Shown here in pieces: positions 1 to 59,567 of a DNA stretch of 59,567 nucleotides. The notes beneath the pieces were generated by a model. That model saw nothing but the letters and a program-made list of their open reading frames with translations, did not search any database and was not told the origin of the DNA. Both the position numbers and the translations under genes were made by a program. Positions within the stretch are counted from its first letter, which is position 1, and each line of letters starts with the position of its first letter. Origin of the DNA: Bacteroidota bacterium (lineage in GTDB: Bacteria; Bacteroidota; Bacteroidia; Cytophagales; Cyclobacteriaceae); contig JBDLIU010000001.1 of the NCBI GenBank assembly GCA_039714715.1, positions 1-59,567 of the forward strand, given 5' to 3'.

Positions 1-1
1 A

Positions 2-127
2 ACTGATGGTGAGCTATATTATAAAAGCTTTATTGGAAGAGATGAGATGCCTAATTTCGAAAAGAAAATTGATGACGAAGAAGACAGGTGGATGGTGGTA
101 AATTATATGAGGGCACTTGCTGAATAA
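2..127 (+). CDS. C-terminal fragment of a class-I c-type cytochrome (5' end outside window)
   Basis: The open frame from the window edge reads TDGELYYKSFIGRDEMPNFEKKIDDEEDRWMVVNYMRALAE and stops at 125-127. The MPxF ... W..V.Y.R.L tail is typical of monohaem cytochrome c C-termini (Met ligand region). The haem motif itself is not in the window. Confidence 0.4.
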   Translation, partial: TDGELYYKSFIGRDEMPNFEKKIDDEEDRWMVVNYMRALAE

Positions 128-155
128 ACTACCTCTTCTATAGTTAAAAACTATT

Positions 156-190
156 AAAAATGCACTCCTTACTCAAGGAGTGCATTTTTT
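156..190. terminator. bidirectional rho-independent terminator between convergent genes
   Basis: Perfect 10-bp stem tgcactcctt (161-170) / aaggagtgca (175-184) with a 4-nt loop. An A-run lies 5' and a T-run (185-190) lies 3'. It sits between the cytochrome c fragment stop (127) and the CcsBA stop (194). Confidence 0.75.
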
Positions 191-193
191 GTG

Positions 194-3100
194 TCAGGTT
201 GTTTCTACCTCTTTAGTCTTATGAAACTTATACTCATTTACTGCAGCCAGCACACTTATTATAGCTCCTATAACTAGAGCATAATAAACAAAAGTTGGAA
301 TCGGAATAGGATCACCTCCTGCATATGAATGCAATCCCGATAAATAGTAGTTCACTCCAAAGTAGGTCATCAGAACAGCACCAAAGCTTATGAATGACAT
401 GAAGTTAAATGTAAAATCGTTTCGTATAGATGGTATTAATGTAAGGTGAAGCGTTAGAGCATAAAGAACTATGGTAACTAAAGTCCAGGTCTCTTTTGGA
501 TCCCAGCCCCAGTACCTACCCCATGATTCATTAGCCCAAATACCTCCCAGGAAGTTACCTATAACCAAAAGCACCAATCCTGCCATTAGCGACATCTCTA
601 TTATTAATGACAATTCCTTAAGCGAAAGATCAACCTTTACCTGGTTCTTTTTCGTTCTGAAAATCATTACTAACAAATTGAGGAAAGCCACCATACAACC
701 CAACCCTAAAAAACCATAGCTGGCAGTAATTGTAGCAACATGGATGGTTAGCCAATAAGACTTTAATACTGGCACAAGATTGGTTAATTCAGGATTTAAC
801 CAACTCATATGAGCAGTTAACAGGGTCACCCCAGCTAACATAGCAGTTACCCCTAATGTAATAGATGACTTCTTCATAAAGATGAAACCAGCCAGAACTG
901 AGGCCCAGGCTATGTAAATCATAGATTCATATCCATTACTCCAGGGTGCATGGTCAGAAATATACCATCGAATACCCAAACCAATAGTTTGAGCTACAAA
1001 TGCGAGAATCATTAAAATGAGCAATGTCTGATTAATGCGTTTAAACTCAATCGATGGTTTAAATACCTGCAAGAAAAATATTCCAATTAAAAGAGAGCCC
1101 AGTAACAGGTAGACCGGAAACAATGTTTTAAATATATTGGCTTTATTATAGAATATTTCCATTTTGGCTTTTCTTGCTGAAGGTAGAATATTGGCACCTT
1201 TTTCTTTTTGGTAGCTAGTAATTGTTGCCAATGCGATACTTGCTTTCAGATAATTATTGGATTCTCTGCCAGCCTTAAGTAATTGAAGATAATTCTCAAA
1301 CAAATCTCCCTCTTCTGTTCCATGCCCCTTAAGTTGATGATGTTCAGCAGGAGTTGCCCATTTGTTATTAGGGTCGTTCTCTATAGGAAATATTTTAAGC
1401 ATAGAGCCGTTAAAAACCAAATAAAACACGTTTACTCTCTCATCAACGTTAATAAGCGCTTTATCTAACGTTGACCTAAGGGCAGGCTTTTTCATATGAG
1501 CTTGCTCAACCTGTGATCTTATTTTATATTGACCCTGCTCATTTATAAAGTCTGTGAAAGATGCCTGATCACCAACAATTCCTATCAAATTCTGTACACC
1601 TTTCTCCGACACCTTTATTACTGGTTCCTTTTGCCATTTTTCCTGGTCTGTAACTATACCAAGAAATACTTCTTCTGCAAGGAGTCCTTTGTAAGTTGAT
1701 TTCTTGCTTATTTTAACCAGCACTTTATTTGCCATTGTGTTAATTGGCTCAATTCTTCCTTCGAAATTCTGAACAAACAACTTACCAAAACTGCTGGCGT
1801 GTTCTTCTATCTGTATAGGCTCCTGTGCATATGATACCTGGCTACCCATACCAAGGATAAATAGGATCATTGCTATTGTAGTTAGCTGTTTACGCTTTTT
1901 ATGAACGTCATTTAATTGCATCGAAATTCTTCCAACCCTATTTTTCCGAATGAATAATGAAATAATCAAACTTGCAAAAAGTAAAAAATAACCGATATAA
2001 GTAATCAATGTACCCCAGTAATCATGATTAACTGATAGTATTGTTCCCTGTTCATCTCGATCGTATGAAGATTGAAAGAAGCGATAGCCGCCATAATTAA
2101 GTATGTTGTTCATGTATATCCGATACGGGAACTCCTTATTATTAAGGTTATCTATGACTGTAATTTCACTGGCATATGATGATGGACTACTTGATCCCGG
2201 ATATCGCTCTAAATCAAATTTGTTCAGTTTGATTGCAAAAGGTAACTTAATCATTATAGCTCCTACTGTAATCCCTAATTGAGTGTCATTTATGTTTACA
2301 TTTTTCCTTTGCCCGACAGGTATAATGTATTCGCCTTCGTTAACCTTTACCTTAACAGCAGGGATTCCTTGTTTTGAATTATCTGTAATTGCCTGGTACT
2401 CCATCTGCCCATGTTCGATATATTCCTTTATAACAAAAGAAGTACCCCCAACAGTATGAACAGTCATTTTTTGTACAGGATTAAAACCTTCAATTTGGAA
2501 AGGTGTATTTTCATCCTCCATGCTTGAGCTATTTACATTCATAGGCTCAGGAAATCTCATTAATAATTCACCATCTTTTTCGATTATCTGAATATATTTT
2601 GCTTTAGTGGTATCACCAAAACTGATACCAAAATCATGAATTATTTTCGAGTCGCCTTTTTTTAGTACTATTTCATGTCTTCCATCTTTACCACCTGCAA
2701 CAATGCTGATATACGAATCTCCCTCCTCAGTTTCAACCAATTTTTCTGCTGCATTGGGATAATACTTTAAAACTGATATTTCAAAAGCTCTATCTGACCA
2801 ATTATATGTCTGGTTAAAAAGGTTGTCAACTCCACTGGCCAAAAATACTTTTTCACTTAGTGTTTTAGAATGATCTTCCTCACCGAATTGAATTTCCAGA
2901 TAGGTTTCTGTAGACCGGAATACGCTGGAAGTTTGTTCAGCCCGGATGTGCATCTGGCCTTCATATCCAAAATACCGGGTTACACCTGCACCAATTATTA
3001 TTATTATCAATGCAATATGCATGATAAGGATATTCCATTTGCTTCTCAGGTATAGATGCTTGGTGACAATCATTCCAGAGAAATTTATAACCATAAGGAT

Positions 3101-3259
3101 TAGTAATATTTCAAACCACCTAGCATTATAAACCACCATTTTAGCAGCAATTGCTCCATTATCGTTTTCGACAAAAGTGGCATAACCTATTGCGAAAGCA
3201 AATACAGATAATAACAAGGCCATAAACCAGCCTGAGAATAGAAATTTAAATATCTTCAT
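194..3259 (-). CDS. ccsBA: fused system II cytochrome c synthase CcsBA (ResB-like N-terminal part plus CcsA haem-handling part)
   Basis: 1021 aa with multiple TM segments. The C-terminal third carries the Trp-rich WWD motif WGRYWGWDPKETW typical of CcsA/CcmF-type haem lyases. The long N-terminal part has the ResB/CcsB-like arrangement of TM segments flanking a large soluble loop. Confidence 0.85.
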   Translation of the reverse strand: MKIFKFLFSGWFMALLLSVFAFAIGYATFVENDNGAIAAKMVVYNARWFEILLILMVINFSGMIVTKHLYLRSKWNILIMHIALIIIIIGAGVTRYFGYEGQMHIRAEQTSSVFRSTETYLEIQFGEEDHSKTLSEKVFLASGVDNLFNQTYNWSDRAFEISVLKYYPNAAEKLVETEEGDSYISIVAGGKDGRHEIVLKKGDSKIIHDFGISFGDTTKAKYIQIIEKDGELLMRFPEPMNVNSSSMEDENTPFQIEGFNPVQKMTVHTVGGTSFVIKEYIEHGQMEYQAITDNSKQGIPAVKVKVNEGEYIIPVGQRKNVNINDTQLGITVGAIMIKLPFAIKLNKFDLERYPGSSSPSSYASEITVIDNLNNKEFPYRIYMNNILNYGGYRFFQSSYDRDEQGTILSVNHDYWGTLITYIGYFLLFASLIISLFIRKNRVGRISMQLNDVHKKRKQLTTIAMILFILGMGSQVSYAQEPIQIEEHASSFGKLFVQNFEGRIEPINTMANKVLVKISKKSTYKGLLAEEVFLGIVTDQEKWQKEPVIKVSEKGVQNLIGIVGDQASFTDFINEQGQYKIRSQVEQAHMKKPALRSTLDKALINVDERVNVFYLVFNGSMLKIFPIENDPNNKWATPAEHHQLKGHGTEEGDLFENYLQLLKAGRESNNYLKASIALATITSYQKEKGANILPSARKAKMEIFYNKANIFKTLFPVYLLLGSLLIGIFFLQVFKPSIEFKRINQTLLILMILAFVAQTIGLGIRWYISDHAPWSNGYESMIYIAWASVLAGFIFMKKSSITLGVTAMLAGVTLLTAHMSWLNPELTNLVPVLKSYWLTIHVATITASYGFLGLGCMVAFLNLLVMIFRTKKNQVKVDLSLKELSLIIEMSLMAGLVLLVIGNFLGGIWANESWGRYWGWDPKETWTLVTIVLYALTLHLTLIPSIRNDFTFNFMSFISFGAVLMTYFGVNYYLSGLHSYAGGDPIPIPTFVYYALVIGAIISVLAAVNEYKFHKTKEVETT

Positions 3260-3386
3260 AATTGTTCAAATTTTAGGTTGTTTCGTTGCGTTATATTAAG
3301 ATTTATTTATTATCAAATATCATTTTTTAAAACGTAATGGAATATGATCTATATTGGTTTATTTATAATAGAATATACTTTACATG

Positions 3387-5090
3387 TTAATAACTTCTAG
3401 TATTGGGTATAGTGTGATGAATGCCATCCCTTGCGTTATGGCACTCAATATTACATGTTCCCGTACCTGGTGAAATTAATTCGTAATATGAACCAGGGCT
3501 ATAAACAGCAGTACTCAAATTTATTAAGTATGAATTGTTCAATGTATTACCTCCCGGATATCCATGTGGATCATGACATGCATTGCATGACAAATACTTA
3601 AGAAAATGTCCTTGTTTCATATCATGAATGTTTAAGATAACATCCATATCATGACATTGAGCACATAATGCAAATTCTGTGGCTAATTCTGCTGCTGTGG
3701 GTGCCTTACTGAGATATTTATTGTTATCCATATTGTAATTAGCTTTTAATATCCGTGGATAAATAGATCCATGAGGTCCTGCAGGTACAGATAGATCACC
3801 ATCACTGGCATGGCAATCTGTACAGTATACCTGACTTGAAGCAGTGTAACCATTTATTAAGCCTCTTGGGCTTGGATTATTACCTGGCCCTACTACAGCG
3901 TGATGCGAAACATTTGTGGTTGCAAAATCTAGTCGCAGATTGTTACTGCCAAGTTCTCTTGCTGTATAACTAGATGTTACGGAATTATCTGAATGGCATC
4001 TAAAACAAAGTTCATATTCATTAACAATAGGACTAACAGGATTACCACTTAGGTCAATACCTTGAACGCCAGCTAATGCTCCACTTGCTAATGGAGCAGT
4101 TGCTGTGGAATTATTTGTTGCATGAGGATTATGGCAATCTGTACATTCAACATGAGGAGTTGCAATCATGGCGCCTTCCGTAGGATCATGCAGGTTATTG
4201 TACCCAAATACATTGTGAGAATACGTTTTGAGGGATTGAGTTTCTATATCGGTGGTTGCTACATTTCCATTATGACAATCAAGACAATTGTATTCATCGG
4301 TACTGGCTTTTAATAGCCTGGATTTACCTGTGGCAGTATGTGATGGATGGCAATTGGCACAAGCATTTTGACTAACATTGTTAAATGCATTTTCAATATG
4401 TGCCCATGGGTCAGTACCAGATCCATTCCAGGTAGAGAGCGAAGTGCTATGAGTAGAAGAAGACCAATAGTCTCGGTCATGACATTTAAAACATAATGCT
4501 GAATATTCTTTACTGGCCACCAGGAATTTAGTATTAATATTATCATGTGGATCATGACATGATATACACTGTACTTTTCCATTCTCTAAAGTCACAGGAA
4601 CTCCAATGTTTGCTGGCGTTTTTAATTGCCCGTCAGAAGTAGCCAGAGCTGGTGTATAAGTGAATGATACAGGATGGTCGTCACTTAGATCCGTAGTAAG
4701 ATTGCCTCTGTTAGAAGGGGGCATAACAGTGACACCTCCACTAAATGTAATATCAGTTGTTCTGCTTACTATTTCTCCAAGTGCGATGGTTCCATCGTGG
4801 CAGGAGAGGCAAAGTACAGCGGAGCCATCAGGTTGCCCGGGTGTTGCTTCGAGGGTTGAACTACTGTATAGAGTATAAGCAGAACCAGGGTCGTTCCTGT
4901 TCCATAGGGGAGAGGCAGGCCTGCTGGCATGAGGAGTATGGCAAAATATGCAAACTTCTGACTCGGATTGAGCTTTAATAGTACCGGGCCCCGCTACAGA
5001 TAGATCATGCAAAGTACCTACAACAGATTGCCCAATCACGTTGGATGTTAAAAGTAAACTCATTAATAGAACAGCAATATTTCCCCTCAT
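3387..5090 (-). CDS. secreted multihaem c-type cytochrome, 11 CXXCH plus 1 C-terminal CX3CH
   Basis: N-terminal signal peptide. CXXCH motifs counted by eye: CIFCH, CLSCH, CISCH, CFKCH, CANCH, CLDCH, CTDCH, CFRCH, CTDCH, CAQCH, CNACH. CNIECH lies 17 aa from the C-terminus. Confidence 0.9.
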   Translation of the reverse strand: MRGNIAVLLMSLLLTSNVIGQSVVGTLHDLSVAGPGTIKAQSESEVCIFCHTPHASRPASPLWNRNDPGSAYTLYSSSTLEATPGQPDGSAVLCLSCHDGTIALGEIVSRTTDITFSGGVTVMPPSNRGNLTTDLSDDHPVSFTYTPALATSDGQLKTPANIGVPVTLENGKVQCISCHDPHDNINTKFLVASKEYSALCFKCHDRDYWSSSTHSTSLSTWNGSGTDPWAHIENAFNNVSQNACANCHPSHTATGKSRLLKASTDEYNCLDCHNGNVATTDIETQSLKTYSHNVFGYNNLHDPTEGAMIATPHVECTDCHNPHATNNSTATAPLASGALAGVQGIDLSGNPVSPIVNEYELCFRCHSDNSVTSSYTARELGSNNLRLDFATTNVSHHAVVGPGNNPSPRGLINGYTASSQVYCTDCHASDGDLSVPAGPHGSIYPRILKANYNMDNNKYLSKAPTAAELATEFALCAQCHDMDVILNIHDMKQGHFLKYLSCNACHDPHGYPGGNTLNNSYLINLSTAVYSPGSYYELISPGTGTCNIECHNARDGIHHTIPNTRSY

Positions 5091-5093
5091 TTC

Positions 5094-6104
5094 TTACTCA
5101 TGATTAATTAATTGAAAAACCTGTACCCGGGCATTATAGCTATCGGCTACATAAATAAAATCATTCTTATCTATATAAATTCCAGTTGGCATCCAGAAGT
5201 CTCCAGGTTCACGGCCCTGTTTTCCAAAATTATATAGTAGTTGTCCTGCCTTATTAAATATCTGAATTGTATGAAAAAGGGCGTCTGCCACGTAAATATT
5301 ACCATGAGAATCTGTAGCAATGCCCTTCGGCCTGGCAAAGTAGCCGGTTGCATCTCCGGCCTCGCCAAACATGTACACCCACTTTCCATCCTTGTCAAAT
5401 ATTTGTATTCTGAAATTCATGGAATCCACAATATATACCATCTCATTTTCATCAATCCATATATGGGTGGGGTAGTTGAATTCTCCTGCAGAAACTCCTC
5501 TTAACCCAATTGTTCTTACTTTTTCGCCTTGCAAATTCAAAATACTTATTTGGTGATTCTTTGTTTCAAGTACCCAAATTTCTTTTTTACTTTCCAGGTA
5601 AGCTATACCTGTTGGTTGGTTCAATTTAAGGGAGTCGTTTAGTATTGATGCTGACTTACCATCTGAAAAAATGAAATATATTGTGTTGTTTCTTGAATCA
5701 GTTACCAGAAACCCTTTGCCTGGAAGCTCACATAATCCAACTAACGAGCTGGGTGGCAATTCAAGCTTTGACCTTGGTTTCAAATTTTTCCCTTTTTGTT
5801 CCTTAATATAAGCAAGAGAGACTCTTTTTTGATCTAGTACATAATAATCTTCCGGGTTGATAGCAATAATTGCCATAGGTTTTGCGAGTACAACAGGTTT
5901 GGGCCCAATTATAAACTCACCTAAACGACTAAAAAGTCCTTTTTTATTTTTTCTCTTTTCCATGGAAGGAAATTGACTTACCCATCTGATATGTTTTAAT
6001 GAATTTTTCTTAGTGCTATCTGCGATATTGTCTTGAGCTATGGAAACAGTACTCCCAAGTATTAAAACAACTATAAGCAAATACTTTAATAATACAGATT
6101 TCAT
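5094..6104 (-). CDS. secreted NHL-repeat beta-propeller protein
   Basis: Signal peptide. Repeated NHL-type blades: IYIVDSMNFRIQIFDKDG, IYVADALFHTIQIFNKAG, IYVADSYNARVQVF. There is a 3-bp gap to the downstream cytochrome gene. Confidence 0.8.
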   Translation of the reverse strand: MKSVLLKYLLIVVLILGSTVSIAQDNIADSTKKNSLKHIRWVSQFPSMEKRKNKKGLFSRLGEFIIGPKPVVLAKPMAIIAINPEDYYVLDQKRVSLAYIKEQKGKNLKPRSKLELPPSSLVGLCELPGKGFLVTDSRNNTIYFIFSDGKSASILNDSLKLNQPTGIAYLESKKEIWVLETKNHQISILNLQGEKVRTIGLRGVSAGEFNYPTHIWIDENEMVYIVDSMNFRIQIFDKDGKWVYMFGEAGDATGYFARPKGIATDSHGNIYVADALFHTIQIFNKAGQLLYNFGKQGREPGDFWMPTGIYIDKNDFIYVADSYNARVQVFQLINHE

Positions 6105-6134
6105 AATATGTTTTGAATTGCTCTCAATATTTAT

Positions 6135-7547
6135 CTAATCTTGCAAATCTCCTCTTTCATATTCAAGCTTTTCATGGCATCCTGTTTGACAAGAACCACC
6201 TTTATCTGTAAATTCAAACTTAATGGGCATCTTCCAATTACCATACATTGCATATTTTTTAATCATATGTTTGTTTTCACCACCATGCATATCATGGCAT
6301 AAGTTGCAATTTCTGCCTCGATTTCCTCTGATATGTATATAATGCAGGTTTTTATTGCCATCTCTGAAATTTGTGGCGGATACTGTGGTTGGAGATTCAA
6401 AAAGTTCATCTTCATGACAATGAAAACATAAACTAAAGTTATCTACAGTAGCAACAGAATATTGCTCCAAAGGGTACTTCATAGTGAGCAATTTAAGCTC
6501 ATTAGAGGCATGTGGCTTGTGACATACACTGCATTGTGATAAAGCAACTGGTCCGTGTAGCACATTACCTTCTTTTAAACTTGGACTTATAGCCAGGATA
6601 CTACCATTTATACCATCTATATCTTTATCATGGCACGATAAACACACCTCCTTCTCTGTACCAACTAATATATTTACATTCTTAGAGCCATGAGGTTTAT
6701 GACAGTTAAGGCATCCTTTACCTTTGTTTATGGCACCATGCACAGTTTTAGATTCATTAATCTCAGTGTGCGTATCTTCGTGGCAGTCTAAGCATAATTT
6801 TTCAGTTTTTATGTCTGAGAGATGGGCCTCTTTTGAGCTATGTCCATTGTGGCAACTGAAGCAATCCTTCTTTTCAAATGGGCTGTGGAGATAGTCCAAC
6901 TTAAATTCCTTACGCAATGGCCGGTGGCACTTCCTGCACAACCTGTCAAGTTTGCTGGTATTCATAAACTCAGCATTATCTGCATCATGTGGGTTATGAC
7001 ACCCTGTGCAATTGCCATTTGTTATTGCACCATGCACCATATTACCCTCCGGTATTTTCAAATCATGACATTCGTAACATAGATCTGATACAGGATCTTT
7101 TTTAACCAGGTACATATTTTTAGAATTATGAATATCATGACATAATAGACAATTTCCTTCCCCGGTGGGCCCATGAACAAACTCTTTCTCAGTTTTTGGA
7201 TCATGACATTCATAACATAGCTTAGGAACCTTTTTCTTTAGTTTAAAAGTAGCCTGGGCTTCGATAGGGTGCTCAACTCCTTTAGAGACATGACACCTCA
7301 TGCAATCCTTTTTGTCAGGGGCATGGACAACCTCACTTTTGAGAATATCATCATGACAATCATTACAGTTCATTAGTGAATCTGCAAGTATGTCTATGTT
7401 AAAACTACCTGATTCCATTATAGCAACAGGGTTACTTATTGATGTTGAAGGAACACCTGTAACACTAACCGTTGATTCTTTAATGGGTTCGTTGCTGGTT
7501 GTAAAAAGTGACCAAAGCCAAATTAAGAGTATAAGTTTATCCATCAT
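6135..7547 (-). CDS. secreted multihaem c-type cytochrome, 14 CXXCH plus 1 C-terminal CX3CH
   Basis: Hydrophobic N-terminus. CXXCH motifs: CNDCH, CMRCH, CYECH, CLLCH, CYECH, CTGCH, CRKCH, CFSCH, CLDCH, CLNCH, CLSCH, CSVCH, CFHCH, CNLCH, plus CQTGCH near the C-terminus. They are organised as seven di-haem modules. Confidence 0.9.
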   Translation of the reverse strand: MMDKLILLIWLWSLFTTSNEPIKESTVSVTGVPSTSISNPVAIMESGSFNIDILADSLMNCNDCHDDILKSEVVHAPDKKDCMRCHVSKGVEHPIEAQATFKLKKKVPKLCYECHDPKTEKEFVHGPTGEGNCLLCHDIHNSKNMYLVKKDPVSDLCYECHDLKIPEGNMVHGAITNGNCTGCHNPHDADNAEFMNTSKLDRLCRKCHRPLRKEFKLDYLHSPFEKKDCFSCHNGHSSKEAHLSDIKTEKLCLDCHEDTHTEINESKTVHGAINKGKGCLNCHKPHGSKNVNILVGTEKEVCLSCHDKDIDGINGSILAISPSLKEGNVLHGPVALSQCSVCHKPHASNELKLLTMKYPLEQYSVATVDNFSLCFHCHEDELFESPTTVSATNFRDGNKNLHYIHIRGNRGRNCNLCHDMHGGENKHMIKKYAMYGNWKMPIKFEFTDKGGSCQTGCHEKLEYERGDLQD

Positions 7548-7556
7548 TCAGTCAGT

Positions 7557-9509
7557 TTAAAATTTTCTATCTATCTGAAAGTATATTCCTTTAAAGTTTA
7601 GTTCTTCTCCAATGTAATTTCTTCTATAAACCTCAAAACCTAATCGTGCATATAAATTGCGAAAAGATGTATTTGCTTCCAATTTTGCCGTGATCATATC
7701 AAGGTCGATTTGCTCACCAACCTGTTTGCGATAACCTATATCAAAATCCAGCTTGGTTTTGGGTTTAATCATATATACCATTTTACCAAAAATGCTGGCA
7801 TATAGTTGAGGTATCCTTTCCAAAGTTATCTTTTGGTCTGTTACACTCCCATTTAATGAAAGCAGCAATTTTTTACCTGCCTTGCCCGACATTCTTAATG
7901 AATATAAGAATCTGTCATAGGGTACTATTGAACTCCTGTAGTCATCACGCTCTACACCAGCAGTTATTGCCCAGATATTTACTCTTACACCATAGGAATA
8001 ACGATCAAAATAATTCAGACTGATAAGTTCTGATCCTTCAAGATCTGAGTAATCCTGGTTAGACAATGAGTAAAATAATTCGAGGTGATTATCAAGGATG
8101 TTGAAACGCACTGTAAAAGCATTAAAACTTGAAACAAACTGATAACTACCTATTTGATCTGTAGTGTAATCAACAAGGACTGCACTACCGTTGGCAATTT
8201 GACCCCCAGGTATGCGAACCAGCTCAACAAAACCATTTCTCTCAATAAGTATGTAATCAAACCCTTCATCATAGATGATTACTCCCAATGCATCCTTAAC
8301 GACTACAGTTTCAATTCTTACATAAGGTTGATTAAGCAATATAATTTCCCCATCACTTAATACCTGTTGTTCATCTATTATCTGTATAGTTTTATTCGAG
8401 TCCCCGATTACAGCCTGGTTATGACGTCTATAGCTGTAAATCAATCCAAATGTGCCTGTAGGAATCTTTTTTGCGTAATTAATGCTTCCTCCAAAGCGCA
8501 AATTAGTTTCATCGAAGCTGGTGTGATCATTGGTGCTGTAATCATAAAAAGCATCAGTTTTTAAACTATTAAATAGCTGGTGCTGTAAATTAATATTAAT
8601 CCTATTTAAACGGTTTCCCTGTATTCTTTGCTGAATATCAAATAACTGGTATGATCCTCCAAGTCTGAATTGAAAAGGTAATTTCAAATCTATAGATTCA
8701 CGCAATTGAAACCTGACCTGGTCAACTGTACCGGTTTGATCAAGGTTGTTAATATATGACCGGAACATATATCGTTTATTCCTGTCTAAGTAGTATCGAT
8801 TAATTATGTTGATCGATTTGAATATGTTATGGGTTTCTGTCAGGTTAGCTTCTCTTCTAAAAAAGTCATTATGCCTTACAAGTATTTCATTTTGATCATT
8901 GTATTTAGTAAATGATTTACTTGCTCTTGCTTCAAAATTCTTTTGATCATTGAAATAATTCCTGTTAGTCTCCAGTTCCTCCTGATCCCATTTTCTATTA
9001 TTATAACTGATTGTTACAGGCAGGATTTTATTGCGAAAATTATATTTTAAACCCCAATTCTTACTGTCAGTTTTTGTGCTTGATACATATTCTCTATTAA
9101 TCAGATTCCTTGCCAAATTAATATAGGCTATCAGGTTCATGGGCTTGGAGTTAAAGAATATTCCCTGAATATCCAGCTTTGATATATTGAGTACCTCAGA
9201 GCGGTCGGGGCTGACAGTATATCGTTGATTGGCGGTGCCTGGATTATATTCTCCACCAATATTTAACAATAATAAATTAGGATGGAGAACATAACTGTTT
9301 GTGTTTAAGGCAATACCACCATATAAAAATGGATAATATGAATATTCCTCAAAGTTTTTAAGCACTCTTTCCTGTTCTCTATAAAATCCTCTAATACCCA
9401 CATAACCACTATAATTTGTTAATTTCCAGGCTCGAAACTCGTTAGTCTGTTGTGCAAATACCTGGTGGCAAATGATTGTAATGAGTAATATGGTGACAAT
9501 GTTCTTCAA
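7557..9509 (-). CDS. large outer-membrane beta-barrel protein (porin-like partner of the cytochromes)
   Basis: Signal peptide MKNIVTILLITIICHQVFAQQ. 650 aa rich in N/Y/R/F with alternating hydrophobic patterns, and a C-terminal ...YFQIDRKF ending in Phe, as in OM barrels. There are 9-bp gaps to multihaem genes on both sides. No family assignment was possible by eye. Confidence 0.65.
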   Translation of the reverse strand: MKNIVTILLITIICHQVFAQQTNEFRAWKLTNYSGYVGIRGFYREQERVLKNFEEYSYYPFLYGGIALNTNSYVLHPNLLLLNIGGEYNPGTANQRYTVSPDRSEVLNISKLDIQGIFFNSKPMNLIAYINLARNLINREYVSSTKTDSKNWGLKYNFRNKILPVTISYNNRKWDQEELETNRNYFNDQKNFEARASKSFTKYNDQNEILVRHNDFFRREANLTETHNIFKSINIINRYYLDRNKRYMFRSYINNLDQTGTVDQVRFQLRESIDLKLPFQFRLGGSYQLFDIQQRIQGNRLNRININLQHQLFNSLKTDAFYDYSTNDHTSFDETNLRFGGSINYAKKIPTGTFGLIYSYRRHNQAVIGDSNKTIQIIDEQQVLSDGEIILLNQPYVRIETVVVKDALGVIIYDEGFDYILIERNGFVELVRIPGGQIANGSAVLVDYTTDQIGSYQFVSSFNAFTVRFNILDNHLELFYSLSNQDYSDLEGSELISLNYFDRYSYGVRVNIWAITAGVERDDYRSSIVPYDRFLYSLRMSGKAGKKLLLSLNGSVTDQKITLERIPQLYASIFGKMVYMIKPKTKLDFDIGYRKQVGEQIDLDMITAKLEANTSFRNLYARLGFEVYRRNYIGEELNFKGIYFQIDRKF

Positions 9510-9518
9510 ATAACTACT

Positions 9519-10358
9519 TTATCTTAAAAAGAACTGATTTTCTCCTCCATGAGGATTGTGGCAATTTAAACAATCATCTATTCCGGGGACCTGATGCTCC
9601 TTATTCATAAATATGGTTGATTCCGTATGACATCCCAGGCAAAGTTCAGGAGCGGCATCTATTAGTAAACCTTTACTGCCTGTACCATGGTCTGAATGAC
9701 AAGTTGTGCAGTAATTACCGGCTACTGGACCATGTAGAAAACTATAATCCCGAACCTTCTTATCATGACATTGATAACAGGCATCTGAGGTTAATAAATA
9801 TCCGTTATCGCTACTATGTGGACTATGACAAGTGAGACATTCTCCTTTTTTGTTTTTCTTTTGATGTATAACGGTCTGTTCAGTAAGCTGCTGATCATGA
9901 CAGGTATAACAAAGCTTTTCTCCTCCTGCAATTAACAAACCTTTTTCTTCTGATTTATGGGGATTATGGCATGAAGAGCAATAACCCCCTCTAACCGGCC
10001 CATGACGCACCATATCAAAACTTGCCAGGCCAACATGGCATTCAATACATAAGTCAGGTTCTTCTTTAACTAACTGTCCCATATGTTGCTCACTATGACA
10101 ACTAGCACATTCTTTTGTCAGATAAGGGAGATGATAATATGTTCTTTTTGTGTTATCAGGAACATTTGTTGAATCCTTATTGGTTGTATCAACCTGTTTT
10201 AAGGTGTCTGCTTTAGCTGTTAATTCCGGGGATTCTAAAGGTGGAACACCATCAAAAATAGTTTTTAGAATAGCATGCCTGGCAGTTGGTGAGCATGCTA
10301 CCAACATAAGCAAAATTATACCTATTATAATGATATGTTTATTGCCCAGGTTTAGCAT
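9519..10358 (-). CDS. 9-haem c-type cytochrome lipoprotein
   Basis: Lipobox LMLVAC. CXXCH motifs: CASCH, CIECH, CSSCH, CYTCH, CLTCH, CYQCH, CTTCH, CLGCH, CLNCH. It has four di-haem modules of the same type as the 470-aa protein. Confidence 0.9.
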   Translation of the reverse strand: MLNLGNKHIIIIGIILLMLVACSPTARHAILKTIFDGVPPLESPELTAKADTLKQVDTTNKDSTNVPDNTKRTYYHLPYLTKECASCHSEQHMGQLVKEEPDLCIECHVGLASFDMVRHGPVRGGYCSSCHNPHKSEEKGLLIAGGEKLCYTCHDQQLTEQTVIHQKKNKKGECLTCHSPHSSDNGYLLTSDACYQCHDKKVRDYSFLHGPVAGNYCTTCHSDHGTGSKGLLIDAAPELCLGCHTESTIFMNKEHQVPGIDDCLNCHNPHGGENQFFLR

Positions 10359-10365
10359 ATTACCG

Positions 10366-11436
10366 TCAGGGTGTTTCTTTTATATAACCATATATACTGA
10401 GCTTATCGGGTCCGAAATTGTTAGTTACCAGGATTAGATATTGCAGTTCATAATGACTATCAACGTATTGTTCAAAATACTCAAGGCCAGTATAGCTAAT
10501 ACTGACTTTAGCGGGTAACCACATATCTCCCGGCCCTTCGTAGCTACCCCCAAAGAACATCAAGAGCCTGCCTTCTTTATCAAACATTTGCACGTTTTCA
10601 AAGGCCGCATCTACAACATATAAAATGCCTTCTTTATCTACAGCTATACCTTTAGGTCTAACAAATTGTCCTATTGATCGTCCGTACCTGCCTATTTTTT
10701 GAATATATTTCCCCTTGTGGTCATATATTTTTATGTTAAAGGCTCCAAAGTCGCTTACATAGAGTCTATTATCAGTGACATAGATATTTGTAGGTTGACG
10801 TATTTTTTCATCTTGGCTTATACCTCCATCAATCGAGTAGAGATGCTTATAAGTACTATCTTTTTGATAAACATCTATGGCGCCTTTAGCCACATTGGCC
10901 ACCCATATTTTATCTGAGGTTACAAATACATCAGTGGGTTTATCTTCAGTTGCTCCCCCGAGACTATTAACATATTCAAGGTTATTATCATAAATAACTA
11001 CCTGTTTCCTTTTAGAGTCTGCTACATAGAGATAACCCAGGGAATCAACGAATGAATTGATGGGCAATTTAAGCTGACCAAGACCTTTTGGGACAAAATA
11101 CTCAAAAGTTTTTTGATCCATATCCATTATTTCCAGACCAGCTATATCAAGATCACATAAATAGATTTTATTGCCATGCATTGTTATGCCATAAGGCTTT
11201 TTGATAGGCTTTGGAGGATCTTCGCCAACCAGAAATTTATTAAAAGAAGATTTAGGCTTTACAACATTTTCAGATGTGCTGATACTGGCAAGGTACTGTA
11301 TCCTGGCCTTATCCGGTGGTGTTGGATATACTATTGTTGGATTAGATTGCTGTGGAATTTTGTTTGCGCACGAAAAAAAGGTGATTACAAAGAATACTGC
11401 AGCAAGCAGTCTTATCCCAACCGTAATGTCTTTCAT
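10366..11436 (-). CDS. NHL-repeat beta-propeller lipoprotein
   Basis: NHL blades: LYVADSKRKQVVIYD, LYVSDFGAFNIKIYDHKG, LYVVDAAFENVQMFDKEG. The track ORF begins at a TTG (11457). The ATG at 11436 gives MKDITVGIRLLAAVFFVITFFSC, a typical lipoprotein signal, so I use that start. Confidence 0.75.
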   Translation of the reverse strand: MKDITVGIRLLAAVFFVITFFSCANKIPQQSNPTIVYPTPPDKARIQYLASISTSENVVKPKSSFNKFLVGEDPPKPIKKPYGITMHGNKIYLCDLDIAGLEIMDMDQKTFEYFVPKGLGQLKLPINSFVDSLGYLYVADSKRKQVVIYDNNLEYVNSLGGATEDKPTDVFVTSDKIWVANVAKGAIDVYQKDSTYKHLYSIDGGISQDEKIRQPTNIYVTDNRLYVSDFGAFNIKIYDHKGKYIQKIGRYGRSIGQFVRPKGIAVDKEGILYVVDAAFENVQMFDKEGRLLMFFGGSYEGPGDMWLPAKVSISYTGLEYFEQYVDSHYELQYLILVTNNFGPDKLSIYGYIKETP

Positions 11437-11552
11437 ATTACATTTGGTATAATTCAAATAATACTAATGTTGGTTGTGAGCGATTACTTTCAAATATGAA
11501 AAATAATGACCTTATAATCCATGACCTTTATCAGGTAATTATTATAAGAAGG

Positions 11553-11581
11553 ATTTAAAAAAAGGCGGGAATACCGCCTTT
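11553..11581 (-). terminator. rho-independent terminator after the tetrahaem cytochrome gene
   Basis: Stem aaaggcgg (11561-11568) / ccgccttt (11574-11581) with a 5-nt loop. On the minus strand a run of 7-8 T follows it. It lies 23 bp downstream of the stop at 11604. Confidence 0.8.
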
Positions 11582-11603
11582 AAATTAATAATTATTTTAA
11601 TAA

Positions 11604-12215
11604 TTACTTATTATGGCATGTCAGACAAAGTGCACTTCCAGCATTATCTATTCTAAGTAAATATGCGAATCCTGCATTGTGCACGTCATGGCAAGAACCA
11701 CATTCAAGAGACCCGCCAAATAGTAAATCGGCATCTATAGTGCTTCCTAAACCACTATCTTGTGTAGATGGGTTATATAATTCTCCATCTGCTGTTGCTA
11801 AGGCAGTATTGTATGTAAATGAAATTGGGTGGTCATCAGAGAGGTCAGTTCCCAGATCACCTGTTGTTACAGAGGCAGTACCAGTTGTTGTGCCTCCAAA
11901 GTTTTCTAATGCCACAGTGCCATCATGGCAGCTTAAGCAAAGCTTTGAGGAGCCACCTGGTTGGCCGGTTGTAGCATCCATTGTTCCACCACCAGTGTAC
12001 AAAGTGAAAGTTGCAGTAGATGTCACTTCATGGTTCCACAGGGGTGCGTTACCCACTGTAGTATTAGAACTGTGTGGTGTATGGCATACAATACAAATCT
12101 CAGTGTTAACTGTCCATGTTTCTCCACTGAAATCATGCGCAGACCCTGTGATTTGGGCAAACCCGTATTGCGCAATACCAAATACTAGTAAAAGGGCAAA
12201 AGTTCGTTTCATCAT
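11604..12215 (-). CDS. secreted tetrahaem c-type cytochrome, stand-alone copy of the N-terminal four-haem region of the 567-aa cytochrome
   Basis: Signal peptide ending FAQ. Motifs CIVCH, CLSCH, CGSCH, CLTCH. It aligns by eye with residues ~25-215 of ORF 3387-5090: HDxS, C(I)xCHTPH, PLWN, GQPxGS..LCLSCHDGT(I/V)AL, DLSDDHP(I/V)SFTY, ALAT(A/S)DG. Confidence 0.9.
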   Translation of the reverse strand: MMKRTFALLLVFGIAQYGFAQITGSAHDFSGETWTVNTEICIVCHTPHSSNTTVGNAPLWNHEVTSTATFTLYTGGGTMDATTGQPGGSSKLCLSCHDGTVALENFGGTTTGTASVTTGDLGTDLSDDHPISFTYNTALATADGELYNPSTQDSGLGSTIDADLLFGGSLECGSCHDVHNAGFAYLLRIDNAGSALCLTCHNK

Positions 12216-12296
12216 GTTTTGGTTTTTGTTAAACTTAAAATAAAAAAAAGTCTGGTTGAGGAGTGTTTTAGATTGTTGTTTTTCATTACGTTTATA

Positions 12297-12340
12297 GTGT
12301 AAATTTCGTTAATAGGCATTATTTACACCCTATTTACACC
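12297..12340. promoter_or_regulatory. candidate operator upstream of the tetrahaem gene: inverted repeat plus tandem direct repeat
   Basis: GTGTAAAT (12297-12304), 16 nt, ATTTACAC (12321-12328). TATTTACACC also occurs twice in tandem (12320-12329 and 12331-12340, 11-bp register). The element lies 82-125 bp upstream of the start at 12215. Confidence 0.35.
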
Positions 12341-12635
12341 AATGATCTATTTCGGCATATTAATGATATATATCAATTAGAAACCGTAAAGATTCTTAAA
12401 TAGCGAAGGATTAAAGGGTGCTTTTTAAATGCGATAATTTATATGTTGAGCTCAATTGATTAATTATCCTTAATGAGGATTATAGGGTAGTACCCAAGTG
12501 GCAAGATTGCTCATGAGGCTGGTATAGAAGTATTATAATACTATACTAATTATCATTTACTCTGCTATAAACTAGCTTTAGTTTATATTAATCGTGTTAG
12601 AGTAGTTGCTTTAAATTTGATATAATTAAGCCGTT

Positions 12636-13316
12636 TTACTTAAGAATTTTCGCTTCTTCTATAATAATTTCATAGAAATAACCTGAGCCCAGGTTTTTGT
12701 TTAGTACAACCTTACCTTCTATTACCAATACCTTTCCAATTGTTGTAATTTCATTAGTTGTAACAGTAATGTCATTTTTTTCGGGTTGGTCATCTTGAAG
12801 ATGTAACCAGTTTTTACCCATAATTCCTACATTGTACTTAGCCACTCTACCACTTATTTTTACGCTTTGGCCTTCATATTTATTTTTGTTGGTTAGGAGT
12901 TCGCTTATAGAAATTCCTCCCTCTGGTACAATAATTTTTATACCTGGATCTGCTAAGGCTAGGGCACTTTTTTTTGCTTGTTCCATCGTTTTGGCGCTTT
13001 GAATGCCCTGTAGAAAGAAAATAGAATCGAAGACCCTATCCAGTTCAGTGCTTTTAAAACCCCTCATTTCAAAACCACCTGTGTAATAATATTCTTCTCC
13101 TATAGCTGCTTCAATTCTGGGCAAAGCAAACCATTGTAAATTACCATTTTCATTACCCAATAAATAGGTGTATGAGGTTGTTTGCAAAACCTCCTCTACC
13201 AGGATTTTATTAATATTAGATGACTTATGAGCGTTATTTTGTGCATCATTTTGTGCAAAAGAGATTAAACTTATCTGCAATAAGATTAAGGTGAGTGTAT
13301 GCTTTTTATCGATCAT
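12636..13316 (-). CDS. secreted hypothetical protein, possible C-terminal OB-fold-like domain
   Basis: Signal peptide ...LISFAQ. The C-terminal segment YEGQSVKISGRVAKYNVG...VLVIEGKVV resembles small OB-fold (tRNA_anti-like) proteins. No catalytic motif was recognised. Confidence 0.5.
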   Translation of the reverse strand: MIDKKHTLTLILLQISLISFAQNDAQNNAHKSSNINKILVEEVLQTTSYTYLLGNENGNLQWFALPRIEAAIGEEYYYTGGFEMRGFKSTELDRVFDSIFFLQGIQSAKTMEQAKKSALALADPGIKIIVPEGGISISELLTNKNKYEGQSVKISGRVAKYNVGIMGKNWLHLQDDQPEKNDITVTTNEITTIGKVLVIEGKVVLNKNLGSGYFYEIIIEEAKILK

Positions 13317-13352
13317 TTTTTAATCTTGTTAATATGTTTAGAAAGCTTAAGT

Positions 13353-15416
13353 TTATTGAACCAATATTAAAGGATGAGACCATATCCAGGCTCCGGTTAT
13401 GGCTTTCCATTTTTCTTCACCAGTATTAATGTCAAGACCATACAGATTACCATCGTTAGACCCAAAAAACACTTTACCGTCAAAAACAGAAGATCTTGAA
13501 GCAATAGCACCATCAGTTTCAAATTCCCATAATAATTTTCCAGTGTTTGAGTTCAGGCAATAAAAAACTTTATCCCAGCTTCCGAATAATATTCGTCCAT
13601 TGCTAACAGAAACACCTGCAGAAATCATGCCCTTAGATTCAAATTCCCAAATTTTATCACCATTATCGGCCTTCAAACAATATAATACTTGATCAGTTGA
13701 GCCAAAATACACTTTATTATCAATAATATATGGTTTGGCCCAAACCTTATTTCCTGTCTTGAATTTCCATTTTACTTTACCGGATTTTGCATCAAGACAA
13801 TACAAGTATTTGTCTTTGGATCCAATATATATCTTGCTATCACTGAATGCTGGATTAGACGAGATCCAGTTACTGGCCTCAAAGTCCCAGATTTTCTTTC
13901 CTGATAATACATCTATACAATAAATGTGCTTATCTCGTGAGCCAAAATATACTTTATCATTTTTAATTAATGGGCTTGAGTAAACCCAGTCATTGCAAAT
14001 AAACCTCCAGATTTCCTTACCGGTATCAGTTGATAAGCAATATAGATTATTGTCTGTAGACCCAAAAATAACTCTTGATTTCTCAATAGCAGGGCTCGAA
14101 TGAATCCATCCCCCAGTTTTCACTTTCCAAATAGCTTGGCCAGTAACAATATCCACGCAGTACATAAAGCCATCCTTGGAACCAAAGTAAAGTCTATCAT
14201 TGTAAAGTGTTGGATTAGTAGTGACAGCCCCACCAGTTGGAAATTTCCATAGTATTTCACCAGAGTTATTGTCCAAACAATAAATGTTTTTATCCCAACT
14301 ACCGAAGAAAATCCGATCATCAGCAATCAGACCACTCGAAGAAACTTCTCCTTTGGTGTCAATCTCCCAGAGTTTTTGTCCCGTCATAAAATTTAGACCA
14401 TACAGCTTATTGTTGGCAGTGCCAAACATAACCATTTTGCCCACTATACGAGGATTTGATCGTGACCATGCACCTATGTTAGTCTTCCAGACTTCTTTTC
14501 CTGTCTTAACATCAAGGCAATAAAAGTTTTGGTCTTTAGAACCAAAATAGATTAACTCATTTTTAATAACAGGACTAGACCAAACCCAGCCTAAAGTTTT
14601 ATAACGCCACTCCAGAACACCTGTCAAGATATTAACAGCATATAAGTATCCGTCTTTTGACCCAAAATAAATTTTATCATTTTCATAAGCAGGTTTTGAA
14701 TAAATCCACCCATTAGTTTCAAATCGCCAGTTAAGGGTGCCATCTTGCGCATTTATGCTATATAAGTAGTTATCTTTTGACCCTGCATAAACTGTTCCGT
14801 TTACGACCATTAAACTTGAATGAATCCAATTATTGGTCTTAAATTTCCAGTTTGCTTTACCACTAACAGCACTTAAGCAATATAGAGTATTATCTTTTGA
14901 TGCAAAGTACACCTTATTATCGTATAATACGGCACTTGTATAGATCCAGTCATCAGTATGATATCGCCATATTTCCTTTCCAGTAGCTAAGTCAAGACAA
15001 TAGAAATTTCTATCCTTAGAGCCAATATATACTTTGCTGTCTTGAATTATTGGGCTAGCGTAAACCCAATCTTCGGTTTTAAATCTCCATAATTCATTTC
15101 CATTATTAATGTCAATACAGTATATACTATTGTCTGATGACCCAAATATTGCTTTGCCATTATACATAGCAGGACTTGAATGAATCCAACCCTCAGTACT
15201 AAATTTCCAAACTTCTCTTTTTGAAGTTATATCAATACAATACAAATTGTTATCGTATGATCCAAAAATAATACGCCCTTTGGGTATCCCTGTACTAGCA
15301 GAATCGGTCAATTCTGAATATGGGAATAATCCAATTAACAGGTTTACGAAGATTAACGGTATATAGTTAATCATACCAATTATTAGGTTGCTGTACATTG
15401 ATAACACAAATGACAC
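13353..15416 (-). CDS. PQQ-like (BamB-type) beta-propeller repeat protein, 16 tandem 40-aa blades, N-terminal hydrophobic anchor
   Basis: From residue ~49 to the C-terminus there are sixteen consecutive 40-aa units of the form (I/V)(Y/F)FGSxDxxLYCLDxxTGKExWxFxTxxWIxSSPxxxxxK with no indels. This is typical of the PQQ_2/BamB repeat class. Confidence 0.8.
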   Translation of the reverse strand: MSFVLSMYSNLIIGMINYIPLIFVNLLIGLFPYSELTDSASTGIPKGRIIFGSYDNNLYCIDITSKREVWKFSTEGWIHSSPAMYNGKAIFGSSDNSIYCIDINNGNELWRFKTEDWVYASPIIQDSKVYIGSKDRNFYCLDLATGKEIWRYHTDDWIYTSAVLYDNKVYFASKDNTLYCLSAVSGKANWKFKTNNWIHSSLMVVNGTVYAGSKDNYLYSINAQDGTLNWRFETNGWIYSKPAYENDKIYFGSKDGYLYAVNILTGVLEWRYKTLGWVWSSPVIKNELIYFGSKDQNFYCLDVKTGKEVWKTNIGAWSRSNPRIVGKMVMFGTANNKLYGLNFMTGQKLWEIDTKGEVSSSGLIADDRIFFGSWDKNIYCLDNNSGEILWKFPTGGAVTTNPTLYNDRLYFGSKDGFMYCVDIVTGQAIWKVKTGGWIHSSPAIEKSRVIFGSTDNNLYCLSTDTGKEIWRFICNDWVYSSPLIKNDKVYFGSRDKHIYCIDVLSGKKIWDFEASNWISSNPAFSDSKIYIGSKDKYLYCLDAKSGKVKWKFKTGNKVWAKPYIIDNKVYFGSTDQVLYCLKADNGDKIWEFESKGMISAGVSVSNGRILFGSWDKVFYCLNSNTGKLLWEFETDGAIASRSSVFDGKVFFGSNDGNLYGLDINTGEEKWKAITGAWIWSHPLILVQ

Positions 15417-15525
15417 CTCAATAAATGATATATAAAATGATCTTTATCAATGATTAGTTTAAGTTCTGAAAACAAAGTATTTAATTGTGTATTCTAAAAA
15501 TGGTTAATAGAAACCATACTGTTTG

Positions 15526-16842
15526 TTAGAATTCGATTTCTAATAGATCTCCGCTAAGCTGGAATAAGGCTAGCTCGGCAATCTTAGCACTGTATTTAGC
15601 CCTGTTATAATTAAGCTTGGCATTAAGCAGGTTGAGTTGTGCCTGCCTGAACTCTATGGAAGAAATCTGTCCTAAAGAATGTTGCTCTGCAGACCTGTTG
15701 AAGTTTAACTGATTTGTTCTTAAATTAGTTCTTTCTGCTTCTAATATAAAAAGGGCTGTTTCATAAACATTCCACGCATTACTTACATTACGTTGAAGTG
15801 CTAATTCAGTTTGCTCTAAAGCAATTCCCTGGTTATCAAGGGCAATTTTAGAGTTTTGCTTCCTGATATTGGTAGCTCCTCCATCGAAAATATTCCAACT
15901 AAGAGATAATCCAACAGAGGGTCCAATATTAGTCATTTCAGGAACAAAAGATGTGACACCCCGATTACTATAATTGTAAGCGTAGCTGGCGTTCAGTCCT
16001 AGTTTTGGAATGGCAGAAGCACTTGTATTTTTAATATTAAGTTCAGCATTTCTAATACCACTTTGTGTCATCAGTAGTGTGACATTATTTGTTCTGGCTT
16101 TATCTTGGATAGTTTTTAAGGTAATGTCACTAGCATATGCAATCGTAGTATCAACCTCATAGGTTACCTCGATATCTCTTCCTAATAGCAGGTTTAGATT
16201 TCTTTTTTCATTTTCAAGTTGCTGTACAATAGTAAGATAGCTTATACTGTCTGTATTATAATCTACTTCGGCATTAAGTACATCTAATTGAGTGTTTTGT
16301 CCGAAATCTGAACCATACCTGGAGCGCTTAAGCCTGTCACGTGAGATGTCCAGCGTTTGTTTTTGATTAATTTCATTTTCAGTTAACCTGGCAATTTCAT
16401 AATACCCGGAAAATATATTTATCAATACATTTTCAATAACAAACCTGGACTGGAGTTCAGAGAGGTTGTAGTTTTCTTTAAGCATCATGAAAGCGTTTTG
16501 TCTCCCAAAACCATCAAATACAGTATAATTGATTCCCACTGATGCTCCATAGCCACTGGTAGCGATCCCATCTATATTATTTACAGTACCATCACTTCGA
16601 GTCATTTCTGTGTCAGATATAGCATAATTTGCAGATCCATTAGCCGAAACAGATGGAAGATACCTGCTATTCTTAATGTCAGCATTATTCCTGGCTACCG
16701 CTACATTATTATCAGCAGATTTTATATCGAAATTGTTTTCCAAAGCAATTTTTATTGCTTCATCCTTTCTTAGTAAATCCTGGGCATTAAGTGTACTGCT
16801 AAATGCCAATAGAACAATATATATTAATCCTTTATTCAACAT
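15526..16842 (-). CDS. TolC-family outer-membrane efflux protein
   Basis: Signal peptide, 438 aa, with a two-repeat coiled-coil/barrel pattern typical of OMF proteins. It overlaps the upstream RND pump gene by 11 bp. Confidence 0.85.
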   Translation of the reverse strand: MLNKGLIYIVLLAFSSTLNAQDLLRKDEAIKIALENNFDIKSADNNVAVARNNADIKNSRYLPSVSANGSANYAISDTEMTRSDGTVNNIDGIATSGYGASVGINYTVFDGFGRQNAFMMLKENYNLSELQSRFVIENVLINIFSGYYEIARLTENEINQKQTLDISRDRLKRSRYGSDFGQNTQLDVLNAEVDYNTDSISYLTIVQQLENEKRNLNLLLGRDIEVTYEVDTTIAYASDITLKTIQDKARTNNVTLLMTQSGIRNAELNIKNTSASAIPKLGLNASYAYNYSNRGVTSFVPEMTNIGPSVGLSLSWNIFDGGATNIRKQNSKIALDNQGIALEQTELALQRNVSNAWNVYETALFILEAERTNLRTNQLNFNRSAEQHSLGQISSIEFRQAQLNLLNAKLNYNRAKYSAKIAELALFQLSGDLLEIEF

Positions 16843-19800
16843 TGATATCGCTTTTTAATTCTTTAACTGCTCTTGTTACTTCTTCTTTTGACACCTTTCT
16901 TCCTGTAATATACCACTTAAAAAATGCCGTTATTGAGTTAAATAAAGAAAGCAGTAATGGTAACATGAGCAATGTGAGAAAGGTCGCAATCCCCAGTCCG
17001 TAAACAATTGAAATCGCCATTGGTTTTAAAAATTGTGCCTGTCTGCTCTTTTCAAGAAGAAGAGGTGCAAGCCCGGCAATGGTTGTAATGGTTGTTAAGA
17101 ATATGGCTCTAAACCTGGCAATACCGGCTTGTACAAGTGCCTCATCGAATTTTAAGCCTTCTCTTAAAAATCCATTGAACCGTCCTACCAGTACCAGGCC
17201 ATCATTAACCATAATACCAACCAGCGCTATAATGCCTAACCAGGATAACACATTAATCGAAAATCCATGGAAAAAATGTCCCCAGACAATGCCAATAAGA
17301 CTAAAAGGTACCATCAATATTAATAGCAGAGGCTGGCTATAAGATCGGAAAGTAAAGGCTATTACAATGTATATAAGAACAATTATTATACCTCCTACCT
17401 TGTTTACAGACTTTTTAGTCTTTTCAGCTTCTCTATTCTGACCTTCATAGCTGGCAGAAACAGAAGGATACCTTGAGATAATGTCGGGCATTACATTTGC
17501 TTTGATTGCATTCATTACCTCTACTTCACTTACATCAGGAGACCTGAGGTCTGCCGCAAGTTGGATTTCTCTTTTATTGTTAAGGTGATTTATGGCCACC
17601 TCACCACGCACAATTTCATAGGTAGCTATTTCAGAGAATGGCACTTTGCTGCCTGTACTGGTCGTGATCCACATGTCGTCCAGTTGTTTAATTGACGACC
17701 TGGTCTTTACATCATACCTGACCCATACCTTTATTTCATCCTGCCCCCTTTGAAATCGTTGAGCCTGGAAGCCAAAAAAACCATACCTAACCTGGTTCAT
17801 AACCGAACGCAACGTTAGCCCCAGTAAATGAGCATCATCCTTTAGCTTGATTCTTATTTCTTTAATGCCGGCAGGATCATTATCTGTAATATCTTTTAAT
17901 ACGGGATTATTGAGCATGTACTCCTTTAATTCCTGCTTAGCAGATTTGAGCTCGGGTATATTATTACCAAGCAAAGAGACAGCTATGGGCTTACCTCCAA
18001 AATGCATCCCGGAGCCAAAAGTTAGACTTTCAATACCATAGAACTCTCCTGCTTCTTTTCTAATAGCATTAGTGATCTCGAATGAAGGAAAGGCCCGTAA
18101 TTCACCCGGCAAAAGATTTATAGTTAAACTGGCATTGTTTATTCCCGGGCCAATACGCTTGATTATATTTCTTACAACCTGATCATCACCAGTTTGTCTT
18201 TTAGTAAATTCTTCATTTACCCGCCAGGCAGCTTCTTCAATTTCTGAGATAATAGAGTCTGTGATTTTCTCATTAGTACCCTGTGGCATACTTAGATTAA
18301 TCGAAATCCTGTCACTGGCCATATTAGGGAAGAAGGATGTCTTAACTATGCCACTCATAAGACCTCCAACCGAAAATATGAGGAATGAGATCGGTATGGC
18401 AAATCCAAGGAATTTGTTTTTAAGAAAGAAAGTAAGTGAAGGTGCATAAACCTTGTCTCTTACGTGCATTAGAAGCTTATCAGAGTATTGATTGATTTTG
18501 TGAAAAATCTTAAATAACCCTGTCGGTTCTTTTTTCTTGTTAACTAAAGCTTTAGAATGTGCAATGTGTGCCGGTAGAATAATTAATGCTTCTATCAAAG
18601 AAACAGCCAGGGTTAAGATTACCACTGTCGCTACTTCCTGGAAAAACTCGCCCATCATACCATCGAGAAAATAGAAGGTTGAGAATGCCAGCATGGTTGT
18701 TATTATGGCAGACACAATTGGTGGCATAACCTCCAGTGTGCCATCGATGGCAGCCTTGATAGGAGACTTACCTTTTTCATAATGCTGGTAAATATTCTCA
18801 CCAATCACAATTCCATCATCTACCAGGATACCAATTACAATGATCATTCCAAACAATGACAGTACATTGATAGTTACACCTAACTGTGCAGCAAACATAA
18901 ACATGCCAAAGAATGCTATTGGCAAGCCGGCAGCTACCCAAAGCGCTAACCTGAAGTTCAGGAAAAGAGCCAGGAATAACAGAACCAGGAGCATTCCAAT
19001 GGTAGCATTCTCCACTAAAATCATTGTCCGCATGGTTAAGGTGATAGACCGGTCACTTGCTATATTTATTTCAACATTATCGTGTTGCTCATTAAATACT
19101 TTAATGTAGTTTTTAATATTTGTGGCAGATGCAATAAGATCTTCATTGTTTGTATTGTTTACCTGGATATTGATGGCCATATTATCATTAAAAAAGAGAC
19201 GATCTGGATTTTCATTCCATTTATCAGAAATATTCGCAACATCTTTCAGATAAATAATCTTCCCGCTTTTATCTGCTTTAACCACAATAAAGCTCAGTTC
19301 GTCAGCATAATATTGCCTGTTTTTAGCTCGAATCAAGTAATCTTCTGCTTCGGTTTTAATATTACCACCAGTGATTAGCAAGTTAGATTGACTTACCGCA
19401 TTGGCAACATCAGTAAAATTTAAGTTATATGCTCTAAGATCAATTTCACGAACAGCAATTTCAATCTCTTCTAGAGGGAAACCTGTCAGAAAAACCTGAG
19501 AAATTCCCTTCATCCCGCGAAGGTCGTTTTCAATTTGACGTGCATATTGTTTTAATGTTGAAAGAGGAATATCATTTCCACTAAGTGTAAAACTAATAGT
19601 AGGTACAGTATTCTCCACTTTGGCAATTACCGGGGGTTCCATACCTACAGGAAAGGAGGGAACCCTGTCAACCGCATTTTTGACATCGGCCAAAACCACA
19701 TCAATATTTCTGTCTGTTTCAATCTCAACACTAATAGTTGCGGCATTTTCTCTTGATACAGATGTTATCCTGTCTATGCCAACAACTCCTTTCAGATTGT

Positions 19801-20008
19801 CTTCAATTTTAACAACTACGCCTTCCTCCATTTCTTGAGGTGATGCACCGGGATAGATTAGGTTAATTGTTATAAATTTCGACTCAGTAAGAGGGAAAAA
19901 TGAAGATTTTAATGAAAGTGCCCCCATCGCGCCAAATATTATAAAAGCGATGATGATCACATTAACTGCAACAGGAAACTTAATAAAGTATGATATTACT
20001 TTTTTCAT
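16832..20008 (-). CDS. RND efflux transporter permease (AcrB/AcrD/AcrF family)
   Basis: 1058 aa with a 12-TM architecture and two large periplasmic loops. The N-terminus MKKVISYFIKFPVAVNVIIIAFIIFG and the DDGIV motifs are typical of HAE1-type RND pumps. Confidence 0.9.
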   Translation of the reverse strand: MKKVISYFIKFPVAVNVIIIAFIIFGAMGALSLKSSFFPLTESKFITINLIYPGASPQEMEEGVVVKIEDNLKGVVGIDRITSVSRENAATISVEIETDRNIDVVLADVKNAVDRVPSFPVGMEPPVIAKVENTVPTISFTLSGNDIPLSTLKQYARQIENDLRGMKGISQVFLTGFPLEEIEIAVREIDLRAYNLNFTDVANAVSQSNLLITGGNIKTEAEDYLIRAKNRQYYADELSFIVVKADKSGKIIYLKDVANISDKWNENPDRLFFNDNMAINIQVNNTNNEDLIASATNIKNYIKVFNEQHDNVEINIASDRSITLTMRTMILVENATIGMLLVLLFLALFLNFRLALWVAAGLPIAFFGMFMFAAQLGVTINVLSLFGMIIVIGILVDDGIVIGENIYQHYEKGKSPIKAAIDGTLEVMPPIVSAIITTMLAFSTFYFLDGMMGEFFQEVATVVILTLAVSLIEALIILPAHIAHSKALVNKKKEPTGLFKIFHKINQYSDKLLMHVRDKVYAPSLTFFLKNKFLGFAIPISFLIFSVGGLMSGIVKTSFFPNMASDRISINLSMPQGTNEKITDSIISEIEEAAWRVNEEFTKRQTGDDQVVRNIIKRIGPGINNASLTINLLPGELRAFPSFEITNAIRKEAGEFYGIESLTFGSGMHFGGKPIAVSLLGNNIPELKSAKQELKEYMLNNPVLKDITDNDPAGIKEIRIKLKDDAHLLGLTLRSVMNQVRYGFFGFQAQRFQRGQDEIKVWVRYDVKTRSSIKQLDDMWITTSTGSKVPFSEIATYEIVRGEVAINHLNNKREIQLAADLRSPDVSEVEVMNAIKANVMPDIISRYPSVSASYEGQNREAEKTKKSVNKVGGIIIVLIYIVIAFTFRSYSQPLLLILMVPFSLIGIVWGHFFHGFSINVLSWLGIIALVGIMVNDGLVLVGRFNGFLREGLKFDEALVQAGIARFRAIFLTTITTIAGLAPLLLEKSRQAQFLKPMAISIVYGLGIATFLTLLMLPLLLSLFNSITAFFKWYITGRKVSKEEVTRAVKELKSDINVE

Positions 20009-20035
20009 AGGAATATTCTCAGCTATTGCAACAAT

Positions 20036-21160
20036 TTATTGATTAGTTGATTCCATTTCGGCTACCTTTACAACCATTCCCGAATATGCTCCCGGAATTG
20101 TTCTGGCCAAAACTTTAGTGCCATCTTTCAACCCTTTCACAACCACAGTTTTATCTTTAAAATAGACAGGTTGCACTTTTTCTAATACAAGCGTTGAATC
20201 TTGCACAGTGAATACTGCTTCATTATTTACAAGTAGTTTTCTTGGCATTTCGTATGCATTTTGTTCATGCCTGGCTAACAGATGTGCTTCCAGATACATG
20301 CCTTCTTTCATGCTTTTACCCGATGCTTCAATAAAAACCTTCGCTGTTTGCGAGGCCTGGTCTACCTTTCCATTTATTCGAATCACTTTACCTTCACAAG
20401 TTTTAGAACCATCTAAAGTTGCCAGCTTCACTGGGTTCCCTATTTGAATCAAATCGATATAATCTGCATTAACAGAAACTTCTATCTCATACAACCCCGG
20501 ATTGATAAGTTCACCAAGTTTTTGGCCAGGCCTTACCAGTGATCCCGGATTTACGGAAGCTTCTGTTAAAATACCATTATAAGGCGCTTTTATCTGGTAT
20601 TTGCTCAACCTTACTTCCATGTTCTTTACATTGTAGTAGGTAGTATAAATGTTTCTTCCGGAAATAAAGAACTTCTCTTTTTCTGTGGTTGCCTTGGGAA
20701 GGATAGGGGTTGTTTTATTGAAATTAAAATTCTTAAGATATCGCTGCCATTTATCATATTCATCAGGGTAATCTAAACGAATATCGGGCATAACTGATGC
20801 AATTGAATTATATAAATTACTTTTTTGAGCCTGTAGATTAGCATAATGCTCATCACTGTTAATCTTTAGGATGGTTTCACCTTTCTTATAAGAGGTGCCT
20901 GCTTTAAACTCTTTGTGATTTGAGTGCAGGATTCCTTGTACCTCACTATACAGCTCAATCTTGTTTTTAGCTGTAAGGTTTCCATTAAGTTTTATGGTTA
21001 TCGGTATTTCCTGATTGATCACCTCATCAATGTACACCAGCTTTACAATCCTTTTTGCCTTTTCAGGAACTTTCTTGTTATTCAAAATCATTGCCCTTAC
21101 AATGAATATTGATACACCAATTAATATTATTCCCAGTATAACAGTTATTGCCTTTCTCAT
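20036..21160 (-). CDS. RND efflux periplasmic adaptor (membrane fusion protein, HlyD family)
   Basis: N-terminal anchor followed by lipoyl/barrel-sandwich-like segments. Its position between MarR and the RND pump fits, and it has a 4-bp start/stop overlap with the MarR gene. Confidence 0.85.
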   Translation of the reverse strand: MRKAITVILGIILIGVSIFIVRAMILNNKKVPEKAKRIVKLVYIDEVINQEIPITIKLNGNLTAKNKIELYSEVQGILHSNHKEFKAGTSYKKGETILKINSDEHYANLQAQKSNLYNSIASVMPDIRLDYPDEYDKWQRYLKNFNFNKTTPILPKATTEKEKFFISGRNIYTTYYNVKNMEVRLSKYQIKAPYNGILTEASVNPGSLVRPGQKLGELINPGLYEIEVSVNADYIDLIQIGNPVKLATLDGSKTCEGKVIRINGKVDQASQTAKVFIEASGKSMKEGMYLEAHLLARHEQNAYEMPRKLLVNNEAVFTVQDSTLVLEKVQPVYFKDKTVVVKGLKDGTKVLARTIPGAYSGMVVKVAEMESTNQ

Positions 21161-21624
21161 TTATTTATATCGAAATTTATTTTTTTAATAATATTATTTT
21201 GAATTTGATCCAGTACCATTATTGTTTTTACCAAATCTTCGCTACTGATGTTGTCCTGCAATTCTTTCATAATCTTCTCCAAAACAGGTAAAGAATTATT
21301 GAAAACATCTTTTCCTAACGTGCTAAGATGTATATGGTTTATTCTTTTATCTTGTTTGCATAGCTCTCTGTAAACCAGATCTTTTTTCTCCATTGTATTT
21401 ATAAGCCTTGTTAAAGATGTTTTTGAACGATTCGTAATAAATGCCAATTCGTTTTGGGTTTGACCATCCTCATCTTTAAGCTTTTTAAGAATCAGCCACT
21501 GCTCAATAGATAAATCGATTCCATTTTCATGGAATGTATCATTAAAGTAGTAACCAGACAGCTTGGCTGTCTTTCCTAAACTAGGAAGGAGCGTTTTTTC
21601 AAATATACTGGGATACACAATCAT
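21157..21624 (-). CDS. MarR-family transcriptional regulator
   Basis: 155 aa with a winged-HTH region QNELAFITNRSKTSLTRLINTMEKKDLVYR. It is the first gene of the efflux operon. Confidence 0.85.
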   Translation of the reverse strand: MIVYPSIFEKTLLPSLGKTAKLSGYYFNDTFHENGIDLSIEQWLILKKLKDEDGQTQNELAFITNRSKTSLTRLINTMEKKDLVYRELCKQDKRINHIHLSTLGKDVFNNSLPVLEKIMKELQDNISSEDLVKTIMVLDQIQNNIIKKINFDINK

Positions 21625-21637
21625 ATTTTTGAGAGCG

Positions 21638-21645
21638 CAAATATA
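21638..21645 (-). promoter_or_regulatory. Bacteroidota-type -7 promoter box for the marR-efflux operon
   Basis: The minus strand reads TATATTTG, an exact match to TAnnTTTG, 13 nt upstream of the ATG at 21624. Confidence 0.45.
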
Positions 21646-21658
21646 TAAGAATTAAATT

Positions 21659-21676
21659 TAGTTGCATATGCAACTA
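21659..21676. promoter_or_regulatory. perfect 18-bp palindrome, probable MarR operator
   Basis: TAGTTGCATATGCAACTA is its own reverse complement. It lies 14 bp upstream of the -7 box, where a -33 element would be, in the marR / DUF2975 divergent region. Confidence 0.55.
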
Positions 21677-21796
21677 TAGAAAAAATTATTTTTTAAAAAT
21701 AAAAATATATTGATTATCGATAAATATATGCTAAGTTTACCTTGTAATATTGTTTTAGGAAAGATTAAAGGATTCCTTTATTTCATTATACATACA

Positions 21797-21804
21797 TATT
21801 TTTG
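21797..21804 (+). promoter_or_regulatory. Bacteroidota-type -7 promoter box for the DUF2975/HTH pair
   Basis: TATTTTTG is an exact TAnnTTTG match, 30 nt upstream of the ATG at 21835. Confidence 0.45.
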
Positions 21805-21834
21805 CACCCTGAATACAATTTATAAACATGTATT

Positions 21835-22458
21835 ATGAGGAATTATAAAATACTAAGCTTAACTAAGATAATCCTTAATATCTACTGGTATTTGCAGATA
21901 TTGTTAGTTGCTACAATTATAGTAATAGGGTTGTTCCTATTGTTTGATGTTCAGTTTATTGACATTAACCATTTAAAAGGATTTAAGGTACATTTCTCAA
22001 AAATTACATTTTCTGATCCTTTAGTGTATAATGGAGCTGAGTATGATTTCACATTAACCAATGGAGAAGGACGACTTCATATTGATGATCTGGATCAAAA
22101 ATTTATTTATTTAAGAATGTTGGCTGCACTAACTGATTCATTACTATACCTGATGATTATTTACTTTTTACGCAGAGTATTTAAAAACTTGACTCAAGAC
22201 AAATATTTTGTAACTGAAAACGGTAGATATATTAAATACATAGCCATATCAATAATCTTATTGGCGATAGTTCCAGAAACAATTTATTTATTAACAGATA
22301 GCTGGATAAAGAATGTTATTGATCAAAAAGATGTCATTATGACCGTTGGATTTTCATTAGATTTTCAAACAATTCTTCTTGGATTATTAGTCTTTGTAAT
22401 AAGTATAATTTTTCTTCGGGGAATAGAATTAAAAGAGGACCAAGACTTAACTATCTAA
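21835..22458 (+). CDS. DUF2975-like multi-pass membrane protein
   Basis: 207 aa with about 4 TM segments. Its stop abuts the start of a 70-aa XRE-type HTH gene, which is the well-known DUF2975 / YozG-like pairing. Confidence 0.6.
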   Translation: MRNYKILSLTKIILNIYWYLQILLVATIIVIGLFLLFDVQFIDINHLKGFKVHFSKITFSDPLVYNGAEYDFTLTNGEGRLHIDDLDQKFIYLRMLAALTDSLLYLMIIYFLRRVFKNLTQDKYFVTENGRYIKYIAISIILLAIVPETIYLLTDSWIKNVIDQKDVIMTVGFSLDFQTILLGLLVFVISIIFLRGIELKEDQDLTI

Positions 22459-22671
22459 ATGCCAATAATTACAAACCTGGATGTAATGCTTGCCAAGCGA
22501 AAAATGTCGCTGACAGAATTGTCGGAAAGAGTTGGTATCACTATGGCTAACTTATCAATCTTAAAAAGTGGCAAAGCCAGGGCAATTCGATTTTCAACAC
22601 TTGAACTAATTTGTAAAGAATTGGATTGTCAACCTGCAGACCTGTTTGAGTTTGTTAATGAGCAGGAGTGA
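22459..22671 (+). CDS. XRE/Cro-type helix-turn-helix transcriptional regulator (YozG-like)
   Basis: 70 aa. LAKRKMSLTELSERVGITMANLSILKSGKARAIRFSTLELICKELDCQPADLFEF is a typical HTH_26/YozG sequence. Confidence 0.85.
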   Translation: MPIITNLDVMLAKRKMSLTELSERVGITMANLSILKSGKARAIRFSTLELICKELDCQPADLFEFVNEQE

Positions 22672-22822
22672 TTATTCTAATCAGTTATTCCTGAAAAATC
22701 CGAATCACTTTCTGATTTATAGCGGATCTATATATTATGTTTATTCAAAAAGTATAATAATTACCAGCTTAGTGCAATTTATTGTTAGAATTATAAAAAT
22801 TATCGAAAAACAATAAAAAAAC

Positions 22823-22855
22823 ATTGCAAAAGGATAAATTGTGTTTTTATATTTG
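22823..22855 (+). promoter_or_regulatory. Bacteroidota-type promoter (-33 TTG, 21 nt, -7 TATATTTG) for the peptidase gene
   Basis: ATTG at 22823-22826 and an exact TAnnTTTG match at 22848-22855, 32 nt upstream of the ATG at 22888. Confidence 0.5.
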
Positions 22856-22887
22856 TCTATTAAAAATATAAATAACCAGTTTCCGCA

Positions 22888-25032
22888 ATGACTAAAAATA
22901 TCACTCTGATTTTGTTCTTGTTTGCAATGGTCTCTCAAATTGCAATAGCGCAAAACGCACATCAAAACATCAATGTTGAGATAGATGTTACCAGCTCGAA
23001 GATAGCTGTTAAAAACAAAATAGATTTACCTAATAATGTATTAGATAGTAAGTACAGTACATATTTCTATTTACATAAGAATTTAACAATCGAAGACGTT
23101 GAAGGAGGTAAGTTTTCTGAAGTAGAGAATACTGATAAGGCTAACAAGGCCTATGTTAAAAAGTACTTGCTTAAGCTTAAGAAATCTTCGAAAGAATCTC
23201 TAACTATATCTTACGAGGGTGTTATTAAGGATGAAATAAAACAATCGGCAGCCGAGTATGCAAGGGGATTTAGTGAAACTAAAGGTACCATTAGCGAGAA
23301 TGGTATGTACCTGGCCGGGAGTACTTATTGGCTTCCTACATTTGAGAAGGAGATATTATCAAGTTTTGTGCTTGATGTTACAATCAATAAAGGCTGGTCT
23401 ATTGTTTCGCAAGGACAGCGCACAAAAAATGAGAATAATAGCAGCACAGTAAACATAGTCTACAATTCTCCGGAACCAATGGATGAGGTATACCTTATTG
23501 GTGCTAAATGGACTGAGTATATAAGAATGCATGGTGATGTCGAGGTACAGGTATTCTTAAGAAATCCTGATGTAGAACTGGCAAACAGATATTTAGGTGT
23601 TACCAGTGGATATATTCAAATGTATGAAACCTTAATTGGAGCATACCCTTATACCAAGTTTGCAATGGTCGAGAACTTCTGGGAAACAGGCTATGGAATG
23701 CCTTCATTCACATTATTGGGTGAAAAGGTGATTCGGTTTCCATGGATTCTTTACTCTTCATATCCACATGAACTTTTACACAACTATTGGGGAAATAGCG
23801 TGTTCGTAGATTACGAAAGAGGAAACTGGTGCGAAGGTATTACAGCTTATATGGCAGATCATCTGATGCAAGAGCAACAAGGAAGTGGCGCAAGTTATCG
23901 CAGAAATACATTACAAAAATTCACCGACTATGTAAATGATGAAAATGATTTTCCGGTAAATAAGTTTCTGAGCAGGAATAATTCTGCTGAAGAAGCGATA
24001 GGATATGGTAAAGTGCTAATGATCAACAATATGCTTCGCACATATCTTGGTGATGAAGTTTTTATAAAGGCATATCAAAAATTTTACGAAGACAATAAAT
24101 TCCAAAAGGTTTCATTCCCTGAAATTCAGAAAAGTTTCGAAGAAGTCTCAGGCCAGAACCTGGATCCTTTTTTCAAACAGTGGATCAACAGAAAAGGTGC
24201 TCCATCCTTTGAGATCAGTAATGTAAAGGCTGATGGCAACAAGTTGAATTTCACATTAAAGCAAGTTCAGAATGAGGATGTTTTTAACATTACTGTTCCG
24301 GTTGCTGTATATACCGAGGGTAGCGAAGAGGTTGTTTGGAAGTCAGTTGATATGACAGAAAGACAACATATCTTTTCTTTTGCTCTTGACCAAAAACCTT
24401 TAAGAATTGAAATTGACCCTGATTTTAACCTGATGAGACGCCTTGACAGGAAAGAGGTACCTGCTTCTTTATCGCAGGTGTTTGGTTCAAAACAGTCTGC
24501 CATAATTTTACCATCAGAAAGTGAAAACATCGAAGCTTATGAGCAACTCGCCAATACATGGAAAGCTACCCAGGAGGCTCAGGGAAAAGAGGCCGTAATT
24601 CTAAAAGATTCTGACATAGAAAATATTCCAACGGATAAATCTGTATGGGTGTTGGGATATGAAAATAAATTCAATAAAAATGAGTTGCAAAACGCCTATG
24701 CTGCCTCATTCAATAGTGAAACAATAGATAAAATTAAAGGCCTGGCACAGAACGGTGCATTGGTTTATGCTGTTCCAAATGCGGCTAACATCGAACAATC
24801 TGTAGGTTTTGTCGGTGCTAATTCTCCTGCAGCTATCAGCGCACTTACAAGAAAACTATTGCATTACGGAAAATATGGGTACCTGGGTTTTGAAGGAGAT
24901 GGAGCTAATAATGTACTTAAAGGCTCACTTCCTGCTTTGGGTTCTCCATTGAGTATAACCGTAAATGAAGGAGAAGTCAAGGCTAAAATATCACCACGTA
25001 AAGCTTTATATCAACCAACAAGAAGACATTAA
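22888..25032 (+). CDS. secreted M1-like gluzincin metallopeptidase
   Basis: Signal peptide ...AIAQ. HELLHNYWGN followed by NWCEGITAYM resembles HExxH-x18-E / WLNEGFA of the M1 family, but the spacer is one residue shorter here. Confidence 0.65.
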   Translation: MTKNITLILFLFAMVSQIAIAQNAHQNINVEIDVTSSKIAVKNKIDLPNNVLDSKYSTYFYLHKNLTIEDVEGGKFSEVENTDKANKAYVKKYLLKLKKSSKESLTISYEGVIKDEIKQSAAEYARGFSETKGTISENGMYLAGSTYWLPTFEKEILSSFVLDVTINKGWSIVSQGQRTKNENNSSTVNIVYNSPEPMDEVYLIGAKWTEYIRMHGDVEVQVFLRNPDVELANRYLGVTSGYIQMYETLIGAYPYTKFAMVENFWETGYGMPSFTLLGEKVIRFPWILYSSYPHELLHNYWGNSVFVDYERGNWCEGITAYMADHLMQEQQGSGASYRRNTLQKFTDYVNDENDFPVNKFLSRNNSAEEAIGYGKVLMINNMLRTYLGDEVFIKAYQKFYEDNKFQKVSFPEIQKSFEEVSGQNLDPFFKQWINRKGAPSFEISNVKADGNKLNFTLKQVQNEDVFNITVPVAVYTEGSEEVVWKSVDMTERQHIFSFALDQKPLRIEIDPDFNLMRRLDRKEVPASLSQVFGSKQSAIILPSESENIEAYEQLANTWKATQEAQGKEAVILKDSDIENIPTDKSVWVLGYENKFNKNELQNAYAASFNSETIDKIKGLAQNGALVYAVPNAANIEQSVGFVGANSPAAISALTRKLLHYGKYGYLGFEGDGANNVLKGSLPALGSPLSITVNEGEVKAKISPRKALYQPTRRH

Positions 25033-25065
25033 AACTGATTTTTTAACGATTAATTCAATATTTAA

Positions 25066-26091
25066 ATGAAGAATATATTTAATTTTTTGCTAGTAATGGG
25101 CCTGGCCTCATTCGTATTTATTTCTTGTACAGAAACTAAGAGCGAGCAGCCTGCAGACGAACATGAAAAAGAGGCGGAGGCAACTTTTACGCTTACTAAT
25201 GTGCCCAATGTAACTAATGGCGCAGAAGCTTATTTTTCTCCCGATGGGAAATCTTTGATATTTAATGGCAAACTGGGAGAGGATACTACTCACCAGGTTT
25301 ACACTATTAACATTGATGGCACTGACCTTAAGCAAATTAACGGTATTGGCGATGATGCCTGTTCACATTATACACCTGATGGAAAGAGCCTTTTATGGAC
25401 ATCTACCAGGGATAACCTCGATATGCACAGAGGTAATTATTCTGATCCACAGGACTATCCACAAGGAGCTGAGCTCTATCAAAGCGACTTAGATGGGAAT
25501 AATATTGTTCGCCTGACAGATAATGAACAGTATGATGCAGAAGTAGGTATCAGCCCTGATGGTAAAACCATCTTATTCGGTCGTCAGACTGATGGGATGA
25601 TGGATTTGTGGACAATGGATACTGATGGAAGTAACCAGAAACAAATAACATTTACTCCTGATTGGCAGGAAGGTGGTGCTTTTATCATGCCGGATAATAA
25701 AACTGTTTTATACCGAGCCTGGAAAAAGTCTGAAGAAGGACAGAAGAGTAAAGATATGCATCTTTTTATCGTAGATGTTAATGGTGAAAATATGAAGCAA
25801 TTAACACATGAAGCTGGCACTCACTGGGCGCCATTTCCTGCACCTGATGGTGAACATTTTGCTTATGTAAAGGTATTTCCGCCACATAATTATGAGATTG
25901 TGATGCGCAGCATAAAAACCGGAGAAGAAAAGAGACTTACTAATAGTCCTTCTTTCGATGGATTCCCAGCGATTTCTCCTGATGGAAAGACACTTTCTTT
26001 CTCATCAAGCAGAGGTAATGAGAAAGGTAATCGTGCATTGAAACTTTGGTTAATGGATATCTCATCTCTTAACCTTGGCGCAAAAGAATAA
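25066..26091 (+). CDS. TolB-like PD40 (WD40-like) beta-propeller lipoprotein
   Basis: Lipobox FISC. Repeated (F/Y/I)SPDGK(S/T)(L/I) motifs occur five times: FSPDGKSLIF, YTPDGKSLLW, ISPDGKTILF, APDGEHFAY, ISPDGKTLSF. Confidence 0.8.
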   Translation: MKNIFNFLLVMGLASFVFISCTETKSEQPADEHEKEAEATFTLTNVPNVTNGAEAYFSPDGKSLIFNGKLGEDTTHQVYTINIDGTDLKQINGIGDDACSHYTPDGKSLLWTSTRDNLDMHRGNYSDPQDYPQGAELYQSDLDGNNIVRLTDNEQYDAEVGISPDGKTILFGRQTDGMMDLWTMDTDGSNQKQITFTPDWQEGGAFIMPDNKTVLYRAWKKSEEGQKSKDMHLFIVDVNGENMKQLTHEAGTHWAPFPAPDGEHFAYVKVFPPHNYEIVMRSIKTGEEKRLTNSPSFDGFPAISPDGKTLSFSSSRGNEKGNRALKLWLMDISSLNLGAKE

Positions 26092-26109
26092 ACAACATAC
26101 TTAAATAAT

Positions 26110-27921
26110 ATGATAACTAGAATTAGAAATAAGAGCATCGCAGTTTTTGTTATTGGACTGCTCATAAGTTTTAGCGCCTGTAAGCCTGAAACAAATCCTG
26201 AAATTACAGTTGAAGACTTAAAAGCTTCTTTAACATACCTGGCTTCCGATTCGTTGCAAGGAAGGTTACCCGGTAGTGAAGGAGGTCAGTTGGCAGGCGA
26301 TTTTATAGCAGAACAATTTAACGTTTATGGACTTGTACCTGCCGGTGACGATGGTTATTTCCAGAATTTTGACGTAGTAACCGGTACAGAAGCTCCGGCT
26401 GGAGAGAATAGTTTAAAAGTTGGAGAAGAGACAGCTGAGCTGAACAAGGACTATACACCACTTAGCTATTCAACTGATGGAACAGTGAAAGCAGAGGTGG
26501 CATTTGTTGGTTATGGTTTTGATATTGATCTGGATAGTCTTCAATGGTATGATTATAACGATATTGATGTTGATGGCAAATGGGTTTTGGTATTGAGGAA
26601 TGATCCTGAGATCAGGAATCCTAATAGTTTATTTATTCCTTACTCAGGAGAGAAGTCAAAAGTAATCACAGCCAAAGAAAAGGGTGCCAAAGGGATTCTA
26701 TTGGTTGCCGGAGCTAAAGTTTCAAGAAAGGATGTTTTAATGGAACTGGAAATTGACCAGACTGAATCTAATCTGGGTATTCCAGCAATCAATATTACCC
26801 GTGAATTTGCGAATAAAATTCTGGCCAATGATGGTAAAACAATTGAAGAACTGGAAGGTGGTTTAGTTGAGGCAATGCAACCGAACTCATTTGTTATAAA
26901 TGCTGAATTAGAAGGAACATCTAAAGTGGCGTTTCAGAAAACAGGAACCAGGAATGTGATTGGTCTTATAGAAGGATCTGATCCTGAATTGAAATCAGAA
27001 TATGTTGTAGTAGGAGCCCATTATGATCATTTAGGATGGGGTGGTACAACCACATCATCAAGAGCCCCTGAACTGCATGATATACATTATGGAGCAGACG
27101 ATAATGGTTCCGGGACTTCGGGAATTATGGAAATGGCAGATAAGCTGATCAATGCAGACCTAAAGCGCAGTGTTCTGATCATGGCTTTTGGTGCCGAAGA
27201 GATTGGAACGATTGGTTCAAGGTATTTCACCAAGAATCCAACAATTGATAAAGACAAGATTGTTGCCATGGTTAATCTCGATATGATAGGAAGATTAAAA
27301 GAATCCAAAGAATTAACCGTTAGTGGTGTAGGAACTTCGAAAGAAGGAGAGAAATTGCTTAACGATATCTTAAATGAAAAAGAAAGAGATTTGGTTTTAG
27401 GTGTTGAATACAACGGTTTTGGGCCTTCTGACCATGCAGTTTTTTATGTTGAGGATATCCCGGTATTTTTCTTTAATACAGGTCCCCATGATGATTACCA
27501 CACACCAAGAGATGTAGTGGAACAGATCAATTTTGAAGGACTTAAAAGAGTAACAGAGTACGCCTATGACCTAACGGCAAACCTTATCAACAGAGATTCT
27601 GTGTTAACCTTTCAAGAAGCCGGACCAAAAGGTAGGGCAAAGAATACCAGGTCAGGTAAAGTGCGGTTAGGAATTATGCCCAACTTTGGTAAGTCGGACA
27701 TAGATGGATTACGTGTTGATGGTGTTACCAAAGGTTCTGCAGCCGACAGGGGAGGAATGGAAAAAGGAGACATTATTGTTGGAATTGCAGGAAAAGAAGT
27801 ACACAATATTTATGAGTATATGGCACGGATGACTAAAATCAGACCTGGACAAACCATTACCGTTGATATTATGAGAAATGGGAACAAAGAAGTCTTAATA
27901 GTACAGATAGATCAGGATTAA
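26110..27921 (+). CDS. M28-family aminopeptidase lipoprotein with PA insert and C-terminal PDZ domain
   Basis: Lipobox SFSAC. M28 metal-ligand motifs are present: GAHYDHLGWGG, GADDNGSG, FGAEEIGTIGS, NLDMIG. The PDZ-like tail reads GLRVDGVTKGSAADRGGMEKGDIIVGIAGKEV. Confidence 0.85.
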   Translation: MITRIRNKSIAVFVIGLLISFSACKPETNPEITVEDLKASLTYLASDSLQGRLPGSEGGQLAGDFIAEQFNVYGLVPAGDDGYFQNFDVVTGTEAPAGENSLKVGEETAELNKDYTPLSYSTDGTVKAEVAFVGYGFDIDLDSLQWYDYNDIDVDGKWVLVLRNDPEIRNPNSLFIPYSGEKSKVITAKEKGAKGILLVAGAKVSRKDVLMELEIDQTESNLGIPAINITREFANKILANDGKTIEELEGGLVEAMQPNSFVINAELEGTSKVAFQKTGTRNVIGLIEGSDPELKSEYVVVGAHYDHLGWGGTTTSSRAPELHDIHYGADDNGSGTSGIMEMADKLINADLKRSVLIMAFGAEEIGTIGSRYFTKNPTIDKDKIVAMVNLDMIGRLKESKELTVSGVGTSKEGEKLLNDILNEKERDLVLGVEYNGFGPSDHAVFYVEDIPVFFFNTGPHDDYHTPRDVVEQINFEGLKRVTEYAYDLTANLINRDSVLTFQEAGPKGRAKNTRSGKVRLGIMPNFGKSDIDGLRVDGVTKGSAADRGGMEKGDIIVGIAGKEVHNIYEYMARMTKIRPGQTITVDIMRNGNKEVLIVQIDQD

Positions 27922-27987
27922 ACAAAATGCTACTCTACTCGTTATTAATGGTACTTTAAACGTTATAACTTTAATCTAATGTATATT

Positions 27988-27995
27988 TAGTTTTG
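27988..27995 (+). promoter_or_regulatory. Bacteroidota-type -7 box upstream of the ChaN-like gene
   Basis: TAGTTTTG is an exact TAnnTTTG match, 41 nt upstream of the ATG at 28037. No good -33 element was seen. Confidence 0.35.
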
Positions 27996-28036
27996 TATCT
28001 CACAATTGCTAATAACAAACCTTAAATAAAATTAAA

Positions 28037-28918
28037 ATGAAAAAATTAGTTGTCTTATTAACAGTTTCATTTGTTTCTGTATTTGTTGCTGTTGCACAGG
28101 ATAAACCTGCCTATCAACTCTATAACCAAAAGGGAAAGATCACCAAGTACGACAAGATGATAATAGACCTGGCGGAAAGTGATATGGTCTTTTTTGGAGA
28201 GTATCATCAAAACCCAATATCTCACTGGTTACAAATTGAAATGACCAAAAGCTTTTATGAGATAAAAGGAGATAAACTGTTTTTAGGAGCAGAGATGTTT
28301 GAAAATGGGAACCAGCTTGTTTTAGATGAATATTTGGCTGGATTTTATGAAGAGAAGAAAATGCTTCCTGAATTAACTCAATTATGGACAAACTATAAAA
28401 CTGACTATAAGCCATTAGTTGAGTTTGCCAAGGATAACAATCTACGTTTTATTGCAACCAATATTCCAAGAAGATATGCTTCTATGATCAATAAGAAGGG
28501 AATAGAATGCTTGATGGATTTAAGTCCGGAAGCCAGGGCAATGATTGGCCCTGATTTAAAAGATAAATTCGATACTTTGGTATACGCTGATATGAAAGAT
28601 GCAATGGGAGGGCATATTCCACCAAACATGCTTAATATCCAAACAGCACAGGCTGCAAAGGATGCTACAATGGCACATTTTTCACTAAAAAACTTTAATG
28701 AAGGAGATTTCTTGTTCCATTTTGAAGGAGCCTATCATTCTAATTATTATAGAGGTATAATCTGGTGGATAAACCAATACAAACCAGGATATAATATAAA
28801 ATCTATTACAACCCTTGACCAATCAGAATGGGATGAAATGACAGATGAGGATAAGGCTACAATTGCTAACTATATAATAGTTGTTCCTGATAATATGACT
28901 AAAACAAGTAGAAAATAA
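28037..28918 (+). CDS. ChaN-family haem-binding / haem-uptake protein (Cofac_haem_bdg, Tiki superfamily)
   Basis: Signal peptide. Family-typical motifs: MVFFGEYHQNPISHWLQ, LGAEMFENGNQLVLDEY, NIPRRYASMI, AQAAKDATMAH. It sits immediately upstream of a TonB-dependent receptor, as chaN does with chaR. Confidence 0.75.
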   Translation: MKKLVVLLTVSFVSVFVAVAQDKPAYQLYNQKGKITKYDKMIIDLAESDMVFFGEYHQNPISHWLQIEMTKSFYEIKGDKLFLGAEMFENGNQLVLDEYLAGFYEEKKMLPELTQLWTNYKTDYKPLVEFAKDNNLRFIATNIPRRYASMINKKGIECLMDLSPEARAMIGPDLKDKFDTLVYADMKDAMGGHIPPNMLNIQTAQAAKDATMAHFSLKNFNEGDFLFHFEGAYHSNYYRGIIWWINQYKPGYNIKSITTLDQSEWDEMTDEDKATIANYIIVVPDNMTKTSRK

Positions 28919-28936
28919 TCATATAAAATCAAGTTG

Positions 28937-31186
28937 ATGAAGCTACAACCCGTCTCCATTGCTATACTTTTAATCTCACTTTTATCTCAGGCTAGTGTTT
29001 TTGGGCAGAACACTAGCATTAAACTGGTTAATAGTAGCAATGAACCTGTTCCATTTGCTAATGTGGCCCTCTATAAAGTTGATGGAGGTTTGCTGAAAGG
29101 AATGGTAACAGACAATAATGGCGTGGCCAGGTTTGATTTGAATCAGATAGTTAATTATGAAGTCTCTTTTGTTGGGTACCAAACCCTTGAAGGTCAAATT
29201 AACAAGGGCGAAAATCTTTCACTCGAGATGGTTGAAGAGCTGGATATGCTAGATGCTATTGTAGTAACCGGCCAATATGGACCACAAAAAGCTGATCAAT
29301 CGATCTACAAAATAGATGTAGTGGACGATAAGCAATTGGAACAAAGGGGTGTAAACAACCTGGCTGAAGCACTTAGTCAGCAAACCTTTATTCGGTTATC
29401 CAATGATCCTGCAACTGGAACTTCAATTAAACTCCAGGGCATGGGGGGTGAAAATGTAAAATACCTGATCGATGGGGTACCAATTGTAGGCAGAGTTAAT
29501 GGTAATATTGATTTATCACAAATTAACATGGATAATGTTGATCATATTGAGATTGTGCAGGGACCAATGTCTGTAGTTTATGGTACCAGTGCATTGGCAG
29601 GAGTGATCAATATTATTACAAAGAAAAATACGGCTAGAAGAAATATGCTCAAGGCAAATGGATATGCTGATAATAAAACTAACTATAAGTTTGGTTTTTA
29701 TGGTTCAGCTATAAGAGGCAAGCATAGTTTAAACCTTTCAGGTAACAGGAATATATTTCAGGGTATAGACATTGACCTTCGTCTTGAAGAAGGCAATACT
29801 ACCGGAACTAACCGTTATATGGAGTATAAACCAAAACTGGTTTACAACGGAAATCTTGATTATAGCTTCACAAAGAATGATCGAAAAATTAGTGTGAAAA
29901 CTGATTATATGCGCTCTGAAGTTCGAAACTATTCAAATGCAAACATAAATACGGCATCAGCCATAGATCAAAATTATATTACTAACAGATCTACTAATAG
30001 TCTTACAATCAATGATAAAATTGGTGAAAATCTTTCTTATAATTTTATTGGGGCTTATACCTATTTCCTTAGGAATAGTGAATATATATATGCGGATTTG
30101 TCAGAATTAACTTATACAATATTTGATACCAGAACTACGCTTTTTAAGAATGGAATGACAAGAGGTAATTTCACCTATACACCGAAAGAAATTAACTTTA
30201 ATTTCCAGTTTGGATGGGATATTAATTATGATAGAGGCACAGGCGATAGGGTGGATAATGAAAAGGCCAAAATGGGAGATTTTGCTGCATTCGCCAGTGC
30301 ACAATGGGCCCCATTACAAGGTTTGTCATTACAACCCGGTTTAAGGTTTATCCATAACACCTCGTTTCAGGCGCCATTGATCCCGTCAATAAATTTGCAA
30401 TGGGAGATTATCAACAATCTTAATTTCAGGTTATCCTATGCAAAAGGATTTAGGGCCCCATCTTTAAAAGAGCTATATCTCGATTTTCATGATTCAAACC
30501 ATAACCTGACCGGTAACCCGGACCTTAAAGCTGAAACTACAGACAGTTATAATAGCTCATTTACATATAAAATAAAATGGGATAAAACTCTGTTGAAATT
30601 CGAACCATCCTTCTATTATAACAATGGAAGAGATGTAATTACAATGATTGTAACGGACGATGAAGCCAATGCTGCCACCAACACTAACCTGGGAGGAAGA
30701 AAAACCCTGGGCGCCAATTTTAATGTCACCTTTGTTCATTTTGGTGGTTTAAACTTATCAGCGGGTTACAGCCTTACTGGCGAATCTTTTGCGGATGAGG
30801 AGATATCGGCAACTACGGGGGAATCTATCTACAATTGGAGGGATCAGGTTAATTATAGTAATTACACATTTAATGCAAAGTATAGTTATGATCCATTTAA
30901 GGTGGTGATTATGGCTAATTACAAACTATATGGTGAAACACCACGTCTTGCATTTTCAGATATTAATCCAGGGGAGCTATATTATGTTAATACCGAATCG
31001 TATAATATGCTTGAGGTTACAATAAGTAAACAGTTGCTTAATGATAAGTTAAATCTTGTATTAGGAGGTAAAAACCTATTCGATATATATACTTCTCGTA
31101 CTGTTGGGTATGAAGATGGTTACGTTGGGGAAAGCCCCATTAACTATGGTCGCACCTATTTTGTCAGAGCTAATTTTAAGTTTTAA
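28937..31186 (+). CDS. TonB-dependent outer-membrane receptor with N-terminal carboxypeptidase-regulatory-like domain (haem/iron receptor candidate)
   Basis: Signal peptide. CarbopepD_reg-like region IKLVNSSNEPVPFANVALYKVDG...TDNNGVARF, then plug motifs IVVTGQ, IEIVQGPMSVVYGTSALAGVINIITK, then a long barrel ending NFKF. The track start at 28934 is TTG; the ATG at 28937 is used. Confidence 0.9.
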   Translation: MKLQPVSIAILLISLLSQASVFGQNTSIKLVNSSNEPVPFANVALYKVDGGLLKGMVTDNNGVARFDLNQIVNYEVSFVGYQTLEGQINKGENLSLEMVEELDMLDAIVVTGQYGPQKADQSIYKIDVVDDKQLEQRGVNNLAEALSQQTFIRLSNDPATGTSIKLQGMGGENVKYLIDGVPIVGRVNGNIDLSQINMDNVDHIEIVQGPMSVVYGTSALAGVINIITKKNTARRNMLKANGYADNKTNYKFGFYGSAIRGKHSLNLSGNRNIFQGIDIDLRLEEGNTTGTNRYMEYKPKLVYNGNLDYSFTKNDRKISVKTDYMRSEVRNYSNANINTASAIDQNYITNRSTNSLTINDKIGENLSYNFIGAYTYFLRNSEYIYADLSELTYTIFDTRTTLFKNGMTRGNFTYTPKEINFNFQFGWDINYDRGTGDRVDNEKAKMGDFAAFASAQWAPLQGLSLQPGLRFIHNTSFQAPLIPSINLQWEIINNLNFRLSYAKGFRAPSLKELYLDFHDSNHNLTGNPDLKAETTDSYNSSFTYKIKWDKTLLKFEPSFYYNNGRDVITMIVTDDEANAATNTNLGGRKTLGANFNVTFVHFGGLNLSAGYSLTGESFADEEISATTGESIYNWRDQVNYSNYTFNAKYSYDPFKVVIMANYKLYGETPRLAFSDINPGELYYVNTESYNMLEVTISKQLLNDKLNLVLGGKNLFDIYTSRTVGYEDGYVGESPINYGRTYFVRANFKF

Positions 31187-31192
31187 CAATTA

Positions 31193-32224
31193 ATGAACCT
31201 GTATATGAAAAAGTTATATTCTTATTTATCAGTATTAACAGTATCAGTTTCATTGATTGCTTGTTTTCCAGAAATTGATAAGGTGCCGATGGAAAAACCA
31301 TCAGAGACCATTATTACTGCACAGAGTAGTATCTATAATACAATTACTTTCTTTAAGATTTATGAAAACATAACAGCAGAAGTAGTCTCACATGAGTTGG
31401 GTACATGGGATATGGCTTTTCAGTCAGCCATGCCGGGAGATATAGTATTATTAAATTATACAGTGTCTGCCAGAGCAATAAGAACCGGTACTTCAGATTT
31501 TTCTGCGGTTGATAAGAATACTGTTAATGAATTATTTAATGCCGATGGCTGGATGTTTAATGATCCTGCCTATTCCAACAACGGGGATTCTACAGCTTTA
31601 AAAGACTGGGAAGATGAGGAGGTATATCTTGTTTATCGCGGGAGCGCCAGTCTGCCTGATGAAGCATACTATAAGGTTCAATTTATTTCAAAAACACAGG
31701 AAGCGTATACATTCAAATATGCTCATGTAGAGGATACACAGGAATATGAAATGACTATTAACAGAACTTTTGGATTAGCCAATGTCTATTTCTCTTTTGA
31801 AGATCATAAGGTTGTTGACTATGAGCCCAACATCAATGATTGGGAGTTCTATTTTACACCTTATTTTGGATGGTATGAAACCCTTGACCCTGGTATATAT
31901 TCGCCTTATAATGTAAAGGGTGTAATGATAAATAATGAGGGAGGAGTCATGGTATCTCAAGTGTTTGATGAAGCAATTGCCTATGAAGATATTGATTTAG
32001 CAATGGCAATGGAATTGGAATATACCGACTGGAAGGGAGCAATAGGTTCAACCTGGAAAAATCTTCCTCCTTCAGATGGCTCAGGAGGGTATACAATGGA
32101 TACGAAAAAGAAATATGTAATAAAGTTGAGTGATGGTAATATCTATAAACTTAGGTTTTTAGATTATTACAATAATGAAGGAGAGAAGGGCTATACTTCT
32201 TTTGAAATGATTTTACTAGAGTAA
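31193..32224 (+). CDS. HmuY-like lipoprotein (hemophore family candidate)
   Basis: Lipobox SLIAC. GTWDMAFQ matches the NWDMALHRY region of P. gingivalis HmuY as I recall it. The C-terminal IYKLRFLDYYNNEGEKGYTSFEM matches IAKVQFTDYQDAELKKGVITFTY. It lies directly after the TonB-dependent receptor. Confidence 0.55.
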   Translation: MNLYMKKLYSYLSVLTVSVSLIACFPEIDKVPMEKPSETIITAQSSIYNTITFFKIYENITAEVVSHELGTWDMAFQSAMPGDIVLLNYTVSARAIRTGTSDFSAVDKNTVNELFNADGWMFNDPAYSNNGDSTALKDWEDEEVYLVYRGSASLPDEAYYKVQFISKTQEAYTFKYAHVEDTQEYEMTINRTFGLANVYFSFEDHKVVDYEPNINDWEFYFTPYFGWYETLDPGIYSPYNVKGVMINNEGGVMVSQVFDEAIAYEDIDLAMAMELEYTDWKGAIGSTWKNLPPSDGSGGYTMDTKKKYVIKLSDGNIYKLRFLDYYNNEGEKGYTSFEMILLE

Positions 32225-32264
32225 CTAACAAATACAATTAATTATAATTTAAACACGCAAATTC

Positions 32265-33062
32265 ATGAAAAGAGCAATTTTAATGATGATGGCTACAGTG
32301 GCATTTTTGACTAGCTGTACAGAAGATCCGACTCCACCAAGTGCAGGATTTACTTTAAGCAGTGATTTCGCTGTACAATGGGATATGGTAACGGTGACTG
32401 AATCTGCCACAGGTGCAGAATCAACCTCTTATACTGTTTCTGGTGGTGCATATGAGATGGACGATGCAACACTTACTATCCAGTTTTTAGATGCAGCAAC
32501 ATACACAGTTACCCAAACAGCTACTAATGCTGATGGCACTGATGAAGTTTCTGTTGATATTGTAGTTACAGCACCAGATAACACTTATACGCTTGAAGGT
32601 ACTGATTATACAATCGGAACATCGACTAATCCAAATGCATTTTGGTATGATGCTTCTGCTATGGGCGGTACAATCTATATTAGAATGTTAGGCGATGTGT
32701 CCGGCCAGGATAACCCTAATCTAATTAAGTTATACTCTGTTGCAGGACCTAATCCTATTGAAGCTACCTATACATGGAGTGATTCAGGCGATATTGGAAC
32801 CTATGATGCTGGTATGACTGCCAACTATGCCGGTATGGCTTATGACTGGACCTCGAATGGAACTGACGGTGGAGATCTGGTAATCGAGTTAGTCTATGAA
32901 GATACTGCTGATGCTACAAATAATGTATATGATATTACACTTGCATTATACACTCTAAATGCAGGAAGTTGGAATTTTGCAGTAAGCCCTCCAACCTGGA
33001 CAACTATAGGAGATAAAACTTTAGCTGTGTCATATAGAGGAAAAATTGATCCTGTTAACTAA
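32265..33062 (+). CDS. acidic Thr-rich lipoprotein with PKD-like Ig fold
   Basis: Lipobox LTSC followed by TEDP. The segment FTLSSDFAVQWDMVTVTESATGAESTSYTVSGG...YTVTQTATNADGTDEVSVDIVV resembles a PKD domain. Confidence 0.5.
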   Translation: MKRAILMMMATVAFLTSCTEDPTPPSAGFTLSSDFAVQWDMVTVTESATGAESTSYTVSGGAYEMDDATLTIQFLDAATYTVTQTATNADGTDEVSVDIVVTAPDNTYTLEGTDYTIGTSTNPNAFWYDASAMGGTIYIRMLGDVSGQDNPNLIKLYSVAGPNPIEATYTWSDSGDIGTYDAGMTANYAGMAYDWTSNGTDGGDLVIELVYEDTADATNNVYDITLALYTLNAGSWNFAVSPPTWTTIGDKTLAVSYRGKIDPVN

Positions 33063-33153
33063 ATAATTAGAAATAATATAATAATCCGGTTAAGGCTAGT
33101 TCAATTATTGGATTATCCTTTCCGGATTTTTTTATGTTTGTTAAATTTGATAT

Positions 33154-34086
33154 ATGAAGTCTTTATCAATCATACTATTGCTAACCAGCTTAAGCACAGT
33201 TTTAATAGCTCAAACCATCGGCACAACAGAAGCCGGTTTTACAGATGGGGATGAACCAAGGTTAGACAAACCTATACGGTTGTCTTCCTACAAAGATGGC
33301 GCTATCCTTTTTGCAGATTTTAACAACAATGCTATTCGTGTTGCAAATAAAGAGGGAGAGGTTAAAACATTAATTGGCGGACCTGATACAAAAGGATTCA
33401 AGGATGGCTGGGCTACCGAAGCACTCTTGGCTGGCCTTCATGGCGTAGCCTATGATGTAAAAAATGATATCATTTATACAGTAAGTGCCAGTAATAATGT
33501 GATCAGGAAAATTCATAATCGTAAAGGAGGGTATTATGTTGAAACCATTGCCGGCAACCAGAAGGAGAAAGGATTTCAGGATGGAGAGGCTATGACTGCC
33601 AGGTTTAACTCATTGCACCAAATACTGGTAGGAGAAAATGGAGAGATATATGTGCTGGATATTGGCAATGCTAAAGTGAGGATGTTTAAGGATGGTACAG
33701 TTTCGACAATTGCAGGGAACGATTCCATTTCACCCTTGCAGGCAGATTTTAAATACCCTATCGATATGGCTTTCGATGGCAAGGATATTGTAATTTGTGA
33801 TGCTGGTAATGCAAACATTTACCGATTAGTTTTGGGAGAAAGAGTTGAGAAGCTCAAATTGGATACTCCCCTCCAGATGCCCCATGGTATCAGCAGTGAC
33901 AACCAGGGCACATTGTATATCGCGGATATGGGTGCTAATAAGATACTGAAGATAGAGTCAGATAAAAAGGTAACAGTAATTGAAGATAAAAACCTTAACA
34001 AGCCTGCAGCTGTTTTGGTTGATGGAGACCTGCTTTGGATTGCTGACTTATATAATCATCAGATAAAATACCTTAAAGTAAACTAA
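33154..34086 (+). CDS. secreted NHL/SMP-30-like six-bladed beta-propeller protein
   Basis: Signal peptide. Blades: IYVLDIGNAKVRMFKDG, IVICDAGNANIYRLV, LYIADMGANKILKIE, LWIADLYNHQIKYLKV. Confidence 0.7.
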   Translation: MKSLSIILLLTSLSTVLIAQTIGTTEAGFTDGDEPRLDKPIRLSSYKDGAILFADFNNNAIRVANKEGEVKTLIGGPDTKGFKDGWATEALLAGLHGVAYDVKNDIIYTVSASNNVIRKIHNRKGGYYVETIAGNQKEKGFQDGEAMTARFNSLHQILVGENGEIYVLDIGNAKVRMFKDGTVSTIAGNDSISPLQADFKYPIDMAFDGKDIVICDAGNANIYRLVLGERVEKLKLDTPLQMPHGISSDNQGTLYIADMGANKILKIESDKKVTVIEDKNLNKPAAVLVDGDLLWIADLYNHQIKYLKVN

Positions 34087-35375
34087 CTGGCAATTAACTC
34101 TTCAATTGAGGAAACCAGTAAATCAAGTTCTTTTATGGTAGTATATAAATGAGGGGTAACCCTTACACCCTGAATTGATTTTCTATTGATGCCAACCGTA
34201 AATATTTTGTGTTTATTGTAAAGGTAATCTGCTATCTCATTGGGTTTCTTACCTTCAATAGTAAAATTGGCTAAACCACAAGATCTTTCATCTTCCATTG
34301 GCGTATTGATAATTACCTTTGGCAGGTCTTTTACTCTATCAATCCAGTAGTTCTTAAGGTATCTAAGCCTTTCTTCTTTACGCTTACTGCCTATGCTATT
34401 ATGAAATTTAATAGCAGAAGCAATGGTTAAATTGGTTGAAACAGGGTGTGTGCCAATATGACCAAACTTTTCTATTGAGTCAATATCCTGGCTTGTGTCT
34501 CCAAACAAAGGCCAGACTTTTGCAATCTTCTCTTTTTTCATATGCAAGATGCCGGAGCCCAATGGGCAGCACAACCATTTATGAAGACTAGCACCATAAT
34601 AATCGCCATCCAGGTCAGGTATTTTATAATCTAAATGGGCAAATGAATGAGCGGCATCAACTATCACTTCAATTCCCTTTGAGTGTGCCATATCAGCAAT
34701 GGCTCTAACTGGTAGTATTTGACCAGTTAAATTAATTAAATGGGTTACGTGAATAACTTTGGTCTTTTTTGTGATCGCTTGTTCAAATGCATCTACTATT
34801 TCATTATCGTTTTTTGGATGAAGCGGTATAGAAATAATCTTGTTCACGATTCCAAATCTCCTTGCACGCATCTCGAATGTTTCCAGCATGCTTCCATAAT
34901 CCTGATCAGTCATAATTGCTTCGTCACCTTCCTTTAGGTCCATTCCCAGAATAATGGTATCTAAAGATTCTGTAGTATTTCTAGTTACAATTAATTCTTC
35001 AACAGGTACACCTGCAAAATCTGCCAGCTGCTTTCTGATAGCCAGTTTATCCTCCCACTGTTTTCTTCTCATATAAAAAGAAGGTTGCTCGTTGATCAGC
35101 TTGATATTATCGAACTGGCTTTCCATTACCTCAATGGGTTGAGGACTGAAATAACCGCTTTCAAGGTTAATAAAATGAGGAGATTGTTTATAGGCTTTTT
35201 GAACAAGATACCAAAAGCCTTCATCCTGAGCAACCTGTTTAGCACTCAGATGATTTAGTTTTTTACTGGTTTTTTCTACCTGGTTTGCGAGTAGGGGATT
35301 AAATCCTGCTAAAACGGATAATCCGATTCCTGCACTGCTGGTTTTTCGAATAAAATCTCTTCTAGATTGCTGCAT
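34083..35375 (-). CDS. Tat-signal class-V aminotransferase-fold PLP enzyme (cysteine desulfurase / epimerase-like)
   Basis: Twin-arginine signal MQQSRRDFIRKTSSAGIGLSVLAG. PLP-lysine context GASLHKW. The overall length and DAAH motif fit the class-V fold. Confidence 0.8.
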   Translation of the reverse strand: MQQSRRDFIRKTSSAGIGLSVLAGFNPLLANQVEKTSKKLNHLSAKQVAQDEGFWYLVQKAYKQSPHFINLESGYFSPQPIEVMESQFDNIKLINEQPSFYMRRKQWEDKLAIRKQLADFAGVPVEELIVTRNTTESLDTIILGMDLKEGDEAIMTDQDYGSMLETFEMRARRFGIVNKIISIPLHPKNDNEIVDAFEQAITKKTKVIHVTHLINLTGQILPVRAIADMAHSKGIEVIVDAAHSFAHLDYKIPDLDGDYYGASLHKWLCCPLGSGILHMKKEKIAKVWPLFGDTSQDIDSIEKFGHIGTHPVSTNLTIASAIKFHNSIGSKRKEERLRYLKNYWIDRVKDLPKVIINTPMEDERSCGLANFTIEGKKPNEIADYLYNKHKIFTVGINRKSIQGVRVTPHLYTTIKELDLLVSSIEELIAS

Positions 35376-35416
35376 AGCAGCAAATTACAGAAATATATGT
35401 AGAAATGAAATGATAC

Positions 35417-35911
35417 CTATTTTTTACTGGTCTTATGACTTTTTATTACGATAACACCATTTCTGCCTCTTTCACCATAAAAATTAGTTTCGCTAAGGCT
35501 TTTTAGCACTCTTACAGACTTAATAGTAGATCTATCAATAGCATTATTAGCTTTTGTGTAATCACGACCTAATTCTACACCATCATAAACAAATAAAGGA
35601 CGAGTATCTAGCTGCATAGAATTCATGCCTCTTATTTGCACAGAAGCATATTGACCTGTCCCAGATACAACAACACCTGGTTGCTGTCTTAAAATATCGG
35701 CCAGGCTTGTATATCTGGAGTAATCTCTTGCAGCTTTTCTGGCTTCTTCAGTCTGTTTCCTTTTTTCTTCTTTAGTAGCTTTTTTTCTTGCTTTTTTTTC
35801 TTCCTTTAGTTCGGCTTTAGATTTTTCTTGGGTTTCATTTTGTGCGTAAGATGTTGAACCTGCAAAAATTAATGCTAGAATAACAACTACCAGGATATTG
35901 AGCTTTTTCAT
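35417..35911 (-). CDS. small secreted protein consisting of a Lys/Glu-rich linker plus a stand-alone TonB-dependent-receptor plug-like domain
   Basis: Signal peptide from the ATG at 35911 (MKKLNILVVVILALIFAG). LADILRQQPGVVVSGTGQYASVQIRGMNS...PLFVYDGVELG...IKSVRVLKSLSETNFYGERGRNGVIVIKSHK matches the N-terminal plug consensus of SusC/TonB receptors. No barrel follows. Confidence 0.6.
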   Translation of the reverse strand: MKKLNILVVVILALIFAGSTSYAQNETQEKSKAELKEEKKARKKATKEEKRKQTEEARKAARDYSRYTSLADILRQQPGVVVSGTGQYASVQIRGMNSMQLDTRPLFVYDGVELGRDYTKANNAIDRSTIKSVRVLKSLSETNFYGERGRNGVIVIKSHKTSKK

Positions 35912-35974
35912 TTTGGTTGGATTTGGATTAATACTGTTATATCTAACGATCATGTTAATAAAATGTTTTTATCT

Positions 35975-36748
35975 TCAGATATCTATCCTGTATTTAATAA
36001 AAAAGTTAACAGCCGGCACTATATTACTATATGTTTTGCCATAACCGGGAATTGCATAAATATTAAAATCTGGTTGTGAAATATCAGTAGTTAGAAAACG
36101 TATTCTAATCCGGGTTCCCCAATACACATTAGCCAGTAAATTCGGAGAATTTCTGAATGTCTGTGCCTCGGTATTTAATATCCATTCAAACCAATTGGCA
36201 GATAAGTCATTTCTGCTAAAATCAATATCCATATCATCCCACATTTCACTACCTATGTTTGCCTCTCCATGATCTGTATGTTTTGCCTGGGCAAACATCA
36301 GACCCAAAGACAGATATATTTTTGGCTTTACGGTAAAAACGTATTCACCTCCACCACGAAAGTATGATCCTTCCGAAAAGTAGGTGCCATTATTTATAAC
36401 ATTGTGTGGCTGAAGATTGCCATATCCGTATTCTCCGATTATTCTCACTTTCGAGAATAATGAAAAGGCCAGGTTGACTTCCCACTTCTTCTGATCACTA
36501 ACTAAAGATTCGATTCCTTTTCCATAATCTGCACCAATTAGAACAGCAAAATTGGTCGATTTATTAGTCACAGAATCCTGGGATACTTCCTGAACTACTA
36601 TAGAATCCTGGGATACTTCCTGAACTACCGCAGAATCCCGGGTTACTTCCTGAACTGCTACAGAATCCTGGATTACTTCCTGTGCAACCACAGCAAATGA
36701 AGACGCGATTAGCACCAGGCTAGTTATATATTTTTGCAAATGCTTCAT
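35975..36748 (-). CDS. small outer-membrane beta-barrel-like protein with N-terminal 10-aa tandem repeats
   Basis: Signal peptide, then four copies of QEV(x)(x)DS(x)(x)V, then about 190 aa with alternating aromatic/Gly-rich strands ending ...FFIKYRIDI. Possibly DUF6048-like; that is from memory and unverified. Confidence 0.5.
   Translation of the reverse strand: MKHLQKYITSLVLIASSFAVVAQEVIQDSVAVQEVTRDSAVVQEVSQDSIVVQEVSQDSVTNKSTNFAVLIGADYGKGIESLVSDQKKWEVNLAFSLFSKVRIIGEYGYGNLQPHNVINNGTYFSEGSYFRGGGEYVFTVKPKIYLSLGLMFAQAKHTDHGEANIGSEMWDDMDIDFSRNDLSANWFEWILNTEAQTFRNSPNLLANVYWGTRIRIRFLTTDISQPDFNIYAIPGYGKTYSNIVPAVNFFIKYRIDI
36571..36690. repeat. 4 x 30-bp in-frame tandem repeat inside CDS 35975-36748
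   Basis: cagaatcctgggatacttcctgaactacta / tagaatcctgggatacttcctgaactaccg / cagaatcccgggttacttcctgaactgcta / cagaatcctggattacttcctgtgcaacca. Confidence 0.95.
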
Positions 36749-37196
36749 TACTAATACATTCTAAATTGGTGCTGTCCTTACATTTAAGCCATTCCTGGCC
36801 AAATTCAGCAGTGAAATTAGTTATATCACACTCAACAACAATATAATTATCACTTCTTCTTGCAAACCCCCTGTTATAATAAACTGATAGCTTGTTGTTC
36901 ATATACACCAAAGGGCTGTCTAGTTTGTGATAAACAATATTAAATTGCGATGAGTCATGATGCATATCAAGTGGGAACCTAAACTCATAGGTTGTATCCT
37001 GAAAATGCCTGAAAATCTTAGCATCAATAAGATTCACAGAATCAATTGTAATTATTTTTTTAGTGCTGTCACTGCTGTTTAAAAATTGGACTCTCAGGTA
37101 GGGTTCCCCGGTAAATGGTTCACAATTTATGCAATCATCACAGCTGACTGTCAGTATAGAAATTGAGATTAAGAGGAATAATATATTTCGAACCAT
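36720..37196 (-). CDS. small Cys-rich lipoprotein, hypothetical
   Basis: Lipobox LTVSC followed by DDCINCEP. It overlaps the downstream barrel gene by 29 bp, suggesting co-translation. No family was recognised with certainty. Confidence 0.5.
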   Translation of the reverse strand: MVRNILFLLISISILTVSCDDCINCEPFTGEPYLRVQFLNSSDSTKKIITIDSVNLIDAKIFRHFQDTTYEFRFPLDMHHDSSQFNIVYHKLDSPLVYMNNKLSVYYNRGFARRSDNYIVVECDITNFTAEFGQEWLKCKDSTNLECISNEAFAKIYN

Positions 37197-37352
37197 GGAT
37201 ACAAAAATCCTATATTAATAAACAAATTCCGATAAAATCGATACTTATATGAAGAATGTGCTACATCATAAAAATATTGTTAATCGATTCCTCAATCACT
37301 TAACTTATTTTTAGTAAGTTTATTTAAAAAATAGATAATTTATTAATTGCTG

Positions 37353-38063
37353 ATGAAAAAGATATTAATATTCTTCGTTGTATTATTAGTTGGTTGTACC
37401 TCTGCACAGATATCTAAGACGCTTAGTACAGTTGGCAGTGTGTTAAATTCTGAAGAGCTTACTGAAGGTGATGTGGCTGCAGGTTTGAAAGAGGCATTGG
37501 TTAATGGCGTAAATAAAGGGAGTGATCAGGCTTCTCAGGTTGATGGTTTTTATAAAGATCCGTTATTGAAGATTCCATTTCCACCTGAAATCGAAAAAGT
37601 AGAAACGAAGCTAAGACAGCTGGGAGCCGGAAAATTGGTGGATGACTTTGTGCTATCACTAAACCGGGGAGCAGAAAAAGCTGCAGCAGAAGCTAAGCCT
37701 ATCTTTGTCGATGCAGTTAAATCAATGACGGTTCAGGATGCCTGGGGAATTCTTAAGGGAGAAGATAATGCTGCCACTGAATATCTGAAGAGAACAACAT
37801 CTACCCAACTGGAGGCAAAGTTTAAACCGGTAATTAAAGAATCTTTGGATGGGGTAGGTGCTACCAAACACTTCAGTACGGTAGTTAATTATTATAACAA
37901 AATACCGTTGATTGAGGATGTAAATCCTAACCTTGACGACTATGCTACTCAAAAAGCAATGGAGGGACTATTCCTGCTTATTGAAAAAGAAGAAAAAAAT
38001 ATAAGGGAAGATCCAATTGCCAGAACTACCGATTTGTTAAAAAGAGTATTTGCAGAGCAGTAA
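37353..38063 (+). CDS. DUF4197-like lipoprotein
   Basis: Lipobox LLVGC from the ATG at 37353 (the track start 37347 is TTG). GLKEALVNGV... and the overall ~236-aa size resemble DUF4197 proteins. This is from memory and unverified. Confidence 0.55.
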   Translation: MKKILIFFVVLLVGCTSAQISKTLSTVGSVLNSEELTEGDVAAGLKEALVNGVNKGSDQASQVDGFYKDPLLKIPFPPEIEKVETKLRQLGAGKLVDDFVLSLNRGAEKAAAEAKPIFVDAVKSMTVQDAWGILKGEDNAATEYLKRTTSTQLEAKFKPVIKESLDGVGATKHFSTVVNYYNKIPLIEDVNPNLDDYATQKAMEGLFLLIEKEEKNIREDPIARTTDLLKRVFAEQ

Positions 38064-38111
38064 TCAGTGGTCAGTATTCAGTGGTATGTGTTACTGATAA
38101 CTGATAACCGA

Positions 38112-40619
38112 TTATACTGGATCTACATCAATTACGATGGTAATAGTTTTGTAAGACTTTTGAATTAAGATTTCCCTGGCACAGGCACGAATAGTCTGTC
38201 TTACTTTGGAAATACTCATCTGCCTTCCGATTTTAAGGTATATTTCTCTTAAATACTTGTCCCTTACTCTACTAATAGATGGAATAACAGGCCCAAGTAC
38301 CATATCGCTGCCCATTTTTTTTACGGTAATGTGATATAGCTCGTTTACAGCTTGTGATACAACCTGGTGATCTCTGCCTTTAATAACAAGTTTTGTCATT
38401 CGGCTGAATGGAGGGTAGTTAAACAACTTACGTTCAATAATTTCCTTTTCAAAAAATAATTTATAATCCTGATTAAGAATTACAGGAACTATCTCCTGGT
38501 CTGGATTATAGGTTTGAATTAACACCTGTCCCTGTTTTTCTTTTCTGCCGGCTCTTCCAGCAACCTGTACAGCCAACTGAAAAGTTCTTTCAACTGATCT
38601 GAAATCAGGGAAGTGGAGCATTCTGTCAAGATTGATTATTCCCACAAGGCCTACGTTGTCAAAGTCGAGGCCCTTGGTTACCATTTGCGTACCTACCAGG
38701 ATTTTTATTTTACCACTACCGAAATTGTCAATTATTCTAGCGTAAGAACCTCTGCCTTTGGTAGTGTCAAGATCCAGCCGGGCAATTTCTGTTTCGGGAA
38801 ACATATGTTTCAACTCCTCTTCCAGTTGCTCTGTGCCAAAGCTTACCGTTTGCATTGCAACTGAGCCACATGAAATGCAGCTACTGGGGGATGGTGTCTT
38901 ATAACCACAATAATGGCACCTTAATTCACTGCTGTATTGATGATATGTTAAACTAACATCACAGTGTTTGCACTGTGGCACCCAACCACAGTCTTTGCAG
39001 GATAACAAAGGAGCGTATCCCCTTCGATTTTGGAATATAATAACCTGTTCCTCCTTAGAAAGCGTGTTATCAATGGTTTGAACCAGTTCTTCACTGAAAT
39101 TACCACGCATCTTTTTCTTTTTTAATGCTTTTGATATATCGATAGCACTTACTTGTGGTAATACAGAACCTCCAAATCGTTCACTAATAGTTACTAATGT
39201 GTATTTATTGGTTATGGCTAACTGATAGCTTTCCAGTGATGGGGTAGCCGTACCCAGGAGAGTTTTGGCTTTATGCATTTGAGCCAGCATTAAAGCTGCA
39301 TCACGTGCATTATACCTTGGAGCAGGATCATACTGTTTGTAGGATGAATCGTGTTCTTCATCAATTATTATTAATCCTAAGTTATCAAAAGGTAAAAAAA
39401 CAGAAGATCTTACGCCTACAACGAGATTGATTTTACCAGATATCAGGTTTTGCCAAACCTCTACACGTTCATTGGCTGAGTATTTCGAATGATAAACGCC
39501 CATGTTATCACCAAAAACTTGCTCAAGTCTGGCTACAATCTGGGTCGTTAATGCAATCTCCGGTAACAAGTATAAAACCTGGTGACCCGATGCCAATACT
39601 TCAAGAATTAATTCTATATAAATTTCTGTTTTCCCGCTTCCTGTTATCCCGTGAAGTAAAACAGGTTTGTTTGATTGAAAGCCTGTCAGTATCTCAGTGT
39701 TAGCTTCGTTTTGCTTATCTGATAGCTTCTTGGGAGGTATTAATTTCGTATTTTTTTTGAACCTGGAAACTTCCTTGTCAAATTGTTCGATGATACCATT
39801 CCTGGCCAGGGTATTAATAGAGGATAAGGAGTACCCTGCCTTGACAAGGTCTTCCTGCAACATGCCATTTTCGTTGGCTGAAAGATCTTCCAATGCAGGA
39901 ACTTCACGAAGATATGCCATTAGCACATCAATTTGTTTTGGTCTTTTCTCGAGTTGTCTGAAAACCTCTTCGAGGGCTTCTTCATTGGAAATAAGAGAAG
40001 GCTCAAGACGGATACATTTCTTTAGTTTTGGCGAAAATTTTTCTTTAATATGATCAATTAACAAGACGGCATCCTTAGTGATTAAAGCTTTTAACACCTT
40101 GGTATAGGCCTTTTTACCCATCAGGTTGATTATTTTCAAAGATTCTATGGGTGTGTCAACAGATAAATGATGGAGCAGTAGCTGTTCTTCAATGCTTAAT
40201 ACATAATCACTCTCATCAAAGTATGGGTTTCGCTGGAGGAGAGAGGTGGTATTAACCTTTAGTCCTGAAGGTAATCCGGCTTGTAACACTTCACCGGGAG
40301 TACATAAGTAATAGTCGGCTATCCAATGGTAGAACTTAAGCTGAACTTCATTAAAAGACGGGGATACTTCCAGGATATCAATTATGCGTTTTGCCACATA
40401 TTCTTTTGGAGAATCGTTATGTACTTTTTGAATGATGGCGGTTAGAATCTGACTTTTCCCAAATGGAACCACAACTCTACAGCCAATAGCAATTTCAGCT
40501 TCCATTGATTTTGGGACACGATAAGTGAACAGTTTGTGAAGAGGCAATGGTAGGATTACATCAACAAAATAGGTTGGCGTAAAGCTATTTTTCCCGGATG
40601 TAAATGATAATTGAGACAA
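38112..40619 (-). CDS. priA: primosomal protein N' (replication restart helicase PriA)
   Basis: Walker A LLHGITGSGKTE and DEEH box IIDEEHD. Cys-rich zinc region CKDCGWVPQCKHCDVSLTYHQYSSELRCHYCGYKTPSPSSCISCGS. The N-terminal FVDVILPLPL...FTYRVP is typical of PriA. The start codon is TTG. Confidence 0.9.
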   Translation of the reverse strand: MSQLSFTSGKNSFTPTYFVDVILPLPLHKLFTYRVPKSMEAEIAIGCRVVVPFGKSQILTAIIQKVHNDSPKEYVAKRIIDILEVSPSFNEVQLKFYHWIADYYLCTPGEVLQAGLPSGLKVNTTSLLQRNPYFDESDYVLSIEEQLLLHHLSVDTPIESLKIINLMGKKAYTKVLKALITKDAVLLIDHIKEKFSPKLKKCIRLEPSLISNEEALEEVFRQLEKRPKQIDVLMAYLREVPALEDLSANENGMLQEDLVKAGYSLSSINTLARNGIIEQFDKEVSRFKKNTKLIPPKKLSDKQNEANTEILTGFQSNKPVLLHGITGSGKTEIYIELILEVLASGHQVLYLLPEIALTTQIVARLEQVFGDNMGVYHSKYSANERVEVWQNLISGKINLVVGVRSSVFLPFDNLGLIIIDEEHDSSYKQYDPAPRYNARDAALMLAQMHKAKTLLGTATPSLESYQLAITNKYTLVTISERFGGSVLPQVSAIDISKALKKKKMRGNFSEELVQTIDNTLSKEEQVIIFQNRRGYAPLLSCKDCGWVPQCKHCDVSLTYHQYSSELRCHYCGYKTPSPSSCISCGSVAMQTVSFGTEQLEEELKHMFPETEIARLDLDTTKGRGSYARIIDNFGSGKIKILVGTQMVTKGLDFDNVGLVGIINLDRMLHFPDFRSVERTFQLAVQVAGRAGRKEKQGQVLIQTYNPDQEIVPVILNQDYKLFFEKEIIERKLFNYPPFSRMTKLVIKGRDHQVVSQAVNELYHITVKKMGSDMVLGPVIPSISRVRDKYLREIYLKIGRQMSISKVRQTIRACAREILIQKSYKTITIVIDVDPV

Positions 40620-40641
40620 CCTGTTCTTGTTTACTTCTAAA

Positions 40642-41616
40642 TTATATTATCTGATCCTTTACACGCTTAATTTCCATCTTAACATTAACAGATGACGGTA
40701 ATGATTCCAAATCATTTAATAGCTTTCTAAGAAACTGCTGATGTTTTTCTGTAGCTGGATTGAAAGGTTTGTGCTTAAGTGCTGAATTAATCTTATTCCA
40801 CCTTTTAATAAAATCAAGGGTGTTACTATTGAAAAAAGACTTGTTAAAATGCTCCCAGATATAGCCAACGGCTTGATTTGTAGGGTGGATCATATCAGGT
40901 TTATAATACCGATAGTCACGTAAATCATCCATCATTATTTCATACGATGGATAATAATAAACTGAATCATATGTTTTTTCCAACTCATTACAGAAAATCC
41001 TTAGAATTGATTTGCTCACAGCATTTTCACTGATACCATCACGGAGGTGCCTTACAGGGCTAACAGTCACAATTATTTTAATTTCCGGATTGAATTCAGT
41101 TAGTTGTTGATAAAAAGATTCAAAATCTACTATTAACTGTTTTACAGAGAGCAATTCTTTGTTGAAGTTACTACCAGGCAATTTCTGACAATTGGCTACA
41201 AATTCTGATGATTTGGCATATCGATAAACGAATGCAGTTCCATAGGTAATGATTAGCCATTTAGTGGAAGCCAGTTGATATTTTGTTGTGGCCAGGTTCC
41301 CTTTGATCTTAAGTTGCAATTCACTCTTTTCCATACCTCTAAAGGACGAGTGAAGTTCGAGGTTTCTAAATACACCTTCATTCAGGACATAGGTATCTTC
41401 TTCAGGCTGTTGATCATCAATAGTATAGTTTAGAAGCCTTGATATCGATAAGGGATCATAGATGGTTCCAAATGGATTGATTAATGTGTTGAATTTATGC
41501 TCATCAAGCTTTGAACCTATGCTGTCTGAGAAACATGATCCAATAGTAAGAATTGGATCTGACAGGTCAATTTTTACATCTGGATCAAGTAATTTAACTG
41601 GTGTTCTGAAATCCAT
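40642..41616 (-). CDS. GSCFA-domain protein
   Basis: The N-terminal motif TIGSCFSDSIG gives the GSCFA family its name. 324 aa. Confidence 0.8.
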   Translation of the reverse strand: MDFRTPVKLLDPDVKIDLSDPILTIGSCFSDSIGSKLDEHKFNTLINPFGTIYDPLSISRLLNYTIDDQQPEEDTYVLNEGVFRNLELHSSFRGMEKSELQLKIKGNLATTKYQLASTKWLIITYGTAFVYRYAKSSEFVANCQKLPGSNFNKELLSVKQLIVDFESFYQQLTEFNPEIKIIVTVSPVRHLRDGISENAVSKSILRIFCNELEKTYDSVYYYPSYEIMMDDLRDYRYYKPDMIHPTNQAVGYIWEHFNKSFFNSNTLDFIKRWNKINSALKHKPFNPATEKHQQFLRKLLNDLESLPSSVNVKMEIKRVKDQII

Positions 41617-41681
41617 GTATTAAAAGTAGTTATAATTCACTGAAGAAGGCAATAAAAAAAGGCTGTCAATATTTGTTTTCG

Positions 41682-41700
41682 TCCTCGTTTGCAACGAGGA
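41682..41700. repeat. left REP-like hairpin (stem tcctcgt / acgagga, loop ttgca)
   Basis: Read directly from the sequence. It has the same stem and orientation as the hairpin at 42346-42364. Confidence 0.8.
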
Positions 41701-41729
41701 TGATTTAAAATGGTAATTGCATTACCAGA

Positions 41730-42317
41730 ATGTCTAAATTTACTATTTCAATGAATGAATTATTAATGGCAGGAGATCGATATTTTATTAAAGATCAGAA
41801 AGCGAGTTATTTCCTAACATTAACTGTAGTTGACTGGGTGGATATATTTACCAGACAAGATTATCGTGATGTTATTGTTAACTCTTTGAATTACTGTGTA
41901 GAAGAAAAGGGATTGGTACTTAATTCATGGGTTGTTATGAGTAATCATATCCATTTGGTAGGAAGAGTTGAAGGTGATTTGGGAATGTCTGGTTTTCTGA
42001 GGGATTTTAAAAAATTTACATCTAAAAAGATAATTTCACTAATCAAAGAAATTCCTGAGAGCAGAAGAAAGTGGCTTCTAAATAAGTTTGAATTTGAGGC
42101 AAAGAGAACGGGAAGGGCAAAGTATTTTAAAGTTTGGAAAGATAGTAATCATGCAATTGACCTGACAAATAATGAGATCGATGTTTATAACAAGATTGAT
42201 TATATACATATGAATCCTGTTGTTAATAGACTAGTAGATAATCCAGAAGAATATTTATATAGTAGTGCAAAAGATTACGAGAATAAGAAAGGGCTGGTTA
42301 AAGTGGAAGTGATATAG
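41730..42317 (+). CDS. REP-associated tyrosine transposase / IS200-like Y1 HUH transposase
   Basis: 195 aa. HUH motif in SNHIHLVG and catalytic-Tyr region EEYLYSSAKDY, which fits the Y1_Tnp (COG1943) architecture. Confidence 0.7.
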   Translation: MSKFTISMNELLMAGDRYFIKDQKASYFLTLTVVDWVDIFTRQDYRDVIVNSLNYCVEEKGLVLNSWVVMSNHIHLVGRVEGDLGMSGFLRDFKKFTSKKIISLIKEIPESRRKWLLNKFEFEAKRTGRAKYFKVWKDSNHAIDLTNNEIDVYNKIDYIHMNPVVNRLVDNPEEYLYSSAKDYENKKGLVKVEVI

Positions 42318-42345
42318 TATACCTTGCAAAGGCTAATTTAAGGTA

Positions 42346-42364
42346 TCCTCGTCACAGACGAGGA
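42346..42364. repeat. right REP-like hairpin (stem tcctcgt / acgagga, loop cacag)
   Basis: Read directly from the sequence. Confidence 0.8.
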
Positions 42365-42370
42365 CAAGAA

Positions 42371-42407
42371 AATAAAAAAAGGCTGTCAATTTACACTGAC
42401 AGCCTTT
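42371..42407 (-). terminator. rho-independent terminator of the rpsF-rpsR-rplI operon
   Basis: 11-bp stem aaaggctgtca (42378-42388) / tgacagccttt (42397-42407) with an 8-nt loop. On the minus strand TTTTTTTATT follows it. It lies 20 bp after the rplI stop. Confidence 0.8.
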
Positions 42408-42426
42408 ATACAATTATAAGTTAATT

Positions 42427-42870
42427 TTATTCAGCTACAACTTTAAAGTTTAGTTCTGCTGTAACTTCTTTATGTAACTCAATTAGAGCAACATAATCAC
42501 CAATAGTTTTAATATCAGCATTAAATTTTATCCTTCTTCTATCAACCTCGAAACCGTTTTCACTTAATACGTCAGAAATCTGAAGAGAAGTAACTGCACC
42601 GAAAATTTTACCACTTTCACCAGCTTTTGCTCCGATTGCAATGTCAAGTGCCTGAACTTTTTCTGCAATTGCCAGTGCATCGTTCTTAAGCTTCTCTGCT
42701 TTGTGAGCAGCCTGACGAATATTCTCATCGATCATTTTACGATTTGAATTGTTGGCCAGAATAGCTACTCCTTGCGGGATAAGATAATTTCTGCCATACC
42801 CGGCTTTTACCTTAACCGTATCATATTTATAACCCAATCCGGGCATATCTTTCTTTAATATCACTTCCAT
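42427..42870 (-). CDS. rplI: 50S ribosomal protein L9
   Basis: MEVILKKDMPGLGYKYDTVKVKAGYGRNYLIPQG is the conserved L9 N-terminus. 147 aa. Confidence 0.95.
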   Translation of the reverse strand: MEVILKKDMPGLGYKYDTVKVKAGYGRNYLIPQGVAILANNSNRKMIDENIRQAAHKAEKLKNDALAIAEKVQALDIAIGAKAGESGKIFGAVTSLQISDVLSENGFEVDRRRIKFNADIKTIGDYVALIELHKEVTAELNFKVVAE

Positions 42871-42877
42871 GGCTTTC

Positions 42878-43129
42878 TTATCTTATTGAATCAGCAGTAT
42901 AAGGTAAAATGGCCAGGTGCCTAGCCCTTTTTATTGCTTGCGCAATTTTTTTCTGATTTTTAATTGTTGTTCCTGTTAACCTTCTGGGAAGAATCTTACC
43001 ATGGTCATTCAGAAATTGAATTAAAAACTTAGGGTCTTTATAATCGATGTATTTAATGCCGGCCTTTGTAATACGACAGTATTTTGCCTGTACATCCTGT
43101 CGATTAATGCTTTCGTTCTGTAATGTCAT
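42878..43129 (-). CDS. rpsR: 30S ribosomal protein S18
   Basis: [50 protein letters not shown] is the conserved S18 core. Confidence 0.95.
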
Positions 43130-43485
43130 ACTATTTCCTTCTTGGGTTTTTGTTTTTTAAACTCTCCTTTTCTACGCCTTTCGTTATAAGCTATGGCGTG
43201 CTTGTCAAGGGTAACGGTTAAGAATCTTAACACACCCTCGTCTCTTCTAAACTCCGTTTCAAGCTTATCGATCACTGAAGGATTTGCCTGATATTCAAGA
43301 AGGTTGTAAAATCCGGTAGATTTATGCTGAATCTGATAAGTAAGCTTTTTAAGCCCCCATATCTCTTCATTAATAATCTTTGCACCGGAATCTTTTAACA
43401 ACTTTGCATACTTCTTGACAGCATCCTTCATCTGGTCCTCAGATAAAACGGGAGTTAAAATGAATACCGTCTCGTAATTTTTCAT
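43126..43485 (-). CDS. rpsF: 30S ribosomal protein S6
   Basis: [18 protein letters not shown] and [10 protein letters not shown] match the S6 signature. It has a 4-bp overlap with rpsR. Confidence 0.95.
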
Positions 43486-43509
43486 TTGTTATAGTTTTAA
43501 ATTGGAGTG

Positions 43510-43540
43510 CAAAAATAGAGAAAGCATATATAAAAGCAAA
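43510..43540 (-). promoter_or_regulatory. Bacteroidota-type promoter of rpsF operon (-33 TTTG, 19 nt, -7 TATTTTTG)
   Basis: The minus strand reads TTTG (43540-43537), 19 nt, TATTTTTG (43517-43510), about 24 nt upstream of the rpsF ATG. Both consensus elements and the spacing match exactly. Confidence 0.65.
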
Positions 43541-43603
43541 GCCTTCTATTAATTTGGAGCAAATAAATAAACTCACTTAAAATTTAATGTTATCATAACG
43601 TGA

Positions 43604-43643
43604 TAAAAAAAGGGAATCACTTTTTATTGATTCCCTTTTTTCG
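43604..43643 (-). terminator. rho-independent terminator after the EF-G paralogue
   Basis: 10-bp stem aagggaatca (43611-43620) / tgattccctt (43629-43638) with an 8-nt loop. A-runs and T-runs lie on both sides. It starts 27 bp after the stop at 43665. Confidence 0.8.
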
Positions 43644-43664
43644 GTATCTACGTTACACTTTTAT

Positions 43665-45788
43665 CTACTCTTCTTCCTCTTTCTTATGAGCTGCAATAAC
43701 CTCTTGCTGTACATTGCCTGGTACAGGAGCAAATTCAGCGAATATGCTTGAGAAGCTAGCTCTTCCCTGGGTAAGTGATCGCAGGGTAGTACTATAACCA
43801 TGCAGTTCTGCTAAAGGTGTTTTTGCTTTAATGCGTTGGTATGTACCCACAGCGTCCATTCCAAGAATTACAGACCTTCGGGATTGCAGGTCAGTCATTA
43901 CATCTCCCATCAATGTTTCAGGTACCTGAACTTCAAGATCCTGTATAGGTTCCAGTAATTGAGGACTGGCACTAACAAATGCTTCTTTAAATGCGGTTGC
44001 TCCAGCAATCTTAAATGATATATCATTCGAGTCTACTGCATGCATCTTTCCGTCGTAAATCATAACCCTTACATCTCTGCAACGAGAACCTGTTAGAGGT
44101 CCCTCTTCCATCACTTCCATGATTCCTTTTAAAATAGCTCCCATGTACCTGGTATCAATAACACCTCCAACAATACAGTTGTAGAATACGAGTTTTCCAC
44201 CCCATTCAAGTTCAACTTCTTCCTTCTTCCTGATATTGAATCCTTCAGGCTCACCCATACCTTCCATAAAAGGTTCAATCTTTAGGTGCACTTCTCCAAA
44301 CTGTCCTGCACCACCTGATTGTTTCTTATGTCTATAGTTTGATGATATAGCACGCTGAATAGTTTCTCTATACGATATTTTTGGCTGGGTCAGTTCAATT
44401 TCAATATTATGGAGTTTACTTAAAGTCCAGATAATCGTAGTGAGGTGTAATTCACCCTGGCAGCGTAGAAGCATCTGTTTAAGCTCATGCGAGTATTCCA
44501 CCACAATTGTGGGATCCTGGCTGCTCATTTTTTTCAACACTTCAACCATTTTTTCGTCATCCCTTGAGTTTGCAGCAACAATAGCTCTTCTGATTCTTGG
44601 CTCAGGGTATGCAATAGGTTTAACGGTTATAGTTTTACCTGCCTGGTGAAGTGTGTCGTTAGTTTCGGTATATTTAAGTTTAAGCGTAGCACCAATATCT
44701 CCACTTGAAAGGCTATCTACCGGTGTACGTTTATTACCATCCATGATAAACAGTTGGTTTACTATTTCTTCATCTCCGGTCCTTGAGTTTATTAATTTAC
44801 TTCCTGCTTTTATCATACCTGATTTCACTTTGAAGAATGAAATCTGGCCAAGGTTAGGTTCATGTAAAGTTTTGAACACAAATAAAGCCACAGGTCCATT
44901 TGAATCGGCAACTATCTGCTCTCCTTCGACACTCTGTTCATTTTCAAGATCTATAGCTGATGGCGCAACATTGTCAATGAAGCCCATTAATCTACCGGTT
45001 CCCATGTCATTTAATGCTGATGTACAGAAAACAGGGAAGAGGTCATGGTTTTTCATACCAAGCCTAATTCCTTGTCGCATTTCGTCTTCGCTAAGGGTGC
45101 CTTTATCGAAATAAAGTTCCATAAGTTCTTCTTCGTTCTCCGCTGCTTTTTCAACAAGTTCATTATGGAGGTTTTCTGCACGATCCTTTTCTGAGTCAGG
45201 TATCTCATGCTTATCAGGTTTTCCTCCTTCAGGGCCAAACTTGTACATTTTCATTTTTAACACATCTATGATGCATTGGGCACCATCAATCATCAATGGA
45301 TACTGTACCAGGATAGCATTCTTCCCATATTGAGATGTGATTGACCGATATGCTTCATCAAAATTGGCTTTTGGATGATCAATCTGGTTGATCACAAACA
45401 ATGTTGGCTTACGAAACCTGTCTGTATAGTTCCAGATTATTTCAGTTCCAACTTCCACACCGTGTTGTGCATTCACTACAACTGCAACGGAATCTGAAAT
45501 ACGCATTGCTGATGCAATTTCTCCTATAAAATCATCAGAACCTGGCGTATCAATGATATTGATTTTATAATTACGCCATTCTGTATGTACAGGAGTGGCG
45601 AATACTGTCATTTCTCGTTCTTTCTCTATTTCGTGGTAGTCAGAAACAGTGTTTTTACCATCAATGGTACCTCTTCTGTTAATTAATCCTGCCTCAAAAA
45701 GCATGGTTTCCACCATGGTGGTTTTGCCACTTTTATGTGCTCCCACAAAGGCTACATTCTTTATGTGTTTATCGTCAAAATTGTTCAT
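43665..45788 (-). CDS. elongation factor G paralogue with degenerate GTPase motifs (EF-G2-like)
   Basis: 707 aa with full five-domain EF-G-like length. G1 is GAHKSGKT. G3 is DTPGSDDF (Ser where trGTPases have the catalytic His). G4 is NQID instead of NKxD. Confidence 0.85.
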   Translation of the reverse strand: MNNFDDKHIKNVAFVGAHKSGKTTMVETMLFEAGLINRRGTIDGKNTVSDYHEIEKEREMTVFATPVHTEWRNYKINIIDTPGSDDFIGEIASAMRISDSVAVVVNAQHGVEVGTEIIWNYTDRFRKPTLFVINQIDHPKANFDEAYRSITSQYGKNAILVQYPLMIDGAQCIIDVLKMKMYKFGPEGGKPDKHEIPDSEKDRAENLHNELVEKAAENEEELMELYFDKGTLSEDEMRQGIRLGMKNHDLFPVFCTSALNDMGTGRLMGFIDNVAPSAIDLENEQSVEGEQIVADSNGPVALFVFKTLHEPNLGQISFFKVKSGMIKAGSKLINSRTGDEEIVNQLFIMDGNKRTPVDSLSSGDIGATLKLKYTETNDTLHQAGKTITVKPIAYPEPRIRRAIVAANSRDDEKMVEVLKKMSSQDPTIVVEYSHELKQMLLRCQGELHLTTIIWTLSKLHNIEIELTQPKISYRETIQRAISSNYRHKKQSGGAGQFGEVHLKIEPFMEGMGEPEGFNIRKKEEVELEWGGKLVFYNCIVGGVIDTRYMGAILKGIMEVMEEGPLTGSRCRDVRVMIYDGKMHAVDSNDISFKIAGATAFKEAFVSASPQLLEPIQDLEVQVPETLMGDVMTDLQSRRSVILGMDAVGTYQRIKAKTPLAELHGYSTTLRSLTQGRASFSSIFAEFAPVPGNVQQEVIAAHKKEEEE

Positions 45789-45960
45789 GATAGGTTTAAA
45801 TTTAAAGGGCCAACAAGATACGAACTTTTAATATAATAATCATAGGATATAAATCATTTGAAAGTAAAAAACTCAATATTTCATTATTTTTTTTATGATT
45901 AAAAAAGTTTAAGAATGTGATTTAGGTCATTTTAATTGAACATAGAAATTCGTAACTTAA

Positions 45961-46668
45961 ATGCATAATAAAACTACTGTCATGGAAGCACGAAAAAACC
46001 CTAAATATGATTTAATGAAGTATCGGGGCCTTTTTTTTAACATCGGTCTTACCATTAGTATTTTAATGGTTATTGTAGCATTTGAATGGAGATTTTATGA
46101 TGATCAGCAATTGATGAAGAACGGTACAACCACTGTTGAGTTTGTTGAACAGATGGATGTGCCTCTGACTGAACAACCACCACCACCTCCTCCTAAAACG
46201 GTGGTTAAAAATGTTCAGATTATTGCGGTTGAAGATGTAGAAGACATCGAGGAGGAAATTGACATAAACCTCGACATTGAAATGACTGAAGAAACTGTAA
46301 TTGAGGAGGTGATAGAGACTGAAGTGGGAGATGTGGAGGAAGAAGAAACTGAAGAAATTTTCGTTATTGTAGAAGATGCTCCTGAGCCAATCGGTGGCAT
46401 AGCGGAATTTTATAAATATGTGGGAGATAATATCAAATATCCCAGGCAGGCACAGGCATTAAATATTGAAGGTCGTGTGTTTGTTCAGTTTGTTGTTAAT
46501 AAAGACGGTAAACTAACTGATGTTGAAGTTGTTAGAGGCATTGGAGGTGGCTGTGACGAAGAAGCCATCAGAATAATTAAGAGTGCGCCTGACTGGAAAG
46601 CAGGCAAACAAAGAGGTAGACCGGTAAGAGTGAAGATGGTCCTACCGATTACATTTAAAATAATGTAA
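45961..46668 (+). CDS. tonB: energy transducer TonB
   Basis: N-terminal TM anchor, a PPPPPPK stretch plus a long acidic linker, and the C-terminal TonB domain YPRQAQALNIEGRVFVQFVVNKDGKLTDVEVVRGIGGGCDEEAIRIIKSAPDWKAGKQRGRPV. Confidence 0.85.
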   Translation: MHNKTTVMEARKNPKYDLMKYRGLFFNIGLTISILMVIVAFEWRFYDDQQLMKNGTTTVEFVEQMDVPLTEQPPPPPPKTVVKNVQIIAVEDVEDIEEEIDINLDIEMTEETVIEEVIETEVGDVEEEETEEIFVIVEDAPEPIGGIAEFYKYVGDNIKYPRQAQALNIEGRVFVQFVVNKDGKLTDVEVVRGIGGGCDEEAIRIIKSAPDWKAGKQRGRPVRVKMVLPITFKIM

Positions 46669-46674
46669 TAGAAC

Positions 46675-47067
46675 TTAGATAAGATATTTCTGAGCTCTCT
46701 TCTTTAGTTTTTCACGATCAGCAGTGATTGAGGGATCGCTGTAAATTCTGGAAGATAATTCACCAATAACTTTCTTTTTGTATCCTAATTCTTCAGCTAC
46801 CTGTTCGCAAAACTTGATCTCACTCTGAAATACTTTGCCGTCAGCTTTCATTAACTGAACTAAGCTATAGATATACTCAAATTTTTGATCATCGGAAAGT
46901 ACTTTCAGGTCTTCTAAAGGCTCAGGATTTTTAACTATTTCATCTATCTCTTCACCACTCATTCCGTTTACAGTACCTAACATTTTTATGAAGCGGGTTT
47001 CCTGCTCAGACATCATTCCGTCTGCAGAAGCCAACTGGATTAATGAACTTAATTGATTCTTAAACAT
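46675..47067 (-). CDS. TerB-family (tellurite-resistance TerB-like) protein
   Basis: 130 aa with two ADG(x)(x)SxxE / ADGKVFQSEIKF repeats typical of the TerB-like fold. Confidence 0.6.
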   Translation of the reverse strand: MFKNQLSSLIQLASADGMMSEQETRFIKMLGTVNGMSGEEIDEIVKNPEPLEDLKVLSDDQKFEYIYSLVQLMKADGKVFQSEIKFCEQVAEELGYKKKVIGELSSRIYSDPSITADREKLKKRAQKYLI

Positions 47068-47368
47068 GTCCTTTAATTATTTATTAAGCAATATAGAAAC
47101 AAATTATTAAAAGACAGAAATACATCTGATTAAATTTTTATAACTGAGAATTTTTATAGCATCTAACAGGATTTTTGTAAAAAATGAATAAAAACTATTA
47201 ATTATTATCAAAACCTAATGCAACCTTTTAGAATATGTTGTGGTCTTATTAAATAGATAAAACTAAAAAATATGAAATGAGCAGAAATTTAGCATTTGCG
47301 AATTTACCAACCGTAAATAATTAAATTTTGCGAATTCTATGTGACTCGAAAATTAAAATTACATACAC

Positions 47369-48049
47369 ATGAAAAGGACAATAACAATAATTTCACTAAT
47401 GCTTATCCTGGTTGAAGCATCTTTTGCACAGGAAACTGAAACAAGACAGCTCAATGATTTCACCGAGGTGTCTGTTGGTGAGGCAGTAAAGCTAACTTTG
47501 GTTAAAGGTTCAAAGAACGAAGCTAAAATCACATCCTCAAATATCGATCTTAGAGATATTGAAACTGAAGTATCGGGAGATAGACTGAGGATAGGGATTG
47601 ATGGCAGGCATTATAATAATATAGGTGTTTCCATTACACTTACATATAAAGAAATTGATGAGCTTAATGTTAGTTCAGCAGCTAATGCCAAAACAGAAGG
47701 TGCAATTAAAACCGAAAATTTTGAAATTACGGTATCCAGTGCAGGAGAGGCTAATATTGAAATTGAAGTAAAAAAACTAAAAGTTGATGTTAGTAGTGCT
47801 GGTGATTTGTGGCTAAAAGGCAAAGCCATTAATCAAATGGTTGAAGTATCGAGTGCTGGCGACTATGAAGGATTTGAATTAGTATGTGAGGTAGCAGCAG
47901 TGCGAGTTTCAAGTGCAGGCTCAGCAGAGGTGAATGCTACCAAAGAAATTGAAGCCAATGCTAACAGTGGTGGCTCTATTAATTATAAAGGGAATCCTGA
48001 TAAGGTTTATGTGAACTCCAGTAGTGGAGGATCAGTTAAGAAATATTAA
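47369..48049 (+). CDS. DUF2807 / head GIN-domain (putative adhesin-head) protein
   Basis: Signal peptide. Repeated VSSAG(D/E/S) beta-helix-like units occur five times, which is typical of DUF2807. Confidence 0.65.
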   Translation: MKRTITIISLMLILVEASFAQETETRQLNDFTEVSVGEAVKLTLVKGSKNEAKITSSNIDLRDIETEVSGDRLRIGIDGRHYNNIGVSITLTYKEIDELNVSSAANAKTEGAIKTENFEITVSSAGEANIEIEVKKLKVDVSSAGDLWLKGKAINQMVEVSSAGDYEGFELVCEVAAVRVSSAGSAEVNATKEIEANANSGGSINYKGNPDKVYVNSSSGGSVKKY

Positions 48050-48096
48050 AACCAAAACCCGATGTTCTTTTACATCTTTTCGGGCAAATAAATAGG

Positions 48097-49401
48097 CTAA
48101 TACTCCGCAACCTCTGCGTAGCCATTATTGTTGATAGCAGTAATGGCTACTTTTATTATTGAATTAACATTCTCAGGTTTGTGTGGTGCGCTAACCCTGA
48201 TGTAGTTTTCAGTGAAACCATGCATTTTTCCATTCTCAACATCATTTTCATATAAAACCTTGGCTGTTGATCCAATATTTTGCTCATAAAATGCTCTTTT
48301 TTTCTTCTCAGATAATGATCTCAGCATTTTCGATCTTTTATTACGCTCGCTTTGGGGCACAACACTTTGCATTTTAATGGCTTCTGTATTGGGTCTTTCA
48401 GAATAGGTGAATACATGTAAATAAGAACAGGGTAGTTCATTTAGAAATTGGTAGGTCTTAAGAAACTCTTCTTCAGACTCACCGGGGAAGCCTATAATAA
48501 CATCAACACCTATACTGGCATGAGGTATTGTTTTACGAATATATTGTATGCGATCCTCGTACAGGTCTTTTGAATATCTCCGCTTCATTGCCTTCAAAAC
48601 ATTGTCGGAACCTGATTGCAATGGCACATGAAAATGAGGCATAAAACGATTTGATTGAGCAACAAAATCAATAATCTCCTTAGTGAGCAGGTTTGGCTCA
48701 ATAGATGATATCCTGAACCTTTCTATCGTTTTAACCTTGTCCAGTTCTTTAACCAAATCAAAGAAACTATCTTCACGATTACCATTGCGAATTCCAAAAT
48801 CACCCGTGTTAATTCCTGTAAGTACAACTTCCCTGACTCCTTTTTTACCTAAATCAGTTGCCTCCAGAACAACATGTTCAATGGTGTCACTACGACTCGC
48901 ACCCCTGGCAAGTGGAATAGTGCAAAAGGTGCAGGAATAATCACAACCATCCTGAATTTTTAAGAAAGTGCGCGTTCTATCGCTTATACTGTAAGATGGA
49001 TTAAACTCATTTATGTCGGCAATATCTGAGGCATAAACACAGGCATGCTCCTTTCGCTCGAAGTCTCCAATCAAATCAAACAACTTAAATTTTTCGGCAG
49101 CACCAAGTACAGCATCCACACCCTCAATTTCTGCCAGTTCCTGAGGTTTAAGCTGGGCATAGCATCCTATAATTGCTACAAAAGCATTTGGTGAAACCTC
49201 CCTGGCCTCCCTAATAACTTTTCGACACTTTTTGTCTGCATTATCAGTTACAGAACAGGTGTTAATAATGAATATATCTGGATCTTCATTAAAATCAACT
49301 CTTTCAAAGCCTCGCTCCTGAAATGATCTGGCAATAGTTGAGGTTTCGGAGAAATTGAGTTTACACCCTAATGTATGGAAAGCTACTTTTTTCACGGGCA
49401 C
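48097..49401 (-). CDS. mtaB: radical-SAM methylthiotransferase, MtaB-type (tRNA ms2t6A37)
   Basis: N-terminal UPF0004 region VAFHTLGCKLNFSET...CSVT, radical-SAM cluster motif CDYSCTFCTIP, and a C-terminal TRAM-like region. The GTG start at 49401 or 49395 cannot be discriminated. MtaB versus MiaB/RimO is assigned from length and N-terminus only. Confidence 0.75.
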   Translation of the reverse strand: MPVKKVAFHTLGCKLNFSETSTIARSFQERGFERVDFNEDPDIFIINTCSVTDNADKKCRKVIREAREVSPNAFVAIIGCYAQLKPQELAEIEGVDAVLGAAEKFKLFDLIGDFERKEHACVYASDIADINEFNPSYSISDRTRTFLKIQDGCDYSCTFCTIPLARGASRSDTIEHVVLEATDLGKKGVREVVLTGINTGDFGIRNGNREDSFFDLVKELDKVKTIERFRISSIEPNLLTKEIIDFVAQSNRFMPHFHVPLQSGSDNVLKAMKRRYSKDLYEDRIQYIRKTIPHASIGVDVIIGFPGESEEEFLKTYQFLNELPCSYLHVFTYSERPNTEAIKMQSVVPQSERNKRSKMLRSLSEKKKRAFYEQNIGSTAKVLYENDVENGKMHGFTENYIRVSAPHKPENVNSIIKVAITAINNNGYAEVAEY

Positions 49402-49458
49402 AAAGGTAATGAAAAGCTGGAAGTCCGAACTCTGAAGACTGAAGTGAATAACTTAATA

Positions 49459-50391
49459 CTAACTATAATCGGATTCGATTATTTGCCTGATACCTTCAAC
49501 GTAGGATGTAGGCGTAAAGTCAAATCGTTGTTCGAATTTATCACTAATGAACATATAGTCCTCTTCATATTGATACCTCATCTCTTTTAGTTCTTTCATT
49601 ACAGGTATAAATAATCCAATTAGATTAAGCATAAAAGGGGAGAGGATCATTGCCTTTTTTGGCTTCTTGTTCAATCCTTTGGCAAAGGTATCAATCCACT
49701 CCTGGCCTGTCAGGGTATTACCCGCTGTAGGTAGGTGCCATACCTGATTGTAGGCATCTGGGGTGTTACCCAGTATGGAAGTTCCTTTAGCGGCATCCGG
49801 TGTATAGGTAAATGAGTGTTTGCAATCCAAAGGTCCCATCCAGTTGGGTGCTTTGCCTTGCGCCATATTGTTAAATACAGTCTCGGTTAGCATACTGGTT
49901 TGTTTTATGCCTGCACCATAATAATCGGCACAACGAGCTACTAGAGCAGTTAGGTTGCCGGATTCAACTTCTCTCAAAAGCATACTCAGAATTTCTTCTC
50001 GTACCTTTCCTTTTTTACTCACTGGTTTTAAGGGAGTTTCTTCTGTCATATTACCCAGGTAAGCTGGATCATACATGTAGATGTTATCAAAGAAGACCAG
50101 TTTACAGTCATGTAGTTTACATGCTTCGATTACATTATTCATAATAACAGGCCATGTGCTTGCCCATATTTTGTGATTATAAGGTAATCCAATTGTCAGA
50201 TAGGCAATTTCAGATCCTTCAACTGCCTTCAGAGTCTCATCTTTATCGGTAAGATCTGCACTGAACCGCTGATCTGTTTCATTTACTTTAGCCGGATTTC
50301 TGCTTACCAGACGGATGTCAGTTGTATAGTCGGTTAAAGATTTAGCAAGCTCGCGCCCTATAGCACCTCCTGCCCCAAGAATTGTTTGCAT
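49459..50391 (-). CDS. NAD(P)-binding SDR / epimerase-dehydratase-family protein
   Basis: Rossmann motif ILGAGGAIGRELA at the N-terminus. 310 aa, atypical SDR-like. Confidence 0.7.
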   Translation of the reverse strand: MQTILGAGGAIGRELAKSLTDYTTDIRLVSRNPAKVNETDQRFSADLTDKDETLKAVEGSEIAYLTIGLPYNHKIWASTWPVIMNNVIEACKLHDCKLVFFDNIYMYDPAYLGNMTEETPLKPVSKKGKVREEILSMLLREVESGNLTALVARCADYYGAGIKQTSMLTETVFNNMAQGKAPNWMGPLDCKHSFTYTPDAAKGTSILGNTPDAYNQVWHLPTAGNTLTGQEWIDTFAKGLNKKPKKAMILSPFMLNLIGLFIPVMKELKEMRYQYEEDYMFISDKFEQRFDFTPTSYVEGIRQIIESDYS

Positions 50392-50434
50392 AGTTTATTT
50401 AGGTTGTTGTAATGAACTTAAATACGGTATAACA

Positions 50435-51319
50435 CTAATTTTGTTTTACAACCTTTTGAATAATAGGGTTGAACGCCTTGGCAGCAACAATTACTTTGTC
50501 TCCAACATTCAGATCATTAGCAGTAGATTCTTCAGCCACAACCTTAACAATCTGCTGATCGATAAGAACTGTAACTACATAGATTACATCTTCTTTGGTA
50601 ATGTTGATAATTTCACCTGCAAATTGAAATTTACCACTTATATCCTGATTGCTATAGATTGCTGAAGGAGAACCCTGGTGTATGATTTTGCCTTCTTCCA
50701 GAATGAGCACATTGTTTGATAACTTAAATATCTCTCCAATATCATGACTAACCAGTATAGTGGTAAGATTGTATCTCTTATGCGCTTCTAACAGGTAGTT
50801 TTGAATACGCTGCCTCATCTCAAGATCAAGTGCCGCCATTGGTTCATCAAGCATCAATACAGCAGGCATATTGGCTAAAGATCTGGCCAGCGCTACACGC
50901 TGTTTCTGTCCTCCGGAGAGAGTGTCGGGTTTTTGGTTTTGGATTCTTCCCAAATCCATTAAATCAATGATTTCTTTTATCCTTTCAGTGGCTAGTCCTT
51001 TTTTAGCAGCATAGAAAATGTTTTCCTCCACTGTCATGTTTGGAAAAAGGGCATAATCCTGGAATACTAATCCTGCCGGTCGTGACTGAGGCCTAAGATT
51101 GACTGACGTATCTGAATCGAACCAAACCTTGTCATTAACAGTAATAAAACCTTCATCAGGTTTAAGCAATCCCGAGATTATCTTAAGCATGGTTGTTTTA
51201 CCTGCTCCTGAAGTACCATAAATCGTAACAAAGTCTCCCGTATCAATATTGGTATCAATATCAAGATCCAAGGTGCCACCTGGCGAAATAAGCTTTTTTC
51301 TGAACTTAAGTTTTATCAT
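50435..51319 (-). CDS. modC: molybdate ABC transporter ATP-binding protein with C-terminal TOBE-like domain
   Basis: Walker A GTSGAGKTT, signature LSGGQKQRVALARSL, Walker B LMLDEP. It overlaps modB by 14 bp. Confidence 0.8.
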   Translation of the reverse strand: MIKLKFRKKLISPGGTLDLDIDTNIDTGDFVTIYGTSGAGKTTMLKIISGLLKPDEGFITVNDKVWFDSDTSVNLRPQSRPAGLVFQDYALFPNMTVEENIFYAAKKGLATERIKEIIDLMDLGRIQNQKPDTLSGGQKQRVALARSLANMPAVLMLDEPMAALDLEMRQRIQNYLLEAHKRYNLTTILVSHDIGEIFKLSNNVLILEEGKIIHQGSPSAIYSNQDISGKFQFAGEIINITKEDVIYVVTVLIDQQIVKVVAEESTANDLNVGDKVIVAAKAFNPIIQKVVKQN

Positions 51320-51989
51320 TTATAAATCTTGATATATATCCTCCGTTTAACAAGTTTACAGCCAGTAAAACTGTAAAAGAAATAATGAAAAGGAGCAACG
51401 CATATTGATTGGCTGTTGCATAGTTTAATGATTCCACTTCATCATATATGGCAATGGATGCTACTCTCGTTCTATCCGGTATGTTACCGCCAATCATAAG
51501 CACTACACCGAACTCACCAATTGTATGTGCAAATGTTAGAACCAACCCTGTTAACAGAGAGGGCTTAATATTGGGCAGTAAAATTTTAACCAATACTTTC
51601 ATTTTAGAGCTTCCCAGAATATAGGCAGCTTCACTCAGGTGCTCAGGCAGGTTCCTGAATCCCGATTGAATGGGCTGTACCATAAAAGGTAGGCTGTAAA
51701 TCAAAGAAGCTAGAACCAGTCCTTCGAATGAGAAAATTAATTTCAGACCTAACCAGTTATTAAGAAACTCACCAATAAAACTGTTAGGACTAAAAGTAAT
51801 CAGCAGATAAAAACCGAGCACTGTCGGTGGAAGTACAAGTGGCATGCTTACCAGTGTTTCAATAACCGGTTTGATTTTGGTTTTTGAGTAGGCCAACCAA
51901 TACGATAGGGGTATTGATAACACAAATAACAATATAGTTGTTATTAAAGCTAGTTTTAAGGTTAGCAATATGGGTCCCCAGTCTAACAT
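51306..51989 (-). CDS. modB: molybdate ABC transporter permease
   Basis: 227 aa with 5-6 TM segments and the EAA-loop EAAYILGSSKMKVLVKILLPNIKP. Confidence 0.8.
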   Translation of the reverse strand: MLDWGPILLTLKLALITTILLFVLSIPLSYWLAYSKTKIKPVIETLVSMPLVLPPTVLGFYLLITFSPNSFIGEFLNNWLGLKLIFSFEGLVLASLIYSLPFMVQPIQSGFRNLPEHLSEAAYILGSSKMKVLVKILLPNIKPSLLTGLVLTFAHTIGEFGVVLMIGGNIPDRTRVASIAIYDEVESLNYATANQYALLLFIISFTVLLAVNLLNGGYISRFINDKT

Positions 51990-52384
51990 TTTGCCAGCAT
52001 TATTTCATTGGTTTTTACCATAGCCAATACCTGGGCATCTTCCACTAAACCCAGTTGCTCTACAGCATTTGATGTTATTATTGAGATCACTTCTCCGGCA
52101 TTGGTCTTCATGATAATCCTCGCTAAGAGTTTACCTTTATCCACAGAAGTGATGGTAGCGTTCATTCTGTTACGCAAGCTAATTTGCATGTTTTCTCCTC
52201 TCCCAATGATTACTTCAGTTTCTTTGAAAAGAACATCAACTGTATTGCCAACCTTTAAATAGTCGACTGAATCAGGTGTTTCGATTACAATTGACTTGAA
52301 ATAGCACTCGCCCACCTTAAGACTTACTAAAGATAAGTTTCCATTTATATCAATTTGTTCAATTACCCCTTTTAAACTATTCAT
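51983..52384 (-). CDS. TOBE-domain molybdate-binding (Mop-like) protein
   Basis: 133 aa with two TOBE-like halves (N(S/A)L.G.I ... V.V...I.A..V.L). It is embedded between modA and modB with 4- and 7-bp overlaps. Confidence 0.65.
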   Translation of the reverse strand: MNSLKGVIEQIDINGNLSLVSLKVGECYFKSIVIETPDSVDYLKVGNTVDVLFKETEVIIGRGENMQISLRNRMNATITSVDKGKLLARIIMKTNAGEVISIITSNAVEQLGLVEDAQVLAMVKTNEIMLAKC

Positions 52385-53169
52385 AAGTTGTTGTCTGTTA
52401 CTTCATAACCATGCCTGATCAATATATCCTTTGAAACGTCTGAGAAAAGATAATCATAAAATTTCATTGCTGAATTAATATTTGAGCTATTACTAAGAAT
52501 AACAGCGCCTTGTTCAATGGGGGAATATGAACTGGTGTCAACAATAAACCACTTCCCTTTGCCTTTCATTTTTGGCGCCATAGCCACAGAAGCTGCAGAA
52601 AAGCCGATATCGACCGATTTGGACAATATAAACTGATTCGCCTGGGCAATACTTTCTCCATACACCAATTGATTTTTCAAGGTATCAAACAGTTGATAAT
52701 ATTGCAGAGCCTCCATGGCTGCGCGGCCATATGGGGCAGTTTTTGGGTTTGGTATGGCAATGTGGGTGGCTTTAATAAGCGGAAGATCTTTTATGCTTTC
52801 AGCAGGTATGTCATTTAATGTCCACAAAACAAGTTTGCCATAAGCATAAACTTTTGGCTTGTTTTCTGTAAGACCCAGCTTATAGAGTTGCTCAGGATAT
52901 TTCATGTCTGCAGAGATAAATACATCATAAGGAGCTCCTGCCTCAATTTGAGCCGTATGCTTTCCAGATGAGCTGCTGACTATTTCTACATTTATACCGG
53001 TTTCATTTTCAAATTTTTCCACAATTTCTTCTACAGCAAACTGTGCATTGGCAGCAGTTGCAATAATGATAGATTCAGAATTGTTCTTGTTACAAGACAC
53101 CAATAAAACGGCCATAAAAACAGTCCAACCAAAAAGGGTATTTATCTTACGAGTATAGATGTTAATCAT
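52381..53169 (-). CDS. modA: molybdate ABC transporter substrate-binding lipoprotein
   Basis: Lipobox LLVSC. 262 aa with a periplasmic-binding-protein type II pattern (IATAANAQFAVEEI, SSSGKHTAQIEAGAPYDVFISAD). Confidence 0.8.
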   Translation of the reverse strand: MINIYTRKINTLFGWTVFMAVLLVSCNKNNSESIIIATAANAQFAVEEIVEKFENETGINVEIVSSSSGKHTAQIEAGAPYDVFISADMKYPEQLYKLGLTENKPKVYAYGKLVLWTLNDIPAESIKDLPLIKATHIAIPNPKTAPYGRAAMEALQYYQLFDTLKNQLVYGESIAQANQFILSKSVDIGFSAASVAMAPKMKGKGKWFIVDTSSYSPIEQGAVILSNSSNINSAMKFYDYLFSDVSKDILIRHGYEVTDNNL

Positions 53170-53186
53170 CTGAATTTATTTGATGG

Positions 53187-53194
53187 CAAAGGTA
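53187..53194 (-). promoter_or_regulatory. Bacteroidota-type -7 box of the mod operon
   Basis: The minus strand reads TACCTTTG, an exact TAnnTTTG match, 17 nt upstream of the modA ATG. Confidence 0.4.
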
Positions 53195-53291
53195 AAGGAC
53201 TGTTGATAAATTACGAGGTCAGATATTGTTAATCTCAGTTAATAATCAAACATGATGTATTAATTTTACGCCCTGTAAAAAGCTCAAGTTC

Positions 53292-54134
53292 ATGAATCGA
53301 TCAGTATTTGCCGGTGCTCTCTATCTGCTTCCCGTATTCTTTTTTACCCTGGCTTATTCGCCCAATATCACTGGCTGGAGAATTGGCGTGATATTGATAT
53401 TAATATATTTCATGTTTATTCCAGCCGTAATTCAACTTGGCAATAAGCTATCTGACAAAGGGCAATTGTTTAAAAATTGGTTTGATTATTTAGCTGTGAT
53501 AGCGATAGCCAATGTGTTGATAGGAGGAGGTGTAATCGTTAACTGGTTTTTCCCTTTGGTTATGTTATCCTTATCGGTGGCGATTATCTTGTTCTTAAAT
53601 CCCGGTATGGAGAATCCATTTGGCATGAAACGTTTAATGCTGCAATTTCTTATTGGGATAATTCTTTATGCTGCCAACTATATTGGTTTAAATCAATTTT
53701 TACCTGAGAATCTTTTCAACTCTCAAATTATATTTCCACTGCTTATGAGTGGAGTTCTGGTTCTGTTTCCATTAACTTCAATGTCGATTTATAATATTGC
53801 TATTGAAAATACCTGTTTGATCAAAAATGAAGATTGGGTGAAGTATAAAGTAAAGTTATTACACTGGCTTATCAGGTTGTTACTATTTGCTTTTGTAATA
53901 TTCTTTATGATATTCGAGGAATCACGTTACTCCGGCTATTTTGTAATGGCCATCATCCCTGGTTATTTAATGCTATACCTTGTTCTGAGGAAATTGATGT
54001 TAAAAAGAGCGGTAGAATTAGGTTCTTCAGTTGCCAGAATAAATCTTGTAAACACCACCGTATTAATTATTTTCTTCCTGTATTTTTTTCTGGATAAGAC
54101 CCAGGTGTTGCAGGCTGTATCTGCCGGTTATTAG
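53292..54134 (+). CDS. polytopic inner-membrane protein, hypothetical
   Basis: 280 aa with about 8 hydrophobic segments. No motif was recognised. Confidence 0.5.
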   Translation: MNRSVFAGALYLLPVFFFTLAYSPNITGWRIGVILILIYFMFIPAVIQLGNKLSDKGQLFKNWFDYLAVIAIANVLIGGGVIVNWFFPLVMLSLSVAIILFLNPGMENPFGMKRLMLQFLIGIILYAANYIGLNQFLPENLFNSQIIFPLLMSGVLVLFPLTSMSIYNIAIENTCLIKNEDWVKYKVKLLHWLIRLLLFAFVIFFMIFEESRYSGYFVMAIIPGYLMLYLVLRKLMLKRAVELGSSVARINLVNTTVLIIFFLYFFLDKTQVLQAVSAGY

Positions 54135-55021
54135 TTACTTGCAGGGCTGGAGCTCTCTTCGGTTTTCTTGATTTTCCAACGTTTGTGCGTCCAGAGGTAG
54201 TATTCTGGTTGGTCTAATATCTGTTTTTCAAGAAGTCTTACATGTTTTTCTGTAATGGTTCCATATTCAGTATCCTTTGGATTGCTTTCCATAAGTTCGA
54301 ACCTAACTTCATAATATCCCCTTTTAACTTTTGTCATGTAAAAGAAAACGACCGGATAATTTTTTTCAACAGAGTATTTTTCTGCACCAAATTGTACTGC
54401 TGTATCCTGGTTTAAAAATTTAGCCCAGTAAAACCGTTTAGAGCTTTTATGCGGACTCTGATCAGCTCCAAAAACTATTGCTTTTAATTCTTCGTGCTCT
54501 GAAGCTAAATACTCTTTCGATATATATTTTGAAACCAACTCCAAACCAAATCGGGATCTGGAGGTGTTAATTTTACGATCCATGAACTTATTTGTTAATG
54601 GTGTATATATTCCAACTGCCCTATGCTTGATTTGCATATCAAGTGAAACTGCCAGCATCTCCCAATTATTATAATGTCCGCCAATTACTACTGCATGCTT
54701 ACCCTGTGAATAGATGTTATCCAGTATATCAGGATTGATCACTTTGCATCTGGCCAATGCATCTTTTTTAGTAATACTGTTTAGCTTAAGACTCTCAACC
54801 ATCAGGTCCGCTAAATGTTTATAAAACTTCTTAGCTAACTGTTCAATTTCTTTTTCAGTAAGCTCAGTGAAAGAATTTCTAAGATTGGTAAATACAATTT
54901 CTTTTCGGTATCCGGTAATCCTATAAATAAAAAAATAGATAATATTTGATCCAATAAATAGAATACGTAGTGGGAGTAATGATAAAGGTTTTATCAGCAG
55001 ATAATAAAAAAAAGTTGCCAT
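54131..55021 (-). CDS. lipid A biosynthesis (LpxL/HtrB-type) lysophospholipid acyltransferase
   Basis: N-terminal anchor, HX4(D/E)-type motif GGHYNNWEM, and the C-terminal EYYLWTHKRWK typical of lauroyl/myristoyl acyltransferases. Confidence 0.75.
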   Translation of the reverse strand: MATFFYYLLIKPLSLLPLRILFIGSNIIYFFIYRITGYRKEIVFTNLRNSFTELTEKEIEQLAKKFYKHLADLMVESLKLNSITKKDALARCKVINPDILDNIYSQGKHAVVIGGHYNNWEMLAVSLDMQIKHRAVGIYTPLTNKFMDRKINTSRSRFGLELVSKYISKEYLASEHEELKAIVFGADQSPHKSSKRFYWAKFLNQDTAVQFGAEKYSVEKNYPVVFFYMTKVKRGYYEVRFELMESNPKDTEYGTITEKHVRLLEKQILDQPEYYLWTHKRWKIKKTEESSSPASN

Positions 55022-55051
55022 TACATGTTATAAAAGATTCAGCGAGATTAG

Positions 55052-55606
55052 CTAAGCCTGATTATCGGGTGCGGCTTCTGCAGCAAAGGCTTCTAACTTT
55101 CCAATCTCAATATCTATTGTCCAAAGGCCAACGCCTTCTTCACCAATTATATCGAATAATTCGACAGCTCTTCGTGCAATCATCTCTTCTTCACGCTGTT
55201 CTGTTACGTACCACTGCAGGAATTGATAGGTAGCATAGTCTTTTATACTCAGGCAATGATCAACAAGAATGTTAATAGCTTTGGTAACTTCTATTTCATG
55301 GTTAAGAACAGATTCAAAGACTTCCCTTAGAGAGTCGTACTCATAACGTACTCCTGTAATATCTGAGTGAATTGCATGCCCCCCTGCATCATTAACATAA
55401 TGGAAAATCTTTAACATGTGTTGTCTTTCTTCTTCAGCATGTTTGTATAAGAAATCAGCAGAGTTGGAATAACCTTTCTTATCACACCATGAGGCCATAG
55501 CCAGGTAATAAGAAGATGATATTCCCTCAAGACTTATTTGGTCATTTAATATTTGTTCAGTTTTATCTGTTAAGGACCTGTTAGGGGTAATAATCTGCTT
55601 TTCCAT
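55052..55606 (-). CDS. ftnA: non-haem ferritin
   Basis: Ferroxidase-site residues in context: EGISSSYYLAMASW, AEEERQHMLKIFHYV, HEIEVTKAI, QWYVTEQREEE. Confidence 0.85.
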   Translation of the reverse strand: MEKQIITPNRSLTDKTEQILNDQISLEGISSSYYLAMASWCDKKGYSNSADFLYKHAEEERQHMLKIFHYVNDAGGHAIHSDITGVRYEYDSLREVFESVLNHEIEVTKAINILVDHCLSIKDYATYQFLQWYVTEQREEEMIARRAVELFDIIGEEGVGLWTIDIEIGKLEAFAAEAAPDNQA

Positions 55607-55625
55607 AGTTAATTTATTTACAAGG

Positions 55626-55633
55626 CAAATGTA
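55626..55633 (-). promoter_or_regulatory. Bacteroidota-type -7 box of the ferritin gene
   Basis: The minus strand reads TACATTTG, an exact TAnnTTTG match, 19 nt upstream of the ATG. Confidence 0.45.
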
Positions 55634-55885
55634 GGGATAATCTATATAAGAACCATTTAGAACAAACCCTCAAGGAACATTAAATGCTCTCTTGAGGGTT
55701 TAGCCAACTAGTAATAAACCAAATTGATCCACCTTTAGAATTGAAAATTTAGTGTGGCAAAATTATTTATCATGCTAATCCCGGGATAACCAGTTGAGTA
55801 TAAAAAGTACCCGCTGGAGTATAAAGAATAGAATCTTCTACTTAAACTTAATTCTTATTACTTTTGAGGATTGATTTGTCTTGAA

Positions 55886-56812
55886 ATGATAAGAAAAAGT
55901 GTAGAATCGTTACAAAAAGTTTTAAATGATGAAGATTTGCAAACTTCCATGATTTCGGAAGAGTTGGGAGCTTATCAGTTTATTAATAATGACTTCGATG
56001 TAAATCAGATTTCCTTACTCCATAGTAGGCAAATGATTCATTTTTTCTTTTCAGTAACAGGAAATGTTTCATTATCTGCAGATAATATTGATCAGAAGAT
56101 AGCTTTAAGCAACTCGAAATTTGTAATGTTTTCATATCCATATTCGGATTCTACTATTAATATCGAATTGCAATCCCAGGCTGAGGTCTTTTCATTTGTC
56201 ATTAGCATGAAAGCGCTTCACGAAATATTTGGCAGCTCTTTTGGTAAAGATGAAGCGCAAATGAATGCCTTTATCGAAAGCTATAAAATGAAGAGATTCT
56301 TCGTTGATAAAGAAAAGACTCCCAGTATAGCTGTAATAATTCATCAATTCTTTAATGGTGTTAAGAGGGAGAATGTTCAGAAGATATACCAGCAAGGAAA
56401 GGTAATGGAATTTTTATCTCTTTATATGGACGCACCCAAATCTGTTAAAGAGGCTGAGAATAATTGTCCATATGTAATGGATGCTTTCGAGATGAATAAG
56501 ATTAAGGAAGCAAGGAACATTATCATTGAAAATATGATAGATCCACCTTCATTAAAAATGCTTGCTAAACAGGTGGGGACTAATGAATTTAAATTGAAAG
56601 TAGGATTTAAGTCTGTTTTTCACAATACAGTATATGGGTTTCTTACTGATTATCGAATGGAGGTAGCTCAAAAACTTTTAACAGTAGATAAACTGTTAAT
56701 TAAAGAAGTTTCAACACATGTGGGATATTCTAATCCAAGTCATTTTATTGCTGCTTACAAACGCAAATATGGAGTAACACCCAAGCAGCACGTTAAATCG
56801 TTGGCATTTTAA
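55886..56812 (+). CDS. AraC-family transcriptional regulator
   Basis: C-terminal double HTH (LKMLAKQVGTNEFKLKVGFKSVF ... VGYSNPSHFIAAYKRKYGVTPKQ). The ATG at 55886 is preferred over the TTG at 55871. Confidence 0.85.
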   Translation: MIRKSVESLQKVLNDEDLQTSMISEELGAYQFINNDFDVNQISLLHSRQMIHFFFSVTGNVSLSADNIDQKIALSNSKFVMFSYPYSDSTINIELQSQAEVFSFVISMKALHEIFGSSFGKDEAQMNAFIESYKMKRFFVDKEKTPSIAVIIHQFFNGVKRENVQKIYQQGKVMEFLSLYMDAPKSVKEAENNCPYVMDAFEMNKIKEARNIIIENMIDPPSLKMLAKQVGTNEFKLKVGFKSVFHNTVYGFLTDYRMEVAQKLLTVDKLLIKEVSTHVGYSNPSHFIAAYKRKYGVTPKQHVKSLAF

Positions 56813-56813
56813 A

Positions 56814-58352
56814 TTATTTATCGCCTAAGGCAGGCATTCTAAACCTCTCGATTTCTGCAATTGTATGTTCCTGCATCATTATGTCTTCAACCTTCTTAAC
56901 AATTTCAGGATGTTGATCAGCTATGTTATGCTCTTCAAGAATATCGTTAGATAAATCGTATAGTTCAATTCCAAGGTTTCCTTTTTTAATATCCCTTCTA
57001 ACTCCTTTCCATTTACCCATTCTCACAGCCTGCTGTCCACCATATTCAGGGAAGTCCCAATACAGAAAGTCATGAGTCTTCTGACTAGTATTGTTTAATA
57101 AAGTAGGGGTAAAGCTAATACCGTCTATACTGTCAGGGGAATCGCTGTCCGACAGATCGCAGATAGTTGGCAGCACATCATAAAAAGATGAAATATGTTG
57201 AGATTCTGATCCGGCTTCAATCTTACCTGGCCAGCTAACTATCATTGGTACCCGTATTCCACCTTCATATACAAATCCTTTGCCACGTCCATATTCACCC
57301 CGGAAGGGCTGGGCACTATTGAAGTATACAGGATCGGCACCTCCGGCATAAGAAGGGCCATTATCACTTGAAAATATAATGATGGTATTCTCATATAAGC
57401 CCAATTCTTTTAATTTAGTTACAAGTTCGCCTACCTGTTCATCAAGGTGAGAAATCATAGCCGCATAGGTGGCTTTGGGAGTCAGGTTTGGGAAGTAACC
57501 TTTGTTGCCAAGATAGGGCTCTTCTTTGCCAAATTTTTCCTGGTAGTATTTAACCCAATCATCTGGCGCCTGTAACGGTGCATGAGGTATTGGACTAGCA
57601 TACAACAGGAAAAACGGTTTGTCCTGATTCTGTTCAATAAAATCCAATACTTCATTTTGCATTAATTCTGTTGATAGGTCTTCCAGATTAAAATTGGAAT
57701 AAGATTCAGGATTATAAGGATCGGCCAATGAGTCTAGATTGGTGTGGGGAGCCACTAAAGGATTATTTAGCAAAACTTTCTCTTCGTTTTTCCACAGGTG
57801 TTTAGGGTAGTAGGTATGTGCTTGTCGCTGACAATTATATCCGTAGAAGAAATCAAATCCCTGTTTATTTGGGGTTCCTTCTGAAAAAGGAGCACCTAAC
57901 CCCCATTTTCCAATACAACCAGTTGTGTATCCGTTATCTTGAAGTATTTTTCCAATAGTCTTGGTGTTTGCTGGTATTGGTCTTTGACCTTCCAGGTTAG
58001 GATCATTAACAGCAGCCTCGAAATTCCAGACCTCTCCACGTTCACCCCACTCATCATTCCCTCTGATGTAAGCATGACCAAGGTGCTTGCCTGTTAATAG
58101 AACATACCTTGAGGGGGCACATACGGGAGCCCCGGCATAGTGTTGTGTGAATCGCATACCTTCTACTGCCAAGCGATCAATATTAGGTGTCTCGATTAAT
58201 TTCTGCCCATATGCTCCCAATTCACCATACCCAAGGTCATCTGCGAGGATATATATAATATTTGGTTGAGTTTTATCTGTGCTTTCTGTATTACAGGCAA
58301 TATTGAATACGAAAAAAACAACGGTCAGTAGAATTAGGAATTTATTGCTCAT
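56814..58352 (-). CDS. secreted formylglycine-dependent sulfatase (arylsulfatase A family)
   Basis: Signal peptide from the ATG at 58352 (MSNKFLILLTVVFFVFNIAC). DDLGYGELG, the formylglycine motif CAPSRYVLLTG, and SDNGP are present. The 58-aa N-terminal extension in the track is rejected because it overlaps the next gene and has no signal-like features. Confidence 0.85.
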   Translation of the reverse strand: MSNKFLILLTVVFFVFNIACNTESTDKTQPNIIYILADDLGYGELGAYGQKLIETPNIDRLAVEGMRFTQHYAGAPVCAPSRYVLLTGKHLGHAYIRGNDEWGERGEVWNFEAAVNDPNLEGQRPIPANTKTIGKILQDNGYTTGCIGKWGLGAPFSEGTPNKQGFDFFYGYNCQRQAHTYYPKHLWKNEEKVLLNNPLVAPHTNLDSLADPYNPESYSNFNLEDLSTELMQNEVLDFIEQNQDKPFFLLYASPIPHAPLQAPDDWVKYYQEKFGKEEPYLGNKGYFPNLTPKATYAAMISHLDEQVGELVTKLKELGLYENTIIIFSSDNGPSYAGGADPVYFNSAQPFRGEYGRGKGFVYEGGIRVPMIVSWPGKIEAGSESQHISSFYDVLPTICDLSDSDSPDSIDGISFTPTLLNNTSQKTHDFLYWDFPEYGGQQAVRMGKWKGVRRDIKKGNLGIELYDLSNDILEEHNIADQHPEIVKKVEDIMMQEHTIAEIERFRMPALGDK

Positions 58353-58397
58353 AGGAAATCGAGTATTGTTATTTAACTTTAAATACAATATTAACGA

Positions 58398-59567
58398 ATG
58401 ATGAAAAGTAAAACTATAACAAAGAACCAAAGAAGGACATTTTTGAAGAAGTCGATTGCAGGTCTGCTCGGACTTGTTTCCTTGCCTGTTATTGGTAGTC
58501 CGAAAGGAATGAATACGATTGATCAATTGTCTTCAAAGCAAGGTAAAGATGTATTTAAATTATTAAGGAAACAGCTCCTGCTTGACAAGAACCTTGTTTA
58601 TTTAAATACAGGAAGCCTGGGACCCTCACCCAGGCAGGTTGTAAATAAAGTACGTGATATGACCCATAAACTAGAGAGTAACCCTGTGGTAATGAACTGG
58701 GGCGAGCTGGGGAAGAAAATGGAAAAAGTGAGATCGACTGCTGCTGATTTTTTTAATGTGGAAGCAGAGGATATAATATTAACCCGAAATACAACGGAAG
58801 GCCTTAGTCTGGTTGGTGCATCATTAAAATTAAATAAGGGCGATGAGATTTTAACCACAAACAATGAACACAGAGGGGGAGAAGTAGGGCTGGAATATAT
58901 GGCTCAATTAAATGGAGCTACATTGCGAAAGATTGAGATGCCCATGCCGGCAAAATCAAAGGCGGAGATTATTGAATTAATAAGAAGTTCAATTTTGCCA
59001 AATACAAAAGTGCTTTTATTAAGTCATGTGGTTACCATTACAGGATTGAGAATGCCTGTTGAGGAGATTTCAAAGATTACAAGGGAGAAAGGTATATTAT
59101 TTATTGTAGATGGAGCACAGGCTCCAGGTATGATAAAGGTCGATTTAGGTAAAATGGGCGCTGATGTTTATGCTACAAGTGGTCATAAATGGTTGTTAGG
59201 CCCAAAGGAAACCGGCATTATATATATTAACAGGAATGTGCAAGAGAGGATTAAACCTGTATTTACGTACAGTGGTTATGCTTCTTATTCTGCATCTTCA
59301 GGAACTAGAAATGTAGCGACTATCATTGGATTAGGTGAGGCTTTAAGTTTTCTGATGAGCATTGGATTGGATAAAATTGAGGAACAGGTAGTGATGCTTT
59401 CCAACTATTGCAGGGAAAAGGTTTCTGAGATAAATGGCTTGGAAGTTATCAGTCCTTCGGATGATTCAATTTCCTCTGCAATAGTTAGTGTACGATGCCA
59501 GAAAGCTAACAATCGGGATCTATTCCAGGCATTAAGAAATGAAAATATTATTGTAAAGCTACTACCA
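58398..59567 (+). CDS. second Tat-signal class-V aminotransferase-fold PLP enzyme (3' end outside window)
   Basis: This is not in the ORF track because it runs off the window. I translated 390 codons without a stop. Twin-arginine signal NQRRTFLKKSIAGLLGLVSL. NTGSLGPSP, TRNTTEGL and the PLP-lysine context ATSGHKWLLGP are present. It is a paralogue of ORF 34083-35375. Confidence 0.8.
   Translation, partial: MMKSKTITKNQRRTFLKKSIAGLLGLVSLPVIGSPKGMNTIDQLSSKQGKDVFKLLRKQLLLDKNLVYLNTGSLGPSPRQVVNKVRDMTHKLESNPVVMNWGELGKKMEKVRSTAADFFNVEAEDIILTRNTTEGLSLVGASLKLNKGDEILTTNNEHRGGEVGLEYMAQLNGATLRKIEMPMPAKSKAEIIELIRSSILPNTKVLLLSHVVTITGLRMPVEEISKITREKGILFIVDGAQAPGMIKVDLGKMGADVYATSGHKWLLGPKETGIIYINRNVQERIKPVFTYSGYASYSASSGTRNVATIIGLGEALSFLMSIGLDKIEEQVVMLSNYCREKVSEINGLEVISPSDDSISSAIVSVRCQKANNRDLFQALRNENIIVKLLP

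Follow-up and report, generated by a model that had tools for sequence, protein, structure and literature searches.

The gene cluster described here probably encodes an outer-membrane electron-transfer module of the Uet/OmcE type that feeds OmcE-family extracellular cytochromes. This type of cluster is widespread, has already been noticed and is related to OmcE and Uet; it is seen here in Bacteroidota. The window, by which the whole stretch of analysed DNA is meant (59,567 nucleotides), ends 193 bp past the gene for the haem lyase CcsBA. All eight genes of the cluster lie on the minus strand and are listed from T4 to CcsBA, followed by a hairpin and two neighbouring genes.

11604-12215, minus strand: T4, tetrahaem cytochrome, 203 aa, 4 CXXCH
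10366-11457, minus strand: NHL1, NHL lipoprotein, 363 aa (Pfam NHL/DUF5128)
9519-10358, minus strand: C9, 9-haem lipoprotein, 279 aa, 9 CXXCH, LVAC lipobox
7557-9509, minus strand: BB, the barrel, 650 aa, C-terminus ending in RKF
6135-7547, minus strand: C14, cytochrome, 470 aa, 14 CXXCH and 1 CX3CH
5094-6104, minus strand: NHL2, propeller, 336 aa, signal peptide but no lipobox (Pfam NHL, E 7e-30)
3387-5090, minus strand: C11, UetJ-like undecahaem cytochrome, 567 aa, 11 CXXCH and 1 CX3CH
194-3259, minus strand: CcsBA, fused ResB and CcsA, 1021 aa (PF05140, PF01578, TIGR03144)
11561-11581, minus strand: terminator-like hairpin, 8-bp and GC-rich, with a T-run, directly 3' of the T4 stop codon
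12636-13316, minus strand: up226, secreted protein, 226 aa
13353-15416, minus strand: PQQ/BamB-like multi-bladed beta-propeller, 687 aa (Pfam PQQ_2/Beta-prop_ACSF4)

In the order given, the intergenic gaps measure 146, 7, 9, 9, 30, 3 and 127 bp. A preliminary description of this DNA had proposed a tight six-gene operon with the tetrahaem gene upstream and CcsBA following after 127 bp; all its coordinates hold, and recounting gave the same total of 38 CXXCH and 2 CX3CH sites across the cluster. As was also stated there, CXXCK is absent from the cluster cytochromes and an inner-membrane quinol dehydrogenase from the cluster. The Pfam scan detects none among the scanned ORFs of the window either, which comprise all but a few smaller ones. 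The proposed Bacteroidota background has indirect support only, from best matches to Bacteroidota MAGs and from neighbour genes that are typical. CcsBA is a System II cytochrome c haem lyase (Pfam/TIGR03144), and a similar fused gene adjoins the cluster in loci L005, L011, L020, L037, L038 and L087.

The same arrangement recurs in other genomes as tetrahaem, NHL lipoprotein, small lipoprotein cytochrome, barrel, (MtrA-like cytochrome), NHL and undecahaem. It spans about 14 phylum-level labels, and its carriers include a Geobacter MAG (L061) and the named flavobacterium Aestuariivivens sediminicola. The full core of T4, NHL1, barrel, NHL2 and C11 is present in 39 of 80 loci, and in 29 of the 35 loci that are at least 19 kb long. 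The cluster is not a chance assembly, because the order is kept in dozens of unrelated genomes and the CX3CH site is retained in 52 of 53 C11 orthologues and 26 of 32 C14 orthologues. In the Geobacter MAG, BLASTP finds homologues of the six parts other than CcsBA and C9, laid out in the same way, at E values from 2e-9 for the barrel to 3e-138 for C11; the C9 position is occupied by a 283-aa five-haem gene with no more than 22% identity, and C9 itself matches the C14 orthologue best. T4 and C11 of the window share 45-58% and 37-46% identity, respectively, with their counterparts in gammaproteobacterial and betaproteobacterial loci that have this core. The synteny survey for which the preliminary description had called finds gene order conserved in relatives, and it shows that the tetrahaem gene, there treated as a separate neighbour, belongs to the unit as its conserved first member.

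By phmmer, T4 matches chains of both solved OmcE filaments, 9yuq_N (E 6e-25) and 7tfs_A (E 1e-24); residues 5-205 of C11 match 7tfs_A with an E value of 9e-31. In the alignment, four CXXCH sites and four distal histidines are invariant across the T4 proteins, the C11 N-modules and both solved OmcEs. The earlier reading overlooked this membership of T4 and the N-terminal third of C11 in the OmcE family (E 1e-24 to 9e-31). The four-haem module of C11 covers approximately residues 22-206, and the remainder of the protein carries seven more CXXCH sites and similarity to domains II/IV of MtrC/MtrF (PF22113, E 3e-15). C11 has more than 6,700 homologues and is 50-60% identical across FCB-group lineages. 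To judge from its sequence, T4 is a secreted OmcE-family tetrahaem cytochrome of a UetA-like subfamily; it is not a strict OmcE orthologue, because the distance of the real OmcEs to the T4 proteins is the same as to the C11 N-modules. The T4 subfamily has a ninth conserved histidine, H62, which is present in 71 of 80 members and is replaced by Arg in both solved OmcEs. This residue could satisfy all four T4 haems within one subunit, which would argue against polymerisation. Identity across phyla amounts to 40-67% for T4 and C11 versus 21-39% for the barrel, and both cytochromes are unusually well conserved for surface cytochromes.

Of 65 related loci, 36 have a terminator-like hairpin directly after T4, whereas after the other cluster genes it is found in 1-8 of 29-68 loci, at most 14%. 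Genes for major subunits show this pattern, and because of this hairpin the cell probably makes more T4 than other cluster parts. Many loci contain in addition extra T4-like paralogues with four or five haems.

In the preliminary description, the composition of the cluster was regarded as one that neither the Mtr nor the Pcc model explains, and the NHL propellers as an oddity. The published inventory of the Uet cluster matches this composition, that of the minimal omcE cluster does so in part, and the propellers are canonical parts. Uet (uetABCDEFGHIJ-ccsAB) is known from 'Candidatus Tenderia electrophaga', Tenderiales and some Gallionella; its inventory comprises a tetrahaem cytochrome, a 28-strand barrel, two NHL proteins, an undecahaem cytochrome and CcsA/B, and the cluster is differentially expressed on electrodes (bioRxiv 10.1101/2022.05.06.490989). 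The likeness to the window is one of inventory: UetA is a tetrahaem cytochrome, UetC a barrel with 28 predicted strands, UetH/I are NHL proteins, UetJ has 11 CXXCH sites, and System II haem lyase genes stand directly downstream in both. However, the window lacks the peptidyl-prolyl isomerase (UetB), the cupredoxin (UetF) and the trihaem c7 proteins (UetDEG). A 9-haem lipoprotein and a 14-haem MtrA-like cytochrome take their place, CcsBA is a fusion and the genes follow one another in a different order.

The minimal omcE cluster consists of two multihaem cytochromes, two beta-propeller lipoproteins, OmcE and a large barrel, with adjoining resB/ccsB (bioRxiv 10.1101/2025.10.22.684050). The omcE cluster of Desulfuromonadia, found in the GSU0618 region of G. 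sulfurreducens and at DSOUD_2954 of D. soudanensis, encodes the OmcE nanowire. An OmcE-family tetrahaem protein with eight haem ligands, NHL proteins, MtrA-like cytochromes, a barrel and adjoining resB/ccsB are shared in kind, and C14 (5e-60), NHL2 (1e-41) and CcsB have homologues in the G. sulfurreducens locus. In contrast, the barrel of G. sulfurreducens has 752 aa, is unlike the window barrel in sequence and lacks its insert; the Geobacter locus has glycosylation genes and no undecahaem C11, and OmcE is without the ninth histidine of T4.

Multihaem cytochromes interleaved with NHL proteins have also been described in Desulfovibrio ferrophilus IS5 (DFE_0448-0451 and DFE_0461-0465), where a stabilising role in a cytochrome complex of the outer membrane was proposed for the NHL proteins; the likeness is one of description, and no porin or barrel is reported in these clusters. 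They are induced when soluble electron donor runs short and the cells draw electrons from electrodes (PMC5815863). Fe(III) oxide was still reduced after deletion of single cytochromes (PMC9769857). The roles of both Uet and the D. ferrophilus clusters rest on expression data. A likeness in concept is offered by the osc operon of G. sulfurreducens, in which, according to PMC13194489 citing Shen et al. 2025, a filament cytochrome gene is accompanied by channel-like and beta-propeller-like proteins with a proposed part in the folding, secretion and shaping of the nanowire; OmcS itself is a hexahaem cytochrome that has no sequence similarity to OmcE.

The trans-outer-membrane conduits MtrCAB of Shewanella and Pcc (OmaB-OmbB-OmcB) of Geobacter resemble the cluster in their barrel gene flanked by multihaem genes. 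C9 and C14 share the paired-CXXCH MtrA-like wires, and the barrel has the same length as MtrB. However, the lipoprotein of the window is the small inner cytochrome and not the outer one, the two NHL propellers and two OmcE-family modules are without counterpart in Mtr/Pcc, and the barrel has about 29-30 strands versus 26 and an insert. No window protein reached the cut-off of the MtrB/PioB, DmsE or OmcA/MtrC families. The earlier claim of a trans-outer-membrane conduit therefore survives as that of a cytochrome/barrel module for extracellular electron transfer (EET), with MtrA-like C9 and C14 and an MtrB-sized barrel, and not as that of an unexplained Mtr/Pcc variant.

C9 has its best PDB match in 6r2q_A, the MtrA chain (E 1.5e-15), and matches Paired_CXXCH_1 with an E value of 3e-46 (Pfam). 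Its N-terminal segment FDGVP is conserved, and its orthologue, with five or nine haems, always stands just upstream of the barrel gene. With this MtrA-like haem wire, C9 is the candidate for the barrel insert, and its LVAC lipobox agrees with the earlier observation that the lipoprotein is the small haem-dense cytochrome rather than a large one. C14 also matches the MtrA chain 6r2q_A (E 3e-13), and its homologue in the omcE locus of G. sulfurreducens is a 9-haem cytochrome. C14 has a Sec signal and no lipobox and is probably periplasmic; in L001 its orthologue is fused to a periplasmic OmpA peptidoglycan-binding domain.

The AlphaFold2 model of the barrel alone (pLDDT 90.6) has about 29-30 strands by DSSP, and with its 650 aa it bears out the MtrB-sized barrel of the preliminary description. 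The best fold match by TM-score is MtrB (6r2q_B), at only 0.47. A non-barrel insert of about 80 residues (about 374-458) is the most conserved part of the protein, from Bacteroidota through the Geobacter MAG. The barrel has no match in Pfam, NCBIfam or PDB sequences, and its family comprises 2,601 representative clusters at 50% identity. Membership in the MtrB/PioB family was rejected on a score below the cut-off. With the barrel encoded at the omcE locus of G. sulfurreducens there is no detectable homology (no BLAST match, hhalign probability 0.3%).

In the proposed route, electrons would pass from an inner-membrane quinol dehydrogenase encoded elsewhere to periplasmic C14 and from C14 to C9, which a lipid would anchor to the outer membrane on its periplasmic side, with a place in or under the barrel, as MtrA has in MtrB. 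Outside, C11 would take up the electrons, and its OmcE-like N-module may dock to T4; the AlphaFold2 model of C11 has a pLDDT of 48.5 and so gives this docking no structural support. T4, made in excess, would probably form an oligomer or filament reaching out from the cell. NHL1 on the periplasmic side, NHL2 with C11, and the barrel insert may act as scaffolds or chaperones for assembly and export of the cytochromes, and CcsBA would mature the approximately 40 haem sites. The direction of electron flow (mineral reduction or uptake) is not readable from the sequence.

A different role of the barrel is possible, if rather doubtful: it may be mainly a usher for the secretion and anchoring of OmcE-family cytochromes and not an MtrB-like insulating sheath, with C9 and C14 feeding the base. 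T4 and C11 have Sec signals and neither a lipobox nor a T9SS domain, and a dedicated route out would thus be required; at about 30 strands the barrel is larger than MtrB, and the conservation of its non-barrel insert would fit substrate handling. A porin-like pathway with propeller helpers is invoked in hypotheses published on OmcS and OmcE (bioRxiv 10.1101/2025.10.22.684050; PMC13194489). However, the 9-bp gap between C9 and the barrel and the MtrA-like character of C9 fit the MtrA/MtrB insert model, Pfam finds no energy source or usher-like domain in the cluster, and secretion and conduction can coexist. The preliminary description was right that neither large cytochrome, C11 or C14, has a lipobox or a Por_Secre_tail/T9SS domain (Pfam, sequence check); the question of the route to the surface is not peculiar to this cluster, having already been posed for OmcE and OmcS.

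It is unlikely that the module is a finite heteromeric conduit rather than a nanowire, in which T4 would cap the OmcE-like module of C11 once, giving approximately 40 haems in a C9/C14-barrel-C11-T4 chain. In function, such a chain would resemble an Mtr/Pcc complex whose outer arm is longer. The authors of the OmcE work reasoned that the 'stopper' of a filament would have to be OmcE-like and to combine nine histidines with four haems (bioRxiv 10.1101/2025.10.22.684050). This is what the T4 subfamily has, while the eight-histidine pattern is kept only in the C11 N-module, and T4 is as far from real OmcE as that module is. Against a cap stands the terminator after T4, which implies a large excess over C11 that a 1:1 cap does not need, and the extra T4-like paralogues could be the minor or cap subunits instead.

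Propeller-plus-multihaem enzymes exist, such as hydrazine synthase and cd1 nitrite reductase, and speak for a periplasmic multihaem redox enzyme with catalytic or substrate-binding NHL protein(s) and a substrate-importing barrel, and not for EET. T4 and C11 are also far better conserved than usual surface cytochromes (PMC12977616) and bear no recognisable surface-targeting signal. This enzyme is very improbable, as the cluster has no CXXCK and no cofactor-binding family beyond NHL (Pfam, NCBIfam), the closest solved relatives of T4 and C11 are extracellular filaments, the related clusters, Uet and those of D. ferrophilus, react to electrode or electron-donor conditions, and a channel for small substrates would need far fewer than 30 strands.

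The paralogy of NHL1 and NHL2, reported earlier for this operon, is borne out (28% identity, E 5e-27). The true start of NHL1 is likely the ATG at 11436, giving MKDITVG...FFSC with a lipobox, and the protein probably faces the periplasm because no acidic residues follow the lipobox Cys. Its orthologue stands directly after T4 in 67 of 80 loci, and 46 of these 67 have a lipobox-like Cys. NHL2 and C11, separated here by 3 bp, are kept as a pair in 57 to 61 of 80 loci; among the window proteins, NHL2 is most closely related to the NHL lipoprotein encoded ahead of omcE in G. sulfurreducens.

In its FCB-group version, the cluster has a probable accessory in up226, a secreted protein that matches nothing in Pfam, NCBIfam or PDB. 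Its homologues (31-49% identity) adjoin the cluster in L001, L005, L011, L050, L080 and L087, with two copies each in L005, L080 and L087. The PQQ/BamB-like propeller is a possible accessory with a weak link to the cluster, seen only in the closest relatives, L011 and L029, where 50% identical homologues are located upstream of T4.

The eight minus-strand genes running from 12215 down to 194 are a real instance of a gene-cluster type that has been named (Uet, the undecahaem electron transfer cluster of Tenderia) and partly described (the omcE and D. ferrophilus clusters). The window holds one more family member; its value is that of an entry point and not of a new kind of system. New with respect to the literature searched are the occurrence of the type in many families of Bacteroidota and in several other phyla; the size, distinctness and conserved insert of its barrel family; the OmcE-like module with which the undecahaem begins; and the ninth His of the tetrahaem subfamily, together with a conserved terminator after its gene. 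The genes, as established by ORF map, translations and motif counts, are the following.

11604-12215, minus strand: T4, tetrahaem cytochrome, 203 aa
10366-11457, minus strand: NHL1, NHL propeller with an FFSC lipobox, 363 aa
9519-10358, minus strand: C9, cytochrome with nine CXXCH and an LVAC lipobox, 279 aa
7557-9509, minus strand: BB, barrel protein with the C-terminus RKF, 650 aa
6135-7547, minus strand: C14, cytochrome with 14 CXXCH and one CX3CH, 470 aa
5094-6104, minus strand: NHL2, NHL propeller with a signal peptide and no lipobox, 336 aa
3387-5090, minus strand: C11, cytochrome with 11 CXXCH and one CX3CH, 567 aa
194-3259, minus strand: CcsBA, fused ResB and CcsA, 1021 aa

The gene order, sizes, spacing and haem-motif counts of the preliminary description were reproduced exactly, with intergenic gaps of 146, 7, 9, 9, 30, 3 and 127 bp in transcription order, the last of which precedes the fused haem lyase that it had placed there. 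The profile searches it proposed (Pfam and NCBIfam) assign the paired-CXXCH cytochromes, the NHL repeats and CcsBA and leave the barrel without any family. Its two paralogous NHL propellers are confirmed by their 28% identity (E 5e-27), and motif scans agree with it that the cluster proteins contain no CXXCK. A T9SS C-terminal domain, which it had not seen on the two large cytochromes, is missing from Pfam and NCBIfam scans of the cluster proteins. A T9SS export route was dropped, since that domain is absent from all cluster proteins (Pfam). C14 and C11 have no lipobox. The CX3CH site is kept in 52 of 53 C11 orthologues and 26 of 32 C14 orthologues, and because of this conservation the two sites are probably real extra haem sites. 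For NHL1, an ATG at 11436 is a more plausible start than the TTG at 11457; the start of C11 is ambiguous (5063-5090), the public call being 558 aa from the second Met and the ORF 567 aa.

It had further been held that neither the Mtr nor the Pcc model explains this composition; the Uet and omcE clusters were overlooked. The Uet cluster consists of the tetrahaem UetA, the prolyl isomerase UetB, the 28-strand barrel UetC, the trihaems UetD/E/G, the cupredoxin UetF, the NHL proteins UetH/I and the undecahaem UetJ, followed by ccsA and ccsB, and its expression differs with electrode potential (bioRxiv 10.1101/2022.05.06.490989). The cluster is also present in some Gallionella. The window likewise has a tetrahaem, a barrel of about 28-30 strands, two NHL propellers, an undecahaem (11 CXXCH) and a System II haem lyase, whereas no peptidyl-prolyl isomerase, cupredoxin or trihaem c7 was detected among its cluster genes by Pfam and NCBIfam. 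Trihaem genes stand at the equivalent place in two gammaproteobacterial loci (L072 and L073). The match to Uet is based on the published architecture of the cluster that encodes the Tenderia Uet proteins (ALP54622-ALP54630) and on homology to proteobacterial loci of the same layout.

Near resB/ccsB, the minimal omcE cluster is reported always to comprise OmcE, a large barrel, and a pair each of multihaem cytochromes and beta-propeller lipoproteins, and OmcE homologues with such neighbours have been found in five phyla, Bacteroidota not among them (bioRxiv 10.1101/2025.10.22.684050). In the window, NHL propellers and companion multihaem cytochromes lie beside resB/ccsB in the same way. The G. 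sulfurreducens 9-haem cytochrome (MHC370) resembles C14 (E 5e-60), its NHL lipoprotein (NHL361) resembles NHL2 (E 1e-41) and its CcsB resembles CcsBA (E 1e-31). However, the G. sulfurreducens locus has no C11, and the 752-aa protein at its barrel position is unlike the window barrel family: it has no BLASTP match to the barrels of 85 loci, hhalign against the barrel profile gives a probability of 0.3%, and the insert is absent. Simple orthology of the two clusters was therefore dropped, and on sequence grounds the window cluster is best regarded as a relative, not an orthologue, of the Geobacter omcE cluster. In D. ferrophilus, NHL-plus-cytochrome clusters without a porin are induced under donor limitation (PMC5815863, PMC9769857). 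OmcE-like cytochromes also feature in the 'porin-scaffold-cytochrome' clusters that a 2026 preprint reports from Acidobacteriota and Verrucomicrobiota. A cytochrome filament assisted by channel and propeller proteins has its precedent in the omcS companion operon (PMC13194489).

The preliminary description missed that T4 and the N-terminal part of C11 are OmcE-family modules. In PDB sequence searches, T4 matched chains 7tfs_A and 9yuq_N (E 1e-24 and 6e-25), and so did residues 5-205 of C11 (E 9e-31 and 1e-22). We take 7TFS to be the G. sulfurreducens OmcE filament entry, and a GSU0618-like G. sulfurreducens protein that is 98% identical is consistent with this assignment. The entry 9YUQ holds the OmcE nanowire bundle of Desulfuromonas soudanensis, and the G. 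sulfurreducens filament is treated as the first solved OmcE structure (bioRxiv 10.1101/2025.10.22.684050). When T4 and three orthologues were aligned with the two OmcEs and the N-terminal modules of three C11 proteins, all four CXXCH and H27, H48, H129 and H179 (T4 numbering) proved invariant, and these are the features which the OmcE authors list as conserved (bioRxiv 10.1101/2025.10.22.684050). T4 thus belongs to the same tetrahaem family as the namesake of the omcE cluster and shares its four CXXCH and its four distal His. The first conserved His lies 6-8 residues from the predicted cleavage site in T4, C11 and OmcE alike. By mean distance, the G. sulfurreducens OmcE is as far from the T4 group as from the C11 N-module group (0.65/0.65), and so is that of D. 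soudanensis (0.69/0.69); OmcE, the T4 group and the C11 N-module group therefore appear to be sister subfamilies, and a neighbour-joining tree places OmcE on the C11-module side.

In C11 the OmcE-like module continues into a part with a further seven or eight haems, and because of this junction the protein would be a natural adaptor between conduit and T4. It also matches domain II/IV of MtrC/MtrF, partially only, and its AlphaFold2 model (63-sequence alignment, pLDDT 48.5) is unusable. The OmcE authors found no base, tip or stopper candidate in omcE operons (bioRxiv 10.1101/2025.10.22.684050). The fusion of an OmcE-like module with a seven-haem extension is present in every copy of the cluster core (T4, NHL1, barrel, NHL2 and C11); this C11-type fusion is an obvious candidate for the filament base or tip.

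The core is widespread. Three barrel homologue contexts show the same gene order, and a scan of species-representative genomes with the OmcE-family alignment confirmed at least 591 relatives, the best 80 of which were annotated by BLAST with the window proteins. Among these best 80 loci, the order T4, NHL1, small cytochrome, barrel, optional C14-like protein, NHL2 and C11 recurs with little variation; the small cytochrome at the C9 position has 5 or 9 haems, and the NHL2-C11 pair lies upstream in some loci. The complete core is found in 39/80 loci, and in 29/35 of those of at least 19 kb, so that the conservation of gene order in relatives, on which the conduit reading had been made to depend, is borne out. 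By depositor label, the Bacteroidota loci belong to Cyclobacteriaceae, Saprospiraceae, Chitinophagaceae, Lentimicrobiaceae, Crocinitomicaceae, Bacteroidales and Ignavibacteria/Melioribacteraceae. Other loci are labelled Calditrichota, Gemmatimonadota, Verrucomicrobiota, Kiritimatiellota, Acidobacteriota, Omnitrophota, Spirochaetota, Planctomycetota, Sumerlaeota, Deferribacteres, Bdellovibrio, Desulfobacterota (Geobacter, Desulfocapsa), Gammaproteobacteria and Betaproteobacteria. The core thus extends well beyond the five phyla listed for OmcE homologues and includes many Bacteroidota families. A separate Geobacter MAG (L061) carries a window-type cluster, and all parts, CcsBA among them, are present in the named flavobacterium Aestuariivivens sediminicola (Flavobacteriaceae), which makes genetic tests possible outside Geobacter.

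The nearest of the best 80 loci are from Cyclobacteriaceae and unclassified Bacteroidota MAGs (barrel 52-54%, T4 63-67% identity). Between C14 and NHL2 these loci have a second, T4-like tetrahaem gene, for which the window has no counterpart. Extra OmcE-family paralogues are carried by many relatives (L007:6668-7282, L011:16470-17099, L029:11756-12373; L009, L034, L036 and L050), and Melioribacteraceae and Calditrichota loci have five-haem paralogues of the family after C14. These extra paralogues may be minor, tip or cap subunits.

The barrel was modelled by AlphaFold2 (76-sequence alignment, pLDDT 90.6) with 29 long DSSP strands and a small beta-rich insert (about residues 385-455 in the model; the conserved insert of ~80 residues spans about 374-458); a total of 28-30 strands is likely. 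A small or plugged barrel had been named as an outcome that would speak against a conduit. That outcome did not arise: the modelled barrel is large, and ~80 residues of insert would not suffice to fill it. Foldseek against the PDB returned generic large barrels only, the top TM-score of 0.47 belonging to MtrB (649 residues). No Pfam or NCBIfam match to any MtrB/PioB model was obtained at E<=0.01, and the barrel profile gave nothing below E 0.1 against all PDB sequences, with only noise at E 0.17. The protein is MtrB-sized and lies outside the MtrB family. It belongs to a large family of the core's own, for which Pfam has no model: among 1.84 billion representative proteins searched by profile, 2,601 are related at E<=1e-3, a count that stands for ~2,600 clusters at 50% identity, and 1,183 of them reach E<=1e-30, and no Pfam domain was found in any of the members scanned. 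The insert is the best-conserved segment and is recognisable in Bacteroidota, the Geobacter MAG and a Thiodiazotropha symbiont; its NCBIfam match to 'phage tail tube' reaches 25 bits against a cut-off of 60.

C9 and C14 matched 6R2Q chain A in the PDB sequence search (E 1.5e-15 and 3e-13). This chain is the 333-aa decahaem MtrA mislabelled 'Cystathionine beta-synthase', a label that may mislead automated annotation. With the MtrA/DmsE model TIGR03508, C9 scores 117.6 bits and C14 118.1 bits against a cut-off of 192.2, below family level, and both are haem wires related to MtrA but outside the MtrA/DmsE family. The cluster differs further from the Mtr conduits in its barrel and in having no OmcA/MtrC-family surface decahaem lipoprotein (TIGR03507, 33.9 bits against a cut-off of 209.3). 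Compared by description, the Geobacter Pcc conduits (OmbB porin, 8-haem periplasmic and 12-haem lipoprotein cytochromes) differ in haem counts and in the position of the lipoprotein. The general reading of the preliminary description, an extracellular-electron-transfer module, is reasonable.

Beside the observed parts of the cluster, their family relations and their linkage, we infer an electron path. C14 would reside in the periplasm, because its Sec signal is not accompanied by a lipobox and because one orthologue (L001, 11970-13349) is fused to a C-terminal OmpA peptidoglycan-binding domain, an arrangement seen only in that lineage. In Bacteroidota, acidic residues after the lipobox Cys mark lipoproteins for surface export; C9, which is lipid-anchored, has none there, and by this rule it would face the periplasm. 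As an MtrA-like protein whose gene lies 9 bp before the barrel gene, C9 would also be the best candidate for insertion into the barrel, and C11 and T4 would be the outer components by analogy with OmcE. Electrons could flow in either direction, as the related systems serve uptake in Tenderia and D. ferrophilus and reduction in Geobacter.

The field itself states as a gap by what means haem-loaded cytochromes such as OmcE and OmcS pass the outer membrane and become attached to it, and the role of the ever-present NHL propellers is a second. The separate terminator reported after the tetrahaem gene is present as a strong hairpin and T-run directly 3' of it (11581-11561). A terminator-like hairpin follows T4 in 36/65 loci, whereas the same hairpin type follows other genes in 6/68, 3/30, 1/29, 2/31, 3/59 and 8/59. 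A gene for a major subunit that is followed by the genes for its assembly would show such a pattern, and as the hairpin is found mainly after T4 it favours an abundant, hence oligomeric, T4. A serious rival to the polymer is a finite capped complex. The T4 subfamily keeps a ninth His (PLWNH, 71/80) where both OmcEs have Arg, and nine His with four haems is what the OmcE authors predict for a filament stopper (bioRxiv 10.1101/2025.10.22.684050); the conserved terminator argues against the capped complex.

In a joint reading that takes T4 as a polymer, the seven-gene core would be an ancient self-contained machine, common to ~14 phyla, which exports, anchors and wires an OmcE-type cytochrome polymer. 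The OmcE-like module of C11 would be the base (or tip) subunit for T4 polymerisation, the nine-His tetrahaem subfamily would ligate from subunit to subunit unlike Geobacter OmcE, and the barrel with its insert and the two NHL propellers would act as usher. We consider this reading, taken with all of its parts, rather unlikely. If true, it would give the initiation, anchoring and secretion parts which the OmcE field states it cannot find, and cytochrome nanowires in ordinary marine Flavobacteriaceae.

Upstream of T4, three of the window's four GTGTAAAT copies (two direct, one inverted) fall within 43 bp at 12297-12339, 80-125 bp from the start codon. They may be a regulator site; the group is not conserved in related loci. 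At 12636-13316 (minus strand) a secreted 226-aa protein is encoded, with no Pfam, NCBIfam or PDB match. Its homologues lie beside the cluster in the FCB group (L087:18848-20316, L005:15545-17009, L080:14742-16147, L011:8771-9484), often as two tandem paralogues, and the protein is probably an accessory of the system that has so far gone unrecognised. A little further upstream, 13353-15416 (minus strand) encodes a 687-aa PQQ/BamB-like multi-bladed propeller, with 50% identical homologues upstream of T4 in the two nearest relatives (L011 and L029).

The Pfam-scanned ORFs of the window include an RND efflux operon, peptidases, haem-uptake genes, PriA, EF-G and transport genes. In agreement with the preliminary description, no quinol dehydrogenase was found among them, a few smaller ORFs being omitted and the window ending 193 bp past CcsBA. 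An NrfD-like protein with a 4Fe-4S protein and a membrane-anchored tetrahaem adjoins the cluster only in L005 (1149-3561, minus strand) and L071 (4190-6760), where electrons from quinol oxidation may enter through it. Three loci (L019, L028 and L038) have a soluble tetrahaem of c554-like type; the window showed no counterpart of it or of the NrfD module. The efflux operon (15526-21624, minus strand; outer-membrane factor, AcrB-like pump, membrane-fusion protein) with its MarR regulator appears unrelated to the cluster. At 28037-34086 (plus strand) follow a ChaN-like haem-binding protein, a TonB-dependent receptor, an HmuY-like protein, an unknown protein and a third NHL protein (310 aa). This set was excluded as part of the cluster, lying 16 kb away behind the efflux operon; it is conceivable that it supplies the ~40-haem system, and in L001, too, the cluster has a ChaN homologue at its side. 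In L001, a sigma-54-dependent two-component system (4275-7138) stands between the NHL2-C11 pair and T4, and in the distant relative L003 a ~2,730-aa protein with NHL and BACON repeats (10977-17781) follows the cluster.
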